Positions 1 through 64,000 of a DNA stretch of 64,000 nucleotides are shown here, one piece after another. Positions within the stretch are counted from its first letter, which is position 1. Each line of letters starts with the position of its first letter. The notes beneath the pieces are model-generated. The model ran no database searches and was not told the DNA's origin. It was given only the letters and a program-made list of their open reading frames with translations. Made by a program: the position numbers and the translations under genes. This stretch comes from an uncultured delta proteobacterium (GTDB lineage: Bacteria; Desulfobacterota; Desulfomonilia; UBA1062): NCBI GenBank assembly GCA_963798485.1, contig CAWCTR010000021.1, forward strand, positions 207,096 to 271,095, written 5' to 3'.

Positions 1-1804
<1,804 letters not shown>

Positions 1805-1991
1805 TCATATGTACTACAAATCCTTGATGGGAACCGGACACTGCTATTGTTACTTAATTAAAGGGCATTTTAACTATAGTCAAGGGGTAGATGCTTGTTT
1901 CTCTTAAGAAAAATAGTGCACCACATAAATTTTCTTTGAAAATCATTTCAAAATTATCGGCGTAATATCTTCACATTGCCTTTTGAGGGAT

Positions 1992-2789
1992 TTAACGAAG
2001 ATACGTGCAGGCTCCATAGAAGCGCTCGCGGTAGTAGGAGCCCGAAAGCGAATCGGCACAAATGGTCTTTCCTGTGCCCGGGGCATGGATGAACATATCA
2101 CCCCCGATATAAATTCCCACATGGCTGACACGGCCGGTGCTCGAGGTGGTGAAAAAGACAAGATCTCCCTTTTCGAGCTGGTCCTTTGTGACGGGTATGC
2201 CGCTTTTGTACTGGTCTTCAGATGTTCTCGGGACATTCATACCATTAAGCTGATAGACAGCCATAACCAGCCCGCTGCAATCAAGCGGGGCATCGAGCGA
2301 GCAGCTTCCCCATTGGTAGGGCAGGCCGATAAAGCTCTGGGCAGTGTCTACGATTTCATCCCTGACAGATCCTTCACCTGAAGGTCTTCCCCTGGCTATG
2401 GCATACTCACCGGGTTTCACAACATAGAACACGTCGATCATGCCAAGCTGCTGTAACCTGCGCGCCTCGGACATGGCCATACTCTGGGTGGTGTAGTTCC
2501 CGAATCGCACCTTGTAGAGCCCGGAGCTATGGGCAAAATAAAAGGCATCAAGCCCCTGCTTCTCCAATTTCTTTGTGAGCCTTACAGCGTTGTCCACCTG
2601 GGAGAAGGCCCCCACCTGGACGGAAAAGCCCATCTTCATAGGGGCGGCATTGACCTGTGACTTTGCCTTGAGCCTGGTTTGATACGGAGGAATTATTGAT
2701 CTGTTCGATGCACAGCCAGGCAGAAAAAGAGAAAAGATAAGTACAACCGGAATGATCCGTATACCGGTTTGCAAACTAATCCTTCCCAT
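1992..2789 (-). CDS. SPOR-domain NlpC/P60 peptidoglycan endopeptidase, lipoprotein
   Basis: Lipobox LPGC; SPOR motif VQVGAFS...YKVRFG; NlpC/P60 motifs PYQWG, DCSG, HVGIY, FIHA. Confidence 0.85.
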   Translation of the reverse strand: MGRISLQTGIRIIPVVLIFSLFLPGCASNRSIIPPYQTRLKAKSQVNAAPMKMGFSVQVGAFSQVDNAVRLTKKLEKQGLDAFYFAHSSGLYKVRFGNYTTQSMAMSEARRLQQLGMIDVFYVVKPGEYAIARGRPSGEGSVRDEIVDTAQSFIGLPYQWGSCSLDAPLDCSGLVMAVYQLNGMNVPRTSEDQYKSGIPVTKDQLEKGDLVFFTTSSTGRVSHVGIYIGGDMFIHAPGTGKTICADSLSGSYYRERFYGACTYLR

Positions 2790-2915
2790 CCTCCTCCCTC
2801 ATAAACTCCGGCTTTGCTGCCTGAATACTGGAATGCAGATGAGTTATCGATCTTTTAATAACAAGTTAACGGTCATTTGTCTACAAAGGCTTTTATTATG
2901 CAATTATCGTTGTTA

Positions 2916-4121
2916 TCAAGCACTCCCCTCCATCACCTCTATAAATCCTTCCAGTCTCGTTTTTACCTGCTCAGGCTGGTATCCTCGCGGATCGGATATG
3001 TCCATATCCAGCATGAGGAAGGGCTTATCAAGTTGTGCAAAGGCATCTTTGAGCAACATATGCGCGTTGTTTGAATGGCGGCAGGCAGGGGTTGCAAAAA
3101 GGAGAGCCCCGTCGATCCCGTACATATCGACAATTTTCTCAATCCCCTCAGTCCTCCTTATAGCAGGACCGATAAAGGGATTTTTCAGGCACTTCATTGC
3201 CAAACCCTCAAAGGGATTATCCTCGTCAATCTCTTCCCAGTGTACGTGGAAGGTTTCACACAGGGGGATGCCCACCTTTCGTTCTCTCAAGATATCAAAG
3301 ACATTGGTAGGATGGATGGGTGTCCAGGCAAACCAATAGATGCGGTGAGACTCCTGAGGGGTGATACCCTTTGCCATCTTCTCCTTGATATCTTTTATCA
3401 ACTGTTCTTCCAACCTTTCCTTAACAGGACTCCCGCTGAAGAGCCGGCCGTTGATGGAGTAGGCTATCATGTCCTGCGGTTTCATGGGAGCGGGCCTGGT
3501 CTTGAGCAATTCAAGGATTTCCAGCTGGAGTCTGCGTGATCGGTTCGAGCTTCTCACCGCCTGCTTCAACCTGTCCATATCCAGCTTCTGTCCGCTCACC
3601 TGACTGATCTTTTGTGCAGACTCATAAAGCTGCCTGGCGACATAGCCAATAGATTCTTTGGTAATCGCATGGGGCACATCGAGATAAAATGTCTCGGTCC
3701 CTGTGATGAGCGAGACCACGTCATTGGCCTTGCCCTTGCCCTCACAATAGTAAGAGGTAGTAATGAGGAGATCGGGCTTGGGAAAATATCCCTTGTAGAA
3801 CCCGCCAAGACCTGCACGATGGAACGAGCAGATGTCCGGTGAATGTCCTCGTTCCTCTGCCTCGATCATCAAGGGCACCCCCTGATTCATGGTAGACATG
3901 AGTGCGCCGGCGATCTCAAAATCAAATGGTATGACATCGAAGGCGGCCAAGATCTCCATGGGGAAGGCATACTGCGACGTATACACGACCTTCTTCCCCG
4001 GCCCGTATGCCTTTAAAAACAGGTCGAACCATTCCTTGTACCAAAGTGTTAGGAATCTCTTTCTTTCCTTCAATGTAGCGTCCATCATCTGTGACATGTT
4101 CTCAAGCATGTGTCTGAACAT
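2916..4121 (-). CDS. 2-hydroxyacyl-CoA dehydratase subunit (HgdA/FldB-like)
   Basis: PMEIL, DICSF, C-terminal ACRH...DMDISD...TRLEGFIE pattern. Confidence 0.8.
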   Translation of the reverse strand: MFRHMLENMSQMMDATLKERKRFLTLWYKEWFDLFLKAYGPGKKVVYTSQYAFPMEILAAFDVIPFDFEIAGALMSTMNQGVPLMIEAEERGHSPDICSFHRAGLGGFYKGYFPKPDLLITTSYYCEGKGKANDVVSLITGTETFYLDVPHAITKESIGYVARQLYESAQKISQVSGQKLDMDRLKQAVRSSNRSRRLQLEILELLKTRPAPMKPQDMIAYSINGRLFSGSPVKERLEEQLIKDIKEKMAKGITPQESHRIYWFAWTPIHPTNVFDILRERKVGIPLCETFHVHWEEIDEDNPFEGLAMKCLKNPFIGPAIRRTEGIEKIVDMYGIDGALLFATPACRHSNNAHMLLKDAFAQLDKPFLMLDMDISDPRGYQPEQVKTRLEGFIEVMEGSA

Positions 4122-4133
4122 AGGCTGCCTCCC

Positions 4134-5219
4134 CTACCCCAACATCTCGATAAACGCCTCAACATTTATCCGTAGTTTCTCGATATCCGACCAATCGTAA
4201 TCATTCTCGATCACGAGGCATCTTGCCCCTGCAGCAACAACTGCTTCCTTAAAGACCGGGATGTTATATGACAGGTTGTCGCAAAACTTTATCTTGCTTA
4301 CGATTACGCCATCGGCCCTGGTGTCTGTTATTTGGTTTGTAAGGTCCTTGATCTGATCTGCTATGCCTATCATCCGCGGACAGGAAGGCCTCAGCAAGTA
4401 TCGCGCTGCAATAGCAGCCAGAGGATCCGGTGTGCCTTCGGCCACCTTCAAGTCATAGTTCTTCCTACCAAAGCAGGTATCGATTCCTACAACCGTTGCG
4501 CCTGCATTCTCGATCATGGAAATAAGGTCCGGCTTATTCACCATGTTTCCGGTTATAAGGATGCGAGGGCCATTCTTTGTTAAAGTATTCATGGACTCTC
4601 GCTTGAGAATATTGGTGGCCTTTTGGCTGAATCCTCGCAGGTCAGAATCAGGTCTATCATGTAACAAGGCAAAGCATTCAGAGCCCGTAAGGCATCCTGG
4701 TTTGCTTCTCATGAGCATAAAAAGATCATTGCATTGACGTCTATGATGGTTCATTTGTTTTATAGCCGTCTCAAGCCGCCCTTTAGTCACCCTTTGAGCA
4801 TCCGGGATCATGGAAAGATCCACAGAGATCCGGCCCAGCTCTGCGGTAAAGAGCCCTATGGAATCGGGGTCTTTTTTCTTGGGAATGTCCATGAACAAGG
4901 CAGCCGGGCTTTTTACATAGGCACCCCAGAGGTCGTAGAGCCTTCGCATGGCATCACACGAGTTTGCCAGGATTACGGCATCCACATGGGCAAAGGCGCC
5001 TGCCATGGCATCGGAAAAGAGGCTTTTTACATAGAAACATGTGTTGGGGTGGATGTATCCTTCCGCCGTGGAGCATCTGCCTTGAGGGATGAGCCTCTCC
5101 GGCGTTAAACCGGCAGCCATGATCACCTCTACAGGCACATAGCAACAGGCATAAGCCACTGTCCTTGCCTTCTTTAAGCTCATGCCGCCTCCTTCATGCC
5201 TTTTGATAGCACTCATCAT
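4134..5219 (-). CDS. 2-hydroxyacyl-CoA dehydratase subunit (HgdB/FldC-like)
   Basis: CCYVPVEVIMAAG, CFYVK, NSCDAMRR, KFCD, RINVEAFIEML. Confidence 0.82.
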   Translation of the reverse strand: MMSAIKRHEGGGMSLKKARTVAYACCYVPVEVIMAAGLTPERLIPQGRCSTAEGYIHPNTCFYVKSLFSDAMAGAFAHVDAVILANSCDAMRRLYDLWGAYVKSPAALFMDIPKKKDPDSIGLFTAELGRISVDLSMIPDAQRVTKGRLETAIKQMNHHRRQCNDLFMLMRSKPGCLTGSECFALLHDRPDSDLRGFSQKATNILKRESMNTLTKNGPRILITGNMVNKPDLISMIENAGATVVGIDTCFGRKNYDLKVAEGTPDPLAAIAARYLLRPSCPRMIGIADQIKDLTNQITDTRADGVIVSKIKFCDNLSYNIPVFKEAVVAAGARCLVIENDYDWSDIEKLRINVEAFIEMLG

Positions 5220-5477
5220 GGGTGAACTTTTCTCTTTTGTCGCCTCAAGATAGGATCTTGAGGCCTTTGATAGTGTTTCTTGACCCGGATTTCCCGCTTT
5301 TTCTCGGAAGATATTCTGTACCTCTTGTCTTACTGAAACCGGTTGCTATTATAATGTGCCATAGCTAGCACGGCATATATTTCTTTCATGAATCGAACAT
5401 CGGCATGAAAACATCTCAAAATTACTAAGATACATAGAGTGAAAGGAACGGTTGGAGGCAGGTTGGAGGCCGGTTAG

Positions 5478-5508
5478 ATGAGTGGATATTTTTAAAATAT
5501 CCACTCAT
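5478..5508. promoter_or_regulatory. Perfect 15-bp inverted repeat ATGAGTGGATATTTT-T-AAAATATCCACTCAT (operator or hairpin)
   Basis: Read directly from the sequence; sits just upstream of the RBS of the USP remnant. Confidence 0.55.
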
Positions 5509-5523
5509 AAAAGGAGGGTAGTC

Positions 5524-5684
5524 ATGTTTACCCCGAAGACAATACTTGTCCAGACAGATTTTTCCCAATCCTCATCATCATCGGGTCTCATGGGAAGAAA
5601 GGCATAATGAAACACCTCATCGGCAGTGTCACCGACAAGGTGGTCCGCGCTGCAAAATCCCCTGTCATGGTGGTAAGGGAATAG
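5524..5684 (+). pseudogene. Universal stress protein remnant with large internal deletion
   Basis: RBS AAGGAGG. N-terminus MFTPKTILVQTDFSQS is joined out of frame to the C-terminus LIIIGSHGKKGIMKHLIGSVTDKVVRAAKSPVMVVRE*. Confidence 0.8.
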
Positions 5685-5841
5685 ATTGATAAAAGGGCAT
5701 ACAGAAGTCTCAGATCATATTACAATATGATCAGATCTTTGCATGCCCCTTTAGTAATATCTGTTTGTACTCTCCGGTGAATTGGTGTTTTGTACTTTGC
5801 AAACAGCGGTAATATCGTAATGATAGCGTGGAGATGATGGC

Positions 5842-6387
5842 ATGAAACCAATAGGTCCTTTGATGTGGGAACACAGGCTCATTGAGCGTCTGCTCCATCT
5901 GTTCGATGGGCAGATTACAAAAATCCGTCAGGAAAATTCCATTGACCCGGTATTCATCGACAATGCCGTTGACTTTATCCGGACCTATGCAGACCGGACA
6001 CATCACGGCAAAGAGGAGGACATTCTTTTCAGGGATCTTGCCAAAAAGCAGCTCTCTGCCGGGCACGCAAAGATTATGGATGAACTGGTTGAAGAGCACA
6101 AGTATGCCCGCAAAGTGGTTGGGAAATTAGTTGAGGCCAAGGAAATGTTTCTGACGGGAAACAAGGCTGCCTTGCAGGATGTCATTGCATGTCTCAAGGA
6201 ACTCTCCGAGTTTTACCCCAAACATATCGAGAAAGAGGATAAACACTTTTTCTTCCCCATACTGGACTACTTCTCGCAAGATGAACAAGATGCAATGCTC
6301 AGCGAATTCCGGGAATTCGACAGAAACATGATCCACGAAAAATATACCAAATTAGTTGATGCTTTGGGGCAAAGAAAACGCAAGTGA
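5842..6387 (+). CDS. Hemerythrin HHE cation-binding domain protein
   Basis: EHRLI, HHGKEE, EEH, HIEKED motifs. Confidence 0.85.
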   Translation: MKPIGPLMWEHRLIERLLHLFDGQITKIRQENSIDPVFIDNAVDFIRTYADRTHHGKEEDILFRDLAKKQLSAGHAKIMDELVEEHKYARKVVGKLVEAKEMFLTGNKAALQDVIACLKELSEFYPKHIEKEDKHFFFPILDYFSQDEQDAMLSEFREFDRNMIHEKYTKLVDALGQRKRK

Positions 6388-6419
6388 TATGTGATGAAAA
6401 TTGGTTGGGCTTCACGCTT

Positions 6420-6875
6420 CTACCCTTCGATAGGAGCTGCCGCAGCCTCAGAAACGCCAAAACTCTGTGCTAGCTCAGTGAGGAGCATGCCGAAAGCTTG
6501 GGAGTCGTCAATGGTGAGTATGTCGACTGCCTTGAACCATTTCAGCGTGACCATTTGTAGAGCAACATTTTCATACAGGCGTCCATCCGGGCGCTTCCAT
6601 GAAACTTGTAGCCTTACAACCACAATCGTTTTCCAGGGCCAGCCCTTTACCACCACATTGACGGGCACAAACTGAAACCCGGGAAGAATGCGCAAGAAGC
6701 GCTCGAACCATTTTGTGATGAGCGCGCGACTATGGCGATGTCCTCCAAGGGCGTGGTGGCCGACGAAGTGATAGTGACACTTCTCAGACATGAGGCCGGT
6801 GGCGGCTTGATAGTCGCCCTGACTGAGGCGCCTGAAACTCCTTCGAACAATTCGTGCCACGACAAAGTGATACAT
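6420..6875 (-). CDS. SnoaL/NTF2-like protein, possible gene cassette
   Basis: F-x-G-x-HALGG, WFER, GWPW...DGRLYEN pattern; GCCCAAC inverse-core-like site 10 nt after the stop (6404-6410). Confidence 0.65.
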   Translation of the reverse strand: MYHFVVARIVRRSFRRLSQGDYQAATGLMSEKCHYHFVGHHALGGHRHSRALITKWFERFLRILPGFQFVPVNVVVKGWPWKTIVVVRLQVSWKRPDGRLYENVALQMVTLKWFKAVDILTIDDSQAFGMLLTELAQSFGVSEAAAAPIEG

Positions 6876-6887
6876 ACACCTACTCCT

Positions 6888-7034
6888 TCAAACGAGGAAT
6901 CTCGTTGTGCCTGCTTCCTTCCCCAATAAAATGGCTTTTGATGTTGCTTCCTTCATTTCAGGGGCGGTCAATGGCCCACTGTGGGTCGTTTCGATAATGC
7001 CAAGCACGGGGTTAAACTTTGAGGTCCAGGACAT
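6888..7034 (-). pseudogene. Truncated small protein (48 aa, MSWTSKFNPVLGIIETTHSGPLTAPEMKEATSKAILLGKEAGTTRFLV*)
   Basis: Good RBS GAGGAGG; the ORF ends abruptly at GTT|TGA, immediately before the SnoaL RBS. Confidence 0.45.
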
Positions 7035-7070
7035 ATCTTCCTCCTCTTGTGTCTATGAAACTATGCATAA

Positions 7071-7112
7071 GTGTTACCCATGTACCCAGAATATTGTGTT
7101 ACCTATGTCCCC
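7071..7112. repeat. Two 17-bp direct repeats GTGTTACCYATGTMCCC, resembling IS481-family terminal repeats
   Basis: 7071-7087 GTGTTACCCATGTACCC and 7096-7112 GTGTTACCTATGTCCCC (15/17 identical). Confidence 0.5.
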
Positions 7113-7137
7113 GTTCGCTCAATCAGTTGTTTTTTGC

Positions 7138-7617
7138 TTACTTTCCATCATACGCCTTTTGTAGAGCAGCAATGTCAAACTTCTTCATCTTAAGGAATGC
7201 TTGAGTTACCCGTGCCAATTTCTTAGGATCATTCGATTGCATCATTTCGTTCATAATGGTAGGAACGATCTGCCATGACAGGCCATACTTATCTTTAAGC
7301 CAACCGCATTCAATTTCTTGGCCACCGCCGCTGGTTAGGTTATCCCAGTAGTAATCAATTTCTTCCTGTGTATCACACTTGACAATAAATGATATTGACT
7401 CATTGAACTTGAAAAGCGGACCTGCACTAATAGCCATGAACTCTTGCCCAAAAAGTTCGAAAGTTACGATATCCACTGCCCCCGAAGGGGTATCCTGAAG
7501 TGTTATAATGCTTTTGATCCGTGAATCCTTGAATACAGACATGTAAAACTTGGCCGCTTCCTTGGCTTCCTTATCAAACCACAGGTGCGGGATGATTTTG
7601 TTTTTGATGGTTGCCAT
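7138..7617 (-). CDS. VOC/PhnB (3-demethylubiquinone-9 3-methyltransferase-like) protein, gene cassette
   Basis: KIIPHLWFD...FKFNESISF...CGWLKDKYGLSWQIVP. The ATG at 7617 has a GGAGG RBS and lies just downstream of the attC core site. Confidence 0.88.
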   Translation of the reverse strand: MATIKNKIIPHLWFDKEAKEAAKFYMSVFKDSRIKSIITLQDTPSGAVDIVTFELFGQEFMAISAGPLFKFNESISFIVKCDTQEEIDYYWDNLTSGGGQEIECGWLKDKYGLSWQIVPTIMNEMMQSNDPKKLARVTQAFLKMKKFDIAALQKAYDGK

Positions 7618-7636
7618 AGAGTTTCCTCCTATAAAG

Positions 7637-7735
7637 GCTAAACGCTGCGGCTCACCGGCTGCCAGGGCCAAGTTGGGCTGACAAGTCTACACGCAAGTGC
7701 GGCACTGGCAGTCCGCGTGCAGCCGATGGTTGGGC
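7637..7735 (-). other. Integron attC site
   Basis: Minus strand: GCCCAAC (R''), GGCT(G)CAC (L'' with extrahelical G), CTGCCAG/CTGGCAG inner stem, GTGAGCC (L'), GTTTAGC (R'). Begins 7 nt after the HNH stop. Confidence 0.85.
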
Positions 7736-7742
7736 ATTTTCA

Positions 7743-8528
7743 CTAAAAAAATTGAAGTTCCCCAAACTTTTTCTCAATAGTAATTGAACGATAACCATGA
7801 TGATAGAAATCCACACGTACTGATTTGTTAAAGAGATCACCTCTGTTAAAATAAATATCGTGGTCCATAAAATATTCGATCGCCATTACAATAATGGTGT
7901 CACCTGGAAAGAATTTTATTGTGGGACAATGTCTCTCTGATATCAATCGGAAAAATGCAAAATCACGTGTGCTTCGACTAGGCACAAAATACATGTTATC
8001 TTGCGGGTTTTTTATGACTATCGCGGGCATCTGGAGATCAATATGGAAATTACCTAAAGGAACTGTTCCGCGATTAGTTAAGGATATTTCTAGATGATAA
8101 GTATGTATTTCCGAACGTTGTTTAACTATCCTATACGCTAAATCAATCTCTGTTGTAGTTTCTATTGGCTCATTTGATGTATTACCTTCAATTTCCATTA
8201 GGGCCGCACTTTCAGCTCTTTGTTTCCATTCTTGTAATAATTCAACTGTGTACCGCATTGGATCATTATCAATAAGCTTTGCGCAATTCTGACAAAGCCA
8301 AATGCCATTCTCAATTGATTGGCGTTGTTCAGATGTAATGGTTGCATCATAACGAGGACCGCCAGGTGATGCTGCAGTAATGTGAGCTGCAACACCGATA
8401 TTAACTATAAGTGAAGAGTCTGATCGCGGCCCCGTAGTAAGTTTTTTACAGGTGGGATTTGAGCACCTGACGCCTACACGTTTAGCTAAAACATCTATTG
8501 TCGGTTTTGAAAAGTCGTCACGTTCCAT
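7743..8528 (-). CDS. HNH-family endonuclease-like protein with unknown C-terminal domain, gene cassette
   Basis: DFSKPTIDVLAKRVGVRCSNPTC...AAHITAASPGGPRYD...NGIWLCQNCAKLID; AT-rich; flanked by GTTGGGC core site and attC. Confidence 0.75.
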   Translation of the reverse strand: MERDDFSKPTIDVLAKRVGVRCSNPTCKKLTTGPRSDSSLIVNIGVAAHITAASPGGPRYDATITSEQRQSIENGIWLCQNCAKLIDNDPMRYTVELLQEWKQRAESAALMEIEGNTSNEPIETTTEIDLAYRIVKQRSEIHTYHLEISLTNRGTVPLGNFHIDLQMPAIVIKNPQDNMYFVPSRSTRDFAFFRLISERHCPTIKFFPGDTIIVMAIEYFMDHDIYFNRGDLFNKSVRVDFYHHGYRSITIEKKFGELQFF

Positions 8529-8537
8529 ATTATTAAT

Positions 8538-8669
8538 GCCCAACGTATAGCGTTTTATCCATTGTCCCGCCGAAATTATAGCAGGAGGAGATCAGGGGAG
8601 CAATGGTCATAATTTTAGGATGATATATGATTACTAAGCTGCGGGATGATGGATAAAAGGCCGTTGGAC
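8538..8669 (-). other. attC-like hairpin at the end of the Int/IS91 element
   Basis: Minus strand GTCCAAC..TTTTATCCATCATCCCGC ... GCGGGACAATGGATAAAA..GTTGGGC; 16/18 stem complementarity. Confidence 0.6.
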
Positions 8670-8947
8670 TGTGCCGCTCCGGGCATACTTATTATCTATG
8701 GGCATTGTATCCGGATACTTCGCTAAAGAATAGTGGTTGATGATCTTGTTTGTGAAGGAGACGGCGTCTCTCGATATGGTAATCGGTCGAAGATGTTGAT
8801 CTTGAGACTGGATGTGAACCGTGAAAGTGAAGCATTTTGGTGGTATCTCAGACCTCAAGGCGTACCACTCCTGCACCCCAGTTGAACAAAGAACCTTGGG
8901 GCTGTCAGGAGCATGCAGTGTATGCGTATGTGTTTTTTGTTTGCTCA

Positions 8948-10198
8948 TCACGGAGAATTCAAGATCAATGGTTGATTGGGGCCAGCCTTAGTAACGCCCA
9001 TTGCCTGGAAAGGAATTTCGGAGATCCGCTTCATGGTGCCTTTCCGGCAGGAAGGGCACTGGGTGATATCCATGCCGGTAAGCTGGAGCATCAATTCCTG
9101 AGTTGATTTATCAGCCGGACTCGAAGACTGAGAAGTGCAGTTGAGAAGCACTCTGATCCTGTTCAAGTCCTGTTTTTTCGACCTGTTGGCCAGAAAGCCG
9201 TAATGACGGATGCGCATGAAGCCATCGGGAAGGACATGGAGCAGGAACCGTCGAATGAATTCCACGGCATCAAGCGTCATGATCTTGCGGGTGTTCCGGT
9301 CCTTTCGGTCCTGGTAGTGGAACATGACCTTGTCGTCATGCATCGCAATGATGCGATGGTTGGAGATGGCCACCCGGTGGGTGTACCGGCCGAGGTAATC
9401 GAGCACCTGTTCAGGTCCGGCAAAGGGTTTCTTGGAGTAGACCACCCATTCTTGCTCTTTAAGTTTCCGGATCAGCTTCTTGAACCCGGATGGAACGCCG
9501 AGGTGAACGGAACTGCCGGGGAAGCTCAGTTCGCTGGAACGATAGGATCTCTCCAGATAATCGATGAACTTGCCTCTGAAGACGCGGGAGAGTGCCCTGA
9601 CCGGAAAGAGGAAATGCCGGCGAGAAGCTATCCAGCGTTCTCTGTCGAAGGAGAGTGCACCGGCCGGGATTACGCAATGCAGATGGTAATGATCCAGGAG
9701 CACTTGGCTCCAGGTATGGAGGATCAGGATGAAGCCCATCTTGCCGCCCAGAGAGTTCCGTGGATTATGGCCGAACTCAGCTAGGGTCTCGGATACCGAC
9801 TTGAAGAGAATGGAGTAGATCTCCTTCTTGTTGCACTGGGCGATGGGGTTGATATCATGAGGCAGGGTGAACACCGTGTGGAAGTACCCTACCGGAATGA
9901 GCTCCTCAATCCGTGCTTCGAGCCACCTCGCCTTGGCCATAGTCTGGCACTTGGGGCAGTGCCTGTTGCGGCAAGAGTTGTAGAACGGTCGTTCATAACC
10001 GCACCTGTCGCAACGCTCGATATGTCCCCCCTGGAACTCGGTACGACAGCGGATGATGGCGGATATGACTCTTCTGTGGGCAAGGGGAGTCGGATAGGCC
10101 GCCTGGTAGTCACTGCCATGGACACGGAAGATATCTGCCACCTCGCAACTCTGTACAGGATGCTTCTGGGTACAGGCTTGCGTGATTGGGGCTAACAT
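8948..10198 (-). CDS. IS91-family (Y2, HUH) transposase
   Basis: Zn-binding YNSCRNRHCPKCQ, HTW, HYHLHC (HUH), YLGRY, RIRHYG; start at 10198 with GGAGG RBS. Confidence 0.93.
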   Translation of the reverse strand: MLAPITQACTQKHPVQSCEVADIFRVHGSDYQAAYPTPLAHRRVISAIIRCRTEFQGGHIERCDRCGYERPFYNSCRNRHCPKCQTMAKARWLEARIEELIPVGYFHTVFTLPHDINPIAQCNKKEIYSILFKSVSETLAEFGHNPRNSLGGKMGFILILHTWSQVLLDHYHLHCVIPAGALSFDRERWIASRRHFLFPVRALSRVFRGKFIDYLERSYRSSELSFPGSSVHLGVPSGFKKLIRKLKEQEWVVYSKKPFAGPEQVLDYLGRYTHRVAISNHRIIAMHDDKVMFHYQDRKDRNTRKIMTLDAVEFIRRFLLHVLPDGFMRIRHYGFLANRSKKQDLNRIRVLLNCTSQSSSPADKSTQELMLQLTGMDITQCPSCRKGTMKRISEIPFQAMGVTKAGPNQPLILNSP

Positions 10199-11052
10199 GA
10201 CTGGCCTCCCTCTAGATGGCATGCCTCAATGTCCAGAGGGCTCCTGACGGAAGAGAGTCCGGTGCGCGTAAGATGCAGGTAACGCGCGGTGGTATTGATG
10301 TAGCTATGTCCCATCAGTTCCTGGATAGTACGAAGGTTGACACCGGACTCCAGTAGGTGCGTGGCGAAGCAATGCCGCAGGGTATGAATACCCCGGCCTC
10401 CGGTGATTCCTGCCTTTCTCCTGGCTTTGTCATAGATTCGCTGTGCAGTGGTAATGTGCATGGTGTTCTTGCGGTCACGACCAGAAAACAGCCATACTGT
10501 GGGGCGGTACATCTTCATAAAGACCTGCATCTCATCCCAAAGTCGCTGGGAGAGGATCGTGTACCGATCCTTGTTGCCTTTTGCCTGCTCAATGCGGATG
10601 GTCATGCGCGATCCGTCGATATGCTTCGGCTTCAAGCGCACCACTTCGCTGACTCGCAAGCCTGCTGAGTAAGTCGTCATGAGCAGGAGGCGATGCTTGG
10701 GGTTGGCGGTACAGTCAAAGAGACGCTCTATGGCTTCCCTGCTCATAATCTCGGGCAACTGGGACTTGTTCTTACGGGGCGGTATGCTTAGGCGTATAGA
10801 TTCATAGCCAAGAGTCTCCGAGTAGAAAAACCGGAAGGCGGACACCGCTAAGTTGCATGAGCTCCAGGCAAGCTTCCTTTCTTTCATCAGGTAAAGCAGA
10901 TAATCCTGTACTTCCGTATTCGTGATCTTGTCGGGTGACCTCCCAAAATACTTCGCAAGCGCGGCAACAGCCATAACATAAGACTTCTGAGTCCGCTGTG
11001 AAAACCTCCTGAGCTGCATCTCACGAATCATCTTCTCCCGTAGTTCCGTCAT
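10192..11052 (-). CDS. Tyrosine recombinase with N-terminal SAM-like domain
   Basis: YSAGLRVSE, KGNKDR, HTLRHCFATHLLE, LMGH...TTARY catalytic set. Confidence 0.93.
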   Translation of the reverse strand: MTELREKMIREMQLRRFSQRTQKSYVMAVAALAKYFGRSPDKITNTEVQDYLLYLMKERKLAWSSCNLAVSAFRFFYSETLGYESIRLSIPPRKNKSQLPEIMSREAIERLFDCTANPKHRLLLMTTYSAGLRVSEVVRLKPKHIDGSRMTIRIEQAKGNKDRYTILSQRLWDEMQVFMKMYRPTVWLFSGRDRKNTMHITTAQRIYDKARRKAGITGGRGIHTLRHCFATHLLESGVNLRTIQELMGHSYINTTARYLHLTRTGLSSVRSPLDIEACHLEGGQSC

Positions 11053-11199
11053 GCCATACCTCCTTGTTTTTGTGGTTTAGTGAACAGGGAGATATGATAC
11101 CGTAACTATAGATTATCGAAGGGTATTAATCGGGTGAGCTGTTGCTTAAGGACAATTTGATCAGCAAATTCAAGAGACTCCGCGACAGCGGCTTAGTTC

Positions 11200-11266
11200 A
11201 ACAATTACTATACTGCACTTTTGCAGTATATCACCATTATTATTCGTTGCACAATTGCAGTATATC
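11200..11266 (-). other. attI-like site with direct repeats
   Basis: Minus strand TATAG-TAATT-GTT at the element boundary; 19-bp repeats TGCACnnTTGCAGTATATC at 11214-11232 and 11248-11266; inverted repeat TATACTGCA/TGCAGTATA at 11209-11230. Confidence 0.5.
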
Positions 11267-11530
11267 CGGATATTGAGTGCAAGGCATTATGATGTTATAA
11301 ATATATAAATAACCGATTTACAGCTCTCGCAAATTATAAAAAAGCCCGCTCGACCGCATTACCTAAGAACGCGCATACTCCGTCCCCTAAGGGTGGATTC
11401 ATGTGCGTGTCCCTGGCCCTCTTTCATGTTTCATCGTGCGGATAATCATTCTATTTCATGTTGTGGCGGCAACCATGCCGTTTGAATGGATATTAGTGGA
11501 AAGTAAAAATATAGGTCAAAGGAATCAAAT

Positions 11531-11565
11531 GAGATTGCCACGTTGTCGCCGGCACCTCGCAATGA
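11531..11565 (+). repeat. Isolated REP-like element GAGATTGCCACG...CTCGCAATGA
   Basis: Resembles a widespread extragenic palindrome type; single copy in this window. Confidence 0.35.
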
Positions 11566-11598
11566 ATCTGAAATAATACACTTTCACGCAACTTGGTA

Positions 11599-12720
11599 CT
11601 AGTCCAGCTTCTTATGGAATCTGCCGACAGCCCCGGCAAAGAGGACAAGCCCCAGGATCACCAGCGCGAGATACTGCGGCCAGAGGACATAGAACCCTAC
11701 GCCCTTCAGAAAGATACCCCTGATGATCACGAGGAAAAAACGGAGCGGGTTTAAATATGTAAGCCACTGGACAACCACAGGCATGTTGGCAATGGGGAAT
11801 ATAAAGCCCGAGAGCATGAAGAAAGGCAGGATGAAAAAGAAAGTCGTCATCATAGCCTGCTGCTGGGTGGATGAGACCGTCGAGATGAAGAGGCCTACCC
11901 CCAGAGTGCTCAGGAGGAAAAGGCAGGCAGCAAAAAACAGGAGCACCAGACTGCCTGCAATAGGGATATTGAACCAGATCTTGGCGATGATAGTGACTAC
12001 GATCATTTGGACAATCGAGATCACGATGTACGGCAAGGTCTTTCCTATGATGAGTTCGGTGGCCTTTAGCGGGGTGACGATGAGCTGCTCCATGGTGCCT
12101 TGCTCCCTTTCCTTGATGACTGCTATGGATGTCAAAAGCAGAGATATAAGCATGATTACAAAGGCCACGATTCCCGGGATAAAGAAGTTTTGGCTGTCCA
12201 GATTCGGGTTATACCAAGTTCTTATCCTGGCATCCACATGACCGTAATCCATGCGCCGGCCTTTGAGTTCTCGAAGCATGTTCGTATTGAATGCATCCAG
12301 CACAAGCACGGTGTAGCCGATCCTGATGGATGCCATGTTGCTTATGCTCCCATCGACAAGGATCTCAACAGATGCGCTCTGGCCCTTCCTGATGCGGCTC
12401 CCCATATCAGGCGCGATCTTTATACCGATATCAACCTTACCCTTCAGGAGTAATTGTTCCAATTCTTTTTGATCCTGCGGGTAGTCTGTGATCCTGAAAA
12501 TCCTGTTGCCGTAAATGGACTCAATGAATTTTCTGCTCTCACCGGTATGGGACTGGTCAATGACTGCCACCCGGATGTTCCTTATGTCATAGTTGACAAC
12601 ATAGCCGAAGAGAAGGAGCATGAGTATGGGGGCAATGACCAGCACGTGCCTGTTCCTCTTGTCTCTAAAGAGTACGATGAACTCCTTGCGCACGAGCTCC
12701 CTGATGCGCAGCCAGCTCAC
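11599..12720 (-). CDS. ABC-2 transporter permease (YbhR-like)
   Basis: KEREQGTMEQLIVTP, LSGFIFP, multiple TM helices. Confidence 0.9.
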   Translation of the reverse strand: MSWLRIRELVRKEFIVLFRDKRNRHVLVIAPILMLLLFGYVVNYDIRNIRVAVIDQSHTGESRKFIESIYGNRIFRITDYPQDQKELEQLLLKGKVDIGIKIAPDMGSRIRKGQSASVEILVDGSISNMASIRIGYTVLVLDAFNTNMLRELKGRRMDYGHVDARIRTWYNPNLDSQNFFIPGIVAFVIMLISLLLTSIAVIKEREQGTMEQLIVTPLKATELIIGKTLPYIVISIVQMIVVTIIAKIWFNIPIAGSLVLLFFAACLFLLSTLGVGLFISTVSSTQQQAMMTTFFFILPFFMLSGFIFPIANMPVVVQWLTYLNPLRFFLVIIRGIFLKGVGFYVLWPQYLALVILGLVLFAGAVGRFHKKLD

Positions 12721-13850
12721 AGGCCCTCCCTCTTGAGCATGAGCATATTCATTACCGTAAGGAGCATGAACATGAATGCCAGGACTGCAAAGCTCTGCCA
12801 GAGGCGGAAGAACCCGAGGTTCTTCATATAGATACCGCTCAGTATGTCTATGTAGTACGTGGCAGGGACAATGTACGTGACGAACTGGAGGACCTTGGGC
12901 ATGTTCGTGATGGGGAAAACGAAATTCGATAGGAGAAACGAAGGAAGATAGGTGAGCAGGATGGCACCCTGATTTGCCAAGAGCTGTGATTTTGTAACAG
13001 TAGATATCAGCAGTCCAAGTGCGAGCGCTACAAAGATATAGAGCGACGAGGCCAGGATCATGAGCCAGAAGCTTGCCTTCATGACTACATTGAAAAGCAC
13101 CTGGCCGAGAAATACCGATATGAGGACATCGGTGAGTGTGATGAAAAAGTAGGGGATAGCCTTTCCCAAGAGCAGTTCAATGGCATTTATGGGAAGTGAT
13201 CTGATGGTCTCCATGGTCCCGTTCTCATACTCCCTCGCAATCACGAGCGAGGTGAGTATGGCGCCTACGATCATGATTATCACGGCGATGATCCCGGGTA
13301 TGATGAATTGCCTGCTCTCCAGGTCCTCGTTAAACCAGATCCTGATGCGGCCATCCACCGGCGGATTTATCTTCTCCATGCTGTTTCTACTCAAGAACTT
13401 CAAGAGGAGATTCTGATTATACCCTTCCATAAAGATATTGACATACCCCCGAGCAATGTTTGCAAAATTCGGGTCGCTTCCGTCCATGAGGATCTGGATG
13501 GGGGCTTCTTCATCGGACCTGATCTTGCGTGTGAAATCCGGAGGTATGATCACCCCCAAGGCAGCCGTACCATGGTCAAGATATTCGGTCACTTCCGCTG
13601 CATTGCGCACATACCCCTTCACCTTGAAATAGGTAGAGGCATCCAGGTGCCTAATGAGGTCGCGGCTCATGTCGGTCCGGTCATAATCCACGATAATGGT
13701 TTCCAACTCGTTCACATCCAGGCTTAAGGCATACCCAAAGATCAGGATGAGGCACAACGGGATGATAAAGGCAAGGATAAGGCTCCTCGTGTCCCTGATG
13801 AGGTGGTAGAATTCCTTTTTCATGATAGCCATGATCTTCCGCAGGCTCAT
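12717..13850 (-). CDS. ABC-2 transporter permease (YbhS-like)
   Basis: AREYENGTME, DGSD, multiple TM helices. Confidence 0.9.
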   Translation of the reverse strand: MSLRKIMAIMKKEFYHLIRDTRSLILAFIIPLCLILIFGYALSLDVNELETIIVDYDRTDMSRDLIRHLDASTYFKVKGYVRNAAEVTEYLDHGTAALGVIIPPDFTRKIRSDEEAPIQILMDGSDPNFANIARGYVNIFMEGYNQNLLLKFLSRNSMEKINPPVDGRIRIWFNEDLESRQFIIPGIIAVIIMIVGAILTSLVIAREYENGTMETIRSLPINAIELLLGKAIPYFFITLTDVLISVFLGQVLFNVVMKASFWLMILASSLYIFVALALGLLISTVTKSQLLANQGAILLTYLPSFLLSNFVFPITNMPKVLQFVTYIVPATYYIDILSGIYMKNLGFFRLWQSFAVLAFMFMLLTVMNMLMLKREGL

Positions 13851-14602
13851 GAGGCGCTCCTCGCCATGAGAGAGATAAAGGCGTCATTTAGGTTCGCATT
13901 GGGCTCGTTTGGACAAACCTTTTCAATGATCTCATGCGGGCTCCCTTGGGCCACGATAGTACCCAGGTTGATCATTATGATTCTTCCGCAGTTCTGCGCC
14001 TCGTCCATATAGTGCGTGGTCACAAAGACCGTGATACCCTGACCCGTAATATCCCGTATGAACTCCCAGAAATGCCTCCGGGTGATGGGGTCTACCCCTG
14101 ATGTCGGTTCGTCAAGAAAGAGGATATCGGGTTTATGGAGCAGTGCGCAGCCGAGTGCGAGCCGTTGCCGCCACCCCTGTGGAAGATCTCTGGTCAGGCG
14201 GTTCTTCACCTCCTGGAGTTGGGCCATGTCGAGTATCCATTTTATGCGTTCCTTCCATTCTTCCTGAGGAACGCTGTAGAGGCCGAGGTAGAATCTGATG
14301 TTCTCGAAGGGGGTCATTTCTTCATAGAGTGAGAACTTCTGGGACATGTAACCGATTGAGTGCTTGACCTCCTCGGATTCGGTTATGATATCGTGACCTG
14401 CCACAAAGCCCTGGCCCGAGGTGGGGGTGATGATGCCGCAGAGCATACGGATGGTGGTGGATTTGCCGCTTCCATTGGAGCCCAGGAATCCAAATATTTC
14501 CCCCTTCTTGACCGAAAAGGTGATCTTGTTCACGGCAACGAAGTCGCCGAATCTTTTTTCAAGGTTTTCGACAAAGATCACATCATCGTTTGAAGGTGTC
14601 AT
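13847..14602 (-). CDS. ABC ATP-binding protein (YbhF C-terminal half-like)
   Basis: GSNGSGKS, degenerate signature LPQGW, LDEPTSG, TTHYMDE. Confidence 0.9.
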   Translation of the reverse strand: MTPSNDDVIFVENLEKRFGDFVAVNKITFSVKKGEIFGFLGSNGSGKSTTIRMLCGIITPTSGQGFVAGHDIITESEEVKHSIGYMSQKFSLYEEMTPFENIRFYLGLYSVPQEEWKERIKWILDMAQLQEVKNRLTRDLPQGWRQRLALGCALLHKPDILFLDEPTSGVDPITRRHFWEFIRDITGQGITVFVTTHYMDEAQNCGRIIMINLGTIVAQGSPHEIIEKVCPNEPNANLNDAFISLMARSAS

Positions 14603-15347
14603 GGATGAGTCCCTTGTCTACATTTAAGATGCGCTGGATCATGGCCTCTTCCAGGTTATCATATTGGGAACGGATCTCCTGGGGAGATGCAACGGCTAAG
14701 AGGTGTGACTTGTGCATGAGGCCCAGCCGGTCGCACCTCTCTCCCTCATCAAGATATGCGGTGGAGACTATGATGGTCATGCCATGATCTCGCATCTGCA
14801 GTAGGATGTCCCAGAATTCCCGGCGAGACACCGGGTCCACCCCGTTGGTGGGCTCGTCAAGGATAAGGGCCTCCGGTTCGTGCACGAGCACGCAGGCAAG
14901 CCCGAGTTTCTGCTTCATACCCCCCGAGAGGTTTCCTGCAAGACGATCGAGATAGGGCAGCAGGTTGGAAAACCCCAGATATTTCTCCTTTCTCAGCCTT
15001 CTTTCCTTGCCTCGAACTCCGAAGATGTCCATGAAGAAATCCATGTTTTCCTCAACGGTAAGGTCCTGGTAGAGCCCGAAGCGTTGGGGCATGTATCCGA
15101 TGAGTGGTTTGACCTTCCACCTCTGGCCCGCCACGTCGATGCCCCCCACAAAGATATGTCCGGATGTGGGTTTGATCATGGTGGCGATCATCCTAAGCAG
15201 GGTCGACTTGCCGGCCCCGTCGGAGCCCACGAGTCCGAAGATGGTCCCTTTTTCCACCTCCATGCTCACCTCCCTGACAGCCTCGGTCTGTCCGAAGCGC
15301 ATGGAGACGGCATCTACCTTTATAAAACCGTTATTTGAGGTAGGCAT
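14583..15347 (-). CDS. ABC ATP-binding protein (YbhF N-terminal half-like)
   Basis: GSDGAGKS, LSGGM, LDEPTNG, STAYLDE. Confidence 0.9.
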   Translation of the reverse strand: MPTSNNGFIKVDAVSMRFGQTEAVREVSMEVEKGTIFGLVGSDGAGKSTLLRMIATMIKPTSGHIFVGGIDVAGQRWKVKPLIGYMPQRFGLYQDLTVEENMDFFMDIFGVRGKERRLRKEKYLGFSNLLPYLDRLAGNLSGGMKQKLGLACVLVHEPEALILDEPTNGVDPVSRREFWDILLQMRDHGMTIIVSTAYLDEGERCDRLGLMHKSHLLAVASPQEIRSQYDNLEEAMIQRILNVDKGLIHDTFKR

Positions 15348-16341
15348 CCGCGGGCATCCCTGTCTTCAGCTCGAATGCGGGGTTTGGGAGAGAAACCTTT
15401 ACCAGATAGACGAGCTTCACCCGCTCTTTTTTTGTCTGGATGATCTTGGGCGTGAACTCGGCCTCAGGGGATACGTAGGAAACCAGGCCTCTGAAAACCT
15501 TGTCCTTGAAGGTATCCACCTTCACCTCCACCTTTTGGCCCGGTCTGACATTGGCGATATCGGTTTCATCAACAAATATCTTCAGATCCACGCGTGAGAG
15601 GTCGGACATGGTAAGAACCTCCCTGCCCGGGCTCACCACCTCACCGGGCTCCACATTCCTGCTCGTTATGATACCGTCATACGGCGCGATAAGCTTTGTA
15701 TATCCAAGTTGAATCCTTGCCTGGTCAAGGGTGGCCTTAGCGAGATCGATCTGGGATTGGGCGGAATCTATATCCTTCTTTGTCGTGTCGATCTTTTTCA
15801 GGTTGCTCTTTGATTGCTGATAAATGGCCTCGCTTTCATTGACCTTTGAGAGTGCGTTATCAAAGCCGAGTTTTACCGTATCCCGTTCCTTCTCGGATAT
15901 GACACCCTGCTTGAACAGTTGCTGGAACCTGTCATTGTTTTTCCGGGCATCGAGCATGGTATTGCGCGCCATGGAGACATTGGCCTCGGCCCGCTTGACG
16001 TCGTCAGGAAGTGTGCTTGTATAGATAGTCAAGAGCTGTTCCAGTTCTTCTTTTGCCTTTATTGCCTTATCCAGGCCGGCCTTTGCCTGGTCGAGTTGTG
16101 CCTGATACTCGGCCGAATCGAGTTCTGCAAGCACTTGGCCCTTTTTAACGGCCTTGCCTTCCTCGGCCTGGATAATCGTCACATGCCCTGATGCCTGGAA
16201 GGCGAGGTCGGACTGAATTGCCTCGATGGTGCCGGAGTAGTACATCCCGCCATTCCTGGCCCTTTGCTGTGCAAAGTAAACCAGGGCGCTTACCCCAACG
16301 AGAAGTACGATGAAGACAATAATGATAATCCGCTTTTTCAA
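15331..16341 (-). CDS. HlyD-family membrane fusion protein (YbhG-like)
   Basis: N-terminal TM, coiled coil, AEFTPK, GMPAD. Confidence 0.88.
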   Translation of the reverse strand: MKKRIIIIVFIVLLVGVSALVYFAQQRARNGGMYYSGTIEAIQSDLAFQASGHVTIIQAEEGKAVKKGQVLAELDSAEYQAQLDQAKAGLDKAIKAKEELEQLLTIYTSTLPDDVKRAEANVSMARNTMLDARKNNDRFQQLFKQGVISEKERDTVKLGFDNALSKVNESEAIYQQSKSNLKKIDTTKKDIDSAQSQIDLAKATLDQARIQLGYTKLIAPYDGIITSRNVEPGEVVSPGREVLTMSDLSRVDLKIFVDETDIANVRPGQKVEVKVDTFKDKVFRGLVSYVSPEAEFTPKIIQTKKERVKLVYLVKVSLPNPAFELKTGMPADAYLK

Positions 16342-16372
16342 AATTCTTCCTCCTGTCTGGAGTTGTCAGTGA

Positions 16373-17002
16373 TCACTTTCTCATTGCATTCAGAATCAGT
16401 TTTTCTATCTCTGCAGCGATCTTACCTGAAACATTCTTGTTGAGGTCTTTCAGCTCTTCAGGTACTTGCTGTGCTGCCAGGAGGATAGGTGCAATGGTCT
16501 TGTATATTACCGTTGCCCCGATCGCCATGAAATGAACCAAGAGCGGCGGTGAATCAATGAACACGCCCTCAGACTTCCCTTCTTCAATTATGCCGCTCAA
16601 GGTACGGAATATGGAAAACAGATCCTGGAAAAAAATCTCGGGCAGGTTCTGACCGCCTGAAGCCATCTCCCTCATCATCATGCGTGGAACCTGAGGGTTT
16701 TCATCAAAGGTGTTCGCAAGGGTTTTGAGGTAGGTCTTCATCTTCTCTTCAGGCGTTTTTACCCCCTTGATGCCATCTATCAGCCTTTGGGCGGCAGTCC
16801 CGATTACCTTGTGAAATGCATCTGCATAGAGCGCCTTCTTGTCGCCGATGTGGTAATACAGTGCAGCCTTATTAACCCCTGCCCTGCGGGCTATCTCATC
16901 CACCCGTGCGCCTGCAAATCCCTTTTCAGCAAACACATCCTTAGCCGCCTCAAGGATCCTAGTTACTGTTTCGCACTTCTTCTCTCCTTGTCCGTCTTTC
17001 AT
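16373..17002 (-). CDS. TetR/AcrR-family regulator
   Basis: ILEAAKDVFAEKGFAGARVDEIARRAGVNKAALYYH helix-turn-helix. Confidence 0.92.
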   Translation of the reverse strand: MKDGQGEKKCETVTRILEAAKDVFAEKGFAGARVDEIARRAGVNKAALYYHIGDKKALYADAFHKVIGTAAQRLIDGIKGVKTPEEKMKTYLKTLANTFDENPQVPRMMMREMASGGQNLPEIFFQDLFSIFRTLSGIIEEGKSEGVFIDSPPLLVHFMAIGATVIYKTIAPILLAAQQVPEELKDLNKNVSGKIAAEIEKLILNAMRK

Positions 17003-17030
17003 CGCGTGCTCCAGTGAAAAACCATACTTT

Positions 17031-17062
17031 TAAACTAACCGTTTGGTTTAACCATTTGGTTA
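17031..17062. promoter_or_regulatory. Likely TetR operator (tandem TAACCRTTTGGTT palindromes)
   Basis: TAAACTAACCGTTTGGTTTAACCATTTGGTTA just upstream of tetR. Confidence 0.55.
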
Positions 17063-17170
17063 TATATGGGGCAACGTACTCTTTGTCAATAGTTATAGAC
17101 TTTGAGAAGGCAGAATCAATGGCAGAGGCATGAACTATACTATTTTAAATTTATCTTAATTTTATGATCT

Positions 17171-18112
17171 CTATGCACTTACTGACTCCCACTTCAGCAT
17201 TTCATCAATACGTCTGTCTTTTTCCAGCCACAGTTTATTCATCCATTCCTGAAAATATATACGATAGTGAGGATCGTTGTAGTAGTCACCCATCAGATCG
17301 CTGGTTACCGGCAGGAGTTCCACATGCACCCTTATCTCATCGACCTTGCCGCACAGGTATTCCCAGAAATTTCTCACCCCTTTGGGATACACGATCGTAA
17401 CGTTCAGAATGCTCTGGATCTTCTCACCCATGGCCCCAAGCACTAACGCGGTTCCCCCTGCCTTAGGCCTAAGGAGATGGGCAAAAGGCGATTTCTGCTT
17501 AAGATGTTTTTCAATGCGGAAGCGGGTACCTTCCACGAAGTTGAACACAGACACCGGCATATTCTTGAACTTCTCACACGCCTTCCTCGTGATCTCCAAG
17601 TCTTTGTCCTTCAGATATGGCTTTTTTCTCAACAAGGCATCGGAGTAACGGTTCATGATGGGAAAATCAACTGCCCAGAATGCCTGGCCGATGATGGGAA
17701 GCCAGAGGAGATCTTTCTTTACGAAGACCTTAAAATCCGGAATCTTTCGGTAAAAAAGTTTGACGAGTATCATGACGTCCACCCAGGTCTGGTGGTTTAC
17801 CATGAGCAGGCATGATGTATTGAGGTGGAGTGACTCCACGCCGCGCGTCACTAATCGTGTCTTTGTAAAGAGCGTCTGCGGGAGGTTCAGGAAATAGATC
17901 CATACATCGGCAATGCGATGGAGCACCCAAGAGCAAAAAAACTTCCATGACTTCACAGGGATGATCCATTTTAAAAATGCTACCGTATAAAACGGTATGG
18001 TTACTATAAAGGTATCCACAATAAAGAATAGTAGTGTGACTATACCTCGAATTTGAGCAACCATACGGTTCCACATTCTCTTGTGAGCCCTTTCCATGGG
18101 GAGATCTTTCAC
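17171..18112 (-). CDS. Acyltransferase (YihG/PlsC-like)
   Basis: NHQTWVD, FVEGTRF, LLRPKAGG. Confidence 0.88.
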   Translation of the reverse strand: MKDLPMERAHKRMWNRMVAQIRGIVTLLFFIVDTFIVTIPFYTVAFLKWIIPVKSWKFFCSWVLHRIADVWIYFLNLPQTLFTKTRLVTRGVESLHLNTSCLLMVNHQTWVDVMILVKLFYRKIPDFKVFVKKDLLWLPIIGQAFWAVDFPIMNRYSDALLRKKPYLKDKDLEITRKACEKFKNMPVSVFNFVEGTRFRIEKHLKQKSPFAHLLRPKAGGTALVLGAMGEKIQSILNVTIVYPKGVRNFWEYLCGKVDEIRVHVELLPVTSDLMGDYYNDPHYRIYFQEWMNKLWLEKDRRIDEMLKWESVSA

Positions 18113-18118
18113 ACTTCT

Positions 18119-18910
18119 TTAACACTTTTTGCTCTCGATGTCAGCATGCTTTGACTCTTCCCATATTTGATCCATCTCCTGTAGATTCATTTCTTCGAGA
18201 CTGATACCTCGACTCTTAGACTCCTTCTCGATTGTCTTAAAACGTTTTCTGAACTTGCGGTTGGTTCTCCGTAATGCGGCTTCCGGATCTACCCTGCACT
18301 TGCGGGCAAGGTTCACAACACTGAAGAGCAAATCGCCTATTTCATCTTCCATCGAGTCCGTATTCTTGGAATGAATGGCTTGGTCAAGCTCTTCAATTTC
18401 TTCCCGGATCTTCTCCATCACACCGAGGGCATCCTTCCAATCGAACCCCACCCGGGAAACAATGGACTGGATCTTGCGTGCTGCAAGGATAGAGGGCAGA
18501 GACTTGGGTATCCCGTCCAGGATGGATTCCCTGGCAATCTTGCCCTTCTCACTTTTTTTCAGTTTTTCCCAGTTGCGAATGACCTCTTTTGATGAATTCA
18601 GCGCTACATCGGCGAAAACATGGGGGTGCCTTGAGATCAGTTTATCAGCCAGGCCATTGATGACATCCCTTAGGCAGAACTCACCAAGGTCTCTGGCAAT
18701 AATACTATGAAAGATCACCTGCAGGAGGACATCTCCGAGTTCCTCTTGCATATGAACCTTGTCTTCATTGAGAATGGCATCGAAAAACTCATAGGACTCC
18801 TCAATAATGCACTGGGATATGCTCTTATGGTCCTGCTCTGCATCCCAAGGGCAACCGCCGGGCGCTCGCAACCTTTCAAATATCTGCACCAACCTATCAA
18901 ATTCTTCCAT
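18119..18910 (-). CDS. mazG: Nucleoside triphosphate pyrophosphohydrolase MazG
   Basis: GCPWDAEQ, EELGDVL, RHPHVF, EIGDLLF. Confidence 0.93.
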   Translation of the reverse strand: MEEFDRLVQIFERLRAPGGCPWDAEQDHKSISQCIIEESYEFFDAILNEDKVHMQEELGDVLLQVIFHSIIARDLGEFCLRDVINGLADKLISRHPHVFADVALNSSKEVIRNWEKLKKSEKGKIARESILDGIPKSLPSILAARKIQSIVSRVGFDWKDALGVMEKIREEIEELDQAIHSKNTDSMEDEIGDLLFSVVNLARKCRVDPEAALRRTNRKFRKRFKTIEKESKSRGISLEEMNLQEMDQIWEESKHADIESKKC

Positions 18911-18923
18911 GCGTATTACTGGA

Positions 18924-19397
18924 TTACATTAAACCATTCGACTCAGCCCACAGGGTCTTCTCATAAGAAACTCTTGCCTTTACAGGGGCCTCTTGATGGT
19001 GTGTCATAGGCTGTCTCTTTTCGAGCTTCTTGATCAAACCCGAAAGGCCGATTAAGAGGCTGCCGGCGAATAGGGGAATCAAAAGATCTTCGAGCTGCTT
19101 ACCGGCCTGGCGCAATGCGGCTACATCCCCTGATTGCAGAACCCACATCCCGGCAAGAACCGTTTCCGGCTCAATAGTATGTGCATCAAGACCTTTGGCT
19201 AATGGAAAATGCAAAGAAAAATTATCATTGTCAAAATTATCTAAGGAGATTAAACAGTTCTCCATGAGGCAAGAGTAATCAAGGCCTGTTCTGGATGCAC
19301 TATAGTCATTCAATTGGACTATTGGTTCAGCGCCGGCGGATGCAGCGACAAAAAGCATAGACATACCAGCAATAATCAAAAAAACAATTACCCTCAT
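18924..19397 (-). CDS. Hypothetical secreted or membrane-anchored protein
   Basis: Signal peptide (..ASAGA|E); C-terminal TM LLIPLFAGSLLIGLSGLI followed by KKLEKR. Confidence 0.55.
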   Translation of the reverse strand: MRVIVFLIIAGMSMLFVAASAGAEPIVQLNDYSASRTGLDYSCLMENCLISLDNFDNDNFSLHFPLAKGLDAHTIEPETVLAGMWVLQSGDVAALRQAGKQLEDLLIPLFAGSLLIGLSGLIKKLEKRQPMTHHQEAPVKARVSYEKTLWAESNGLM

Positions 19398-19841
19398 ATT
19401 GCCTTATTCCCCCCTTCAAGATAAGTTATTCATCTCATAATGCCCATAAAACCTGCCTGCTTTTTAAACACCACTCATTTTTCAAGGTTTCCAAAACGTA
19501 ATGAAGTCTCGTTGGAATGCAACACCAGATAAGGAAACCCCTTCTTACAAAAGAAATTGTCTTGCAAAAATCAGGCCTTTAGAATGAACCATGTCAATAG
19601 TCTCATTTCATCATATGAAAGAAATGTGATAATAGTAACTTATGATAAAATCCAGGGCTGCAAAGATTCCTCGCTATTTTTAAACAGAATAGAAAATCTA
19701 TTCTCTTTTTATGAAAACATTTTCTTCATGACGGTAAACATATGAGATTTTCCTTCATATATTCTTATGGCTCAAATTTGGTGTCAGGACACTCTGAACT
19801 AACCGGCGGTATCAGGTGAATGACAGACTTCTCCTCTATTA

Positions 19842-21575
19842 CTACTCACCTTCCATATATCTCTCAATGATATTTACTCCTAGACCTGTGCGTGAGCTTA
19901 ATTTAATTTTAAATCTTTTATCAAAAAGAAATTTCTTTACCCTGTCTATTTCATCCTTCTTATAATTAAAAGAATCTTCATTTCTTACAGAAATATCCAC
20001 CCAGATAAATCCATCTGAATAACCAATATCATCTAGCCTTGCGGCTGTTTCTTCGTAATTTCTACCAACCCTACCCCATTCTTGAATTGTGTCGCAAAAT
20101 ATAAGTATAAAAGATAAGGGATCTTCCTTGAAAGTTAAGGATTCTAAAATTTTCTTATGGGAAAAAGCACTATCAGCCCTTCCAGAAAAATGCCCCCAGA
20201 TTCCTTCATCATGTAAAGCAATAGCCCTTGAAGCTTTTAGAAGGGCCTCCTTGTTCAATCCCTTGGGACGTTGTTTATCGAATAATTTTAATAACGATAA
20301 CGCACCTAAAAGACCATGATTTTTTTCATCGATGATTTTTTCATAAAAGAATAACAATGCAATTCTATCAATGGGGAGGTTATCAAATGTATCGCATAAT
20401 TCCTTTGTTTTAAACATGTAATCTTCTTTTACATAGCATTCATCAAGGTTTAATCTTGAAGGATTTTTATCAAGAAACAAGGTATTTTTAAAAAATGTAG
20501 CTATCCATTCATTATAGTTTTGAATATTATAATTATAATCATGATAGGTCGAAGCCAAAAGCCACATATTTTCTAGTGAATTACCAAACTTTTTCTGGAA
20601 AGAAGATATCGATTTATCAGTATATAATTTGTCTATTATGTAGCATCCTAAAAGAAATACATGAAGTTGATGCAAAAAATGATCCCTATATCTTGGATTG
20701 AGCAGTAGTACAGGTTCAAAATCTTTTTGAAATTCTGGATATTCTAAGCCGATTTTATTCCAAAGTTTTTTTATCAATTCTAATGCAATATCATAATCGT
20801 CTTCAATTCTGGTTCTATATTCAGCAGCCAATTGTTGTAAATTATCAGTGTATTCTAGATGTTGGATTTCAGCAATCCGATCTATAAGCGTTAAACTAAT
20901 ATTTCTTCCTTCGGTCCTGCCAACAATTTCTCTTCTTTTATATTCTGGTTCAGGATAGTAAATAAGATATTTATTTGTTTCTTCAATATGAAGATCTAAT
21001 TTTTCGAACAGCCTATGCTGTATATCTGGTATTAATTCCTTTGGAAGAGCCTTTTTATGTTCTTTGAGGTATTCTTGAAGTGGTAATATTACCTTGCTGA
21101 ACTCTTCAAAGGAAATATCAATGAGTGGAATTGACGATATGATTTCTTCTACGGTCTTTTCTCCAACCTTAAAAAGACCGACTTTATAAGATTGACACAA
21201 CTCTTTAAATCTATCGAATTCATTATCTTCACTTAAATAATCAGGATATGCCCAATACACTTTTGCTTTGGGAAAGTAGTATTGAAAGAATGTTGCTGAA
21301 GATGCATCATTAAGCTCAATACCTCCTTTCACCAATGTACGTGGTATATGCAAATGATAGAAGAAGTCATTACTTTTTATTGTACGGCTATTGATAACAT
21401 CAACTACTACTTCATTAATAGATTCACTTTTCTTTGTAACTCCCCTCTTTCTTGCGTATACAGGCACTCGTGCAGGAAGGAACTTATCTGAGTATACCTC
21501 TGTCTCATATCCCTCTTTTTTGAAGTAGGCGGACAACCAGTTTGTCATTTGTTTCACTGTATATGTGCTTTTCAT
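19842..21575 (-). CDS. HD-type metal-dependent phosphohydrolase with N-terminal domain of possible restriction-endonuclease-like fold
   Basis: YRDHFLHQ, LASTYHDY, NHGLLGA, ALHD, CDTIQEWGR; RBS GAGGA. Confidence 0.6.
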   Translation of the reverse strand: MKSTYTVKQMTNWLSAYFKKEGYETEVYSDKFLPARVPVYARKRGVTKKSESINEVVVDVINSRTIKSNDFFYHLHIPRTLVKGGIELNDASSATFFQYYFPKAKVYWAYPDYLSEDNEFDRFKELCQSYKVGLFKVGEKTVEEIISSIPLIDISFEEFSKVILPLQEYLKEHKKALPKELIPDIQHRLFEKLDLHIEETNKYLIYYPEPEYKRREIVGRTEGRNISLTLIDRIAEIQHLEYTDNLQQLAAEYRTRIEDDYDIALELIKKLWNKIGLEYPEFQKDFEPVLLLNPRYRDHFLHQLHVFLLGCYIIDKLYTDKSISSFQKKFGNSLENMWLLASTYHDYNYNIQNYNEWIATFFKNTLFLDKNPSRLNLDECYVKEDYMFKTKELCDTFDNLPIDRIALLFFYEKIIDEKNHGLLGALSLLKLFDKQRPKGLNKEALLKASRAIALHDEGIWGHFSGRADSAFSHKKILESLTFKEDPLSFILIFCDTIQEWGRVGRNYEETAARLDDIGYSDGFIWVDISVRNEDSFNYKKDEIDRVKKFLFDKRFKIKLSSRTGLGVNIIERYMEGE

Positions 21576-21585
21576 AAGATATTCC

Positions 21586-22079
21586 TCATCTATTTACCGT
21601 AAGCAACTTCTCAATTTCTTCATATCCCTTATCTATATTATTAACTATAATTGTTTTATCTTTGAGTTCTTTCTTAATAATCCCAAGTTCTGTCAGACCC
21701 ATTGTTCACGATATAAGATATTTTTCATAACTATCTTAAAGATTATTGGTATGTTTGATAATGCATAAGGCTTAATAACACCTTTTGGATCAGACAAATC
21801 AACTACCCCTCTAGAATACCAGGCCCATGCTCTCCTCAACCATAAGATAATATGTATAGAGGGTGGCAGAAGATAAATGATCTTGTCATACTGTTCAGGA
21901 TTTCTATCAAGGCCATGCACATCTTCAACCAATATAGCCTTTGAAGAAGACTGAGGAATGTCTTCATGGGCATAGTAGTCCATATCGATTTGTAAAACCT
22001 TTCCAGGGAGTTTATCAGCTATTTTTCCACGTAAAGTGCTTTTCCCTATGTTTCCAATACCAGTGATTAGAATTTTCAT
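21586..22079 (-). CDS. Small P-loop (nucleotide-kinase-like) protein with probable 1-nt frameshift near 21695
   Basis: Walker A GIGNIGKST. The track ORF stops at 21693, but a shifted frame continues TELGIIKKELKDKTIIVNNIDKGYEEIEKLLTVNR* to 21586, ending at the next gene's RBS. Confidence 0.6.
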
Positions 22080-22096
22080 GATACCACAATGTTTAG

Positions 22097-23212
22097 TTAT
22101 ACCCTTTCATATACTCTAAGCGTTTCCTCTAGATATCGATCATATCCATAGCCAATCTTGATGTTGCATCTTGATGGGCCACTCCATTTATCGATTAATT
22201 CGGTGATTTCCTTCTGTGTTATTTTCATATCATCAAGATCCACTCTTACAATCTGATTCTCTGGAATACCCTGTGTAAACTGCTCATATTCATTTACATC
22301 CAAAGTCAGGTCCGTGATTATCGTAAGGCCCGACCAGAGCGCTTCACACACGATGTTGGAAAAATCTTTGATAGGATTATCTCTTTCAAAATAAAGAAGG
22401 TAATCAATGTTTCCTAATAGAGCGGGCATATGGGCAGGATGAACAAAATTATTATGCTTATAATATCTTAAACCATTTCCCTCGACGAACTTGGCAAACT
22501 CAGAAAAACCACTTCCCTGTCCAACTATTTTCAATGCATGTCGATTTTTGATTTCCGAGAAGATCTCAATGATTTTGTCGAGACTTTTATATTTCCAATG
22601 GTAATTTATTTTGCCAATGTAGGCAAAAGCAGGCACCTCATGTACATTGATTGCTGGTTTAAAGAACTTTTCATCGGGGATATATCTTGGGAGTGTAACT
22701 ATATTTGAGTTGATAGCTTCAAAAATATTTCTGTTCTTGTCATCAGTAATAATTACTGCCGCATTTCGGATTACCTCCTTTAGGAGATTACTGAAAACAC
22801 CCTGCTTCAGAAATTTAACTATATCACTACCCCCGTGCCTCAATACATAGGGAAGACCGGTTATATTGGATAGCAGATAGCCGACAATACCATATGGTAT
22901 GAGGTAATTCGTATCTATTAAATCAATTTGGTTGTCGCAAATTATTTCCAGTGCCTTGTCCAAGAGTTTAGGCACGTAAAGAGCTGAGTAGGGAATGTGC
23001 CAGGGTGTATCTGGATCGATATAGTGAACTATCAGATTTGGAGGCAGTTCAGGGATTTGATCATTGATATAATATTCCTGTTCGACGCAATTTGCATTAG
23101 TGACTACATGAACCGTAGCACCTTTTTCAGCAAACCCCTTTGCCATCCAGAAAGTCTGGGCTGATATTCCTCCCTGAGTAGGCGGGAACTTGCTGATCAT
23201 ACATACGTTCAT
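22097..23212 (-). CDS. GT-B glycosyltransferase (GT4-like)
   Basis: CMISKFPPTQGGI, VHVVT, PYVLRHGGSD, YIGKI, NIVCEALWSG. Confidence 0.8.
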   Translation of the reverse strand: MNVCMISKFPPTQGGISAQTFWMAKGFAEKGATVHVVTNANCVEQEYYINDQIPELPPNLIVHYIDPDTPWHIPYSALYVPKLLDKALEIICDNQIDLIDTNYLIPYGIVGYLLSNITGLPYVLRHGGSDIVKFLKQGVFSNLLKEVIRNAAVIITDDKNRNIFEAINSNIVTLPRYIPDEKFFKPAINVHEVPAFAYIGKINYHWKYKSLDKIIEIFSEIKNRHALKIVGQGSGFSEFAKFVEGNGLRYYKHNNFVHPAHMPALLGNIDYLLYFERDNPIKDFSNIVCEALWSGLTIITDLTLDVNEYEQFTQGIPENQIVRVDLDDMKITQKEITELIDKWSGPSRCNIKIGYGYDRYLEETLRVYERV

Positions 23213-24941
23213 TTATTCGTCCTTTACAAAAATCGTCTATTGAAAAACCGGGTTCAAACCGACCCCTATTATGGACCATGAAATAATAAAAGAGATCAAA
23301 CATAAGGACATCCGTGGCACTTTTACAATATTTTGCAAAAGGATGTTTTTTAATGGAATCAGCAGGAATAAGGCTATCAATTATCTTCGTAACTTGAGGG
23401 CCAACATACCCCAAGGCAGCAGGCATACCATATTTCTTTCTGCTAATAATATCTTCAAGGTTATACTTCTTTAAGTATGATGATGCTGCGTCTTTGAATA
23501 TTCTTTTAGTTCTGTCTTTGTCAGGCACCTTGAACTCGATGGGCAGCGACAAAGCAAACTCTGCAATGTCGTCATAAAGATACGGAGGTCTCGTCTCAAA
23601 ACCAAAGGCGGCGCACGATCTGTCAACGCTCCACAGGTGGTAATTCGAAAGCCCGGTTCTCACCAGTGTGTCGAAAAGATTTTTTCTATATGCCCTCTCA
23701 TCTTCGGGTTGAGGGAAAAGGTCATGTACAATCTTTTGGACCTTTGAGCTCCCGGGAAGATGCGATGCCCTTTGTCGAATTCTGTCAGAAAAGCCGAGGG
23801 GATGTGTATACGGCCAATAATAACCCCCGAACAGCTCGTCTGCCCCTTCGCCGGTAAAGGCAACCTTATGGTGCTGGGAGATATATTTTGAAAGAATGTG
23901 AAAAGCCAATGCACCCTGAATATCAAAGACTCCACCTGACATGATATTCTCGTAGTGATATATAAAATCAGGCAGTTCATCGATGTAGCCCGAGGTATTG
24001 ACACAAATCTCGTTATGTTCAGAGCCAATTGCTGTCGATACTTTCCGCGCATAATCAAGATCAGGGGCATCCTCTGAGTCATAAAGGGTATATGTCTTTA
24101 CAGGCTTGTTGAGTATCTCGGTGGACAGAACAGCCATCATCGTTGAATCAAGACCGCCCGATAAATAGATAACCGTTTCATGATTTCCATGCTTGAGTAA
24201 TCGGGTAAAAGCATGGAACAAGGTTTCAGTAAGTTGATCAACAGATTCCTGATAATCCATATTGCCATTGCTTACATAATCTGAAGGTTGTGGTGCGTAA
24301 TATCTTCTAGATAAGATTTCATGCCCATCAAATTGTACGACGGTTCCCGGTGTGATCTGGCGGATGGATGAAAGCGGTGTGAGGTCCTCTGAAAAGACAT
24401 ACCCAAAGACTGTCAATTCCTCCAATGCATCTATATCGATCGCCGCAGGTACATCGGGGTGTTGCAGCAAGACTTTCATCTCTGAGCCGAAAATGAGCTT
24501 TTCCCCGGACCGGTGGTAATATAAGGGCTTAATGCCAAATCGATCCCGTGCAAGGAGGATCTTGTTTTTCTCCACGATGACAATCGCATACATACCCTTC
24601 AGGTGTTTTACAAAGTCAGGTCCATATTTTATGTATAGTGGTATAATAACTTCAGCGTCGGTGCCTGAGGTAAACTGAAATTCGTCTTGTAAGAGTTCTC
24701 TTTTAATCTCCCTATAGTTATAAATCTCTCCGTTGAACAGAAGGGCGATATTGTGTCTCCTGTCTATGAAAGGCAGCACGTCATCTTGAGTGCTGACAAT
24801 ATTCAAGCCGCATTCACCGAGAGAATGGTTTCCAAATAATGTTGTTATGAACGAGTCTGGCCCGCGATGGCGTATTGATGAAAGCATGGCGGATACCACC
24901 ACTTCGTTTCTCTCATTGAATATACCGCAGATGCCGCACAT
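23127..24941 (-). CDS. Asparagine synthetase B-like class II amidotransferase
   Basis: True start MCGICG at 24941 (TGATG overlap); HRGPD, FNGEIYN, ARDRFGIKPLYY, SGGLDS, TGEGADELFGGY. Confidence 0.9.
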   Translation of the reverse strand: MCGICGIFNERNEVVVSAMLSSIRHRGPDSFITTLFGNHSLGECGLNIVSTQDDVLPFIDRRHNIALLFNGEIYNYREIKRELLQDEFQFTSGTDAEVIIPLYIKYGPDFVKHLKGMYAIVIVEKNKILLARDRFGIKPLYYHRSGEKLIFGSEMKVLLQHPDVPAAIDIDALEELTVFGYVFSEDLTPLSSIRQITPGTVVQFDGHEILSRRYYAPQPSDYVSNGNMDYQESVDQLTETLFHAFTRLLKHGNHETVIYLSGGLDSTMMAVLSTEILNKPVKTYTLYDSEDAPDLDYARKVSTAIGSEHNEICVNTSGYIDELPDFIYHYENIMSGGVFDIQGALAFHILSKYISQHHKVAFTGEGADELFGGYYWPYTHPLGFSDRIRQRASHLPGSSKVQKIVHDLFPQPEDERAYRKNLFDTLVRTGLSNYHLWSVDRSCAAFGFETRPPYLYDDIAEFALSLPIEFKVPDKDRTKRIFKDAASSYLKKYNLEDIISRKKYGMPAALGYVGPQVTKIIDSLIPADSIKKHPFAKYCKSATDVLMFDLFYYFMVHNRGRFEPGFSIDDFCKGRINERMYDQQVPAYSGRNISPDFLDGKGVC

Positions 24942-25780
24942 CAGCCTGTCTCTCTCGATAAATATTTCAAAGCCTCGACCAAACCCCAATAGGCATAGGC
25001 AGATCCCTCTTCAATGTAATGATAAGGCCAGAATCCGTTGGGAAGCTGTGTGTCTACCAGCCAGTTAACCGCTTTTTCTATTACCTTTCTTTTCACTAGT
25101 TCTGGATAAGAAAGAAGCCCCAGCAACACAATCCCTGTTGACCACGGGTCACTTCCGATAGGATGGTCTTTCCAGGGGCCAAAGCCACCATCTTCATTCT
25201 GTTCCTCAGCAAGGAATAAATAAGTATCTTTTATTGATGGACAATCTTCAACGGAAACATTTGATGCTGCCAGTCCCAGTAAAAAGAAACCACCCTTATA
25301 CGTGAGTTTCGTAGCACCCTTAAAATCTTTTGCCCATTCCCTTTGCAACCAGTTTACAGCCCTTGGGTCGGAAAGTGATGGAAAAAGATTCAAAAGAAGT
25401 CCTGTTATGGGGATACGGGATATATCACGATTAGTACGCCCCCACCCACCATCTGGATTGCGTTGGGATAAAATCCATTTATTTCCTTTTTCTACCAAAG
25501 AGCTATAAACATTGCCAATTAATGAGAGGATCTTAACAGAAAGTAAAGACTCTTCCACATCTGACCAGCCACCATCAATGTGTTGATGGTCAGCAGTATA
25601 TTGAGCTACCTGTTTGTACAAGATGCTCTTAGAATTAGCCCCTGCACTAATAAGTGATAGGGCACAGATATTTATTCTTCTGACTTCTATCTGATTTTTT
25701 AGAGCTGACCTTATAAAGTCAGTAAGCTGAATGGAAGCTACAATGACACATTGAGTATTATTTTTTTGATTCTTATTCAT
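24941..25780 (-). CDS. Prenyltransferase/squalene-cyclase (QW) repeat protein
   Basis: Four QW-type repeats: QHIDGGW, QRNPDGGWG, QNEDGGFG, QLPNGFW. Confidence 0.8.
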   Translation of the reverse strand: MNKNQKNNTQCVIVASIQLTDFIRSALKNQIEVRRINICALSLISAGANSKSILYKQVAQYTADHQHIDGGWSDVEESLLSVKILSLIGNVYSSLVEKGNKWILSQRNPDGGWGRTNRDISRIPITGLLLNLFPSLSDPRAVNWLQREWAKDFKGATKLTYKGGFFLLGLAASNVSVEDCPSIKDTYLFLAEEQNEDGGFGPWKDHPIGSDPWSTGIVLLGLLSYPELVKRKVIEKAVNWLVDTQLPNGFWPYHYIEEGSAYAYWGLVEALKYLSRETG

Positions 25781-28700
25781 GAGCTTTTTGGAGTGGCAGA
25801 CCTACTTCACAGATCATACGCATTTCTTCTTGAATGATGTTTTCAGGTTTAGATTTTAAACAGACGTCGCAGAAATAGAAGAGGGCTTCATCCATTCCAT
25901 ATCCAAAGTGCCTATATTGTATATTTAAAGCATCAACAAAACGCTTGCAACCGTAGCACCAGACTTTATAGTGCCTTTCTTTGCAATCCGGCTTTATCCA
26001 TTCAAGTTCTTTTTCAGGTAGTTTTTCCTGTCTTGCCAGAATAACATTCAACCCGATATCTACGGGGAGACATACCCGTTTACACGTTTCATTTTCGAAT
26101 ATCCGGTTAAGGCGTTTTATAAGATCGATTCGAATGCCCCCTTTCAGCTCCTCACCAAATTCTGATATTAATATAAGCTTGTTCTTATTGCCCTCGTTTT
26201 TATTGCCCTTGTTTTCTTTGATCGATTTAATGAATCGCAATAAACCAAAGAGATATGGATGCTTTGCTTTCTCGATAAGTTTCTCGCACTGCGGACCTCT
26301 ATAATATGAAAACTTCTTCTTCTCTTCATTCACACTTTCACTTTCTATTAAAGCGCCTAGATGGATACAGACAGCATCGCATTTTTCATATTGTTCCGGT
26401 ATTTTTTCTTCCCATTTTGTATCTCCTGTGTATCCAAATGAATATACAGGATCTCCTCCTTCCTTACCATTTTTATGATCAATAAAGTCAATGACATAAC
26501 CAAAGGAATCTGACCTTTCAGAGTAGTCGTTGTGATAAGCTATAGTTGGTGTTATTTTTAACTCTCCCTCTTCATTTTCTTTATCTCTTATGATCGATTC
26601 GAATACATCTTTACTCCCATTTTTTGATGAACGCTTAAATTCAAATGACGGAGGTTTCTTTTTATTATCAGGAGGATAGATTTCCTTATCTATATCCACT
26701 ATATACGTGTCAGCCAAGAATTCCCGTAAAGTAGTATTATTTATAATATGTTCTAATTTACGATAGACTCCCAATGACATGATAGCATGTATTTTCTTTT
26801 CAGAGCCCTTTACTCTCTTCGTAAGATCGAGCAATGATGACACGATCGGCTCGAAATCCCGTATATGATCGGAATGGGCGTGCGATATCAGGATGAAGTC
26901 TATGTCATTGAGCGTAAAACCCATATGAAACAGATTCTTGACAAAATCAAAACCCGGATCAATGGCGATTCCAAGCGTCACAGATCCTTTTTCATCCTGT
27001 TTATAGAGGAGGTAGCCTCCGCCCAGTGATAAGGTAAGCGTGGGTGTCTGGGAATTCCATCTTTGAAGGCCTACAAAGTGATATGACTTTTGTGTTGAAT
27101 CGGAATATAAATGATGACTGCTACGATATTGCAAGCGAGCGAGAAAATGCTCGTTTTCCTGCTTCATGATCCCTTCATATATATTTGCCTCTAGTGTTCT
27201 TATATCCGCATGCGGAGATTGAGACAAAGAATGATTCCTCACTGGATTTCTAATCGTTCCGAATAAACAACAGGAGGATAGTATGTTCTGCTGCTTTATA
27301 GGACAGTTACCTAGAAGGCCATCAAAGGCTTTACGATCTTCCGGTTCAGAAAAACAACTAACACATTTCCTCTCATCCAAATGATTCTTCAATCTATTAA
27401 TTCTCTGATGCCTTTCAAGCTCTTTAAATCGATAAAGTAGAAACTTTTCACGTTCATAATCGTTCAGTGCCCCTAAGAAATATTTTTCGTCTTCAATGTA
27501 ATCTTTAGAGTCTAAATTTCTATAAAACTTTTCTAAAGAGTCTGCATACCGGTCGTAATCATATTTGTCGAAGTCTTTAAGTTTAACTCCATTCTCTTTT
27601 TTTTCAGGTAGAATATATTCTTTAATCTTCTCATAGAGATTTTTTATTATTGTATCCTGATAATATTTATCCTCAGGCTTAGAATTCTTATGAAATTCCG
27701 AAAGCAATTTCAGAAACCTTGCGATTTGTTGATAATAACGTGTCCTTTCATTTTTGATTTGAAGAACTGCGCCTTTATTGTTTGGATCTATATAGTTCGG
27801 GAATTTATTACTAAGAGATTCTAAGTCTTTTTTAAATATATCATAATTAACTTCTTTATCTTCTATTTGTTTAAGCCGTTGAAGTTTATCCCAACTAATT
27901 TCGAATTTTAAAAGAAAGTATTCAAATAAAAGCCCACGAGTCTTACTAATGCTATTTTTTCTAATATTATTTTTTCTGGTTCCCCAAGTATCAAATGCTT
28001 TAAAAAAAGATTCAATGTTATCCATATTGGTTTTAAGCTCTTGGGATGCCAGAAGTTCTATAATTTTTTCTTTTGCCATCTCCATTCTTCCAATATCTCT
28101 GTAAGCAAGAGCCACCTTTATGAGTCTGTTTTCTTTTTTCCTGTCATTAAGCTTTTGTAAGGTCACTATTGTATGATATGAAAATTGCAGAGCTTCTTGG
28201 AGCTCGGCCCTAAAAAGAACAGCCTGGTCATAGAGAAGACTTCTCCACAGCACCTTTTCATCTTTAGCTTGCAGGCATTGTGCAGCATTATCATAATCAA
28301 ATCCTCTGATTACTTCACTAAAGGCGAGGGCTGCTTGCATCTTTTGGTTTGAATGCCAATATCCGATACCTTCATTCAATCGCGCCCAGAGCTTATACAG
28401 CTCAAACCTATAATGGGATGCGCTTCCGTTCTCCGTTTTACCTTTGATGGCCTCCTCACGGGCTCGAATTGCAAATCCAAGAGATTCGAGACCTGGTTTT
28501 CCACAGGCAGAAAGTTCCTGAAAATAAAGATGTTGAAGAATTATTTCGTGATTTGTTTGTGGATATGGATACGGGAGCTTACGTTGCAGATATACGATAA
28601 GTTCGTCTAGATGCTTCATGTAGCTGTCTGTGCCTTGTTGCATGATTTTTGCACGGAGGTACTTGGCAAAGAATAAGCGCCTCCATTTAATATTTGTTGT

Positions 28701-28943
28701 TTCTATTTTGCAGGAACCGATATCTTGAATGGATTGTTCAGGATATTCTTCTTTATTATCGTCATTAATATTAATAAAAATTGATTGGAAATCTTGCTCG
28801 CCGCAGAAAACCTTATTTATTTTTTCCTTTAATGTTTTCTCAATTGCAATACAGTCATATAACTTTTCATACTCCTCTTCATCAATCCAGACATCAACTT
28901 TTACATTTAGCAGCTCAAGTTCTTGGAAATCTTCATTGGTCAC
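25773..28943 (-). CDS. Large protein: helical/TPR-like N-terminus, metallo-beta-lactamase-fold domain, C-terminal Zn ribbon
   Basis: LQRWNSQTP..GGGY..IDPG, ISHAHSDH, AYHND, GYTGDT, HLG; CYGC...CDVC. Probable GTG start at 28943 (the track starts it at 28976). Confidence 0.72.
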   Translation of the reverse strand: MTNEDFQELELLNVKVDVWIDEEEYEKLYDCIAIEKTLKEKINKVFCGEQDFQSIFININDDNKEEYPEQSIQDIGSCKIETTNIKWRRLFFAKYLRAKIMQQGTDSYMKHLDELIVYLQRKLPYPYPQTNHEIILQHLYFQELSACGKPGLESLGFAIRAREEAIKGKTENGSASHYRFELYKLWARLNEGIGYWHSNQKMQAALAFSEVIRGFDYDNAAQCLQAKDEKVLWRSLLYDQAVLFRAELQEALQFSYHTIVTLQKLNDRKKENRLIKVALAYRDIGRMEMAKEKIIELLASQELKTNMDNIESFFKAFDTWGTRKNNIRKNSISKTRGLLFEYFLLKFEISWDKLQRLKQIEDKEVNYDIFKKDLESLSNKFPNYIDPNNKGAVLQIKNERTRYYQQIARFLKLLSEFHKNSKPEDKYYQDTIIKNLYEKIKEYILPEKKENGVKLKDFDKYDYDRYADSLEKFYRNLDSKDYIEDEKYFLGALNDYEREKFLLYRFKELERHQRINRLKNHLDERKCVSCFSEPEDRKAFDGLLGNCPIKQQNILSSCCLFGTIRNPVRNHSLSQSPHADIRTLEANIYEGIMKQENEHFLARLQYRSSHHLYSDSTQKSYHFVGLQRWNSQTPTLTLSLGGGYLLYKQDEKGSVTLGIAIDPGFDFVKNLFHMGFTLNDIDFILISHAHSDHIRDFEPIVSSLLDLTKRVKGSEKKIHAIMSLGVYRKLEHIINNTTLREFLADTYIVDIDKEIYPPDNKKKPPSFEFKRSSKNGSKDVFESIIRDKENEEGELKITPTIAYHNDYSERSDSFGYVIDFIDHKNGKEGGDPVYSFGYTGDTKWEEKIPEQYEKCDAVCIHLGALIESESVNEEKKKFSYYRGPQCEKLIEKAKHPYLFGLLRFIKSIKENKGNKNEGNKNKLILISEFGEELKGGIRIDLIKRLNRIFENETCKRVCLPVDIGLNVILARQEKLPEKELEWIKPDCKERHYKVWCYGCKRFVDALNIQYRHFGYGMDEALFYFCDVCLKSKPENIIQEEMRMICEVGLPLQKAHE

Positions 28944-29044
28944 ATAATCACCCCGTCCCCCCAAACAGTTAGGCAATAAATTAAATCTTGGTTAACTCTT
29001 ATACTAACCTTGAGTCCAGACTGTAGATAATTAAAATTTGGAAA

Positions 29045-29185
29045 TTAACGGCAACCATGGCATCCGGAGCACTGACGGCAGACGATCCGTTTGTCGGATG
29101 CATTGATAATTTCAACGGGGAAATTCATAGTCTTTTCTTTTCTCAACAGAGGTTTTTCGTACTTTTTTAATTTATCCTTTTTCAT
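29045..29185 (-). CDS. Putative RiPP precursor peptide, 46 aa: MKKDKLKKYEKPLLRKEKTMNFPVEIINASDKRIVCRQCSGCHGCR
   Basis: Manual translation; RBS AAGGAG; ATGA overlap with the PqqD stop; YxxPxL leader motif; C-terminal CxxCxxCxxC. Confidence 0.85.
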   Translation of the reverse strand: MKKDKLKKYEKPLLRKEKTMNFPVEIINASDKRIVCRQCSGCHGCR

Positions 29186-29475
29186 CTTTCTCTCCTTTTA
29201 AGAATACCTTCGTTAATATAATTTGTGATGATTTCATTAAAATCACTTTTCCCCTCTGCTTCATTGACGTTAAAACTGCTCAGAAAACCTTTTAAAATGC
29301 TCTGAAGGGGTATGTTCTCCGCAATCTGCTCGAGGATCCAATAGGAGGTTTCATTCAGAGTATAATGTTCCCCTGTGTCAATATTGAAGACCCAGTATTT
29401 CCCGAGCTCCCCAATTTTTTGAAGAAAAATATTGTCCTGCAATACAAACGAATCGATCTCTTTTATTTCCAGCAT
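29182..29475 (-). CDS. PqqD-family RiPP recognition element (RRE)
   Basis: VFNIDTGEHYTLNETSYWILEQI...FNVNEAEGKSDFNEIITNYINEGIL pattern; 97 aa. Confidence 0.88.
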   Translation of the reverse strand: MLEIKEIDSFVLQDNIFLQKIGELGKYWVFNIDTGEHYTLNETSYWILEQIAENIPLQSILKGFLSSFNVNEAEGKSDFNEIITNYINEGILKRRER

Positions 29476-30488
29476 TGAGTGTCCTCTGCAAGGTAATCAC
29501 CGGTTGCAGTGAAAGCTGAGGCCCTGCATCCCCGGCAAGCAGCTAAAAATTCACATCCGGAGCATTTACCTTTAATGTTCTTGGGATTTCTTATGTCCCA
29601 TAGAACTTTGGACGTATACCACACCTTATAAAAGCTATCATTAAGGGCGTTCCCTATGGGGATCGGTAATCGCCGGCATGGGAGAATTGTGCCATCATGC
29701 ATAATGGTTAATGCGTTCGTGCCTGCAGAACACATGGCGCCTACAGTGGGATCATGTCCGTTAAGAAGACTAAAGAGGGGGCGGTATAATAAGATACGCG
29801 GTTTTTTCTGTTTCAATGCCCGGGTATAAATCTTGGTGAATATCTGTTTCAGCTGAACCGATGAAAGAAATTGATCCTCCAGACCAGCCCCTTTCCCCTC
29901 AGGGATAAATCGCTCGGCTGCAAATGTATCGACCCCTTCTTTTTCTAACAGATCAATCACGGGATCAAACTCATCTTTATTGAAATTGCTGATCGTCATC
30001 ATGACAGCTATTTGAAAATCATTTTTCTTTAGCAATCGAATGGCATCAAGCGCCTTTTGAAAACTGCCGGAGCCCCTGATCTGATCATTAATATGGGGCG
30101 ACGATCCTTCGAGAGAGAGCTGTATCCGCCTCAGTTTTTTCAGACTCTTCAAGTCGCCAAGAATATCTTCATGAATAAAGCACCCATTGGTCAGGATATC
30201 GAAATGATGCACAGATTGAAGTGTATCAATATGATTCAGAAGGGAAAACATTTTGTCTTGAACAACAAATGGCTCACCGCCGGTGATGGATAATGTCCCC
30301 TTCTTGTTCCATTTTCTTAATGTGTCATCTATTTCATCTGCCACAATAATGAGTTTATCCAGGCTCAGCTCGTTATCTGATGAATACTTGTCATGATAGC
30401 AGTGTTTGCATCTAAGGTTGCACCTTTCAGTGATGTGCCACTGAAAATAGAATTCTTCATCTATGTTTAATTCATCAAACTGATTCAT
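29463..30488 (-). CDS. Radical SAM enzyme with SPASM domain
   Basis: CNLRCKHC, TGGEP, LTNG; seven-Cys SPASM pattern Cx12Gx4C...Cx2Cx5Cx2Cx17C. Confidence 0.92.
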   Translation of the reverse strand: MNQFDELNIDEEFYFQWHITERCNLRCKHCYHDKYSSDNELSLDKLIIVADEIDDTLRKWNKKGTLSITGGEPFVVQDKMFSLLNHIDTLQSVHHFDILTNGCFIHEDILGDLKSLKKLRRIQLSLEGSSPHINDQIRGSGSFQKALDAIRLLKKNDFQIAVMMTISNFNKDEFDPVIDLLEKEGVDTFAAERFIPEGKGAGLEDQFLSSVQLKQIFTKIYTRALKQKKPRILLYRPLFSLLNGHDPTVGAMCSAGTNALTIMHDGTILPCRRLPIPIGNALNDSFYKVWYTSKVLWDIRNPKNIKGKCSGCEFLAACRGCRASAFTATGDYLAEDTQCWK

Positions 30489-30684
30489 CTCTTCATAAAG
30501 TTATGACAGGATCTAATTCCATCTAATTTTATTGGTGCAGAGATAGCACAACTCAATCAAAATTAATATCAAAAGAAATTGTATTAAAAACCTAGCACAT
30601 CATCTATCAAATTGATAATACATAATTTTATCTGATTTCCTGATCGTATTTTTAATGTACTTTTAGGATTCAATCACCAGCTGA

Positions 30685-32130
30685 TCATGGTTCGAACTTT
30701 GGATCAGGGCATTCAGGGTATGTCGGAGGAAGAGGCCTGCATGCCGGCAGCTCCTCGATAACTCGCATGGACTTCCACTTCCCCTGAAGGAAACGTCCAA
30801 AGAAGGCAAATCCCAGAATAGTCACATAGGCAGTGGCACTATACCAAGCCGCCATTAACCCAAACCCGAGAACCGTGATGGCTATATAGGTTGGAATGAC
30901 GAGAATGAAGGCAGAGACCAGAACGTTCATGTACATGACGAAGCGTGTGTCCCCTGCTCCCTTTATGGCATATGCAAAGATAACATTCATGGTATCAAAG
31001 ACAGAGTAAAATGCCACAAACCTGAGCAGCATTATACTGAGGCGTTCAATCTCGGTATATGCCCCTGCATGAGCATGCGCAGCAAAGGGTGCTACAAGAA
31101 CACCAGGCACCACCACGAAAAGGATCGCGATGGTACTCATATAGATAAACGTCATACCGAATCCCGAATATACGCTTCTGGCGGCAATGGCAGGCCGGTT
31201 TTTGCCAAGATACTGCCCCACGAGAACAGATACCGCAATGCCGACCCCAATCATGGGCATGAAGGCAAGCGTGTTGATGTTGAATGCTATGTTTGTTGCA
31301 GCAAGGCTTACTGTGCCAAGACGCCCAAGGATCAGTACAAATACTGTGAACCCTACCATATCGAGGAAGAACTGCACCCCTGACGGAACTCCGAATTTAA
31401 GCAGTCGCACGAACAGCTCCCTCTCTGGTTTCCAACCTGAGATAGTATGATAGACTGCATCGTAGGAAGGATGAGCAATAAGTGCCACATAGGCCAAGAA
31501 GGAAAAGCTCCCAGAGATAACCGCAGCAATGGCTGCACCTTTCATCCCCATCTCAGCGAACCCCCACTTTCCGAAGATGAGCATGTAACCCAGAACGAGA
31601 TTGACAGCGGTGGCGAGCACATTTACCCACATGACAGGCCAGGGCTTCCCCCTGCCAGAGAAGAATCCGGCCAAGGCGGAGGCGGCTATCACCGGGAAGC
31701 CGCCAAGGCAGAGGTACTGGAAATAAACCACTTCATTTTTCTGCACTGCAGGGTCATGACCTACAAAGGCAAAAAAAGGCCCGGCAAACGGGATCAGGCA
31801 TAAGATAATCAGACCCCCGATAAGTGACAAGTAGATGCCCTGCCACAGGGCCGGGCCGATCCTGTCATATCTTCGGGCGCCATAGTATTGTGCCACAAAG
31901 GTGTTCACATAACTCGCAGTCCCGATGAAAAAGCTCATGACTGCGAAGTTCACCATACTTGAGGGCATGGCTGCGGCTATGGTCTCAGGTGAATACCAGG
32001 AAAGAAACATCCGGTCCACGAAGTGCTGGATAGACCAAGAGCCGGTGCTGAGCACCAGCGGGAAGGCGAGCACGAGCACTTCCCGGACTCCACCTTGGCC
32101 TGACCATCTTTCTTTTAAGTAATTATTCAT
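30685..32130 (-). CDS. MATE-family efflux transporter
   Basis: FVDRMFL, VAQYYGA, GAAIA, VLVGQYLG, KGAGDT; likely start MNNYLKE at 32130. Confidence 0.9.
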   Translation of the reverse strand: MNNYLKERWSGQGGVREVLVLAFPLVLSTGSWSIQHFVDRMFLSWYSPETIAAAMPSSMVNFAVMSFFIGTASYVNTFVAQYYGARRYDRIGPALWQGIYLSLIGGLIILCLIPFAGPFFAFVGHDPAVQKNEVVYFQYLCLGGFPVIAASALAGFFSGRGKPWPVMWVNVLATAVNLVLGYMLIFGKWGFAEMGMKGAAIAAVISGSFSFLAYVALIAHPSYDAVYHTISGWKPERELFVRLLKFGVPSGVQFFLDMVGFTVFVLILGRLGTVSLAATNIAFNINTLAFMPMIGVGIAVSVLVGQYLGKNRPAIAARSVYSGFGMTFIYMSTIAILFVVVPGVLVAPFAAHAHAGAYTEIERLSIMLLRFVAFYSVFDTMNVIFAYAIKGAGDTRFVMYMNVLVSAFILVIPTYIAITVLGFGLMAAWYSATAYVTILGFAFFGRFLQGKWKSMRVIEELPACRPLPPTYPECPDPKFEP

Positions 32131-32322
32131 GTGAATACCATGTCCGGGATATGTAAGCTCATCGGTGATGAATTCATAGCACGACCGAAATACTTTGGAA
32201 ATTGCCAGGACATGATTCGGACTTGATTCATTCCCTATCATCAATTAAGAATGAACCTCACAAGCTTGTTTCTCCATCAAAAGTGCATCCATGTGAATAG
32301 GGCTATACAAAGGAGTATGATA

Positions 32323-32556
32323 ATGGCTGTGAGTTTTGATCAAGTTGAAAAGGCACTCGAAAAGACCCGCACCGTACTCAAGAGTGACGGCGGAAATGTT
32401 GAACTCGTAGATGTCTCACCAGATGGAATTGTACAGGTTCGGCTTAAGGGTGCATGTAACGGATGTCCTATGGCCACCATGACACTCAAGTCTCTCATCG
32501 AAAGGGTAATCAAGAAAGAGGTGCCTGAGGTCAAGGAAGTGAAGGCTGTGGCTTAG
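32323..32556 (+). CDS. NifU/NfuA C-terminal domain protein
   Basis: DGGNVELV, GACNGCP; AGGAG RBS. Confidence 0.88.
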   Translation: MAVSFDQVEKALEKTRTVLKSDGGNVELVDVSPDGIVQVRLKGACNGCPMATMTLKSLIERVIKKEVPEVKEVKAVA

Positions 32557-33572
32557 TGACCATTAAACCCTTCCCCCGTATTGGATCCATCCACTCGCTG
32601 ACGGTTCCCCTACCCGGATTCCCTGCCCTCATCTGCTCCAATATGTTTGTTCTGGGGGATGGCCCCATAACACTCATCGACTGTGCCCCCAAGTTCCCGG
32701 GCTCATTGCTTACTCTGGAGAGGCAACTCCATGAAATCGGCTTTGGTTGGAATGACGTCGAGCGCATCATCATCACCCATGGCCATATCGACCACTTCGG
32801 CCTGGTGGGCCGGATCCGCAACGCCTCCGGACATGCGATCCCCTGCTATATCCACCATGACGATCTGTGGAAACTATCCGGTGATTATCTTAAGAGCGGT
32901 ATGTGGGACGAGGATGCCGACGTCTTCTATGCAAAGATAGGTATGCCTGAACAAACAGTGGAACGGATGAAGCGCCGGTCGCACTTCTTTAAAAATCTCT
33001 GCGATCCGGTAGATGATGCAATCCCTATGAAGGGGGGCGATATCTTCCAGGGTAGCGGGTTCGATCTTCAAGTCATCCACACCCCCGGTCACTCGATAGG
33101 ATGCTGCTGCCTGTATGAGCGGAATCACAAAATCCTTTTCAGCGGCGACCATCTCCTCAAGCACATCACACCCAACCCTTTCCATGAGGTGAACCGTTCC
33201 CGCCTGAGAGACCCTTCATATAAGAGCCTTAAGGCATATATGGAATCTCTTGTGAAACTTGAACATCTCAAAGTAAGCTTCATCTTCCCAGCACATGGAG
33301 AATATATTATCGACCTGGAATCCCTTATAGCAGGCTACCGGAAGCATCATGAGAAACGTACCGAGGAAATATGGCAGACCCTGAAAAATGGGGTGTGTTC
33401 TATCTACGGGCTTATGACAGATGTTTTCCCCGGCATCGAAGAATCCGAGGCCTTCCTTGCTGTCTCTGAGATCCTTGTCCACCTGGAACTCCTGATTGAG
33501 GCAGGCAAGGCCGAACTTGTAGGGGAAGGGCCGCCTGCACTCTTTCACGCAAGCTTAGTCAACACAAATTAG
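32556..33572 (+). CDS. MBL-fold hydrolase with C-terminal winged helix
   Basis: THGHIDH, TPGHS, SGDH, PAHG. Confidence 0.85.
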   Translation: MTIKPFPRIGSIHSLTVPLPGFPALICSNMFVLGDGPITLIDCAPKFPGSLLTLERQLHEIGFGWNDVERIIITHGHIDHFGLVGRIRNASGHAIPCYIHHDDLWKLSGDYLKSGMWDEDADVFYAKIGMPEQTVERMKRRSHFFKNLCDPVDDAIPMKGGDIFQGSGFDLQVIHTPGHSIGCCCLYERNHKILFSGDHLLKHITPNPFHEVNRSRLRDPSYKSLKAYMESLVKLEHLKVSFIFPAHGEYIIDLESLIAGYRKHHEKRTEEIWQTLKNGVCSIYGLMTDVFPGIEESEAFLAVSEILVHLELLIEAGKAELVGEGPPALFHASLVNTN

Positions 33573-33591
33573 TGATCCCAGGGTTGAGGTT

Positions 33592-34200
33592 ATGCCTACT
33601 ATACGAGAAAAAACTCAACACATCATCGAGGACTGGATTGCGCCGCAGAGCCGGGTGCTTGACTTGGGCTGCGGTGACGGCACGCTTTTGAGCCGCCTTA
33701 CGGAAAGGAAGCAGGTTGACGGCATCGGTGTCGAGATTTCCCGGGATATGATCGTGAAGTGTCTGGGCAAGGGCATCAGTGTCTATCAGGCGGACATCGA
33801 CCACGGCCTGTCTCAATGGGACGAGCTCAGCTTCGATTACGTTATTCTCACCGCCACCCTGCAGGTGATCCACAGACCCTATAATGTTATCAATGAGATG
33901 CTCCGGGTGGGGAGATGCGCTGTCATTTCAGTGTCCAACTTTGGTTATGCGGCGAACAGATTGGGTATCATGTTGAAAGGCCGCATGACGGATGATATGA
34001 GGCTCATCGGGGACTGGCACGACACCCCGGTGATTCGATTCGTCTGCCTTAAAGAGTTCATCAGGTCGCTTACGGGAATGGGTATTGATATTCTGGATGC
34101 AAGGTTTTTTCTCCCCTTTGACCTAACAGTGAGAACCAAGATGCCCCTTGATAACCTGATTGTGAAAGAAGCCATCTTTATGCTGGGGCACAATAGATGA
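33592..34200 (+). CDS. metW: Methionine biosynthesis protein MetW
   Basis: VLDLGCGDG, FDYVIL, SNFGY; adjacent to metX. Confidence 0.85.
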   Translation: MPTIREKTQHIIEDWIAPQSRVLDLGCGDGTLLSRLTERKQVDGIGVEISRDMIVKCLGKGISVYQADIDHGLSQWDELSFDYVILTATLQVIHRPYNVINEMLRVGRCAVISVSNFGYAANRLGIMLKGRMTDDMRLIGDWHDTPVIRFVCLKEFIRSLTGMGIDILDARFFLPFDLTVRTKMPLDNLIVKEAIFMLGHNR

Positions 34201-35351
34201 GCACAAGCCCCATTGTTGAGACCAGCATCCTCTCTATCGAGAGGCCTTTCAGGCTGGAATCCGGTGAAATACTCTCAGAGATGAACATTGCCTATGAGAC
34301 CTACGGGGAGCTCAACAAGTCGAAAGACAATGCCATTCTCATTGAACACGCACTTTCAGGCAGCGCCCATGCCGCATTCTGCCATAAGGGCGATACAAAG
34401 CCGGGTTGGTGGGATGTCATGATCGGACCGGGCAAGGCCTTTGACACGGATAAACACTTTATTATCTGTGCAAACGTCATCAGCGGTTGTAATGGAACAA
34501 CCGGGCCATCTTCCGTCAATCCGGCCACGGGCGAGCCCTATGCCCTTACCTTCCCGCCGGTGACCATCCGCGACATGGTGGAGGTACAAAGGCTCCTGCT
34601 CAGCCACCTCGGTATCGAACGTCTTAAAAGCGTTGTGGGAGGTTCCATGGGAGGTATGCAGGCCTTGCAGATCTTCTGTGACTACCCATCGCTGTTTGCT
34701 TCATTCATCTGTATCGCATCCACCATGCGGCACTCGGCCCAGCAGATTGCCTTTAACGAGGTAGGCAGGCGGGCCATCATGGCAGACCCGAGATGGAACG
34801 GTGGCAATTATTACGGGGAAATACCCCCGGAGGGCGGGCTGTCGGTTGCACGGATGATCGGCCATATCACCTATATCTCGGAAAAAATGATGCAAGAAAA
34901 ATTCGGCCGGATTCGCAAGGGCAAAGACTCCAAGGCCGTATTCAGACCATCCTTCGAGGTAGAACACTACCTGGACTACCAAGGCATAGCCTTTGTCCGC
35001 CGGTTCGACGCCAACAGCTATCTTTATATCACAACAGCCATTGATAACTTCGATCTGGTCTCCTCCATCAGCGGCTCTACACGATTACGGGGCGAAAACC
35101 GGGCCAGGGGTAGAGGCTTTGACACATTAAAAAAGAAAAAAGGCCTCGTCATCTCCTTCACCTCAGACTGGCTCTACCCCTCTCAACAATCCCACGACAT
35201 TGTCCGGTTCTTTTCGGGGTTGAATGTACGTGTCTCGTATGCAGAGATCGCGACTGACCACGGCCATGATGCCTTTCTTACGGATTATGGGCAACTCTGT
35301 CTGATAGTGAGCAGCTTTCTAGACTCGCCCAATGAATTAAGCAGATTATAA
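34197..35351 (+). CDS. metX: Homoserine O-acetyltransferase
   Basis: HALSG, GWWD, GGSMGGM, RFDANSY, HGHDAFL. Confidence 0.92.
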   Translation: MSTSPIVETSILSIERPFRLESGEILSEMNIAYETYGELNKSKDNAILIEHALSGSAHAAFCHKGDTKPGWWDVMIGPGKAFDTDKHFIICANVISGCNGTTGPSSVNPATGEPYALTFPPVTIRDMVEVQRLLLSHLGIERLKSVVGGSMGGMQALQIFCDYPSLFASFICIASTMRHSAQQIAFNEVGRRAIMADPRWNGGNYYGEIPPEGGLSVARMIGHITYISEKMMQEKFGRIRKGKDSKAVFRPSFEVEHYLDYQGIAFVRRFDANSYLYITTAIDNFDLVSSISGSTRLRGENRARGRGFDTLKKKKGLVISFTSDWLYPSQQSHDIVRFFSGLNVRVSYAEIATDHGHDAFLTDYGQLCLIVSSFLDSPNELSRL

Positions 35352-35430
35352 TAGCTCAAGTTCTACCCCTTTGATCTTTTCAGGACCGCTGCCGAAAAGA
35401 GTGGTTGGTATGTAAAGGAAGGACAATAAA

Positions 35431-35832
35431 ATGAAGACACTCATTGTTGAAGACGAATTAACGAGCAGGATCATCCTGGAAAAGATCCTGGCACTCTTTG
35501 GGGAAATTCATCTGTGCTATAACGGTAATGAAGCGATTGACGCCTTTCGCTCTATGCTCGATCAGGGTACTCCATTCGACCTGATCTGTATGGACTTCAT
35601 GATGCCCGAGATAGACGGCCATGCCGCACTGACCCAAATCAGGGCCATGGAGAAAGAACGAGGTATTTCTCGTGCCGAAGGGGTAAAGGTCATTATGACT
35701 ACGGGTTTAAGCAATATTGAAACAGAATATGTCGACATTACCTCCATGTGCGATGCGATCCTTCTCAAACCTATCCGCAAGGATGTGCTCCTCAAGTCTC
35801 TTCAGGATCTTGGATATTCAAGGCCCGGTTGA
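35431..35832 (+). CDS. Single-domain response regulator (CheY-like)
   Basis: LIVEDE, CMDFMMPEIDG, MTT, LKP. Confidence 0.88.
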   Translation: MKTLIVEDELTSRIILEKILALFGEIHLCYNGNEAIDAFRSMLDQGTPFDLICMDFMMPEIDGHAALTQIRAMEKERGISRAEGVKVIMTTGLSNIETEYVDITSMCDAILLKPIRKDVLLKSLQDLGYSRPG

Positions 35833-35917
35833 AAACGGACCTGCTGCCTTGTATCACAGGGTTTATGACTAAAAAAGAGATCAGCGGCCGATAACCAATT
35901 CATGCGCTGTCATTTAC

Positions 35918-35990
35918 AAAAAGAAGGAGACGCTTCACTTCTCTGAGCGGAAAATATCCCGCTCAGCAAAGAAGAAACGCCCCCCCTTTT
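35918..35990 (-). terminator. Long GU-rich hairpin with U tract downstream of hup
   Basis: Minus strand GGGGGGGCGTTTC..CTGAGCGG..CCGCTCAG..GAAGCGTCTCCTT-CTTTTT. Confidence 0.55.
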
Positions 35991-36003
35991 ATCAGCGGAG
36001 TTG

Positions 36004-36285
36004 TTACCTGCCTTTATTTACGGTTTCCTTCAGGGCCTTACCTGCCTTAAAGCGAGGAACCTTGCTGGCCTTGATCTTGATCTTCTTCTGGGTGCGCGGG
36101 TTGATTCCTTCGCGTGCAGCCCTCTTGGCAACTTCGAACGTACCGAAGCCTACCAAGGTGACCTTCTCGCCCTTCTTAAGGGCCGCCTTGATGGCATCGA
36201 GAATGGCATCCACCACCGTTGCCGAAGCTACCTTTGACTTGCTTGTCTTTTTTGCAATTGCATCTACCAATTCCGACTTCGTCAT
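36004..36285 (-). CDS. hup: DNA-binding protein HU
   Basis: MTKSELV, GFGTF, GINPRT, FKAGKALK. Confidence 0.93.
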   Translation of the reverse strand: MTKSELVDAIAKKTSKSKVASATVVDAILDAIKAALKKGEKVTLVGFGTFEVAKRAAREGINPRTQKKIKIKASKVPRFKAGKALKETVNKGR

Positions 36286-36413
36286 ACTACATCCCCCTCT
36301 TCTAGATTAAGTATTTTCCTGCTTCCACGTCTCTATAACTACCTGAAAGCAAGTGTTCATCACATTCTTCGGCAAAAGGCTCCTGAAACATTAATTTCTT
36401 TATAAGCTTACAA

Positions 36414-37256
36414 CTATCTCAGCTCCATATTGTCGATGAGTCTTGTGTTTCCTATTTTCACGGCAAGCGCCATAATAGCCTTTGTTTCGATGCGATCGAT
36501 ACATTCCAGGGTATCGGGATGGACAATCTCAACATAGTCTATAACAGCCCCTGGAGTGGATGATATCATGTCGAGAGCCATCTGAGCGATCTTTGAAGTA
36601 TTGTTCTCCCCGTGCTTCACGAGTTCACGCGCCTTATGCAAAGACCTGCTAAGCACAAGTGCATTCTTGCGTTGCTCGGAATTCAGATACTTATTTCTCG
36701 AACTCATGGCCAGACCGTCTTCTTCCCTGACCGTTGGATGTGCAAAGATCTTTACATTCATATTGAGGTCATCAACCATGCGTTTGATAACCGTGAGCTG
36801 CTGGTAGTCCTTTTGACCGAAGACCGCAACATCAGGCTCGATGATGTTGAAGAGCTTGGCAACCACTGTTGTTACTCCGCGGAAATGGGTCGGTCTGGCT
36901 ATACCGCAAAGTTTGCCGGTAATGCCTTCCACATTGACATACGTTGCATACCCTTGAGGGTACATCTCCTGTACATCAGGGAAGAAGATGCATTCTACGC
37001 CGACGCCATCCGAGAGATTCCTGTCATTCTCCAAGTCACGGGGGTACGTAGAAAGGTCTTCATCAACTCCGAATTGGGTGGGATTCACAAAAATGCTGAT
37101 AACGAGGTGGTCCGCAAGGGTCTTGCCCATCCGCATGAGGTCGAGGTGACCCTTATGGAGATAACCCATGGTGGGCACGAGACATATGGTCTCTCCACGC
37201 TGTTTTATGCCTTTAACATAAGTCTTTATGCCTCGGATCGTGGTGATGAGTTCCAT
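36414..37256 (-). CDS. panC: Pantoate--beta-alanine ligase
   Basis: PTMGYLHKGH, FVNPTQF, FGQKDYQQ, AMSSRN, RLIDN. Confidence 0.95.
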   Translation of the reverse strand: MELITTIRGIKTYVKGIKQRGETICLVPTMGYLHKGHLDLMRMGKTLADHLVISIFVNPTQFGVDEDLSTYPRDLENDRNLSDGVGVECIFFPDVQEMYPQGYATYVNVEGITGKLCGIARPTHFRGVTTVVAKLFNIIEPDVAVFGQKDYQQLTVIKRMVDDLNMNVKIFAHPTVREEDGLAMSSRNKYLNSEQRKNALVLSRSLHKARELVKHGENNTSKIAQMALDMISSTPGAVIDYVEIVHPDTLECIDRIETKAIMALAVKIGNTRLIDNMELR

Positions 37257-37269
37257 CCTCAGACGTCTC

Positions 37270-38073
37270 CTAGCTTTTGAAACAGTGTTCTTCATCCGGG
37301 AACTCACCGTTTCTCACCTCTTTGGAATAGGCATTCACCGCATCTTTGATGATATCATACAGGCCGGCATAACGCTTTACGAATTTGGGTTTAAAGTCTT
37401 TGTTCATACCCAGAAGGTCCTGGATCACCAGGACCTGCCCGTCGCAATACGGCCCTGCTCCTATGCCGATGGTAGGTATGGAAAGGGCCTCGGATACCTC
37501 TTTGGCTACAAGTGTCGGGACACATTCAAGCACAAGGGAGAACGCCCCTGCATCTTGAAGCAGGAGGGCATTTTCCTTCAAGAGCTTCGCCGCATCTTCT
37601 CCCCTGCCCTGCACCTTGTAGCCGCCGAAGGCATGGATTGATTGCGGGGTGAGCCCCAGGTGGCCCATCACCGGGATATCGGCCTTCACAATGGCCTTTA
37701 CCTGCTCGATTACCCGCTGCCCGCCTTCGAGTTTTATTGCCTGGGCGCCCGCCTCCTGGAGAAAACGCCCTGCATTGCGGACAGCGTCAGCGACGCTGGT
37801 CTGGTAGGAGAGGAATGGCATATCGGCAACTACGAGGGCCTTGGGCTTCGTATTGGTGACGCTTTTTACAAAAAGGAGCATCATGTCCATGGTAGCGCCT
37901 AAGGTATTGTCGAGTCCTGCCATCACCATACCTGCAGAGTCGCCTACAAGGATGGTATCTATATCGGCATCGTCTACAATGCGGGCCATGGTCGCATCGT
38001 AGGAGGTGACCATGACGATAGGCTGCTTGCCTTTCTTGCCGAGGATGTCCAGAACCGTGACAGACTTCTTCAT
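37270..38073 (-). CDS. panB: 3-methyl-2-oxobutanoate hydroxymethyltransferase
   Basis: LVGDS, DMPF, KLEGG, GHLGLTPQ, GIGAG. Confidence 0.95.
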   Translation of the reverse strand: MKKSVTVLDILGKKGKQPIVMVTSYDATMARIVDDADIDTILVGDSAGMVMAGLDNTLGATMDMMLLFVKSVTNTKPKALVVADMPFLSYQTSVADAVRNAGRFLQEAGAQAIKLEGGQRVIEQVKAIVKADIPVMGHLGLTPQSIHAFGGYKVQGRGEDAAKLLKENALLLQDAGAFSLVLECVPTLVAKEVSEALSIPTIGIGAGPYCDGQVLVIQDLLGMNKDFKPKFVKRYAGLYDIIKDAVNAYSKEVRNGEFPDEEHCFKS

Positions 38074-38265
38074 ACCTCACCTTCCTCTAAACCATTGGTA
38101 CACTTGATTCTGTAAACGATCAAGGAAATTTTCATAGAAAGCACCTGTAAGCTGGAAAAAGGCATTTTCTTGAAAGTGGGCACGAATTGGGCTAAAACAC
38201 AAATGCTCTCAGGGATGGGTATTGATGATATTCATAAAAACAAAAAAGATCTTAAAGGTAATCCT

Positions 38266-39630
38266 ATGACCGGGATGCGTACTTTATTTTCGATCATTCT
38301 CCTTATTCTCATTTCTTCCCAGGTTCTTATGGCCCAAGCGCATGCTGCAGAAAATCAATATCAGCAAAAGCCGGTGCTTGGAATAGTCACGGGAAAGTCC
38401 GCCGGTCAGAACACCCCATCGCAAGACCTCCTTGCCTCAGGAAAAATTACAAGCAACAAGATCGACCTGGTAACTAAAAAGTTTGCCGACGTTCTGGGAG
38501 ACTGGGTGGCGGACAAGATCTATCTCGACATCACATGGCTCAAAATCATTTACTGCCTGATGCTGCTTTTGGGAGTTCTCATCCTTGAGCGCATCATAAA
38601 GTATATCCTTAACAAGCAGATCTACAGAAAATTCGCTGCGCGCATGCGTATGCAAACGCTTGCATCGTTGATCGATGCCCAGCGCGGTCCTCTTTCCTTG
38701 TTCATCCTGTCGTACGGGGCCCTATGGTCTTTCTCCCCCATCCTAGTGCAATTCAAGTCTGTCAAGGACTTGCAGTTTATTCCTATTGTTGCAGGAAAGG
38801 CCGCTGATATCGCCTGCTATTTTGCCATCCTGTGGTATCTCTACCGCCTGGCATTCTTTTTTGAGAATTACCTCAAAGACAAGGCTGATAAATCCGAGAA
38901 AGGCCTCGGCGATATGCTGCTGCCGTTCCTCGGTAAGACTCTACGTATCCTGATCATCTTTATCGGATTTGCCGTCATACTCCATCGACTCACAGGCATG
39001 AACTTCGGTCCCATGATCGCATCATTGGGTATCGGCGGAGCAGCCATTGCCTTTGCAGCCAAAGAGTCTATAGGCAATTTCCTGGGCTCGCTCACCATCA
39101 TCTTCGACAAGCCATTTACCGTAGGAGACCGGATCGTTCTCGACAACTACGATGGGGTGGTGGAACAGTTAGGGTTCAGGAGCACGCGGATCAGGACAAC
39201 CGAAGGCAGCCTCGTGAGCATCCCCAATGAAAAGATCATCACCAGCGCCCTGGAGAATATTGGACAGAAACCACATATCCGCTGGCTCGACAACTTCACC
39301 CTTGCTGCTGATACACCACCTGCCAAGGTGGAGCAGGCCGTTAGCATCATCAAGAACATCCTGGAAAAACATGAAGGCATGAACCCTGACTTTCCACCGC
39401 GGGTTTACTTCAACGGCTTCAACGGCACAGGCCTTAACATCCAGGTGCAGGCGTGGTACCACCCTGCCACCGAAAACTGGCAATACATGGATTGGCTCCA
39501 GCTGACCTGCTTCAAAATCCTGAACGCCTTTAAGTCTGAGGGCATTGAATTCGCATCTACATCTCAGAAGGTCTATCTCTCAGGGGACAAGAAGAGGGAG
39601 ATAGGACTTAAAGAGAACAGTGATCAGTGA
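38266..39630 (+). CDS. MscS-family mechanosensitive channel
   Basis: LGIGGAAIAFAAK, KPFTVGD, GFRSTRIRT, IPN. Confidence 0.9.
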   Translation: MTGMRTLFSIILLILISSQVLMAQAHAAENQYQQKPVLGIVTGKSAGQNTPSQDLLASGKITSNKIDLVTKKFADVLGDWVADKIYLDITWLKIIYCLMLLLGVLILERIIKYILNKQIYRKFAARMRMQTLASLIDAQRGPLSLFILSYGALWSFSPILVQFKSVKDLQFIPIVAGKAADIACYFAILWYLYRLAFFFENYLKDKADKSEKGLGDMLLPFLGKTLRILIIFIGFAVILHRLTGMNFGPMIASLGIGGAAIAFAAKESIGNFLGSLTIIFDKPFTVGDRIVLDNYDGVVEQLGFRSTRIRTTEGSLVSIPNEKIITSALENIGQKPHIRWLDNFTLAADTPPAKVEQAVSIIKNILEKHEGMNPDFPPRVYFNGFNGTGLNIQVQAWYHPATENWQYMDWLQLTCFKILNAFKSEGIEFASTSQKVYLSGDKKREIGLKENSDQ

Positions 39631-39658
39631 TCATAGCAGCATTCAACTTTTTCGCTGA

Positions 39659-40366
39659 TCACTGGTTGTTCAGATTTCCCAACCAGCCCAGAGTCTTCCC
39701 GAGGATTCTTGCGTAGACCTGTTCTTCGGTCACACCGGAATTGACAGGCATCTTGAAGGAATGTTCCGCCCCTTCGATGACCTCTAACGTCCAGGGGGCC
39801 TTTATCCGGCTGAGCACATCCTGAAGAATGCTAATATCGCAGAATGGATCGTGGCTCCCTTCAAAGAAGAGCAAGGGGACATCGATCTTATGGAGATGGG
39901 CATCACGCAGGATATCCTTCTTGCCTGGCGGGTGGAGGGGATATCCCATCAGAATCAATCCGCAGGCATTCAGGAGCCCTGTTGCTACCGCCTGACTGGC
40001 GATCCTTCCGCCAAGGGATTTGCCCGCCACTACCACCCGTTCGGGTTGATAGACCGGATGATTCTTGAAATATTGATATACGCTCAACCAGGTGGTCACA
40101 AGTACATCATCGCTGTCAGGGTTCCTCCTGCCCTTGTCCCGGTAGGGGAAGTTGAACCTCACACATAAATATCCGGCCTGTTCCAGGACATTGGCCATAT
40201 GGGTGAGCAGCGGATTGAACATATCATTGCCGGCGCCATGGGCAAGGATCACCGCAGGTTTTTTCGATGCATCGTAGTTCTGGGGGAAAGATACTAAGGT
40301 AGATATCTTTCCACCATATTCAGCGGGTACAAACACATATTCATCAGCAGCCACAATCACCTCCAA
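39659..40366 (-). CDS. Alpha/beta hydrolase
   Basis: AHGAG, RFNFPY, GKSLGG, YPLHPPG, EGAEHSF. Confidence 0.85.
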   Translation of the reverse strand: MEVIVAADEYVFVPAEYGGKISTLVSFPQNYDASKKPAVILAHGAGNDMFNPLLTHMANVLEQAGYLCVRFNFPYRDKGRRNPDSDDVLVTTWLSVYQYFKNHPVYQPERVVVAGKSLGGRIASQAVATGLLNACGLILMGYPLHPPGKKDILRDAHLHKIDVPLLFFEGSHDPFCDISILQDVLSRIKAPWTLEVIEGAEHSFKMPVNSGVTEEQVYARILGKTLGWLGNLNNQ

Positions 40367-40481
40367 TTCACTACAGATATACTATACGTCTTCATAAATG
40401 CCTCTGTGACTCAGCACTTAAGGATGTAATATCCTTATCAACCATATAATGATGCCCGATGTCAAAACCCAGATGACATTC

Positions 40482-41309
40482 TTATATAAGGCAATGGATA
40501 TTCACCATATAAGTAAACATGTGGTGGGGATTCGTAATGGCAAGACCAGCCCAGTTCAGCCCCAAGGCAACCTCTCTTCCGCAGAAGACTTGAAAGGATG
40601 TGCAATCCTCTCTCACGCCCGGGGTAAGCGAGAACCCGGCTTTAAGAACCGAGCTCGCCAATATGGTATTATATGATACCTTCTTCCATGCAGGTATCTC
40701 TAAATCGTGCAATGAATGATCATCTGTTGTCAGCCGATCGAAAGTACTCCCGTCCACCTCATTGAGCATGAGCAGCCTGCCCTGCCCCATTATGGATCTG
40801 CCGTCGATCTTCACAATGAACCCTTTAGGGGTTGCTTCATAAACTATACGGCATTGTCCCCTAGCAGGCCCCGGCTCCATGGAACTTCGAATACCAAGGC
40901 ATGACATGACAATCGTGCGCAGCTTCAGCAATGGATGTTGGATGACAGGCCCTCTCATAAACCCTTCAACAAGTTTTTCGACAAGGCAGCTGAACCATGC
41001 CGGCATCTTTCTGCCTGCAATGTGCCATACAAGGACCCGGTCCATCTTAAATACCTTTTCCATGGCGGTCTCACTGATTACCTTGGCTGAAGATAGCGTG
41101 GGGAAGATTGTCTGGTGAGCGGTTTTCCACACAGGCAGGCCGATGCCTGACGACTCGCCGGCACATAGTCTCCCCTTGCAGCACAGAAAAAGGCCTTTTG
41201 CCATATCCGTCGTCTTGCCGCAGTGCACGGATACATCATGGATCAGTGAAATATCATCCGAGAGTTTAAGCTCGATTCTGTCTTCCTTATTCACGGGTTC
41301 AATAGGCAT
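40482..41309 (-). CDS. Hypothetical protein coupled to the B12 radical SAM gene
   Basis: ATG at 41309 overlaps the upstream stop; long open frame; no motif recognised. Confidence 0.6.
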   Translation of the reverse strand: MPIEPVNKEDRIELKLSDDISLIHDVSVHCGKTTDMAKGLFLCCKGRLCAGESSGIGLPVWKTAHQTIFPTLSSAKVISETAMEKVFKMDRVLVWHIAGRKMPAWFSCLVEKLVEGFMRGPVIQHPLLKLRTIVMSCLGIRSSMEPGPARGQCRIVYEATPKGFIVKIDGRSIMGQGRLLMLNEVDGSTFDRLTTDDHSLHDLEIPAWKKVSYNTILASSVLKAGFSLTPGVREDCTSFQVFCGREVALGLNWAGLAITNPHHMFTYMVNIHCLI

Positions 41310-42621
41310 TCGATCTCTTTTGAAGAGCAAATTGCATATAGGTCTCTTCAATGCGTTTATTGAGATATGCCTCATCGAATTCAGACTGGTAGATCATACG
41401 GTTCTCATTCTCATAACTCCAGTCTTCATTGTCCTTAATACCGCATACCTTTTCGAAGAGTTTTGTGCCCGGAAGGGGAAAGGGGATTGTAAAAGAGATC
41501 TCGTTCAGGGGGAGCTTTAAAGCCCAGGCAAAGGTAGTCTCGATAGTTTCATACGTCTCCCCGGGATAGCCCACCATGAAGAAGCCTGCCGTCTCAATGC
41601 CGCACCGGGTAAAGAGATCGAGCATCTTTTCCGCCGCCTCGACGGTGCTGTGTTTGTTCATAAGTATGAGAACTTCATCGCTTCCTGATTCCAACCCGAA
41701 GAAGACCTTCGAACACCCTGATCGTTGCATGAGTTTCACATCTTCAAGGGGGATCGGCTCTGTACGTGACAGGCAGGTCCATTTCATCCGGAGATCATCC
41801 CGGATCATTCTCTCACAGAAGGCCCTTACATGATTGAGGTCTAAGGTGAAGCAATCATCGGCTATCCAGAGACCCTCGTATCCGAATGATTTGATATCAT
41901 GGATCTCTTCAATAATATTGTCTATGCCCCGTCTTCGAAAATTGTGGCCGAAAATGGGTTTTGCGCAGAAATCACAATTATAAGGGCAGCCATAGGTGGT
42001 CATGATGCCGGCATAGGTAATACCCTCTTTCTCCAGCCAGAACTTCTGGTAGCTATCATGGTCAAAATCAGTCCTGTCAGGTATGGGCAATTGATTTATA
42101 AGCGCTTTATCAGTCGCTTTCGCAGGGGTTTTGATAACCTTGTTGGTTTGCATGTCACGCATAGAGATGCCCGGATAACGCTCATGATGTGAAAGCACGT
42201 CAGAAATGCCTCCGGCGTCCAGGAAATCCTTGCAGAATAGCGGGAAGGAGAGAATGGACTCACCCCTGAAGATGAGGTTGAAATCCCGGCTGAACTGCTC
42301 CGGTCGAAGGGTCGGCATGGGACCACCGCAAACAAGGAGGGTTTCAGGGCTGATCGCTCGTATCTTTCTTGCCAGATCGAGTGCGTTACCGATCATAGTA
42401 AGCATGACATAGATACCTACTACCCTGGGCTTAATCTCAGAGATTTCCATAAGGGCTTCATCCGGATTCCTGAAGGTGAGATCAATAATCGTGGTGTTCA
42501 TGCCTTGCTGCCGTAACAAAGCACTCAGCTGTGCGATGCCCAATGGGTGAAACAGCATGGAATTGCGTGCATGTTTATATATATACGGATAGATCAGGAC
42601 AATATCAGACATATTTTTCAT
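41299..42621 (-). CDS. Cobalamin-binding radical SAM protein (class B methyltransferase-like)
   Basis: HPLGIAQL, GGPMPT, GCPYNCDFC, GLESG, FMVGYPGE. Confidence 0.88.
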   Translation of the reverse strand: MKNMSDIVLIYPYIYKHARNSMLFHPLGIAQLSALLRQQGMNTTIIDLTFRNPDEALMEISEIKPRVVGIYVMLTMIGNALDLARKIRAISPETLLVCGGPMPTLRPEQFSRDFNLIFRGESILSFPLFCKDFLDAGGISDVLSHHERYPGISMRDMQTNKVIKTPAKATDKALINQLPIPDRTDFDHDSYQKFWLEKEGITYAGIMTTYGCPYNCDFCAKPIFGHNFRRRGIDNIIEEIHDIKSFGYEGLWIADDCFTLDLNHVRAFCERMIRDDLRMKWTCLSRTEPIPLEDVKLMQRSGCSKVFFGLESGSDEVLILMNKHSTVEAAEKMLDLFTRCGIETAGFFMVGYPGETYETIETTFAWALKLPLNEISFTIPFPLPGTKLFEKVCGIKDNEDWSYENENRMIYQSEFDEAYLNKRIEETYMQFALQKRSNAY

Positions 42622-42767
42622 CCTTCATTATACATATCATTAGAATGGTTCTGAGCCTATAAGAACCTGAATGGATGTCGATAATTCAGTTTTTTATCTT
42701 TTATTTGACGCAACACCAGAAATAATTTATTTATACTGTATCAGTTCATTTGGTATAAGGTTATGCT

Positions 42768-43337
42768 ATGAAAGTATGCAATGAAGTCATCAGAGAGAGA
42801 ATCATTCAAACTACCTGCGATTTATTGAGAAAAACAGGTCTTAAGGGGTGGAACATGGACCTTCTCGCCCATGAGACCGGCCTTGCCAAAAATACCCTCT
42901 ACAAGATCATCGGCTCGAAAGAGCAGTTGTTGGAGCAGGTCGTCATCTCAAAGATGACCCAGGACCTTGAGCACATAGATCTGATCATGCAAGAAGAGAA
43001 AGACTACATGACGGCAGTAAACAAAATGATAGAGAAATTTGTCGATCTTACAAAAAATAATAATTTTATTTCAAAAATCTATTTCGAGTATCCCTCCATG
43101 GAGATGAAGATCAAGGGAACGCGGAGGGAAATTTCTGCATCCATTTTCCGTTTTATCAGAAACGGTATGGACATGGGGCTGGTAAGGGATGATATGGCCC
43201 CGGAATTCATATTTGATCTCATCGAAGGCACAGCCATGCATTATTTCCGCATAGGTCTTACAGGATCTGAATTCGAAAAGGCCTTTCAGTGCGCCATGGA
43301 CTGCCTGGTGAACGGCTTGAAAAAGAGAGAACAATAG
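42768..43337 (+). CDS. TetR/AcrR-family regulator
   Basis: N-terminal HTH GLKGWNMDLLAHETGLAKNTLYK..SKEQL. Confidence 0.85.
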   Translation: MKVCNEVIRERIIQTTCDLLRKTGLKGWNMDLLAHETGLAKNTLYKIIGSKEQLLEQVVISKMTQDLEHIDLIMQEEKDYMTAVNKMIEKFVDLTKNNNFISKIYFEYPSMEMKIKGTRREISASIFRFIRNGMDMGLVRDDMAPEFIFDLIEGTAMHYFRIGLTGSEFEKAFQCAMDCLVNGLKKREQ

Positions 43338-43416
43338 CGCCTTGATTGATGTTTGCTTCGGCATGAACATGCTTCATGAAGGATTATGAAAAAGGCTTTT
43401 TTACAAAAGGGGGCGT

Positions 43417-44388
43417 ATGGCCGGCAAGGGGAAGGTTTTCAAAAAAGTCATAGCAATAGGGGCTGTTGTTATTCTTGTGGGGGTTCTGGGCTTCACCTTC
43501 TTTTTTAACAAGGATAAAAATTCAATACCGCAAGGTTTTGTGAAGGGTAACGGCCGTCTTGAAGCCACTGAAGTAGATATTGCCACAAAATTATCAGGCC
43601 GATTGGCAGAGGTCCTTGTGAAAGAGGGCGATTTTGTAGACAAAGACCAGGTCTTAGCCAAGATGGACACGACAACACTTCAGGCTCAGATCAGACAGGC
43701 AGAGGCAGAGGTGAGCCGGATGAAGCAGGCACGTCTGACAGCGCTTTCCAAGGTAGAGGGGATCCGTCTCAGGTGTATCCTTGCAGGAAAAGAGCTTGAA
43801 CGTTCAAAAAATCTCTTTGCACAGGGCATTGTAACCCAACAGCAATATGATCGTGACCTGACAACCAAGCAGGCCCTGGAGGCTGATTATTCAGCAATAA
43901 AATCTTCCGTATCAGAGGCTGATGCTGCTATTGAAGCAGCCATTGCCCAGGCAGAGAGACTAAAGGCGGAGTTCAATGACTGCATACTGAAGAGCCCCAT
44001 CAAGGGACCGGTCCTCTCCCGCCTTGCGGAACCGGGCGAGGTCCTGCCGAATGGCGGAAAGGTGCTGACCATCGTTGACCCTACCGATGTTTATATGAAT
44101 GTCTACCTGTCTGAACGAGTCGCCGGAGAGATACCCATGGGCGGTGAGGCGAAGGTAGTTCTCGATGCCATTCCTGATAAATCGTTTCTTTCAAAGGTAG
44201 CCTATGTCTCTCCAAAGGCGCAATTCACCCCCAAAGAGGTGGAGGCTGCGGAGGAACGTCAGAAGCTCGTTTTCCGCGTGACAATCAGTTTACAGGAATA
44301 TAATGATCCCCGGTTGAAGCCGGGCATGCCCGGTGTTGCATATATACGTTTGAATCCGTCCGCGAAATGGCCGGAACTCTTTAAGTGA
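43417..44388 (+). CDS. HlyD-family membrane fusion protein (YhiI-like)
   Basis: GNGRLEATEVDIATK, AQFTPKEVE, GMPG. Confidence 0.88.
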   Translation: MAGKGKVFKKVIAIGAVVILVGVLGFTFFFNKDKNSIPQGFVKGNGRLEATEVDIATKLSGRLAEVLVKEGDFVDKDQVLAKMDTTTLQAQIRQAEAEVSRMKQARLTALSKVEGIRLRCILAGKELERSKNLFAQGIVTQQQYDRDLTTKQALEADYSAIKSSVSEADAAIEAAIAQAERLKAEFNDCILKSPIKGPVLSRLAEPGEVLPNGGKVLTIVDPTDVYMNVYLSERVAGEIPMGGEAKVVLDAIPDKSFLSKVAYVSPKAQFTPKEVEAAEERQKLVFRVTISLQEYNDPRLKPGMPGVAYIRLNPSAKWPELFK

Positions 44389-47138
44389 ATGCCTGCATGA
44401 ACGGCCATGTTACCATCGCACATATTGAAGGGGTGAAGCATCGCTACGGCAAAAAGCTCGCCCTTGATTCAATCGATCTCGATATCCCTGCCGGTTGCCA
44501 GGTGGGCTTCATCGGCCCGGATGGGGTGGGGAAATCAACCCTGCTCGGCCTCATAGCAGGCCAGAAAAAGATACAGACGGGCGCGGTCCATGTCCTGAAC
44601 GGAGATATGCGATCGGGTATCCACCGCCATGATGTCTGTTCCGAAATAGCCTACATCCCGCAAGGCCTTGGCCAGAACCTCTATGCAACCCTTTCGGTAT
44701 ATGAGAATGTGGATTTTTTCGGAAGCCTCTTCGGGTTCACACGCGCGGAGAGAAAGGAGCGCATTGAGCGGCTGCTTACCGCCACCAACCTTGCACCCTT
44801 TGCCAATAGGCCTGCAGGTCAGCTTTCAGGAGGCATGAAACAAAAACTGGGGCTATGCTGCGCCCTGATCCACAACCCTGATGTGCTCATCATGGACGAG
44901 CCCACTACAGGCGTCGACCCCCTGTCCCGGCGCCAGTTCTGGGAACTCGTCAAGGATATGAGCAGACACCATGCGGGTATGAGCATCCTCATCGCAACGG
45001 CATATATGGAGGAGGCAGAGCACCTCGACTGGCTGGTTATGATGGAGGGCGGCCGGGTCCTTGCCTCAGGTACGCCCGAAGAGCTTAAGAAGAGGACCGG
45101 GAAATCGACCATAGAGGATGCATACATCGCCATGCTGCCTGAGGAGATGCGCTACGGGCACCATAGCTTCACGACCCCTGCCAGGATAATCTCGGATGAC
45201 GGCTCGGCAATCGAGGCCAACCACCTCACCAAACGTTTTGGCGACTTCACCGCAGTGGAAGATGTCTCATTCACCATACCCAAGGGAGAGATCTTCGGTT
45301 TTGTCGGATCGAACGGCTGTGGTAAGACCACGACCATGAAGATGCTCACCGGGCTCCTTCATCCGACTCATGGAGAAGCCTATATCTTCGGCAGCTCCGT
45401 AGAAACCGGGAGCATCGAACTCAAGAAGCGCATCGGATACATGTCGCAGTCTTTCTCGCTTTATGGAGAGCTGACTGTGCGGCAGAACCTGGATATGCAT
45501 GCCCACCTCTTTGACCTGCCGCCTGCCGGTGTCCCCGCCAGAGTAAGAGAAATGGCCGATCAGTTCGGACTGAACGATGTCATGGATGATCAGACCGAAC
45601 GGCTGCCGCTGGGCATACGCCAGCGCCTCTCTCTGGCAGTGGCCGCTATCCATGAACCCGAGATACTTATCCTTGACGAGCCGACATCAGGTGTTGATCC
45701 GGTAGCCAGGGACCACTTCTGGGAACTCCTCATAAAACTCTCCAGGGAACGTGGCGTGACGATCTTTGTGACTACCCACTATATGAATGAGGCCTACCGA
45801 TGTGACAGGGTCGCACTCATGAGCATGGGACGGGTCCTTGCCTGCGAATCACCCAATGAGCTTGTCCGCATGCGCGGCTGTTCAAGCCTCGAAGAGGCCT
45901 TCATAGCTTACATGAAGGATGATATCGCCAGAAACACCACCATCGAAGAGGATGATGAAACACAGAGCATGCCTTTCATGCTCGCCCCTGAACGTGTCCG
46001 CACGCACGGCCGCCTCTTCGATATCCAACGGCTGGCCGCCTTGGCCCGGAGGGAAACCATCGAACTGTTCCGCGACCCTGTCAGGCTCATAACCTCATTC
46101 ATTGTCTCTCCATTCCTCCTCATCGTTTTCGGCTTCGGCATATCGACCGATATCGAAAATATCAAATTCAGTAGGCTGGACTATGATCAGAAACTGTGGA
46201 GCCGTGACTATCTGGAGTATTTCTCCGGTTCCCGGTACTTCAGTGAACAACCACCTATACATTCTCCCTCCGAGATCGAAAAGGGGTTTCAGAACGATGA
46301 CTTCAAGATGGTCGTGGAGATCCCGCCGGGGTTCGAAAAAGACATTAAGAGGGGCAAGAGTCCTTCCGTAGCGCTCTGGATAGACGGCACCATGCCTTTC
46401 AGGGCTGAGACTACCAAGAACTATGCAGAGGCCGTGCATTTATCTTATCTCATAGACCTTGCCGCTTTATCCCCTGTAACGGTTGGGAATTCATCCGCCA
46501 ATGTCCAGCCCCGGTACTGGTACAATCCCTTGGTTAGGAGCCGCTTTGCTATCGTCCCCGGGCTTCTTGCCGTTGTGTTGATGCTTGTTCCTGCAATGCT
46601 CACGGCCATCGGCGTAGTGAGAGAAAAGGAACTGGGTTCCATTTCAAACTTCTATTCAAGCCCCATGACCAGGCTTGAATTTCTCTGGGGCAAGCAGATC
46701 CCTTATGTTGTGATTACTGCCATAACCTTTGTGATACTTATTGGTGTGATCAGGTTCGTGTTCGATATCCCCTTTAAGGGCAGTCCTTCGGCCCTGGTTA
46801 CAGGGGCGATGCTCTATATCATGACGAGCACCGGCATAGGCCTCTTAATCTCCACCTTTACCCGGACCCAGATCGCCTCGCTCGTGGCCGCTTTTGTCAT
46901 TACCCTGGTGCCTTCTTTCGATTTCTCAGGCCTTACCACCCCGGCCTCAACCCTTATCGGTGGGGCAAAGTTCATGTCATGGATCTTCCCTGCCCGTTAT
47001 TTCCTGAACATCAGTGTCGGCACCTTCACCAAGGGTATCGGTTTTCCGGAGCTTGTGTGGAACTTTGTCTTCCTGGTCATTATCTATACGACCATACAGA
47101 CTATGACGGTCTTCTTACTGAAAAAACAGGATAACTAG
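44385..47138 (+). CDS. rbbA: RbbA-like protein: two ABC ATPase domains fused to a permease
   Basis: GPDGVGKS and GSNGCGKT Walker A motifs, then a permease with VVREKELG. Confidence 0.88.
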   Translation: MNACMNGHVTIAHIEGVKHRYGKKLALDSIDLDIPAGCQVGFIGPDGVGKSTLLGLIAGQKKIQTGAVHVLNGDMRSGIHRHDVCSEIAYIPQGLGQNLYATLSVYENVDFFGSLFGFTRAERKERIERLLTATNLAPFANRPAGQLSGGMKQKLGLCCALIHNPDVLIMDEPTTGVDPLSRRQFWELVKDMSRHHAGMSILIATAYMEEAEHLDWLVMMEGGRVLASGTPEELKKRTGKSTIEDAYIAMLPEEMRYGHHSFTTPARIISDDGSAIEANHLTKRFGDFTAVEDVSFTIPKGEIFGFVGSNGCGKTTTMKMLTGLLHPTHGEAYIFGSSVETGSIELKKRIGYMSQSFSLYGELTVRQNLDMHAHLFDLPPAGVPARVREMADQFGLNDVMDDQTERLPLGIRQRLSLAVAAIHEPEILILDEPTSGVDPVARDHFWELLIKLSRERGVTIFVTTHYMNEAYRCDRVALMSMGRVLACESPNELVRMRGCSSLEEAFIAYMKDDIARNTTIEEDDETQSMPFMLAPERVRTHGRLFDIQRLAALARRETIELFRDPVRLITSFIVSPFLLIVFGFGISTDIENIKFSRLDYDQKLWSRDYLEYFSGSRYFSEQPPIHSPSEIEKGFQNDDFKMVVEIPPGFEKDIKRGKSPSVALWIDGTMPFRAETTKNYAEAVHLSYLIDLAALSPVTVGNSSANVQPRYWYNPLVRSRFAIVPGLLAVVLMLVPAMLTAIGVVREKELGSISNFYSSPMTRLEFLWGKQIPYVVITAITFVILIGVIRFVFDIPFKGSPSALVTGAMLYIMTSTGIGLLISTFTRTQIASLVAAFVITLVPSFDFSGLTTPASTLIGGAKFMSWIFPARYFLNISVGTFTKGIGFPELVWNFVFLVIIYTTIQTMTVFLLKKQDN

Positions 47139-47139
47139 T

Positions 47140-48258
47140 ATGATCAGAAAACTCTGGCACATCTATCGGCTGGGTTTGAAGGAACTCATCAGTTTCCGTT
47201 ATGACTATGTCCTGGTTGTCCTGGTCATCTATTCCTTCACCGTCATGGTCATTGTCCCGTCGAGGGGTACCGGGCTGCAGGTGCGCAACTCATCTGTCGC
47301 CTATGTCGACGAAGATCAGTCACGCCTTTCCGCCCGGATTATCGATGCTATTCAGCCGCCCTATTTCCAAAAACCCCAGGCGATCACATTTGATAAGATC
47401 AACCAAGTCCTGGACAGGGCGGAGTATATCTTTGTCATTCATATCCCAACGGGTTTTCAGAAGGACATCCTGTCGGGTAAAAAATCCGAGGTCGGAATAG
47501 ATGTCGATGCCACGGCCATCGGCCATGCCAAACTTGGTGCTTCCTACCTGAGCAGGATTATCAATGACGAGATAAGCACCTATCTCCTCGGTTCCCGGAA
47601 GCCCCCCGCCTACCCCATTCAGGTGACAACCCGCGTGCTTTATAACCAGAACCGCGAAAGCTCCTGGTTCATGAGTGTTGTGTTCCTTACGCACATGATC
47701 ACGCTGCTCTCCATCATCCTGCCTGCCGCAGCCCTCATCAAGGAAAAGGAGCGCGGGACGGTGGAGCACCTGCTCGTCATGCCGCTCGTCCCCTTGGAGA
47801 TCACCATAGCCAAGGTCTGGGCGAACAGTTTTATCGTGGTGGTCGGGGCGATGTTTTCACTCTTCTTTTCCATTAAATGGGTCGTCGGCGCCCCTATCCA
47901 CGGTTCGACTCCGCTTTTCTTTCTGGGGACTATTGTCTTTCTCTACGCGACAACCGAACTGGGTGTCTTCCTAGCCACTATTGCCAAGAATCAGCCCCAG
48001 GCAGGTCTTCTGAGCATGCCCATTATCGTGCCCATCTCCATGCTGAGCGGCGGGACAACCCCGCTGGAGTCCATGCCCAGGTTCCTTCAGATCATCATGC
48101 AATTCGCCCCGACCACGCACTATATGGAATTTTGCTCCCGCGTGCTGTTCAGGGATGCCGGAATCGGTGTGGTCTGGCCGCAGCTGGCTGCCATGGCCGC
48201 CATCGGGACTGTCCTGTTCATCGGCGCCATGATGCGCTTCCGCGCCACATTCAGGTAA
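47140..48258 (+). CDS. ABC-2 permease (YhhJ-like)
   Basis: LGLKEL, KEKERGTVEHLLVMP, LSGGTTPLESMP. Confidence 0.88.
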   Translation: MIRKLWHIYRLGLKELISFRYDYVLVVLVIYSFTVMVIVPSRGTGLQVRNSSVAYVDEDQSRLSARIIDAIQPPYFQKPQAITFDKINQVLDRAEYIFVIHIPTGFQKDILSGKKSEVGIDVDATAIGHAKLGASYLSRIINDEISTYLLGSRKPPAYPIQVTTRVLYNQNRESSWFMSVVFLTHMITLLSIILPAAALIKEKERGTVEHLLVMPLVPLEITIAKVWANSFIVVVGAMFSLFFSIKWVVGAPIHGSTPLFFLGTIVFLYATTELGVFLATIAKNQPQAGLLSMPIIVPISMLSGGTTPLESMPRFLQIIMQFAPTTHYMEFCSRVLFRDAGIGVVWPQLAAMAAIGTVLFIGAMMRFRATFR

Positions 48259-48273
48259 GGACAAGTTGTAGTT

Positions 48274-48321
48274 GTAGGTTGGGTTGAGTTGTAGGTTGGG
48301 TTGAGCCTGCGAAACCCAACA
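48274..48321 (+). repeat. REP elements (one partial and one full copy of GTAGGTTGGGTTGAG-CCTG-CGAAACCCAAC)
   Basis: GTAG-initiated palindromes at 48274 and 48291, next to the RAYT stop. Confidence 0.85.
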
Positions 48322-48325
48322 CTTC

Positions 48326-48862
48326 TTATTCCATCCCGATATCGCCTTCGAATCGAATCTCACAACCTGAGCCCCAATCAGGTTTGTACAAGCCTCTTTG
48401 AACAAACCGATGAAAGCTTGAATAAGGCCAATTATAAGGGATACTAACCAGGCCATGTTTTACAGGGTTGTAATGGATATATTCAACATGGCGAATAAAA
48501 TCATCACGGATTGAATGCTCCCAGAACCGACGCTGCCAAAGGGTTTGTTCATTCTTTAATGAGCGAGAACTGACTGAATGCTGTTTTGTTGGAGAATCCA
48601 TAGAGCGGGTGAAGTATGATTTTAACAGTCTCCAACGGTTGGAATAATCACAATCACCTTCCGGTAAGGTCCATATACAATGTATGTGATCAGGAAGGAC
48701 TACCGCTGCTTCGATTTCAAATGGATGGCCTTCCTTGACCTTCATGAAAGCCTTCCGCAGTTTGTCAACAACCTCCCCGGATGCAAGTACCTTCTGTCGG
48801 TTGAAGGTCACAACAGTGAAAAAGAATGTACCACCTCTAATCCGGCTCCTCCGATAGTACAT
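48326..48862 (-). mobile_element. REP-associated tyrosine transposase (RAYT/TnpA-REP)
   Basis: YRRSRIRGGTFFFTV, VVLPDHIHCIW (HUH), WQRRFWEH, YIHYNPVKHG, WPYSS; true start at 48862. Confidence 0.92.
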
Positions 48863-48884
48863 AAAGCTGATTATCCTTTTGGAT

Positions 48885-48978
48885 TGTTGGGTTTCGCTCT
48901 GCTCAACCCAACCTACTCTTAAATACCCTCGACTTGATAAATATTTTGTAGGTTGGGTTGAGCCTGCGAAACCCAACA
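48885..48978. repeat. Pair of oppositely oriented REP elements upstream of RAYT
   Basis: Copies at 48885-48916 (minus) and 48948-48978 (plus). Confidence 0.85.
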
Positions 48979-49017
48979 AGATATTATTTTAATAAAAGGC
49001 AAAGGTCTCGGCTATAT

Positions 49018-49950
49018 CTACAGCCTTCCTTCCTGCTTGAGCTTGGCAATGATCTTCTGGATGGCCGGCAATGCCTCCATGGCTGCCTTTTCTCCCTCCA
49101 AGATTGCATCGTGACGCTTTTCCATTTCTGTTGATCCGATATTCTTCACATTGGGACGTATCACGATGTCTGCCTTCTTCACCTGAAAGGCGGCAATCTT
49201 GGAATACATGATGTCAACGGACTTCATCATGGTGTCCATGGTTCCCTGCGGCACATCGTTTGTTACGGCACCTGAGATGTCTACTGCAATTACCACATCG
49301 GCCCCGTATCGCCTTGCCACATCAACGGCAACAGGGCTGACAACTCCGCCATCCACATAGGTCTTCCCCCCGATCTTTTTCGGCTGGAATACACCCGGTA
49401 CGGAACAACTCGCCCGGACAGCCTCCCCTGTGTTGCCCTTTGCAAAGGCCACCTCTTCGCCGTTGGAAATATCTGTCGCAACGGCATAGAAGCGGATCTT
49501 CAATTTATCTATAGGGGTATTTTTCACGGTTTTGTTGATAAATGCTTCAAGTTTTTCCCCTTTTATGAATCCGTTATCAGGTATTGTATAGTCAATCACA
49601 TCACCCTTCTCCACCTTCATGGCTATGCTTTGAAGGGTGAAGGCATCGAATCCATAGGCATATAAGCTTCCGACTAAACTGCCGGCGCTTGTCCCAACGA
49701 TCATATGGATGGGGATCTTCTGGGTCTCAAGAACCTTTAAAACACCGATATGGGCAAAGCCCTTGGATGCACCGGCCCCGAGCACAACCGCGATCTTTGC
49801 GGGTTTTGGAGGGGGTGTTATCTCCTTTTTTATCTCCTTGGGTGCGCACGAAAGAAAGGCCAGGATACAAAATACCACTATGAAGGCATCGATCAACCTT
49901 CTGAACACATACGAAAAGCCCTTTTGATTATTCATATCTTTCATCTGCAT
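49018..49950 (-). CDS. Patatin-like phospholipase, lipoprotein
   Basis: GAGASKG, GTSAG, DGG; lipobox FLSC. Confidence 0.9.
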   Translation of the reverse strand: MQMKDMNNQKGFSYVFRRLIDAFIVVFCILAFLSCAPKEIKKEITPPPKPAKIAVVLGAGASKGFAHIGVLKVLETQKIPIHMIVGTSAGSLVGSLYAYGFDAFTLQSIAMKVEKGDVIDYTIPDNGFIKGEKLEAFINKTVKNTPIDKLKIRFYAVATDISNGEEVAFAKGNTGEAVRASCSVPGVFQPKKIGGKTYVDGGVVSPVAVDVARRYGADVVIAVDISGAVTNDVPQGTMDTMMKSVDIMYSKIAAFQVKKADIVIRPNVKNIGSTEMEKRHDAILEGEKAAMEALPAIQKIIAKLKQEGRL

Positions 49951-50079
49951 ACCTTCTCAATAAATTTTGCCTGGGTTATTACCTATAGGATAGCCAAAGG
50001 TCAAGCACTCTGATGATGGGTATCATTTCATTTGACTGACCTTTCAAGACCTGGCAATAAAATCCCGAAATCTTCTTTT

Positions 50080-50499
50080 ATGAACACTGCAATGAAAAGA
50101 CCCGGGTCAGGTAAAACCTTACGAACAAGTATCTTGGCAGTATTCATCTTCATTGCCATTCTGCTCTCCCTCCGACTCTATTGGATTCAGCCCGGCTCGT
50201 GCTATAAGCCTGTGACCTATCATATCGGTTCCATTGATCCTCGGTTCGGACTGAGTAACCAGGAAGTTGAAGAGGCGGTAAGAACGGCGGTTTCCGTCTG
50301 GTGTAAGGCGTCGAACGGTGAGCTCTTCCGGGAAGAACCCCAAGGCCGCCTTGAAATCAACTTTGTCTATGATTATCGCCAGGCAGCTGCAGACAAACTC
50401 AGAAAAATCAGTGGAAATATTGATGACACAAAAGGAGACTATGATGCCCTTAAGGCACATATTGAAGTCCTGGATGCGGAGTTAAAACAGTGTAAATAA
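50080..50499 (+). pseudogene. N-terminal fragment of a matrixin-like exported protein
   Basis: TM, then CYKPVTYHIGSIDPRFGLS...INFVYDYRQ and the start of a coiled coil; no HExxH before the stop. Confidence 0.5.
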
Positions 50500-50536
50500 A
50501 CCCTTAAGATAAAAAGCGGCTTCAGCCTTCAATAGG

Positions 50537-51091
50537 CTATTCTTCCTTGAAGATATCTTGAAATCTTTTTCGAAATCCGCCTTCTTCAGACAAAATATCA
50601 AATTCATCAAGCCAGGATCGTATATAATATATATCAATATCAGCATTCCGTAACAGGATAGACCTTGCATCTTCAATGTCACGCGGTCTGCCGGCGAATA
50701 TCTTATGGATTATAACATCCTCAGGCGATGCAAAGCATACCTCCGCATCTTGTATTTGTATCTTATTTACTCTTGTAATTGCCTGGGTTTCATAAGGGGT
50801 AAAGGAAAAAATAAAATCGATCCTTATTCCTGTTTCCTCATGCAGGCAGGGAAGCACCATGGTATCGAGAACAAATTTCTTTATTTCATTGGGCAGTGCT
50901 CTGAGTGAGAGCTCATCGGCAATCTGAAGCATTTCATCAATGCGGTTGGTGTCGATCCCAAGGGTGATGTCGATATCTCTTGTAACGCGCGGCTCACCAT
51001 AGAGGAGAACGGCCTGCCCTCCTATGATCATGTATGGAATAGAATGTCTGAGAAGAACCCTGCCTAAGGCTGCGAGGATTTTTTCGAACAT
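50537..51091 (-). CDS. Nucleotidyltransferase-fold protein (TA-like)
   Basis: YMIIGGQAV, RVTRDIDI, SPEDVIIHK...RPRDIED. Confidence 0.8.
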   Translation of the reverse strand: MFEKILAALGRVLLRHSIPYMIIGGQAVLLYGEPRVTRDIDITLGIDTNRIDEMLQIADELSLRALPNEIKKFVLDTMVLPCLHEETGIRIDFIFSFTPYETQAITRVNKIQIQDAEVCFASPEDVIIHKIFAGRPRDIEDARSILLRNADIDIYYIRSWLDEFDILSEEGGFRKRFQDIFKEE

Positions 51092-51324
51092 GAATTAAGC
51101 ACCTTTGCCAAACGGATGTCGACTTCAATACCCGTAAGGGGATCTTTCCCGGGAAATATTCCAAGCATCTTTCCCTCCAGCCAAAGAGAGGAGACTATTT
51201 TCATTGCTCTTGCATAAGGAATTCTCCCCTCATTCCGGGCAAAATCATCTTCGAATTTTCTCAGGATATCCGGGCGTCTGACCATTATATACTTCCTTAT
51301 TTTTTCATTAACTAAGTATACCAT
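51064..51324 (-). CDS. Small partner protein of the nucleotidyltransferase (putative antitoxin or toxin)
   Basis: Overlaps the NTase start; small basic protein; start could instead be MVRRPD. Confidence 0.6.
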   Translation of the reverse strand: MVYLVNEKIRKYIMVRRPDILRKFEDDFARNEGRIPYARAMKIVSSLWLEGKMLGIFPGKDPLTGIEVDIRLAKVLNSCSKKSSQP

Positions 51325-51357
51325 GATTAAAGGCTAATGGGAAACAAAGGCATTGAT

Positions 51358-51389
51358 AAAAAAGGCGACGATTTTCATCGCCGCCTTTT
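51358..51389 (-). terminator. Rho-independent terminator downstream of glnA
   Basis: Minus strand GGCGGCGAT-GAAA-ATCGTCGCC-TTTTTT. Confidence 0.8.
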
Positions 51390-51438
51390 ACTTGATGATA
51401 TCCTTATGGATTTTACGTATGCACGTTAGCAGAATCCT

Positions 51439-51504
51439 CTAGCTGATGAAGAGCATCTCCCAATACTTGGGCGCCGGCCACAGCTCATTGTCAACGTCAT
51501 GCTC
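51439..51504 (-). pseudogene. C-terminal relic of a type III glutamine synthetase (glnN)
   Basis: Translates EHDVDNELWPAPKYWEMLFIS*, matching the GSIII terminal WPxPxYxE(M/L)LF motif. Confidence 0.7.
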
Positions 51505-51528
51505 ATGCGACAGATCAGATATTAACTT

Positions 51529-52953
51529 CTATATATCGTAGTAAAGAGAAAACTCGTATGGATGCGGACGCAGGTCCATGGCTTCCACTTCATCTTTCAT
51601 TTTGTATTCCAGCCAGGTTTCAATGACATCCTTGGTAAAGACATCTTCCTTCAGCAGGAATTTATGATCCTTGGCCAAGTGATTCAAAGCTTCGCGCAGG
51701 GAGCCAGGCGTTGTGGGAACTTTAGCCGCTTCCTCCGGAGGCAGTTCATATATATTTGTATCCAGAGGTTTGCCCGGATCGATCTTGTTTTGAATACCAT
51801 CTGCAACAGCCATGGCAATAGCCGCAAAAGCCAGGTAAGGATTACAGGATGGATCGGGACAGCGGAATTCAAGACGCTTGGTACTTGGGTTAGTGGAATA
51901 CATGGGTATGCGAATTGCGGCGCTGCGATTTCTCTTGGAATAAGCAAGGTTGACCGGTGCTTCATACCCCGGCACCAATCTCTTGTAGCTGTTGGTGGTG
52001 GGGCTGGTGAATGCCAATAACGCCGGTGCGTGTTTTAATATTCCACCTATAGCGAGCATGGCCATCTCCGAAAGCCCTGCATAGCCCTTACCCGCAAACA
52101 TGTTCTTCCCGCCTTTCCAAAGGGAAACGTGGACATGCATTCCACTGCCGTTGTCAGCAAACAATGGCTTTGGCATGAATGTAACGGTCTTGTTGTATTT
52201 CTTGGCGGTATTTTTGATGACATATTTATATTTCAGCAGATTATCTGCCATTTCGACCAAAGGGGCAAAACGCATATCTATTTCTGCCTGACCGGCGGTG
52301 GCGACTTCATGGTGATGCGCCTCAATTCGAATCCCGATATCTTGCAGGTTAATCACCATTTCGCTGCGTAAATCCTGCTGGCTGTCATTGGGCGGAACGG
52401 GGAAATAGCCTTCCTTGTGCCGAATTTTGTAACCTAAATTGGGGTTCTCCACGCGGCCTGTGTTCCATTTTCCTTCCACCGAATCAATATGATAGTAGCC
52501 CTCATTAGAGTTCTGATCATAGCGCACATCGTCAAAAATAAAGAATTCCGCCTCCGGACCAAAGTAGAGCGTATCAGCCAATCCCAGTGATTTTACATAC
52601 TGGACGGCTTTCTGAGCTATATGACGCGGATCTCTGGAGTATTGTTTTCCAGTAATAGGATCCCAGATATCACAAATCATGACCAGTGTTTTTACCTGGG
52701 TAAACGGATCAATAAAAGCTGTTGAAGGGATGGGCTTTAAAAGCATATCGGATTCATTAATCGCCTGCCAACCTCGAATGCTGGAACCGTCGAATCCAAG
52801 ACCGCTTTTAAAAACATCCTCGTCTATCTCGCTTATCGGATAACTGCAGTGTTGCCAGAGACCGGGAAAATCCATGAATCTTAAATCGACTATTTGAATG
52901 CCCTCTTTCTTGATCAATTCAAGTACATTTTTCGGTGTTTTTATTTCCATCAT
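51529..52953 (-). CDS. glnA: Glutamine synthetase type I
   Basis: [33 protein letters not shown], adenylylation loop NIYEL. Confidence 0.97.
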
Positions 52954-53120
52954 CCATATCTCCTTTTAAGATATTTTCAGTCCTCGTTTTTCGGTACATT
53001 AGATTGTCATCAGCTCAAAACAGTAGCTATGTAATAGCTTAAGGGCCTCCCCCGCCGTCCGGCCTGTTGTCTGATCTGAATGCTGCAAATCCCCCTTTCG
53101 TTTCATGTGCTTATTCTCTG

Positions 53121-53137
53121 AGCAAGGATGGTGCCAA
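53121..53137 (-). promoter_or_regulatory. Sigma-54 promoter of glnA
   Basis: TTGGCAC-CATCC-TTGCT, an exact -24/-12 consensus. Confidence 0.85.
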
Positions 53138-53312
53138 ATCCCGAATCTAATATTGTATTGTTTTTATTAGTTTATTATTATTTGTCAGCGGAGTAAATTG
53201 AACAATATTGAATCATTTCAAATGAGATTAATCATTTTCGTGCCTCTCATGCCTGAGGTGTTTTCACACACGCTATCCCAAAGCGCGTGTGTTCCTCGTA
53301 GGGACGCAGTCA

Positions 53313-53342
53313 GTAGGTTGGGTTGAGGAACGAAACCCAACA
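53313..53342 (+). repeat. REP element of the same family as the RAYT flanks
   Basis: GTAGGTTGGGTTGAGGAACGAAACCCAACA. Confidence 0.8.
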
Positions 53343-53343
53343 C

Positions 53344-53729
53344 ATGCGCGGCAGCAGCGCGAAATTGATTCTCTGGAACAATGCCCTGGTGAATGCCCTT
53401 TCCACACGGACCGTTGCTGAGTCGTACGCTGATACAATCTGGTGGGGCGTCTGGTGGAGAATGCCTTGGGTGCGCACCTGTGCAATATCCTGAATTCCGT
53501 GGAATACAGCCTTACCTACTGGCGCGAGGGCGCACACGAGGTTGATTTCGTGGTCTCACGGGGGCAAGATGACTGGGCCATCGAGGTTAAAAGCGGCCGC
53601 AGGGGCAAGGCCTCGGGCCTGGCCCGTTTTCGCAGCCGCTATCCTGAAGCGCGTGTACTCCTCGTAGGAGCTCAGGGAATCCCACTGGAAACATTTTTCA
53701 GCATTGAGCCGACTGCATGGTTGGTTTAA
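53344..53729 (+). pseudogene. C-terminal fragment of an AAA+ ATPase/DUF4143 protein, frameshifted near 53445
   Basis: RGSSAKLILWNNALV...WW, then GRLVENALG...YWRE..EVDFV..AIEVKSG. Confidence 0.7.
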
Positions 53730-54002
53730 GCGCCATGGTATGTCCGCTTTATGAAAAAATGTGCACGATTTTACGACGCTATGAAGCCATCGGCAGACCG
53801 CTTGGGGATGCGCCCTTCGTGAAAAGCTCGAACTGGTTCTTGGAAAAAATCCAACAAAAGCTTAAACATTATTTTTTTAGGTCAAAAATCGGATTCTAAG
53901 CTTAAATATGGCCTATTTTATAACCACTTTCACCATCATTACAATTACTTAACTCGGTCCGACCCCGGTACGATTCACCCGGTACGATTACGATTGCATA
54001 CT

Positions 54003-54299
54003 CTACGCTGGTGCACGCTCTGGAAAACGCGTCACCTTGATGTTGCCAGCGCGCTGCTCGGCGTGCCAGAGATCATAGTGCAATTGCAGCTGCAGCCAGG
54101 TCTCGGGACTACTCCCGAAGGCCTTGGACAGACGAATCGCCATTTCCGGCGACACGCCGCTATGTCCGTTCACCAACTCGGACAATGCCTTACGCGTGAC
54201 GCCGAGCCCCTTTGCCGCCGCCGTGATCGTCAGACCAAGCGGCTCAAGGCACTGATCGAGGATAATTTCACCAGGGTGCGGCGGGTTGTGCATCTTCAT
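54003..54299 (-). CDS. higA: HigA-family antitoxin
   Basis: [44 protein letters not shown]. Confidence 0.92.
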
Positions 54300-54320
54300 G
54301 AGCTCCTTCCTTTCAAGCGG

Positions 54321-54598
54321 TCAGTGGTAATCAAGAAGATCGACGTTTGTGGCGTTCTCGGCCTCGAACTCAAACACGATCCGCAAATTACCCGTTACGG
54401 ACACCGCCCACTGCCCTTTGCGCTCGCCCTTCATGGGATGGAGCCGAAACCCTGGCAGATTCATGTCGGCTGGTTCCCGGCAACGTTCAGAAAGGCGAGA
54501 ACCTGCTGAAGTTTCCGCACATGCTGTGCGGATACCCCGCTTGTGTCCCCTTTCGTGAACAGCTTCTCTAAGCCCTTATGACGGAAGCGAACGATCAT
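54321..54598 (-). pseudogene. higB: HigB/RelE-family toxin with 1-nt frameshift near 54479
   Basis: MIVRFRHKGLEKLF...FLNVA, then in a shifted frame EPADMNLPGFRLHPMKGERKGQWAVSVTGNLRIVFEF...VDLLDYH*. Confidence 0.82.
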
Positions 54599-54811
54599 TT
54601 AACACCTATAACGTTACGGGTTACACCAGTCAAGTCTCATCATACATATTTATCTGTCTTGACCCTTTGATAATGTCCCCTTGGAAAAATTGATAGAAAA
54701 GGTATCCGGCAAAGGCCTGGTAATTTCAATTTGCGAACAAGCATTACCTTTTCCTGACCATGCACCCGGATTAGGTATTGTCATCCCACCCGGGCTTGTA
54801 CTAGAGGTCCG

Positions 54812-56638
54812 GTGATGACACCCATAGAACTTCTATCGCCTGCAAAAGACCTTGAATGCGGCAAGGCAGCCATTGATAATGGCGCCGATGCGGTCTACAT
54901 CGGCGGGCCGTCCTTTGGCGCACGGGCCGCTGCCGGGAATTCTTTTGCGGACATCGAAGGGCTTGCCCGCTATGCCCACCGATTCCTTGCAAAGGTGTAT
55001 CTTACGCTCAACACCATCCTCTTTGATGACGAGCTGGACTCTGCCCGGATGATTGCTCGCCAAGCCTGGGATGCAGGGGTGGATGCCCTGATCATCCAGG
55101 ATATGGGCCTTTTAGAGCTTGATCTGCCTCCGCTTTCCCTTATTGCCAGCACCCAGATGCACAATGCGGATGTTGCCCATATCCGGTTTCTGGAACAGGT
55201 GGGGTTCAGGCGCGTCATACTGGCCCGTGAGCTTACTCTGCCGCAGATCCGCGAGATCCGGAGCAGCACAACAATAGAACTAGAGGCCTTTGTGCATGGT
55301 GCGTTGTGCGTGGGCTACAGCGGCCGTTGCTACCTGAGCGCCTCGCTTGGAGGCCGCAGTGCCAACCGCGGGGCCTGCGGCCAGCCCTGCCGGCTGCCCT
55401 GGACCCTTATTGATGCCGACGGCAATGTGCTTGAACACAACCGCTACCTCTTAAGCCTCAAGGACATGAACCGCTCCTCGTGCCTGGTTGACCTGATCGA
55501 ATCAGGCGTCACTGCCTTCAAGATCGAGGGCAGGCTCAAGGACACAAGCTATGTGAGAAATGTCACGGCCTTTTACCGCACCCTGCTGGATAAAATAATC
55601 GAGAACCGGCCCGATCTCAAGCAAGCCTCCAGCGGCCGTACTGAAATACCCTTTACCCCCGACCCTTCCAAGACCTTCTGCCGGGGCGCCACCACCTATT
55701 TTATGAACGGCCAGGCGGATGATATCTGGTCGCCCGATACGCCCAAGTCCATGGGCGAAGAAATCGGCACGGTCATGAAATGCGGAACTGACTGGTTCGA
55801 ACTCGCAAAAGGCTCTTTAGAGATCAATGCCGGAGACGGCCTGTGCTTTTTTGATGAGAAGAGAGAGCTCCAGGGCCTGCAGGTAATCAAGGTGATTGAC
55901 CGGCGCACACAGGTGCACCTGTCAACAGGCGGGCTTAAGCCGGGTATGACGATATTCCGCAATCGGGACCATCAGTTTCTCAAACTCTTGGATTCCAAGG
56001 CCTCAGTACGGAGGCTCGCCCTCACCATGACCTTTCGGGAAATCCCCGACGGCTTCGTGCTTGAGGGCATTGATGAAGACGGAATCCATGGCAAGGTTAC
56101 TCTCCTTACTGACAAGAACCCTGCTGAGAAACCCGAGGCCGCTGTCATGACCATGAAAAAGCAGCTCTCCAAGCTGAACGACAGCATGTTCTCTCTCGCG
56201 TCCCTGAACCTGAAAACCAGGCCCTATTTCCTCCGTGCATCAGAGCTCAACCAGCTGCGCCGGGACCTTGTCTTTCAACTGGAAAACAATCGTGAGCAGA
56301 CATACATGCGCATAACGTCCCGATCAGTTCCGGGCAGCTTCGACCCCTACCCTGTTTTCGAGCTGGACTACAGCTATAACGTCAGCAACCATGCAACCCG
56401 AAGGTTCTATGAAAAACACGGCGTGACTGCCATTGAACCGGCCTTTGAGCTGCAGCCACCCCTTAAGGGGACTGTGGTCATGAGGACAAGGCACTGCCTG
56501 CGCAGATGTCTGAATGCCTGCACCCAAAAGAAGAACCGGGTTTCTCTTGTAGAACCCCTGTATATTGAGAACGCGCTCCGGCGCTTCCGCCTTGTTTTTG
56601 ACTGCCGAAACTGTGTTATGCTTATTGTCAGGGATTGA
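54812..56638 (+). CDS. U32-family protein (RlhA/YdcP-like RNA hydroxylase)
   Basis: ELLSPA, GADAVYIG, HGALCVGYSGRC, NRGACGQPCR, KIEGR. Confidence 0.88.
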   Translation: MMTPIELLSPAKDLECGKAAIDNGADAVYIGGPSFGARAAAGNSFADIEGLARYAHRFLAKVYLTLNTILFDDELDSARMIARQAWDAGVDALIIQDMGLLELDLPPLSLIASTQMHNADVAHIRFLEQVGFRRVILARELTLPQIREIRSSTTIELEAFVHGALCVGYSGRCYLSASLGGRSANRGACGQPCRLPWTLIDADGNVLEHNRYLLSLKDMNRSSCLVDLIESGVTAFKIEGRLKDTSYVRNVTAFYRTLLDKIIENRPDLKQASSGRTEIPFTPDPSKTFCRGATTYFMNGQADDIWSPDTPKSMGEEIGTVMKCGTDWFELAKGSLEINAGDGLCFFDEKRELQGLQVIKVIDRRTQVHLSTGGLKPGMTIFRNRDHQFLKLLDSKASVRRLALTMTFREIPDGFVLEGIDEDGIHGKVTLLTDKNPAEKPEAAVMTMKKQLSKLNDSMFSLASLNLKTRPYFLRASELNQLRRDLVFQLENNREQTYMRITSRSVPGSFDPYPVFELDYSYNVSNHATRRFYEKHGVTAIEPAFELQPPLKGTVVMRTRHCLRRCLNACTQKKNRVSLVEPLYIENALRRFRLVFDCRNCVMLIVRD

Positions 56639-56740
56639 TGCAATGCACAGATAGATGGAGTATTTTTGCTCCAGGATCGAGGACCGAGGAAAGGAAGCTC
56701 ATGGGCGTATTCCCCCGTTCATGATTACTGACTTTCCCTA

Positions 56741-57451
56741 TCACTGAAATATTTTCTCAACTCCCGCCCTGTCAGCCCAGATGAGATCGGTATCCTCGTA
56801 GAGTCCTTTCATCCTCTGCCCGATAAGTAGCCTTTTTTTCTCAAACTCGTCTTCATCAAGATCCGTCGGGATGTAAACAGGCTCACCGAACCGAATGAGA
56901 ACCCGGGAAAATGGCTTGGGGACCATGAATCTGTCCCAGCTCCTGAAAGTCCATTTCCTCTGTGAAGAGGTGATCGTAGGAACAATGGCCATGCCGGAGA
57001 CCTGAGCGATTCTGAGCAGGCCTGGTTTCACCTCACCGAAAGGTCCTTTTGGCCCATCGACGATGTGGCCGATCTTGTACCCTTTCATTGCAAGTTCCTT
57101 GAGCTGCTGCAGGCCAACGCTGCCTCCTTTTGAAGAGGAACCCCTCACCGCTTGCCATCCGAGGATATTGACGATGTGTGAGGCAAATTCGCCGTCACGG
57201 CTCTGGCTGATGAGGATTGCAATGGGTCTGCGCGTGGCAAAGAACGTTATTCCGGGGAAAAACCTCTGGTGCCAGGATGCATAAATGATGCTGCCGTCCT
57301 TTTCAATACTGTTCTTTTCATTCTGTGGATCAACGATCCTGAGCCTGTAGGTCGAAGAGAGGATCTTAACGAGAAAAAGTCCCACATAAGGCAGGGCTGA
57401 ATGGTATAAGAAGTACTCAAATTTAATTTTCATTTGCCCATACTCCCTCAC
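56741..57451 (-). CDS. DUF374 lysophospholipid acyltransferase-family protein
   Basis: WHQR, SQSRDGE, RGSS, DGPKGP, SWDRFMVPKPF. Confidence 0.82.
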   Translation of the reverse strand: MREYGQMKIKFEYFLYHSALPYVGLFLVKILSSTYRLRIVDPQNEKNSIEKDGSIIYASWHQRFFPGITFFATRRPIAILISQSRDGEFASHIVNILGWQAVRGSSSKGGSVGLQQLKELAMKGYKIGHIVDGPKGPFGEVKPGLLRIAQVSGMAIVPTITSSQRKWTFRSWDRFMVPKPFSRVLIRFGEPVYIPTDLDEDEFEKKRLLIGQRMKGLYEDTDLIWADRAGVEKIFQ

Positions 57452-57477
57452 GGCATCACCGGAAATTCTCCAGGTCT

Positions 57478-60400
57478 TTATCCATGATCATACCCCTCCT
57501 TCTCCTGTTTATCCACGAGGTCATGGCCCTGTGAGCGCAGGTATGTTGCGAGCTGATAAAAGGCCAGGGGGACAATCCCGAGGGTCAGCAGGGTCGATAT
57601 GAGTGCCCCTGAAGGCATGGTTATGCCCAAGCCCCGAAGGATCGGGTCGAAATACAGCACCACCTCGCCTAAGATGACCGCCAGGGCTGTCAGGAGGATA
57701 GGCCGGAGGCGTATCTCGCACGCCTTAAGAACGGCCTCCTTGATGGGCATGCCGGAGGCGATACGGCTCCTGGCGAAATCCACGAGCAGGATGGAGTTGC
57801 GGATCACTATGCCGGCGAGCGCGATGATTCCCATGGTCCCTGGGCCGTCCAAAGGCTTGTTAAGGGCTATGTGTGCCGGTATGACGCCGATGATGACCAA
57901 GGGAATGGGGAGCATGATGATCACCGGGATCAGGAAGGAACGGTACCAGGCCACCAGGATGCAGTAGATGAGGAAGAGCACGACCAGGAAGGAGACGCCG
58001 AGGTCGGAAAACAGGTCCCTCTGGATCGACCACTCTCCCGCCCAAGATACTGCGTAGCTTCCTGTCTGTGATTTTTCATCACTCCAGATCACCTGGATGG
58101 GCTTCCCGCCCACGGTCTCCTTTTTCAGGAGCTTCGTGATGTCTGTTGCCGAGTAGTTCGGCCCGTCTCCGGTTACCACGCCTGTCACCATGACCACGGG
58201 TTCCAGGTCCTTGCGCAAAATGGGGTAAGGGCCCGCCACCCGCTTCATACTGCCGATCTCTGTTGCCGGAACCGGAGGCCCACCTGTCACGGGGGTGAAA
58301 GAGAGTGATCGTATGTCGGCAATACTTGATCGCCCTGCCCTGGCGAGCCGGACAATGATGGGCACGGGCTCCCGTTCATGGGGCAGGTTCGCCCATGAAC
58401 TTGAGTCCCCGGCGAACAGGGTCCGGACCGTACTCGCGGCCTGGGCCGCCACCACGCCCTGCACGGATGCCTTTTGCAGATCCACCTCATAGCGCAGTCT
58501 TTCCGTGCCGTGCCGGGCGGTCCAGTCTACGTCCACCACACCGGGCATGGTCCTGAAAATGGACATGACCCTGTGGGCAAGCGTAAGGCGTGTTTCGTCA
58601 TCGGGTCCGTACACCTCGGCCACGAGAGGGGCAAGGGTGGGAACACCCGGCGGCAGCTCCGCAACAACAAAGACCGTGTCCTTGCCGGACAGCACCGGCT
58701 GTATGAGCGGACGGATATCAGGCACTATTTCATGGCTTCTCCTGGACCTTTTTGTATTCGGCAGCAGCTGCACCTGTATCTCTGCATGAAAGGGCTCTTT
58801 CCTGAAATCATAGTGGCGCGCCAGGCCCTGGAAAGTGACCGGTGCAGAGGTGCCCACATAGACATTGCACGCAGTCACCTCCGGTATGGTTTTAAGTTTT
58901 TGTGCAGCATCCATGATAACAGGATATGCATCCTCCAGCTGGGTGGCAGGAGGCAGGTCGATCATAACGGAGACCTCATCGGCGTTGTCATACGGCATGG
59001 CCCTTACGATGGCGATACGGGCCTGAATCATGGCAACCATCGCAACAAAGAGGATAACCACCAGCACGTATGCCGCATACATGCGTTTCGGTTTTTCCAT
59101 GAACCAGGCAAGCAAGCGGCGGTAGTATGATATCAGGTTGTATTTTTGCCCGCTCCCTGGATCATGACCGGCCCGGTCTCCTTTGGTGGAGCCGGCAGGA
59201 AAGATTCTAAGGCAGAGGTAAGGGGTGACGGTAAAGGCGACAAAGAGCGAGAAGAGCATGCCGAGGCAGGCCCCCACAGGGAGCACCCGCAGGTACTGCC
59301 CCGCCATCCCGGTGACGAACGCGGTGGGCAGGAGTGCACAGATCACCATCAGGGTCGCCAGGATCGTGGGCGGGCCCACCTCCTGTACGGCATATGCAAC
59401 CACAAGGGGAGCTGTCTTAGCATTATCGCTGTGCCAGTGTCGGTAGATGATCTCGATGACCACTATGGAATCGTCGACAAGGAGCCCTATGGCAAAGACA
59501 ATTGATGCTAACGCTATGCGATTGAGCGTGAAGCCCGTGAGGTTATATATTATAGGAACAAAGATGATGGTCACGGGCAAGGCAACGGCCGTGATGATCC
59601 CTGCACGCCACCCCAGGGTGAAACCGATCAGTAAGATGGATATCACTATGGTTATGAGCATGTGCTTGTTCACCTCGGACAGCGTATGCTCGGCCTTTTC
59701 CCCCAGATCACGGGTAACGGACATGCGGATAGTAGCGGGGAGCAGGTCTTTTGCGAGCTTGTCCAGCGCCCTCCTCGCCTCGCGGGTGACCACGGTGACA
59801 TTCGAGCTGTCCACCTTCGTCACGGCCAACGTCACGGCCGGATATGCCGACCACCCCGTGTCACGGCCCATGCGTGATACATAGTCGCTCGCGTCTGCAA
59901 CGCCGTCCCGGACATTGGCCACATCCCGCAAATAAATCGGCCCGGCTGCGTTCGCACCCACGATAAGCAGCCCGGTATCCGCCGCCGATTGCAAAAAGGC
60001 CCCTGCCTCGATGTTCAGCACCCCTTCATGGCCGGAGATCGATCCGGCCGGCAGGCGTAAATTTGCAGCCTGGACGGCCTGGACCACCCGGTCTGCTGCG
60101 ATACCGCGCTCTGCCATGCGCCTCGCATCGAGTTCCACGAGGAATGATCGCGACTGGCCTCCGATGATATCGACCCGTGACACATTGGGTATGCGCCGCA
60201 GCTCTGCTGCCATCTCCGAGGCGATCTTCCTCAGTATCTGTGATCCCTCGGTGTCTGACCACAGGCTTACCGCCATCGAGGGTACTTCAGCTATGCCCCT
60301 GGGCTTGACCAATGGGGCACTGACACCCGGGGGGAGCTGGTCCATGTTGGCATAGAGTCTGTCATACAGCTGGGTGAGCGCCTTCTCCCTGGGCACCCCC

Positions 60401-60720
60401 TCACGGAACTCCACCGTAAAGAGAACGGAGTGTTCCCCGGCAGAGCTTACCACGTGCTTTACGGTCGGGATCTCCCGTATCCAGGAACCCACCGGCCGGG
60501 CAAGGCGCTCATCGATATCCTGTGCACCCCTGCCAGGGTATGTCAGAAGAACATCGGCCACGGTAAGGGTGATTGAGGGCTCGTCCTCCTTGGGGGTAGA
60601 CCAGATGGCCAGGACACCCATAACCACGGTCATGATCATAATCAGGGGGGTCAGCTTGGATTGGATAAAGTATTCGGTGAATCTGCCCGTGAGGCCCATG
60701 ATGTGGTCCACGCCCCTCAT
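57478..60720 (-). CDS. RND efflux permease (AcrB-like)
   Basis: 1080 aa; GLLVDDSIVVIE, GIVIRNSILLVDF, RLRPILLT. Confidence 0.92.
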   Translation of the reverse strand: MRGVDHIMGLTGRFTEYFIQSKLTPLIMIMTVVMGVLAIWSTPKEDEPSITLTVADVLLTYPGRGAQDIDERLARPVGSWIREIPTVKHVVSSAGEHSVLFTVEFREGVPREKALTQLYDRLYANMDQLPPGVSAPLVKPRGIAEVPSMAVSLWSDTEGSQILRKIASEMAAELRRIPNVSRVDIIGGQSRSFLVELDARRMAERGIAADRVVQAVQAANLRLPAGSISGHEGVLNIEAGAFLQSAADTGLLIVGANAAGPIYLRDVANVRDGVADASDYVSRMGRDTGWSAYPAVTLAVTKVDSSNVTVVTREARRALDKLAKDLLPATIRMSVTRDLGEKAEHTLSEVNKHMLITIVISILLIGFTLGWRAGIITAVALPVTIIFVPIIYNLTGFTLNRIALASIVFAIGLLVDDSIVVIEIIYRHWHSDNAKTAPLVVAYAVQEVGPPTILATLMVICALLPTAFVTGMAGQYLRVLPVGACLGMLFSLFVAFTVTPYLCLRIFPAGSTKGDRAGHDPGSGQKYNLISYYRRLLAWFMEKPKRMYAAYVLVVILFVAMVAMIQARIAIVRAMPYDNADEVSVMIDLPPATQLEDAYPVIMDAAQKLKTIPEVTACNVYVGTSAPVTFQGLARHYDFRKEPFHAEIQVQLLPNTKRSRRSHEIVPDIRPLIQPVLSGKDTVFVVAELPPGVPTLAPLVAEVYGPDDETRLTLAHRVMSIFRTMPGVVDVDWTARHGTERLRYEVDLQKASVQGVVAAQAASTVRTLFAGDSSSWANLPHEREPVPIIVRLARAGRSSIADIRSLSFTPVTGGPPVPATEIGSMKRVAGPYPILRKDLEPVVMVTGVVTGDGPNYSATDITKLLKKETVGGKPIQVIWSDEKSQTGSYAVSWAGEWSIQRDLFSDLGVSFLVVLFLIYCILVAWYRSFLIPVIIMLPIPLVIIGVIPAHIALNKPLDGPGTMGIIALAGIVIRNSILLVDFARSRIASGMPIKEAVLKACEIRLRPILLTALAVILGEVVLYFDPILRGLGITMPSGALISTLLTLGIVPLAFYQLATYLRSQGHDLVDKQEKEGYDHG

Positions 60721-61847
60721 CTGGCAATCTCCTCGACAGGCTTGCCATCCGCGACACCGGTCTTCTCCGGCGAGAGGATCACCCGGTCCCCCTCACGGAG
60801 CCCTGAAAGGACACTCACCATATCGCCCGGATTCTCGTCCAAAATCAGCCAGTGAAGCCGTGCAATGGAGTCCTTCGCTACCACATACACACCGGTGAGG
60901 CGTCCTTTCTCGACGAGTGCTTCTTTAGGGATGAGGATTCTGGTAACCTCGGAGGCGCCAAGCGGCACCTCCACCACGCCGAGCGTACCGTCCCTAAACC
61001 GGTGCCCGGCATTGTCGATAATGAGCTGGACGCGCAGCCCCGGCGCCAAGGTACTTCCTGAGGGGACGATCCCCTCGATCTTACCCCGGACAGTCTCACC
61101 ACCCATCCGCACAGGCAGGTTCTGACATGGTTTAAGGCCGGCAGCAAGATCGGTCCCAACCGGGGCGATTACCCTGAGCCTTGAGTCATCTTCAATGATG
61201 AAGAGCGGCTGGCCCGGGGCGACCATGTTCCCCTCTTCAACCATCTTCCGTACAATGACACCCTTGAACGGGGCGCGCGCAACCGCATACGAGAGGTTCA
61301 CCTCCAGCTCGTCCAGTGCAGACCTTGCACCTTCTGCTGCAGCGTTTGCCTGGGCGTGGCCTACCTGGGCCGCCTCCAGTTGATGACGTGACACGGTTCC
61401 GGACTTCTGAAGGGTGCTCATCCGCTCAAGGTTCAGCCGTGCAACATCGAGTGCCGTGGATGCCGTCTCGAGAGCTGCCTGGGCCTGTCTCTTGCGGGCC
61501 AGTAGGTCCCGGGTGTCCAGGCGGATGAGCACCCGGTCCGCCTCCACCCGGTCACCCTCCTGGAATCCCGCATCTATGACCTTTGCCATGATGCGCGCCG
61601 CAGGCGTTGACCTATGGACAGGCTCGGTGAAACCGGAGAGCATAACAGGCTGGGCAGCCCTTTCTATCTGCGCGACACAGGTCTGCACCTTGAGAGGAAC
61701 TTTACCGGGGTGCTCTGGTGTTTCGGCATTCGAGTTACCGCTGTTGCACCCGGTCACCAGAAAGACCGTAATGAAAAGACTAAGAACATCGGTAAAAAAT
61801 TGTTTTTTATGGAACCTGCCGGAACTCGCCCCCTTTACCCTGTACAT
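60717..61847 (-). CDS. RND periplasmic adaptor subunit
   Basis: Lipobox-like VTGC, coiled coil, RAPFKGVI, VLSGLREGD. Confidence 0.88.
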   Translation of the reverse strand: MYRVKGASSGRFHKKQFFTDVLSLFITVFLVTGCNSGNSNAETPEHPGKVPLKVQTCVAQIERAAQPVMLSGFTEPVHRSTPAARIMAKVIDAGFQEGDRVEADRVLIRLDTRDLLARKRQAQAALETASTALDVARLNLERMSTLQKSGTVSRHQLEAAQVGHAQANAAAEGARSALDELEVNLSYAVARAPFKGVIVRKMVEEGNMVAPGQPLFIIEDDSRLRVIAPVGTDLAAGLKPCQNLPVRMGGETVRGKIEGIVPSGSTLAPGLRVQLIIDNAGHRFRDGTLGVVEVPLGASEVTRILIPKEALVEKGRLTGVYVVAKDSIARLHWLILDENPGDMVSVLSGLREGDRVILSPEKTGVADGKPVEEIAR

Positions 61848-61933
61848 GATCGCCGTCTCCTTATTTCATGTGCTTTCAAAAATGAACATGCATTCCTAAT
61901 CCGCCCTTGATCATATTCATCCAAGGCGTTCAC

Positions 61934-62284
61934 CTAATTATTGCCCTTAACGATCCGTTGATCCATCCATAGGGTATGACTGACGATCCCGAATGCGCTC
62001 AGGCCCTTGGCAAGCTGCAGGCCCAGAAGACTCTTTTCCTGCCTGCAAGGCTCAAACGGACAGTGGATATGGACGCTGAGGTCAGAATCATAACCGGTAC
62101 TGCGGTATACGCTCAGGTTCATCATTTTCCCTGTCTCAACCGTATGAAAAACCTGTGTGCAGAACTCCAGGGCATTTTCCAATTCTTCTTTTTCCGAGAC
62201 CCTGACGGTTATAACTTCAAGGCAGTTCATGGCCCTGGTGGATACGGGCTCATTGACAATGGTCTTCTCTTCCTGCCTCTTCAT
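61934..62284 (-). CDS. Small hypothetical protein heading the RND operon
   Basis: MNCLEVITVR...DLSVHI...KSLLGLQLAKGLSAFGIVSHTLW; start uncertain but must lie downstream of the sigma-54 promoter. Confidence 0.55.
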   Translation of the reverse strand: MKRQEEKTIVNEPVSTRAMNCLEVITVRVSEKEELENALEFCTQVFHTVETGKMMNLSVYRSTGYDSDLSVHIHCPFEPCRQEKSLLGLQLAKGLSAFGIVSHTLWMDQRIVKGNN

Positions 62285-62356
62285 CACACAACCCGGTTTT
62301 TTAAATCCTTGTGGCACAGATCTCGCGCACCTGTGCTGTAGTTTCATCAACCTTTA

Positions 62357-62373
62357 AGCCAGATTGGTGCCAA
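62357..62373 (-). promoter_or_regulatory. Sigma-54 promoter for the hypothetical-MFP-RND operon
   Basis: TTGGCAC-CAATC-TGGCT; divergent from a sigma-54 activator gene. Confidence 0.65.
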
Positions 62374-62449
62374 CCTTTCATTCAAACGTGATATCAATAT
62401 ATTATGATTATAGGTCAGTGCATTACAGCGATATGTAACGATTCTGATT

Positions 62450-62495
62450 GCGAAATATCACGATATCGTTCTATATCATGATGAAGATATTTCGC
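62450..62495. promoter_or_regulatory. Candidate upstream activator sites
   Basis: Inverted repeat GCGAAATATC (62450-62459) / GATATTTCGC (62486-62495); direct repeats ATATCAYGAT. Confidence 0.45.
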
Positions 62496-62524
62496 CTTTA
62501 TATGGGAACCTCGGGGGTGATCCT

Positions 62525-64000
62525 ATGAGGATCGATGAAAACGAGTTCTTCCGTCAGGCGGCCTTAAGGATTTGCGGCAGCCTGGACATCGGGAAGGCCA
62601 TGGCTGACTTTGTTCACTACATCAAAGATTACATACCTGTGTCCGAGCTCACCCTGAGCTGGCTTGAACCGGATAGCGGAATTATTCGGAACCTCGTAAG
62701 TGCAACCCCTTCAGGAAAGACATGGGTTATACCACCGATACCCGTCCCAAAGGAGATCATCCGGTACATTGATGAGCGAATTAGCGGATGGCAGGAAGTC
62801 AGGATAGAGAACGATCCCAAACAGGATCCGACTACCAGGACTATCATACCCTATTATGATACACCCAACCCTTCGGCAATGTACATGGTGCTGGTTGTGG
62901 AAGGCACACTCCTGGGTGCTGTCGGCATCCTGGCAGAGGGAAAAGGTGTGTTCACCAAGACCCATGCCCGTCTCCTCTCCCTGCTGCGCGAGCCCTTCGC
63001 CATCGCCATGTCTAACGCGCTACGATACCAGGAGGTCCTGAAGCTCAAGGACCTGCTGGATGCCGAGAACCGGGAGCTCGGCCGGGAACTGATCAGCTCG
63101 GCCGGTGATGAGATAGTAGGCGCCGAATTCGGGCTGGCCGGGGTGATGGAGATGGTCAGGCAGGTGGCCCCGCTGAACAGCCCGGTCATGCTCCTCGGCG
63201 AGACCGGGGTGGGAAAAGAGGTGATTGCAAATACCGTCCACCGTTTGTCACCCAAGGGGTGATGCCCCTTCATCAAGGTAGACTGCGGGGCCATCCCGGA
63301 AGGGCTCCTGGACGCCGAGCTCTTCGGGCACGAGAAAGGTGCATTCACCGGGGCCATTGCCCAGAAGAGGGGCCGCTTCGAGCGGGCCCACAAAGGCAGC
63401 ATCTTCTTAGATGAGATCGCCGAGCCTCCCACACCGCGCCCAGGTGAGGCTTTTACGGGTCCTTCAGCACAAAGAGATCGAACGCGTGGGTGGCACACAG
63501 ATGATACCCGTTGATGTCCGCATCATTTCCGCCACCAACAAGAACCTCGAGGCCATGGTCCGCTCAGGTGATTTCCGGGAGGACCTGTGGTACCGGCTCA
63601 ATATCTTCCCCATCATGATCCCGCCTTTGAGACAGCGCACAGAGGATATCCCTGCCTTTGTCCACCATTTTGTCGAGAAGAAGGCAAAAGAGCTCAAGAT
63701 CCACACGCCACCCCCTGTTTCCGCCCAGGGCGTAGAGCGCCTCAAGGCCCATCCGTGGCCGGGCAATGTACGGGAACTGGAGAATCTCATCGAGCGCGAG
63801 CTCATCCGGAGAAGGGGAATTGATGATACCGGTTCACTGGTCTTTGAAAATCTGAGCCTGCCCGAGCTGAGAGAGAAAAAGGCCGACCTGCTGGAATCCG
63901 GGCAGGTTCCGGCCCCGCTCGACGAGGCCATGTCACAGCATATCCGGAAAGTGCTGCGTCAGACAAAGGGGAAGATCTATGGGCCGGGAGGGGCTGCCGA
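62525..64000 (+). pseudogene. GAF + sigma-54-interacting transcriptional activator, disrupted; runs off window end
   Basis: GETGVGKE, in-frame TGA at 63260, [18 protein letters not shown], +1 frameshift near 63425, FREDLWYRL, WPGNVRELEN. Confidence 0.85.

Follow-up and report, generated by a model that had tools for sequence, protein, structure and literature searches.

A cysteine-rich 46-residue peptide gene as the putative substrate of an undescribed, mobile RiPP-type cassette that may act in phage-host conflict

Loci of the RRE-dependent radical SAM class of RiPPs place a short precursor gene in synteny with the genes of a radical SAM enzyme and a PqqD-type RRE, and the enzyme carries a CX3CX2C motif together with a SPASM domain of seven or eight cysteines. 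In lasso peptides, YxxPxL is the leader motif that is recognised by the PqqD-type B1 protein. In the logic of PQQ and mycofactocin formation, an MBL-fold PqqB-like enzyme and a glycosyltransferase (MftF) tailor the product. Known phage-borne mimics of the small component of a host system include phage versions of the ToxI antitoxin and T4 Dmd. The locus described here, located in a 64,000-nucleotide stretch of DNA from an uncultured delta proteobacterium (the window), shows the gene arrangement and the enzyme motifs of the RRE-dependent radical SAM class, with seven SPASM cysteines. It comprises, in order, the genes of a radical SAM/SPASM enzyme, an RRE, a short peptide, a TPR and RNase-Z-like metallo-beta-lactamase (MBL) protein, an alpha/alpha-toroid protein, an asparagine synthetase, a GT4 glycosyltransferase and an HD-like protein. 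The features around the peptide gene are as follows.

29463..30488, minus strand: radical SAM/SPASM enzyme, 341 aa (Radical_SAM 76.3 bits, SPASM 32.5 bits; Pfam cut-offs passed)
29182..29475, minus strand: PqqD-type RRE, 97 aa (Pfam PqqD 26.1 bits against a cut-off of 23.4)
29192..29197, minus strand: AAGGAG ribosome-binding site, read directly, inside the 3' end of the PqqD gene
29045..29185, minus strand: precursor-type peptide gene, 46 aa, single copy in its own genome
29185-29081, minus strand: peptide leader, approximately residues 1-35
29080-29048, minus strand: peptide core C-R-Q-C-S-G-C-H-G-C-R, residues 36-46

The coding bases of the peptide gene run from 29185 down to 29048 on the minus strand, followed by the stop codon at 29047-29045. 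The AAGGAG element is located 6 nt upstream of the ATG. This ATG (29185-29183) and the TGA that ends the PqqD gene (29184-29182; 97 aa) overlap as ATGA; the end of the radical SAM gene overlaps the start of the RRE gene by 13 nt. Cysteines occupy residues 36, 39, 42 and 45, with R46 as the last residue, giving an i,i+3 spacing within the last 11 residues. The reading frame, its ribosome-binding site, the coupling to the RRE gene and the cysteine spacing, all reported in the initial annotation, were confirmed in the sequence; the frame's translation is identical to the 46 residues given there, whereas the strand had not been named. The core CRQCSGCHGCR lacks both Asp and Glu, and the peptide as a whole has no invariant acidic residue. 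Direct reading revealed a Lys-rich N-terminus and no hydrophobic signal stretch. The peptide matched no Pfam or NCBIfam model in the family-model search, and a promoter and terminator scan around its gene gave no signal above shuffles. A search for sequencing runs returned only DNA runs of small share and no RNA run.

The peptide gene directly follows the radical SAM/PqqD pair in all 16 genome loci that extend past the radical SAM gene; the remaining three of the 19 genome loci end at that gene and thus lie outside this count. Conservation beside homologous radical SAM genes had been set beforehand as the point on which the frame might be refuted, and it is not refuted. Among the 59 genome and metagenome peptide loci with at least 1.6 kb of upstream sequence, 43 contain the radical SAM or the RRE gene. 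A set of 5.8 billion proteins contained 30 homologues, and a profile search retrieved 266 clusters at 50% identity with E<=1e-3 (140 with E<=1e-10). The family also comprises more than 423 metagenome stretches and extends over bacteria and archaea of many phyla. Fused or longer forms of the peptide were not found, an absence that the method rates as weak evidence.

The C-terminal end of the peptide is formed by CxxCxxCxxC plus 0-3 residues in 148 of the best 150 of the 266 clusters, and the spacing from the leader tyrosine to the first cysteine is 25-29 residues (mode 27) for 139 of the 146 members of these 150 that carry both motifs. Y9, P12, M20, C36, Q38, C39, S40, C42, H43 and C45 are invariant in 32 of 32 sequences, and the core consensus C-x-Q-C-S-x-C-H-x-C-[R/K] is near-invariant. 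The YxxPxL leader motif proposed initially is thus upheld in its tyrosine and proline, but two positions after the proline these sequences share no more than a hydrophobic residue (L, I, M, C, F or V). Beside Y9-x-x-P12 the leader has a second invariant element, M20-x-F22. Neither this element nor the near-invariance of the whole core, including Q38, S40 and H43, had been noted in the initial annotation. The variable middle that had been expected is roughly there, residues 28-35 being the most variable stretch in the 32 sequences. Over the 10 core codons of 17 genes, the pairwise differences comprise 671 synonymous against 143 non-synonymous ones, and the amino acid changes in the codon table are confined to two variable positions; all four Gly codons and both codons each for Cys, His and Gln are used in the core. 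As judged from these codons, the peptide gene is under purifying selection at the protein level, and that it is a real gene is virtually certain.

Of the 16 genome loci that bear the peptide, 15 gave the RRE gene by tblastn, and the sixteenth (L025) has an assembly gap at this place. At least 95% of 48 homologues of the radical SAM enzyme retain each of the cluster cysteines of the CX3CX2C motif (C23, C27 and C30) and each of the SPASM cysteines (C253, C271, C309, C312, C318, C321 and C339). Its best NCBIfam match is TIGR04340, with 190.6 bits against a cut-off of 400, by which it also differs from the ACGX system; the ACG unit of that system, whose repeat is inferred from the model name only, is absent here. 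A TIGR04340 search in 401 genomes of the phylum at E<=1e-60 returned nothing, the window's own enzyme being weaker than that threshold. The next-best matches include AhbD (162.2 bits), NirJ2 (142.9 bits), NirJ and AhbC, with cut-offs of 500-650 bits. The enzyme thus lies below every curated family cut-off, and its chemistry is therefore not readable from homology.

Modelling of the RRE-peptide complex, which the initial annotation had suggested, gave an ipSAE of 0.46 against 0.00 for the best of three controls and lends the predicted pairing weak support: of 80 solved complexes, 58 reach the mark, as do 2 of 110 mismatched pairs, but only 7 of the 80 solved complexes and both mismatches do so with values of up to 0.60, a band in which the present value falls. 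The prediction runs agreed in at least 59% of contacts, with a partner pLDDT of at least 51, and a weak pass of this kind is wrong in the majority of cases, save for guesses that were already likely. The peptide is predicted with high confidence to be the substrate of the RRE and the radical SAM enzyme. The RRE would bind the leader and offer the core to the radical SAM enzyme, and this enzyme would introduce thioether-type cross-links into the Cys-rich core or another modification centred on its cysteines.

The solved structures nearest to the radical SAM enzyme by sequence are SkfB (E 5.8e-14) and 5wgg (E 8.2e-10). These sactipeptide/ranthipeptide enzymes and PapB resemble the present system in the CX3CX2C motif, the seven-Cys SPASM domain and the Cys-rich C-terminal core. 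However, the enzyme fails the models of this group (PapB 71.2 against 340 bits, StsB 66.1 against 625, AlbA 64.6 against 850). Unlike in these SPASM maturases, the RRE is here a separate protein and not an N-terminal fusion, the partner genes are of other kinds, and the cysteines recur at every third residue of a core of 11 residues in which Q, S and H are invariant. By analogy, Cys-to-carbon thioether cross-links on the core may be taken as the leading chemical guess, and any specific chemistry proposed for the core is unlikely at best.

The other genes of the cassette, and the transporter gene upstream of it, are given below.

25773..28976, minus strand: TPR-like protein with an RNase Z/ELAC-type MBL domain, 1067 aa (Lactamase_B_2 47.5 bits)
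24941..25780, minus strand: single alpha/alpha-toroid protein, 279 aa (SQHop_cyclase_C 46.9 bits, Prenyltrans 28.5 bits)
23127..24941, minus strand: glutamine-hydrolysing asparagine-synthetase-type enzyme (TIGR01536 323.1 bits against 267.1)
22097..23212, minus strand: GT4-type glycosyltransferase, 371 aa (Glyco_trans_4_2 34.7 bits), conserved in the cassette
21693..22079, minus strand: small P-loop protein (GIGNIGKST), 128 aa (AAA_14 and NTPase_1 matches sub-threshold only)
19842..21575, minus strand: 577-aa protein of no known family with an HD-like central domain
30685..32244, minus strand: MATE efflux transporter (TIGR00797 222 bits), upstream of the radical SAM gene, its membership in the cassette uncertain

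The 1067-aa protein consists of an N-terminal all-helical (TPR-like) region, the MBL domain and a C-terminal four-Cys ribbon. The 26 sequences compared share HxHxDH (699-704), H815, D852, H906 and C1007/C1010/C1036 without exception, and C1039 in at least 90%. A fold search with its AF2 model (pLDDT 77.3) gave 46 matches at E<=1e-3, of which an arylsulfatase, YhfI, tRNase Z, ZipD and Apyc1 were the best. Its gene is the first after the peptide gene in 27 of 48 cassette loci.

In another 5 of the 48 loci, the gene of the 577-aa protein directly follows the peptide gene. This protein matched no Pfam or NCBIfam model, and its 261 homologues are all unnamed; H299, H302, H345, D346, H420, H455 and D495 are invariant. 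In the protein atlas it falls into its own unnamed clusters, with a 0.78 lead to HD proteins. A fold search with the AF2 model (pLDDT 88.5) returned 0 matches at E<=1e-3, and the similarities that it gave, to MspJI, PaqCI, PPX and PDE2A, were local; as a lead only, the N-terminal domain might be restriction-endonuclease-like (fold matches with E 0.06 or worse). Sequence searches of the PDB with the MBL and 577-aa proteins gave no significant match, and homology between the two was rejected (hhalign probability 0.27%). An HD/dGTPase-like protein is found in the cassette of L026. Every well-covered cassette contains a nuclease or phosphodiesterase-type protein, either the TPR and MBL protein, the HD-like 577-aa protein or an HD/dGTPase-like one.

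The alpha/alpha-toroid protein is of the squalene-cyclase/prenyltransferase repeat type, has only squalene-cyclase/prenyltransferase labels in the protein atlas, and is present in the cassette across loci. D69, R118, D119, Y161, K162, D197 and H206 show no variation, and 13 of 14 sequences have H254. A role as a class II terpene cyclase was considered and not adopted, as the DxDD motif is absent; a LanC or farnesyltransferase-like zinc site with a Cys ligand was not adopted because no Cys is conserved.

The open reading frame of the asparagine synthetase begins at a TTG (24989), but translation probably starts at the Met that precedes CGICG (24941). Some loci carry only the PP-loop half of this enzyme. 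The small P-loop protein is found at the equivalent position in L052, L068 and L072. The asparagine-synthetase/PP-loop enzyme may activate the C-terminus of the peptide for amidation or amide ligation, since this is the only invariant carboxylate, and the alpha/alpha-toroid protein and the GT4 enzyme might tailor the peptide further. No peptidase family was detected in the cassette with Pfam and NCBIfam models, which leaves the removal of the leader unexplained. Family models detected no dedicated immunity gene in the cassette either.

The cassette forms a low-GC island: GC is 0.31-0.44 between 19 and 31 kb, whereas the flanks have 0.45-0.53. An orthologue is absent from 40 relatives, the best match there being 34% identical, and only three strong matches were found among 401 genomes of the phylum. 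The cassette is rare among relatives and spread over many phyla, and the best reading is that it is horizontally mobile. In the window, it is flanked by housekeeping-type genes. In related cassettes, an N6_N4 DNA methylase gene lies between the peptide and MBL genes (L015, L017, L018 and L023, and by family clustering L040 and L072), and the flanks contain Eco57I/TaqI_C, HsdS, Eco29kI and PLD+SNF2 genes. Among the 32 cassette loci of at least 8 kb, counted without control loci, 14 hold at least one restriction-modification or defence-type family and 18 none of those annotated.

The anti-phage systems collected in PADLOC-DB 2.0 are similar in an interchangeable hydrolase slot and perhaps in the restriction-modification-rich neighbourhoods seen at many cassette loci, but the cassette proteins match no system-specific model. 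The RRE, MBL, toroid, asparagine synthetase, glycosyltransferase, P-loop and 577-aa proteins fall into 0 families of this database, and the radical SAM enzyme matches only its pVip models (74 bits), a match to be expected of any generic radical SAM core.

Copies of the peptide gene are also carried by phages. In the examined sequence of 60 IMG/VR peptide loci, homologues of the radical SAM, RRE, MBL, toroid, glycosyltransferase and 577-aa proteins were found in 0 of 60, and members of terminase or portal families in 39. Five whole viral records, three with terminal repeats and two rated 100% complete, contain the peptide without the radical SAM enzyme or the RRE. Conservation of the tyrosine, the proline and the core reaches 100% among 56 unique phage peptides. 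Of 67 leaders from phage or orphan loci, 9 share at least 80% identity with a leader linked to a cassette, and one matches completely from the tyrosine onward. The asparagine synthetase family is the only cassette family that is also located beside phage copies, a PP-loop Asn_synthase gene lying immediately upstream of the peptide gene in the phage/orphan loci L131, L112 and L164. No match to the peptide was found among isolate phages (INPHARED) or plasmids (PLSDB). As with the ToxI and Dmd-type mimics, the phages carry only the small component of the cassette, with its motifs intact and some copies near-identical to those of the host; in contrast to these mimics, the component is here a leader-bearing peptide that presumably needs host enzymes for its maturation.

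The preferred reading, held at about even confidence, is that the 46-aa gene encodes the substrate peptide of an undescribed, mobile RiPP-type cassette acting in phage-host conflict. Because of the nuclease-type partners, the restriction-modification neighbours and the lone phage copies, the most likely place of action for the matured peptide is inside the cell, for example in gating a hydrolase, and a classic secreted bacteriocin is less likely. The conflict role taken by itself is tentative and falls somewhat short of an even chance. Its more specific form, a new anti-phage or abortive-infection RiPP system, is possible yet rather unlikely: the Cys-rich peptide, matured by the radical SAM enzyme and activated at its C-terminus, would gate an interchangeable nuclease or phosphodiesterase effector, whether the TPR and RNase-Z-like MBL protein, the HD-like 577-aa protein or the HD/dGTPase-like protein, and the phage copy would be a mimic or decoy. 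The counter-move of the phage would be its own leader-bearing peptide, sometimes accompanied by a PP-loop enzyme, which the host RRE and radical SAM enzyme would mature. Alternatively, phages could carry the peptide as an auxiliary gene, by which the supply of a useful product is increased.

If the basic reading is true, a large RiPP-type family with a near-invariant Cys/His core exists in bacteria and archaea without a curated model. No paper on the peptide, the motif or the cassette was found in the literature searches, though genome-mining supplements (RRE-Finder, radical SAM network atlases) could list the family; it is not mentioned in the matched passages of PMC12710340 and PMC10352776. 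All named genome records that were retrieved with the cassette are metagenome-assembled genomes, which would explain why the family has been overlooked. The modification chemistry of the CxxCxxCxxC core with its invariant Q, S and H is directly testable. Complete phages with a lone leader-bearing precursor would, if the reading is true, be a rare case of a virus supplying the substrate of a host peptide-modifying enzyme, and the phage copies, the nuclease-type partners and the restriction-modification neighbours offer a testable link from RiPP biosynthesis to phage defence or counter-defence.

Among the alternative explanations, an exported RiPP product, such as an antibiotic or metal-binding peptide, survives best, although it is improbable. 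The MATE protein would export the product, the hydrolases, the toroid protein, the asparagine synthetase and the glycosyltransferase would all serve biosynthesis or maturation, and the phage copies would be accessory. The RRE, radical SAM/SPASM and precursor logic is present, four cysteines and a histidine would suit metal binding, and specialised metabolites typically show such a patchy, horizontally spread occurrence. The MATE gene is located upstream in four loci (the window, L017, L048 and L057), and its product is similar to the tryglysin-associated MATE model WgkD below the threshold (83.2 bits against a cut-off of 510). However, it is missing at most loci, and its GC content in the window (0.517 at 31-32 kb) is like that of the flanks and not of the island. 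A core that is near-invariant in 266 clusters of many phyla would also be unusual for antibiotics, which are under diversifying pressure. The lack of a detected peptidase and dedicated immunity gene, the RNase-Z-like or HD-like partners and the occurrence of the peptide alone in complete phage genomes count against export as well.

The upstream MATE exporter of the four loci fits an exported product and counts against the intracellular conflict reading. For an exported RiPP, the restriction-modification neighbours would merely reflect a mobile island.

A peptide-derived cofactor made by the logic of PQQ or mycofactocin, with one peptide used per molecule and the phage precursor as an auxiliary metabolic gene, is quite unlikely. 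The short, near-invariant peptide of bacteria and archaea, the PqqD-like chaperone, the PqqE-like SPASM enzyme, the MBL-fold (Lactamase_B_2) protein and the glycosyltransferase all resemble those systems, and in the phage copies leader and core are both preserved, as would be required of a substrate. Yet the radical SAM enzyme is no equivalog of PqqE (74.8 against 381.35 bits) or MftC (106.9 against 265 bits), and for a cofactor the patchy distribution, with only three strong matches in the 401 phylum genomes and none in the 40 relatives, is rare. The cassette flanks showed no recurrent family of dependent oxidoreductases, the MBL domain resembles tRNase Z-type phosphodiesterases in the fold search, and nuclease-type partners and phage-borne copies are further differences.

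Less likely still is a peptide that is not cross-linked and binds a metal, an Fe-S cluster or heme through CxxCH, similar to a microperoxidase, with an AhbD/NirJ-like radical SAM enzyme handling a tetrapyrrole or cluster. The motif (C39-x-x-C42-H43) is invariant in 32 of 32 sequences, 9 of the 32 members match cytochrome c models weakly (best E 0.0067), and AhbD, NirJ2, NirJ and AhbC are among the next-best matches of the enzyme. These AhbD/NirJ-type scores are nevertheless far below the cut-offs, and the cytochrome matches are sub-threshold and derive from the five-residue motif alone. The initial annotation had considered ordinary cytochrome c maturation unlikely for want of a signal peptide, and this view is borne out by the absence of a hydrophobic stretch and of Ccm or Ccs genes in the cassette. 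Heme attachment would not explain the invariance of Q38 and S40, and the dedicated RRE argues for peptide modification.

A lasso peptide precursor is extremely improbable. This reading would combine the YxxPxL leader with a PqqD-type B1 protein and an asparagine-synthetase-like cyclase, and it draws on the discrete PqqD-fold RRE beside a peptide with invariant Y-x-x-P and a following hydrophobic residue, on the best NCBIfam matches of the RRE, which are lasso PqqD models, and on the asparagine synthetase homologue in the cassette. These PqqD models are matched below their cut-offs (22.2 against 80 and 19.5 against 70 bits), and the homologue passes the true AsnB model (323.1 against 267.1 bits) while failing the lasso cyclase model NF033535 (127.5 against 525). 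Modification is here assigned to a SPASM radical SAM enzyme, the cassette has no transglutaminase-type B2 peptidase and no lasso cyclase, and the leader has the extra M-x-F element; the lasso reading is refuted by the missing Asp or Glu acceptor in the core together with the cyclase score. That the frame is a chance one and not a gene, as its shortness (46 aa) and the lack of any family model match might suggest, is equally improbable, since chance origin is ruled out by the conserved synteny, the hundreds of homologues and the synonymous-codon pattern.

The 46-residue open reading frame quoted in the initial annotation is a real gene, lying on the minus strand of the window with exactly the translation given. 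Its features are as follows:

29197-29192, minus strand, AAGGAG, 6 nt ahead of the peptide ATG
29185-29182, minus strand, ATGA overlap of the peptide ATG with the TGA of the upstream 97-aa gene
29185 down to 29048, minus strand, peptide coding bases (direct reading)
29047-29045, minus strand, peptide stop codon (direct reading)

Both the ribosome-binding site and the translational coupling to the gene of the putative RRE (97 aa), as claimed earlier, are borne out by this arrangement, and the 97-aa gene in turn overlaps the end of the 341-aa gene by 13 nt. The four cysteines with i,i+3 spacing near the C-terminus were located at residues 36, 39, 42 and 45, followed by R46. The source genome carries one copy of the peptide only, which matched no Pfam or NCBIfam model.

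A search of species-representative genomes with the radical SAM enzyme (rSAM) returned 19 loci at 46-74% identity, all in metagenome-assembled genomes, from Desulfobacterales, Thermodesulfovibrionia, KSB1, Bacteroidales, Firmicutes, Actinobacteria and a Thermoplasmatota archaeon; a further 20th-type fragment matched over just 28 residues. The expected conservation of the peptide beside homologous rSAMs was confirmed by tblastn, since it directly follows the rSAM and RRE genes in 16/16 loci extending past the rSAM, the remaining three ending at this gene and lying outside the count. Thirty peptide homologues at 61-85% identity were present in a set of 5.8 billion proteins, and a profile built from 32 sequences matched 266 clusters (50% identity) at E<=1e-3 and 140 at E<=1e-10. 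Among the best 150 clusters, CxxCxxCxxC plus 0-3 residues forms the end of the peptide in 148, Y-x-x-P is also found in 148, and the spacing from Y to the first Cys peaks at 27 residues. Y9, P12, M20, C36, Q38, C39, S40, C42, H43 and C45 are invariant across 32 diverse peptides, and conservation is 90% or more at K11, K16, F22 and G44. In the ten core codons of 17 genes, pairwise differences were 671 synonymous versus 143 non-synonymous, with amino-acid change limited to two variable positions. Cys, Gln and His are each encoded by both of their codons, Ser by five and Gly by all four; this synonymous bias indicates selection on the peptide as a protein.

The 97-aa protein clears the Pfam PqqD model (26.1 bits against a cut-off of 23.4), and its top NCBIfam matches are lasso-type PqqD models, far under cut-off. 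Its complex with the peptide was predicted at ipSAE 0.46 (best of three controls 0.00; at least 59% of contacts agreeing between runs, partner pLDDT at least 51); the mark for such predictions is reached by 58 of 80 solved complexes and 2 of 110 mismatched pairs, but at ipSAE 0.60 or under by just 7 of the 80 solved complexes and yet by both mismatches. The 341-aa protein is a radical SAM/SPASM enzyme, in which C23, C27, C30 and seven SPASM cysteines are conserved among 48 homologues, and SkfB and 5wgg are the solved structures closest to it by sequence. It reaches the cut-off of no curated NCBIfam family:

ACGX-system rSAM model, 190.6 bits (cut-off 400)
AhbD model, 162.2 bits (cut-off 500)
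SbtM model, 160.2 bits (cut-off 350)
MftC model, 106.9 bits (cut-off 265)
PapB model, 71.2 bits (cut-off 340)

On direct reading, residues 308-322 of the rSAM (29463-30488, minus strand), a SPASM stretch C-S-G-C ... C-R-G-C-R, resemble the peptide core C-S-G-C-H-G-C-R, which is possibly a coincidence.

All other cassette neighbours described here are likewise encoded on the minus strand. The 1067-aa protein consists of an all-helical N-terminal region, a metallo-beta-lactamase (MBL) domain with invariant HxHxDH, H815, D852 and H906, and a four-Cys C-terminal ribbon. Its AF2 model (pLDDT 77.3) gave 46 fold matches at E<=1e-3, including an arylsulfatase, YhfI, tRNase Z/ELAC, ZipD, Apyc1 and PNGM-1, and the N-terminal part matches TPR proteins at about 1e-3. 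The 279-aa protein is an alpha/alpha-toroid of the squalene-cyclase/prenyltransferase repeat type, in which neither a conserved Cys nor DxDD was found. The Asn synthetase is genuine and of the glutamine-hydrolysing type (323.1 bits versus a cut-off of 267.1), and is not a lasso cyclase (127.5 bits versus 525). A GT4 glycosyltransferase and a 128-aa P-loop protein are also present. The 577-aa protein matched no known family; its 261 homologues are all unnamed, it carries HD-like invariant His and Asp, and its confident AF2 model (pLDDT 88.5) has no significant PDB fold match, local leads being restriction endonucleases for the N-terminal domain and PPX- or PDE-type HD folds.

When metagenomes were scanned with the peptide profile, at least 423 stretches were recovered, from which 80 loci were retained. 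The usual gene order is rSAM, RRE, peptide, MBL protein, toroid, Asn synthetase, GT4, with the P-loop and 577-aa proteins following in some cases; in a second arrangement the MBL protein is absent, and the 577-aa protein accompanies a PP-loop-only Asn-synthase-like gene. In the 48 cassette loci that include 1.5 kb or more of downstream sequence, the gene next after the peptide encodes the MBL protein (27), a DNA methylase (7), the toroid (7), the 577-aa protein (5) or a 252-aa protein of unknown function (2). The N6_N4 DNA methylase lies between the peptide and MBL genes in L015, L017, L018 and L023 and, by family clustering, occupies the same slot in L040 and L072. The 252-aa protein, which has no Pfam match, holds this slot in L038 (1169-1924), L043 and L056. 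One cassette (L040:6793-8613) has a 607-aa protein without Pfam match inserted between the toroid and Asn synthetase genes, and another (L026) includes an HD/dGTPase-like 960-aa protein. Flanking genes of restriction-modification or defence type encode Eco57I/PglX-like and Eco57I/TaqI_C enzymes, HsdS, a PLD+SNF2 protein and an Eco29kI endonuclease together with an N6_N4 methylase. In an uncontrolled count, 14 of the 32 cassette loci that are 8 kb or longer carry one or more of these families. The cassette proteins lack a PADLOC model. A MATE gene lies upstream in four loci, including this window.

Between about 19 and 31 kb of the window, GC content is 0.31-0.44, versus 0.45-0.53 in the flanks. 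No orthologue was found among 40 relatives (best match 34% identical), and strong peptide matches occur in just 3 of 401 genomes of the phylum. Low GC, absence in relatives and rarity in the phylum mark the cassette as a horizontally acquired island. Two more matches are marginal (L036, G241:C3:4540172-4540252, and L037, G184:C59:22616-22654; E about 6.5e-4, part of the peptide model covered) and are probably unrelated Cys-rich stretches. The cassette is flanked by housekeeping genes in this window. Just beyond the island, and on the far side of the MATE gene, where four ORFs have flank-type GC, the following were observed:

18119-18910, minus strand, 263-aa ORF, MazG-type nucleoside triphosphate pyrophosphohydrolase-like by translation reading
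within 32251-35351, plus strand, 101-aa ORF, NifU-like by translation reading
within 32251-35351, plus strand, 338-aa ORF, MBL-fold by translation reading
within 32251-35351, plus strand, 202-aa ORF, methyltransferase-like by translation reading
within 32251-35351, plus strand, 384-aa ORF

Among the 59 loci from genomes and metagenomes that include 1.6 kb or more of sequence upstream of the peptide, 16 lack the rSAM and RRE, and several of these 16 sit amid phage genes (PHROG matches):

L069, L096 and L062, terminase large subunit
L069, portal
L096, portal/head-tail adaptor
L069, head maturation protease
L066, major head protein
L114, amidase/endolysin

Sixty additional peptide loci were found in IMG/VR, 46 of them including 2 kb or more of upstream sequence. 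Homologues of the rSAM, RRE, MBL, toroid, GT and 577-aa proteins were found in 0/60 (tblastn with all cassette family members), while terminase or portal family members occur in 39/60; the closest terminase or portal gene is within 500 bp in 20 of 43 loci having one. Five whole viral records (60-316 kb), three with direct terminal repeats and two rated 100% complete, matched neither the rSAM nor the RRE profile of the cassette family, the rSAM being searched as a sequence. Among 56 unique phage peptides, Y, P and the core are 100% kept, F 98% and M 89%. Their leaders divide into the lineage-specific classes also seen among host peptides, and 9 of 67 phage or orphan peptides have leader identity of at least 80% to a cassette-linked one; from Y onward, the L141 peptide is identical to that of the Bacteroidales cassette in L027. 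The sole cassette family carried by phages is the PP-loop Asn-synthase-like enzyme, whose gene directly precedes that of the peptide in L131, L112 and L164; in L147 a tblastn match to it lies about 0.6 kb upstream.

In its way of working the cassette resembles RRE-dependent SPASM-rSAM RiPP systems, and the peptide shares its leader motif with lasso systems. Family tests failed for lasso peptides, sacti- and ranthipeptides, the ACGX system, the PqqE/MftC pathway, c-type cytochromes and every PADLOC system, and a literature search, core motif strings included and supplementary files aside, found nothing on the peptide or cassette. It may be proposed that the RRE binds the Y-x-x-P and M-x-F leader, a step weakly supported by the complex prediction, and that the SPASM rSAM then modifies the Cys core, thioether-type links being one candidate chemistry and the default by analogy with SkfB- and CteB-type enzymes. 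The Asn-synthetase-type enzyme might act on the C-terminal carboxylate, because this is the only invariant carboxylate and the enzyme is the peptide's tightest genomic partner, and the mature peptide would work inside the cell with a nuclease or phosphodiesterase-type protein. Retention of the leader in phage copies is understandable only if host machinery recognises these copies, which favours models where extra peptide helps the phage; it would act as mimic or decoy, or would supply an inhibitor of the hydrolase. Alternatively, the phage copies might be auxiliary genes for an exported product or cofactor. A tentative reading, which we consider somewhat doubtful, is that the cassette represents a phage-defence system of a new kind, with peptide mimics carried by phages.

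A family of small proteins (about 80-136 aa) with a conserved His-rich stretch, without Pfam or PHROG match, recurs right beside phage-borne peptide genes (L131:1475-1819, L136:9588-9995, L147:3520-3804 and L112:646-888). In a 316-kb IMG/VR record (L164:9754-10117), two tandem peptide genes follow the PP-loop Asn-synthase-like gene, the first with an extra Cys-rich insertion ahead of the usual core. The orphan peptide of L112 (646-3083) is preceded by an 81-aa protein of unknown function and the PP-loop Asn-synthase-like gene, and is followed by a B12-binding radical SAM enzyme, of a class unlike the SPASM rSAM of the cassette.
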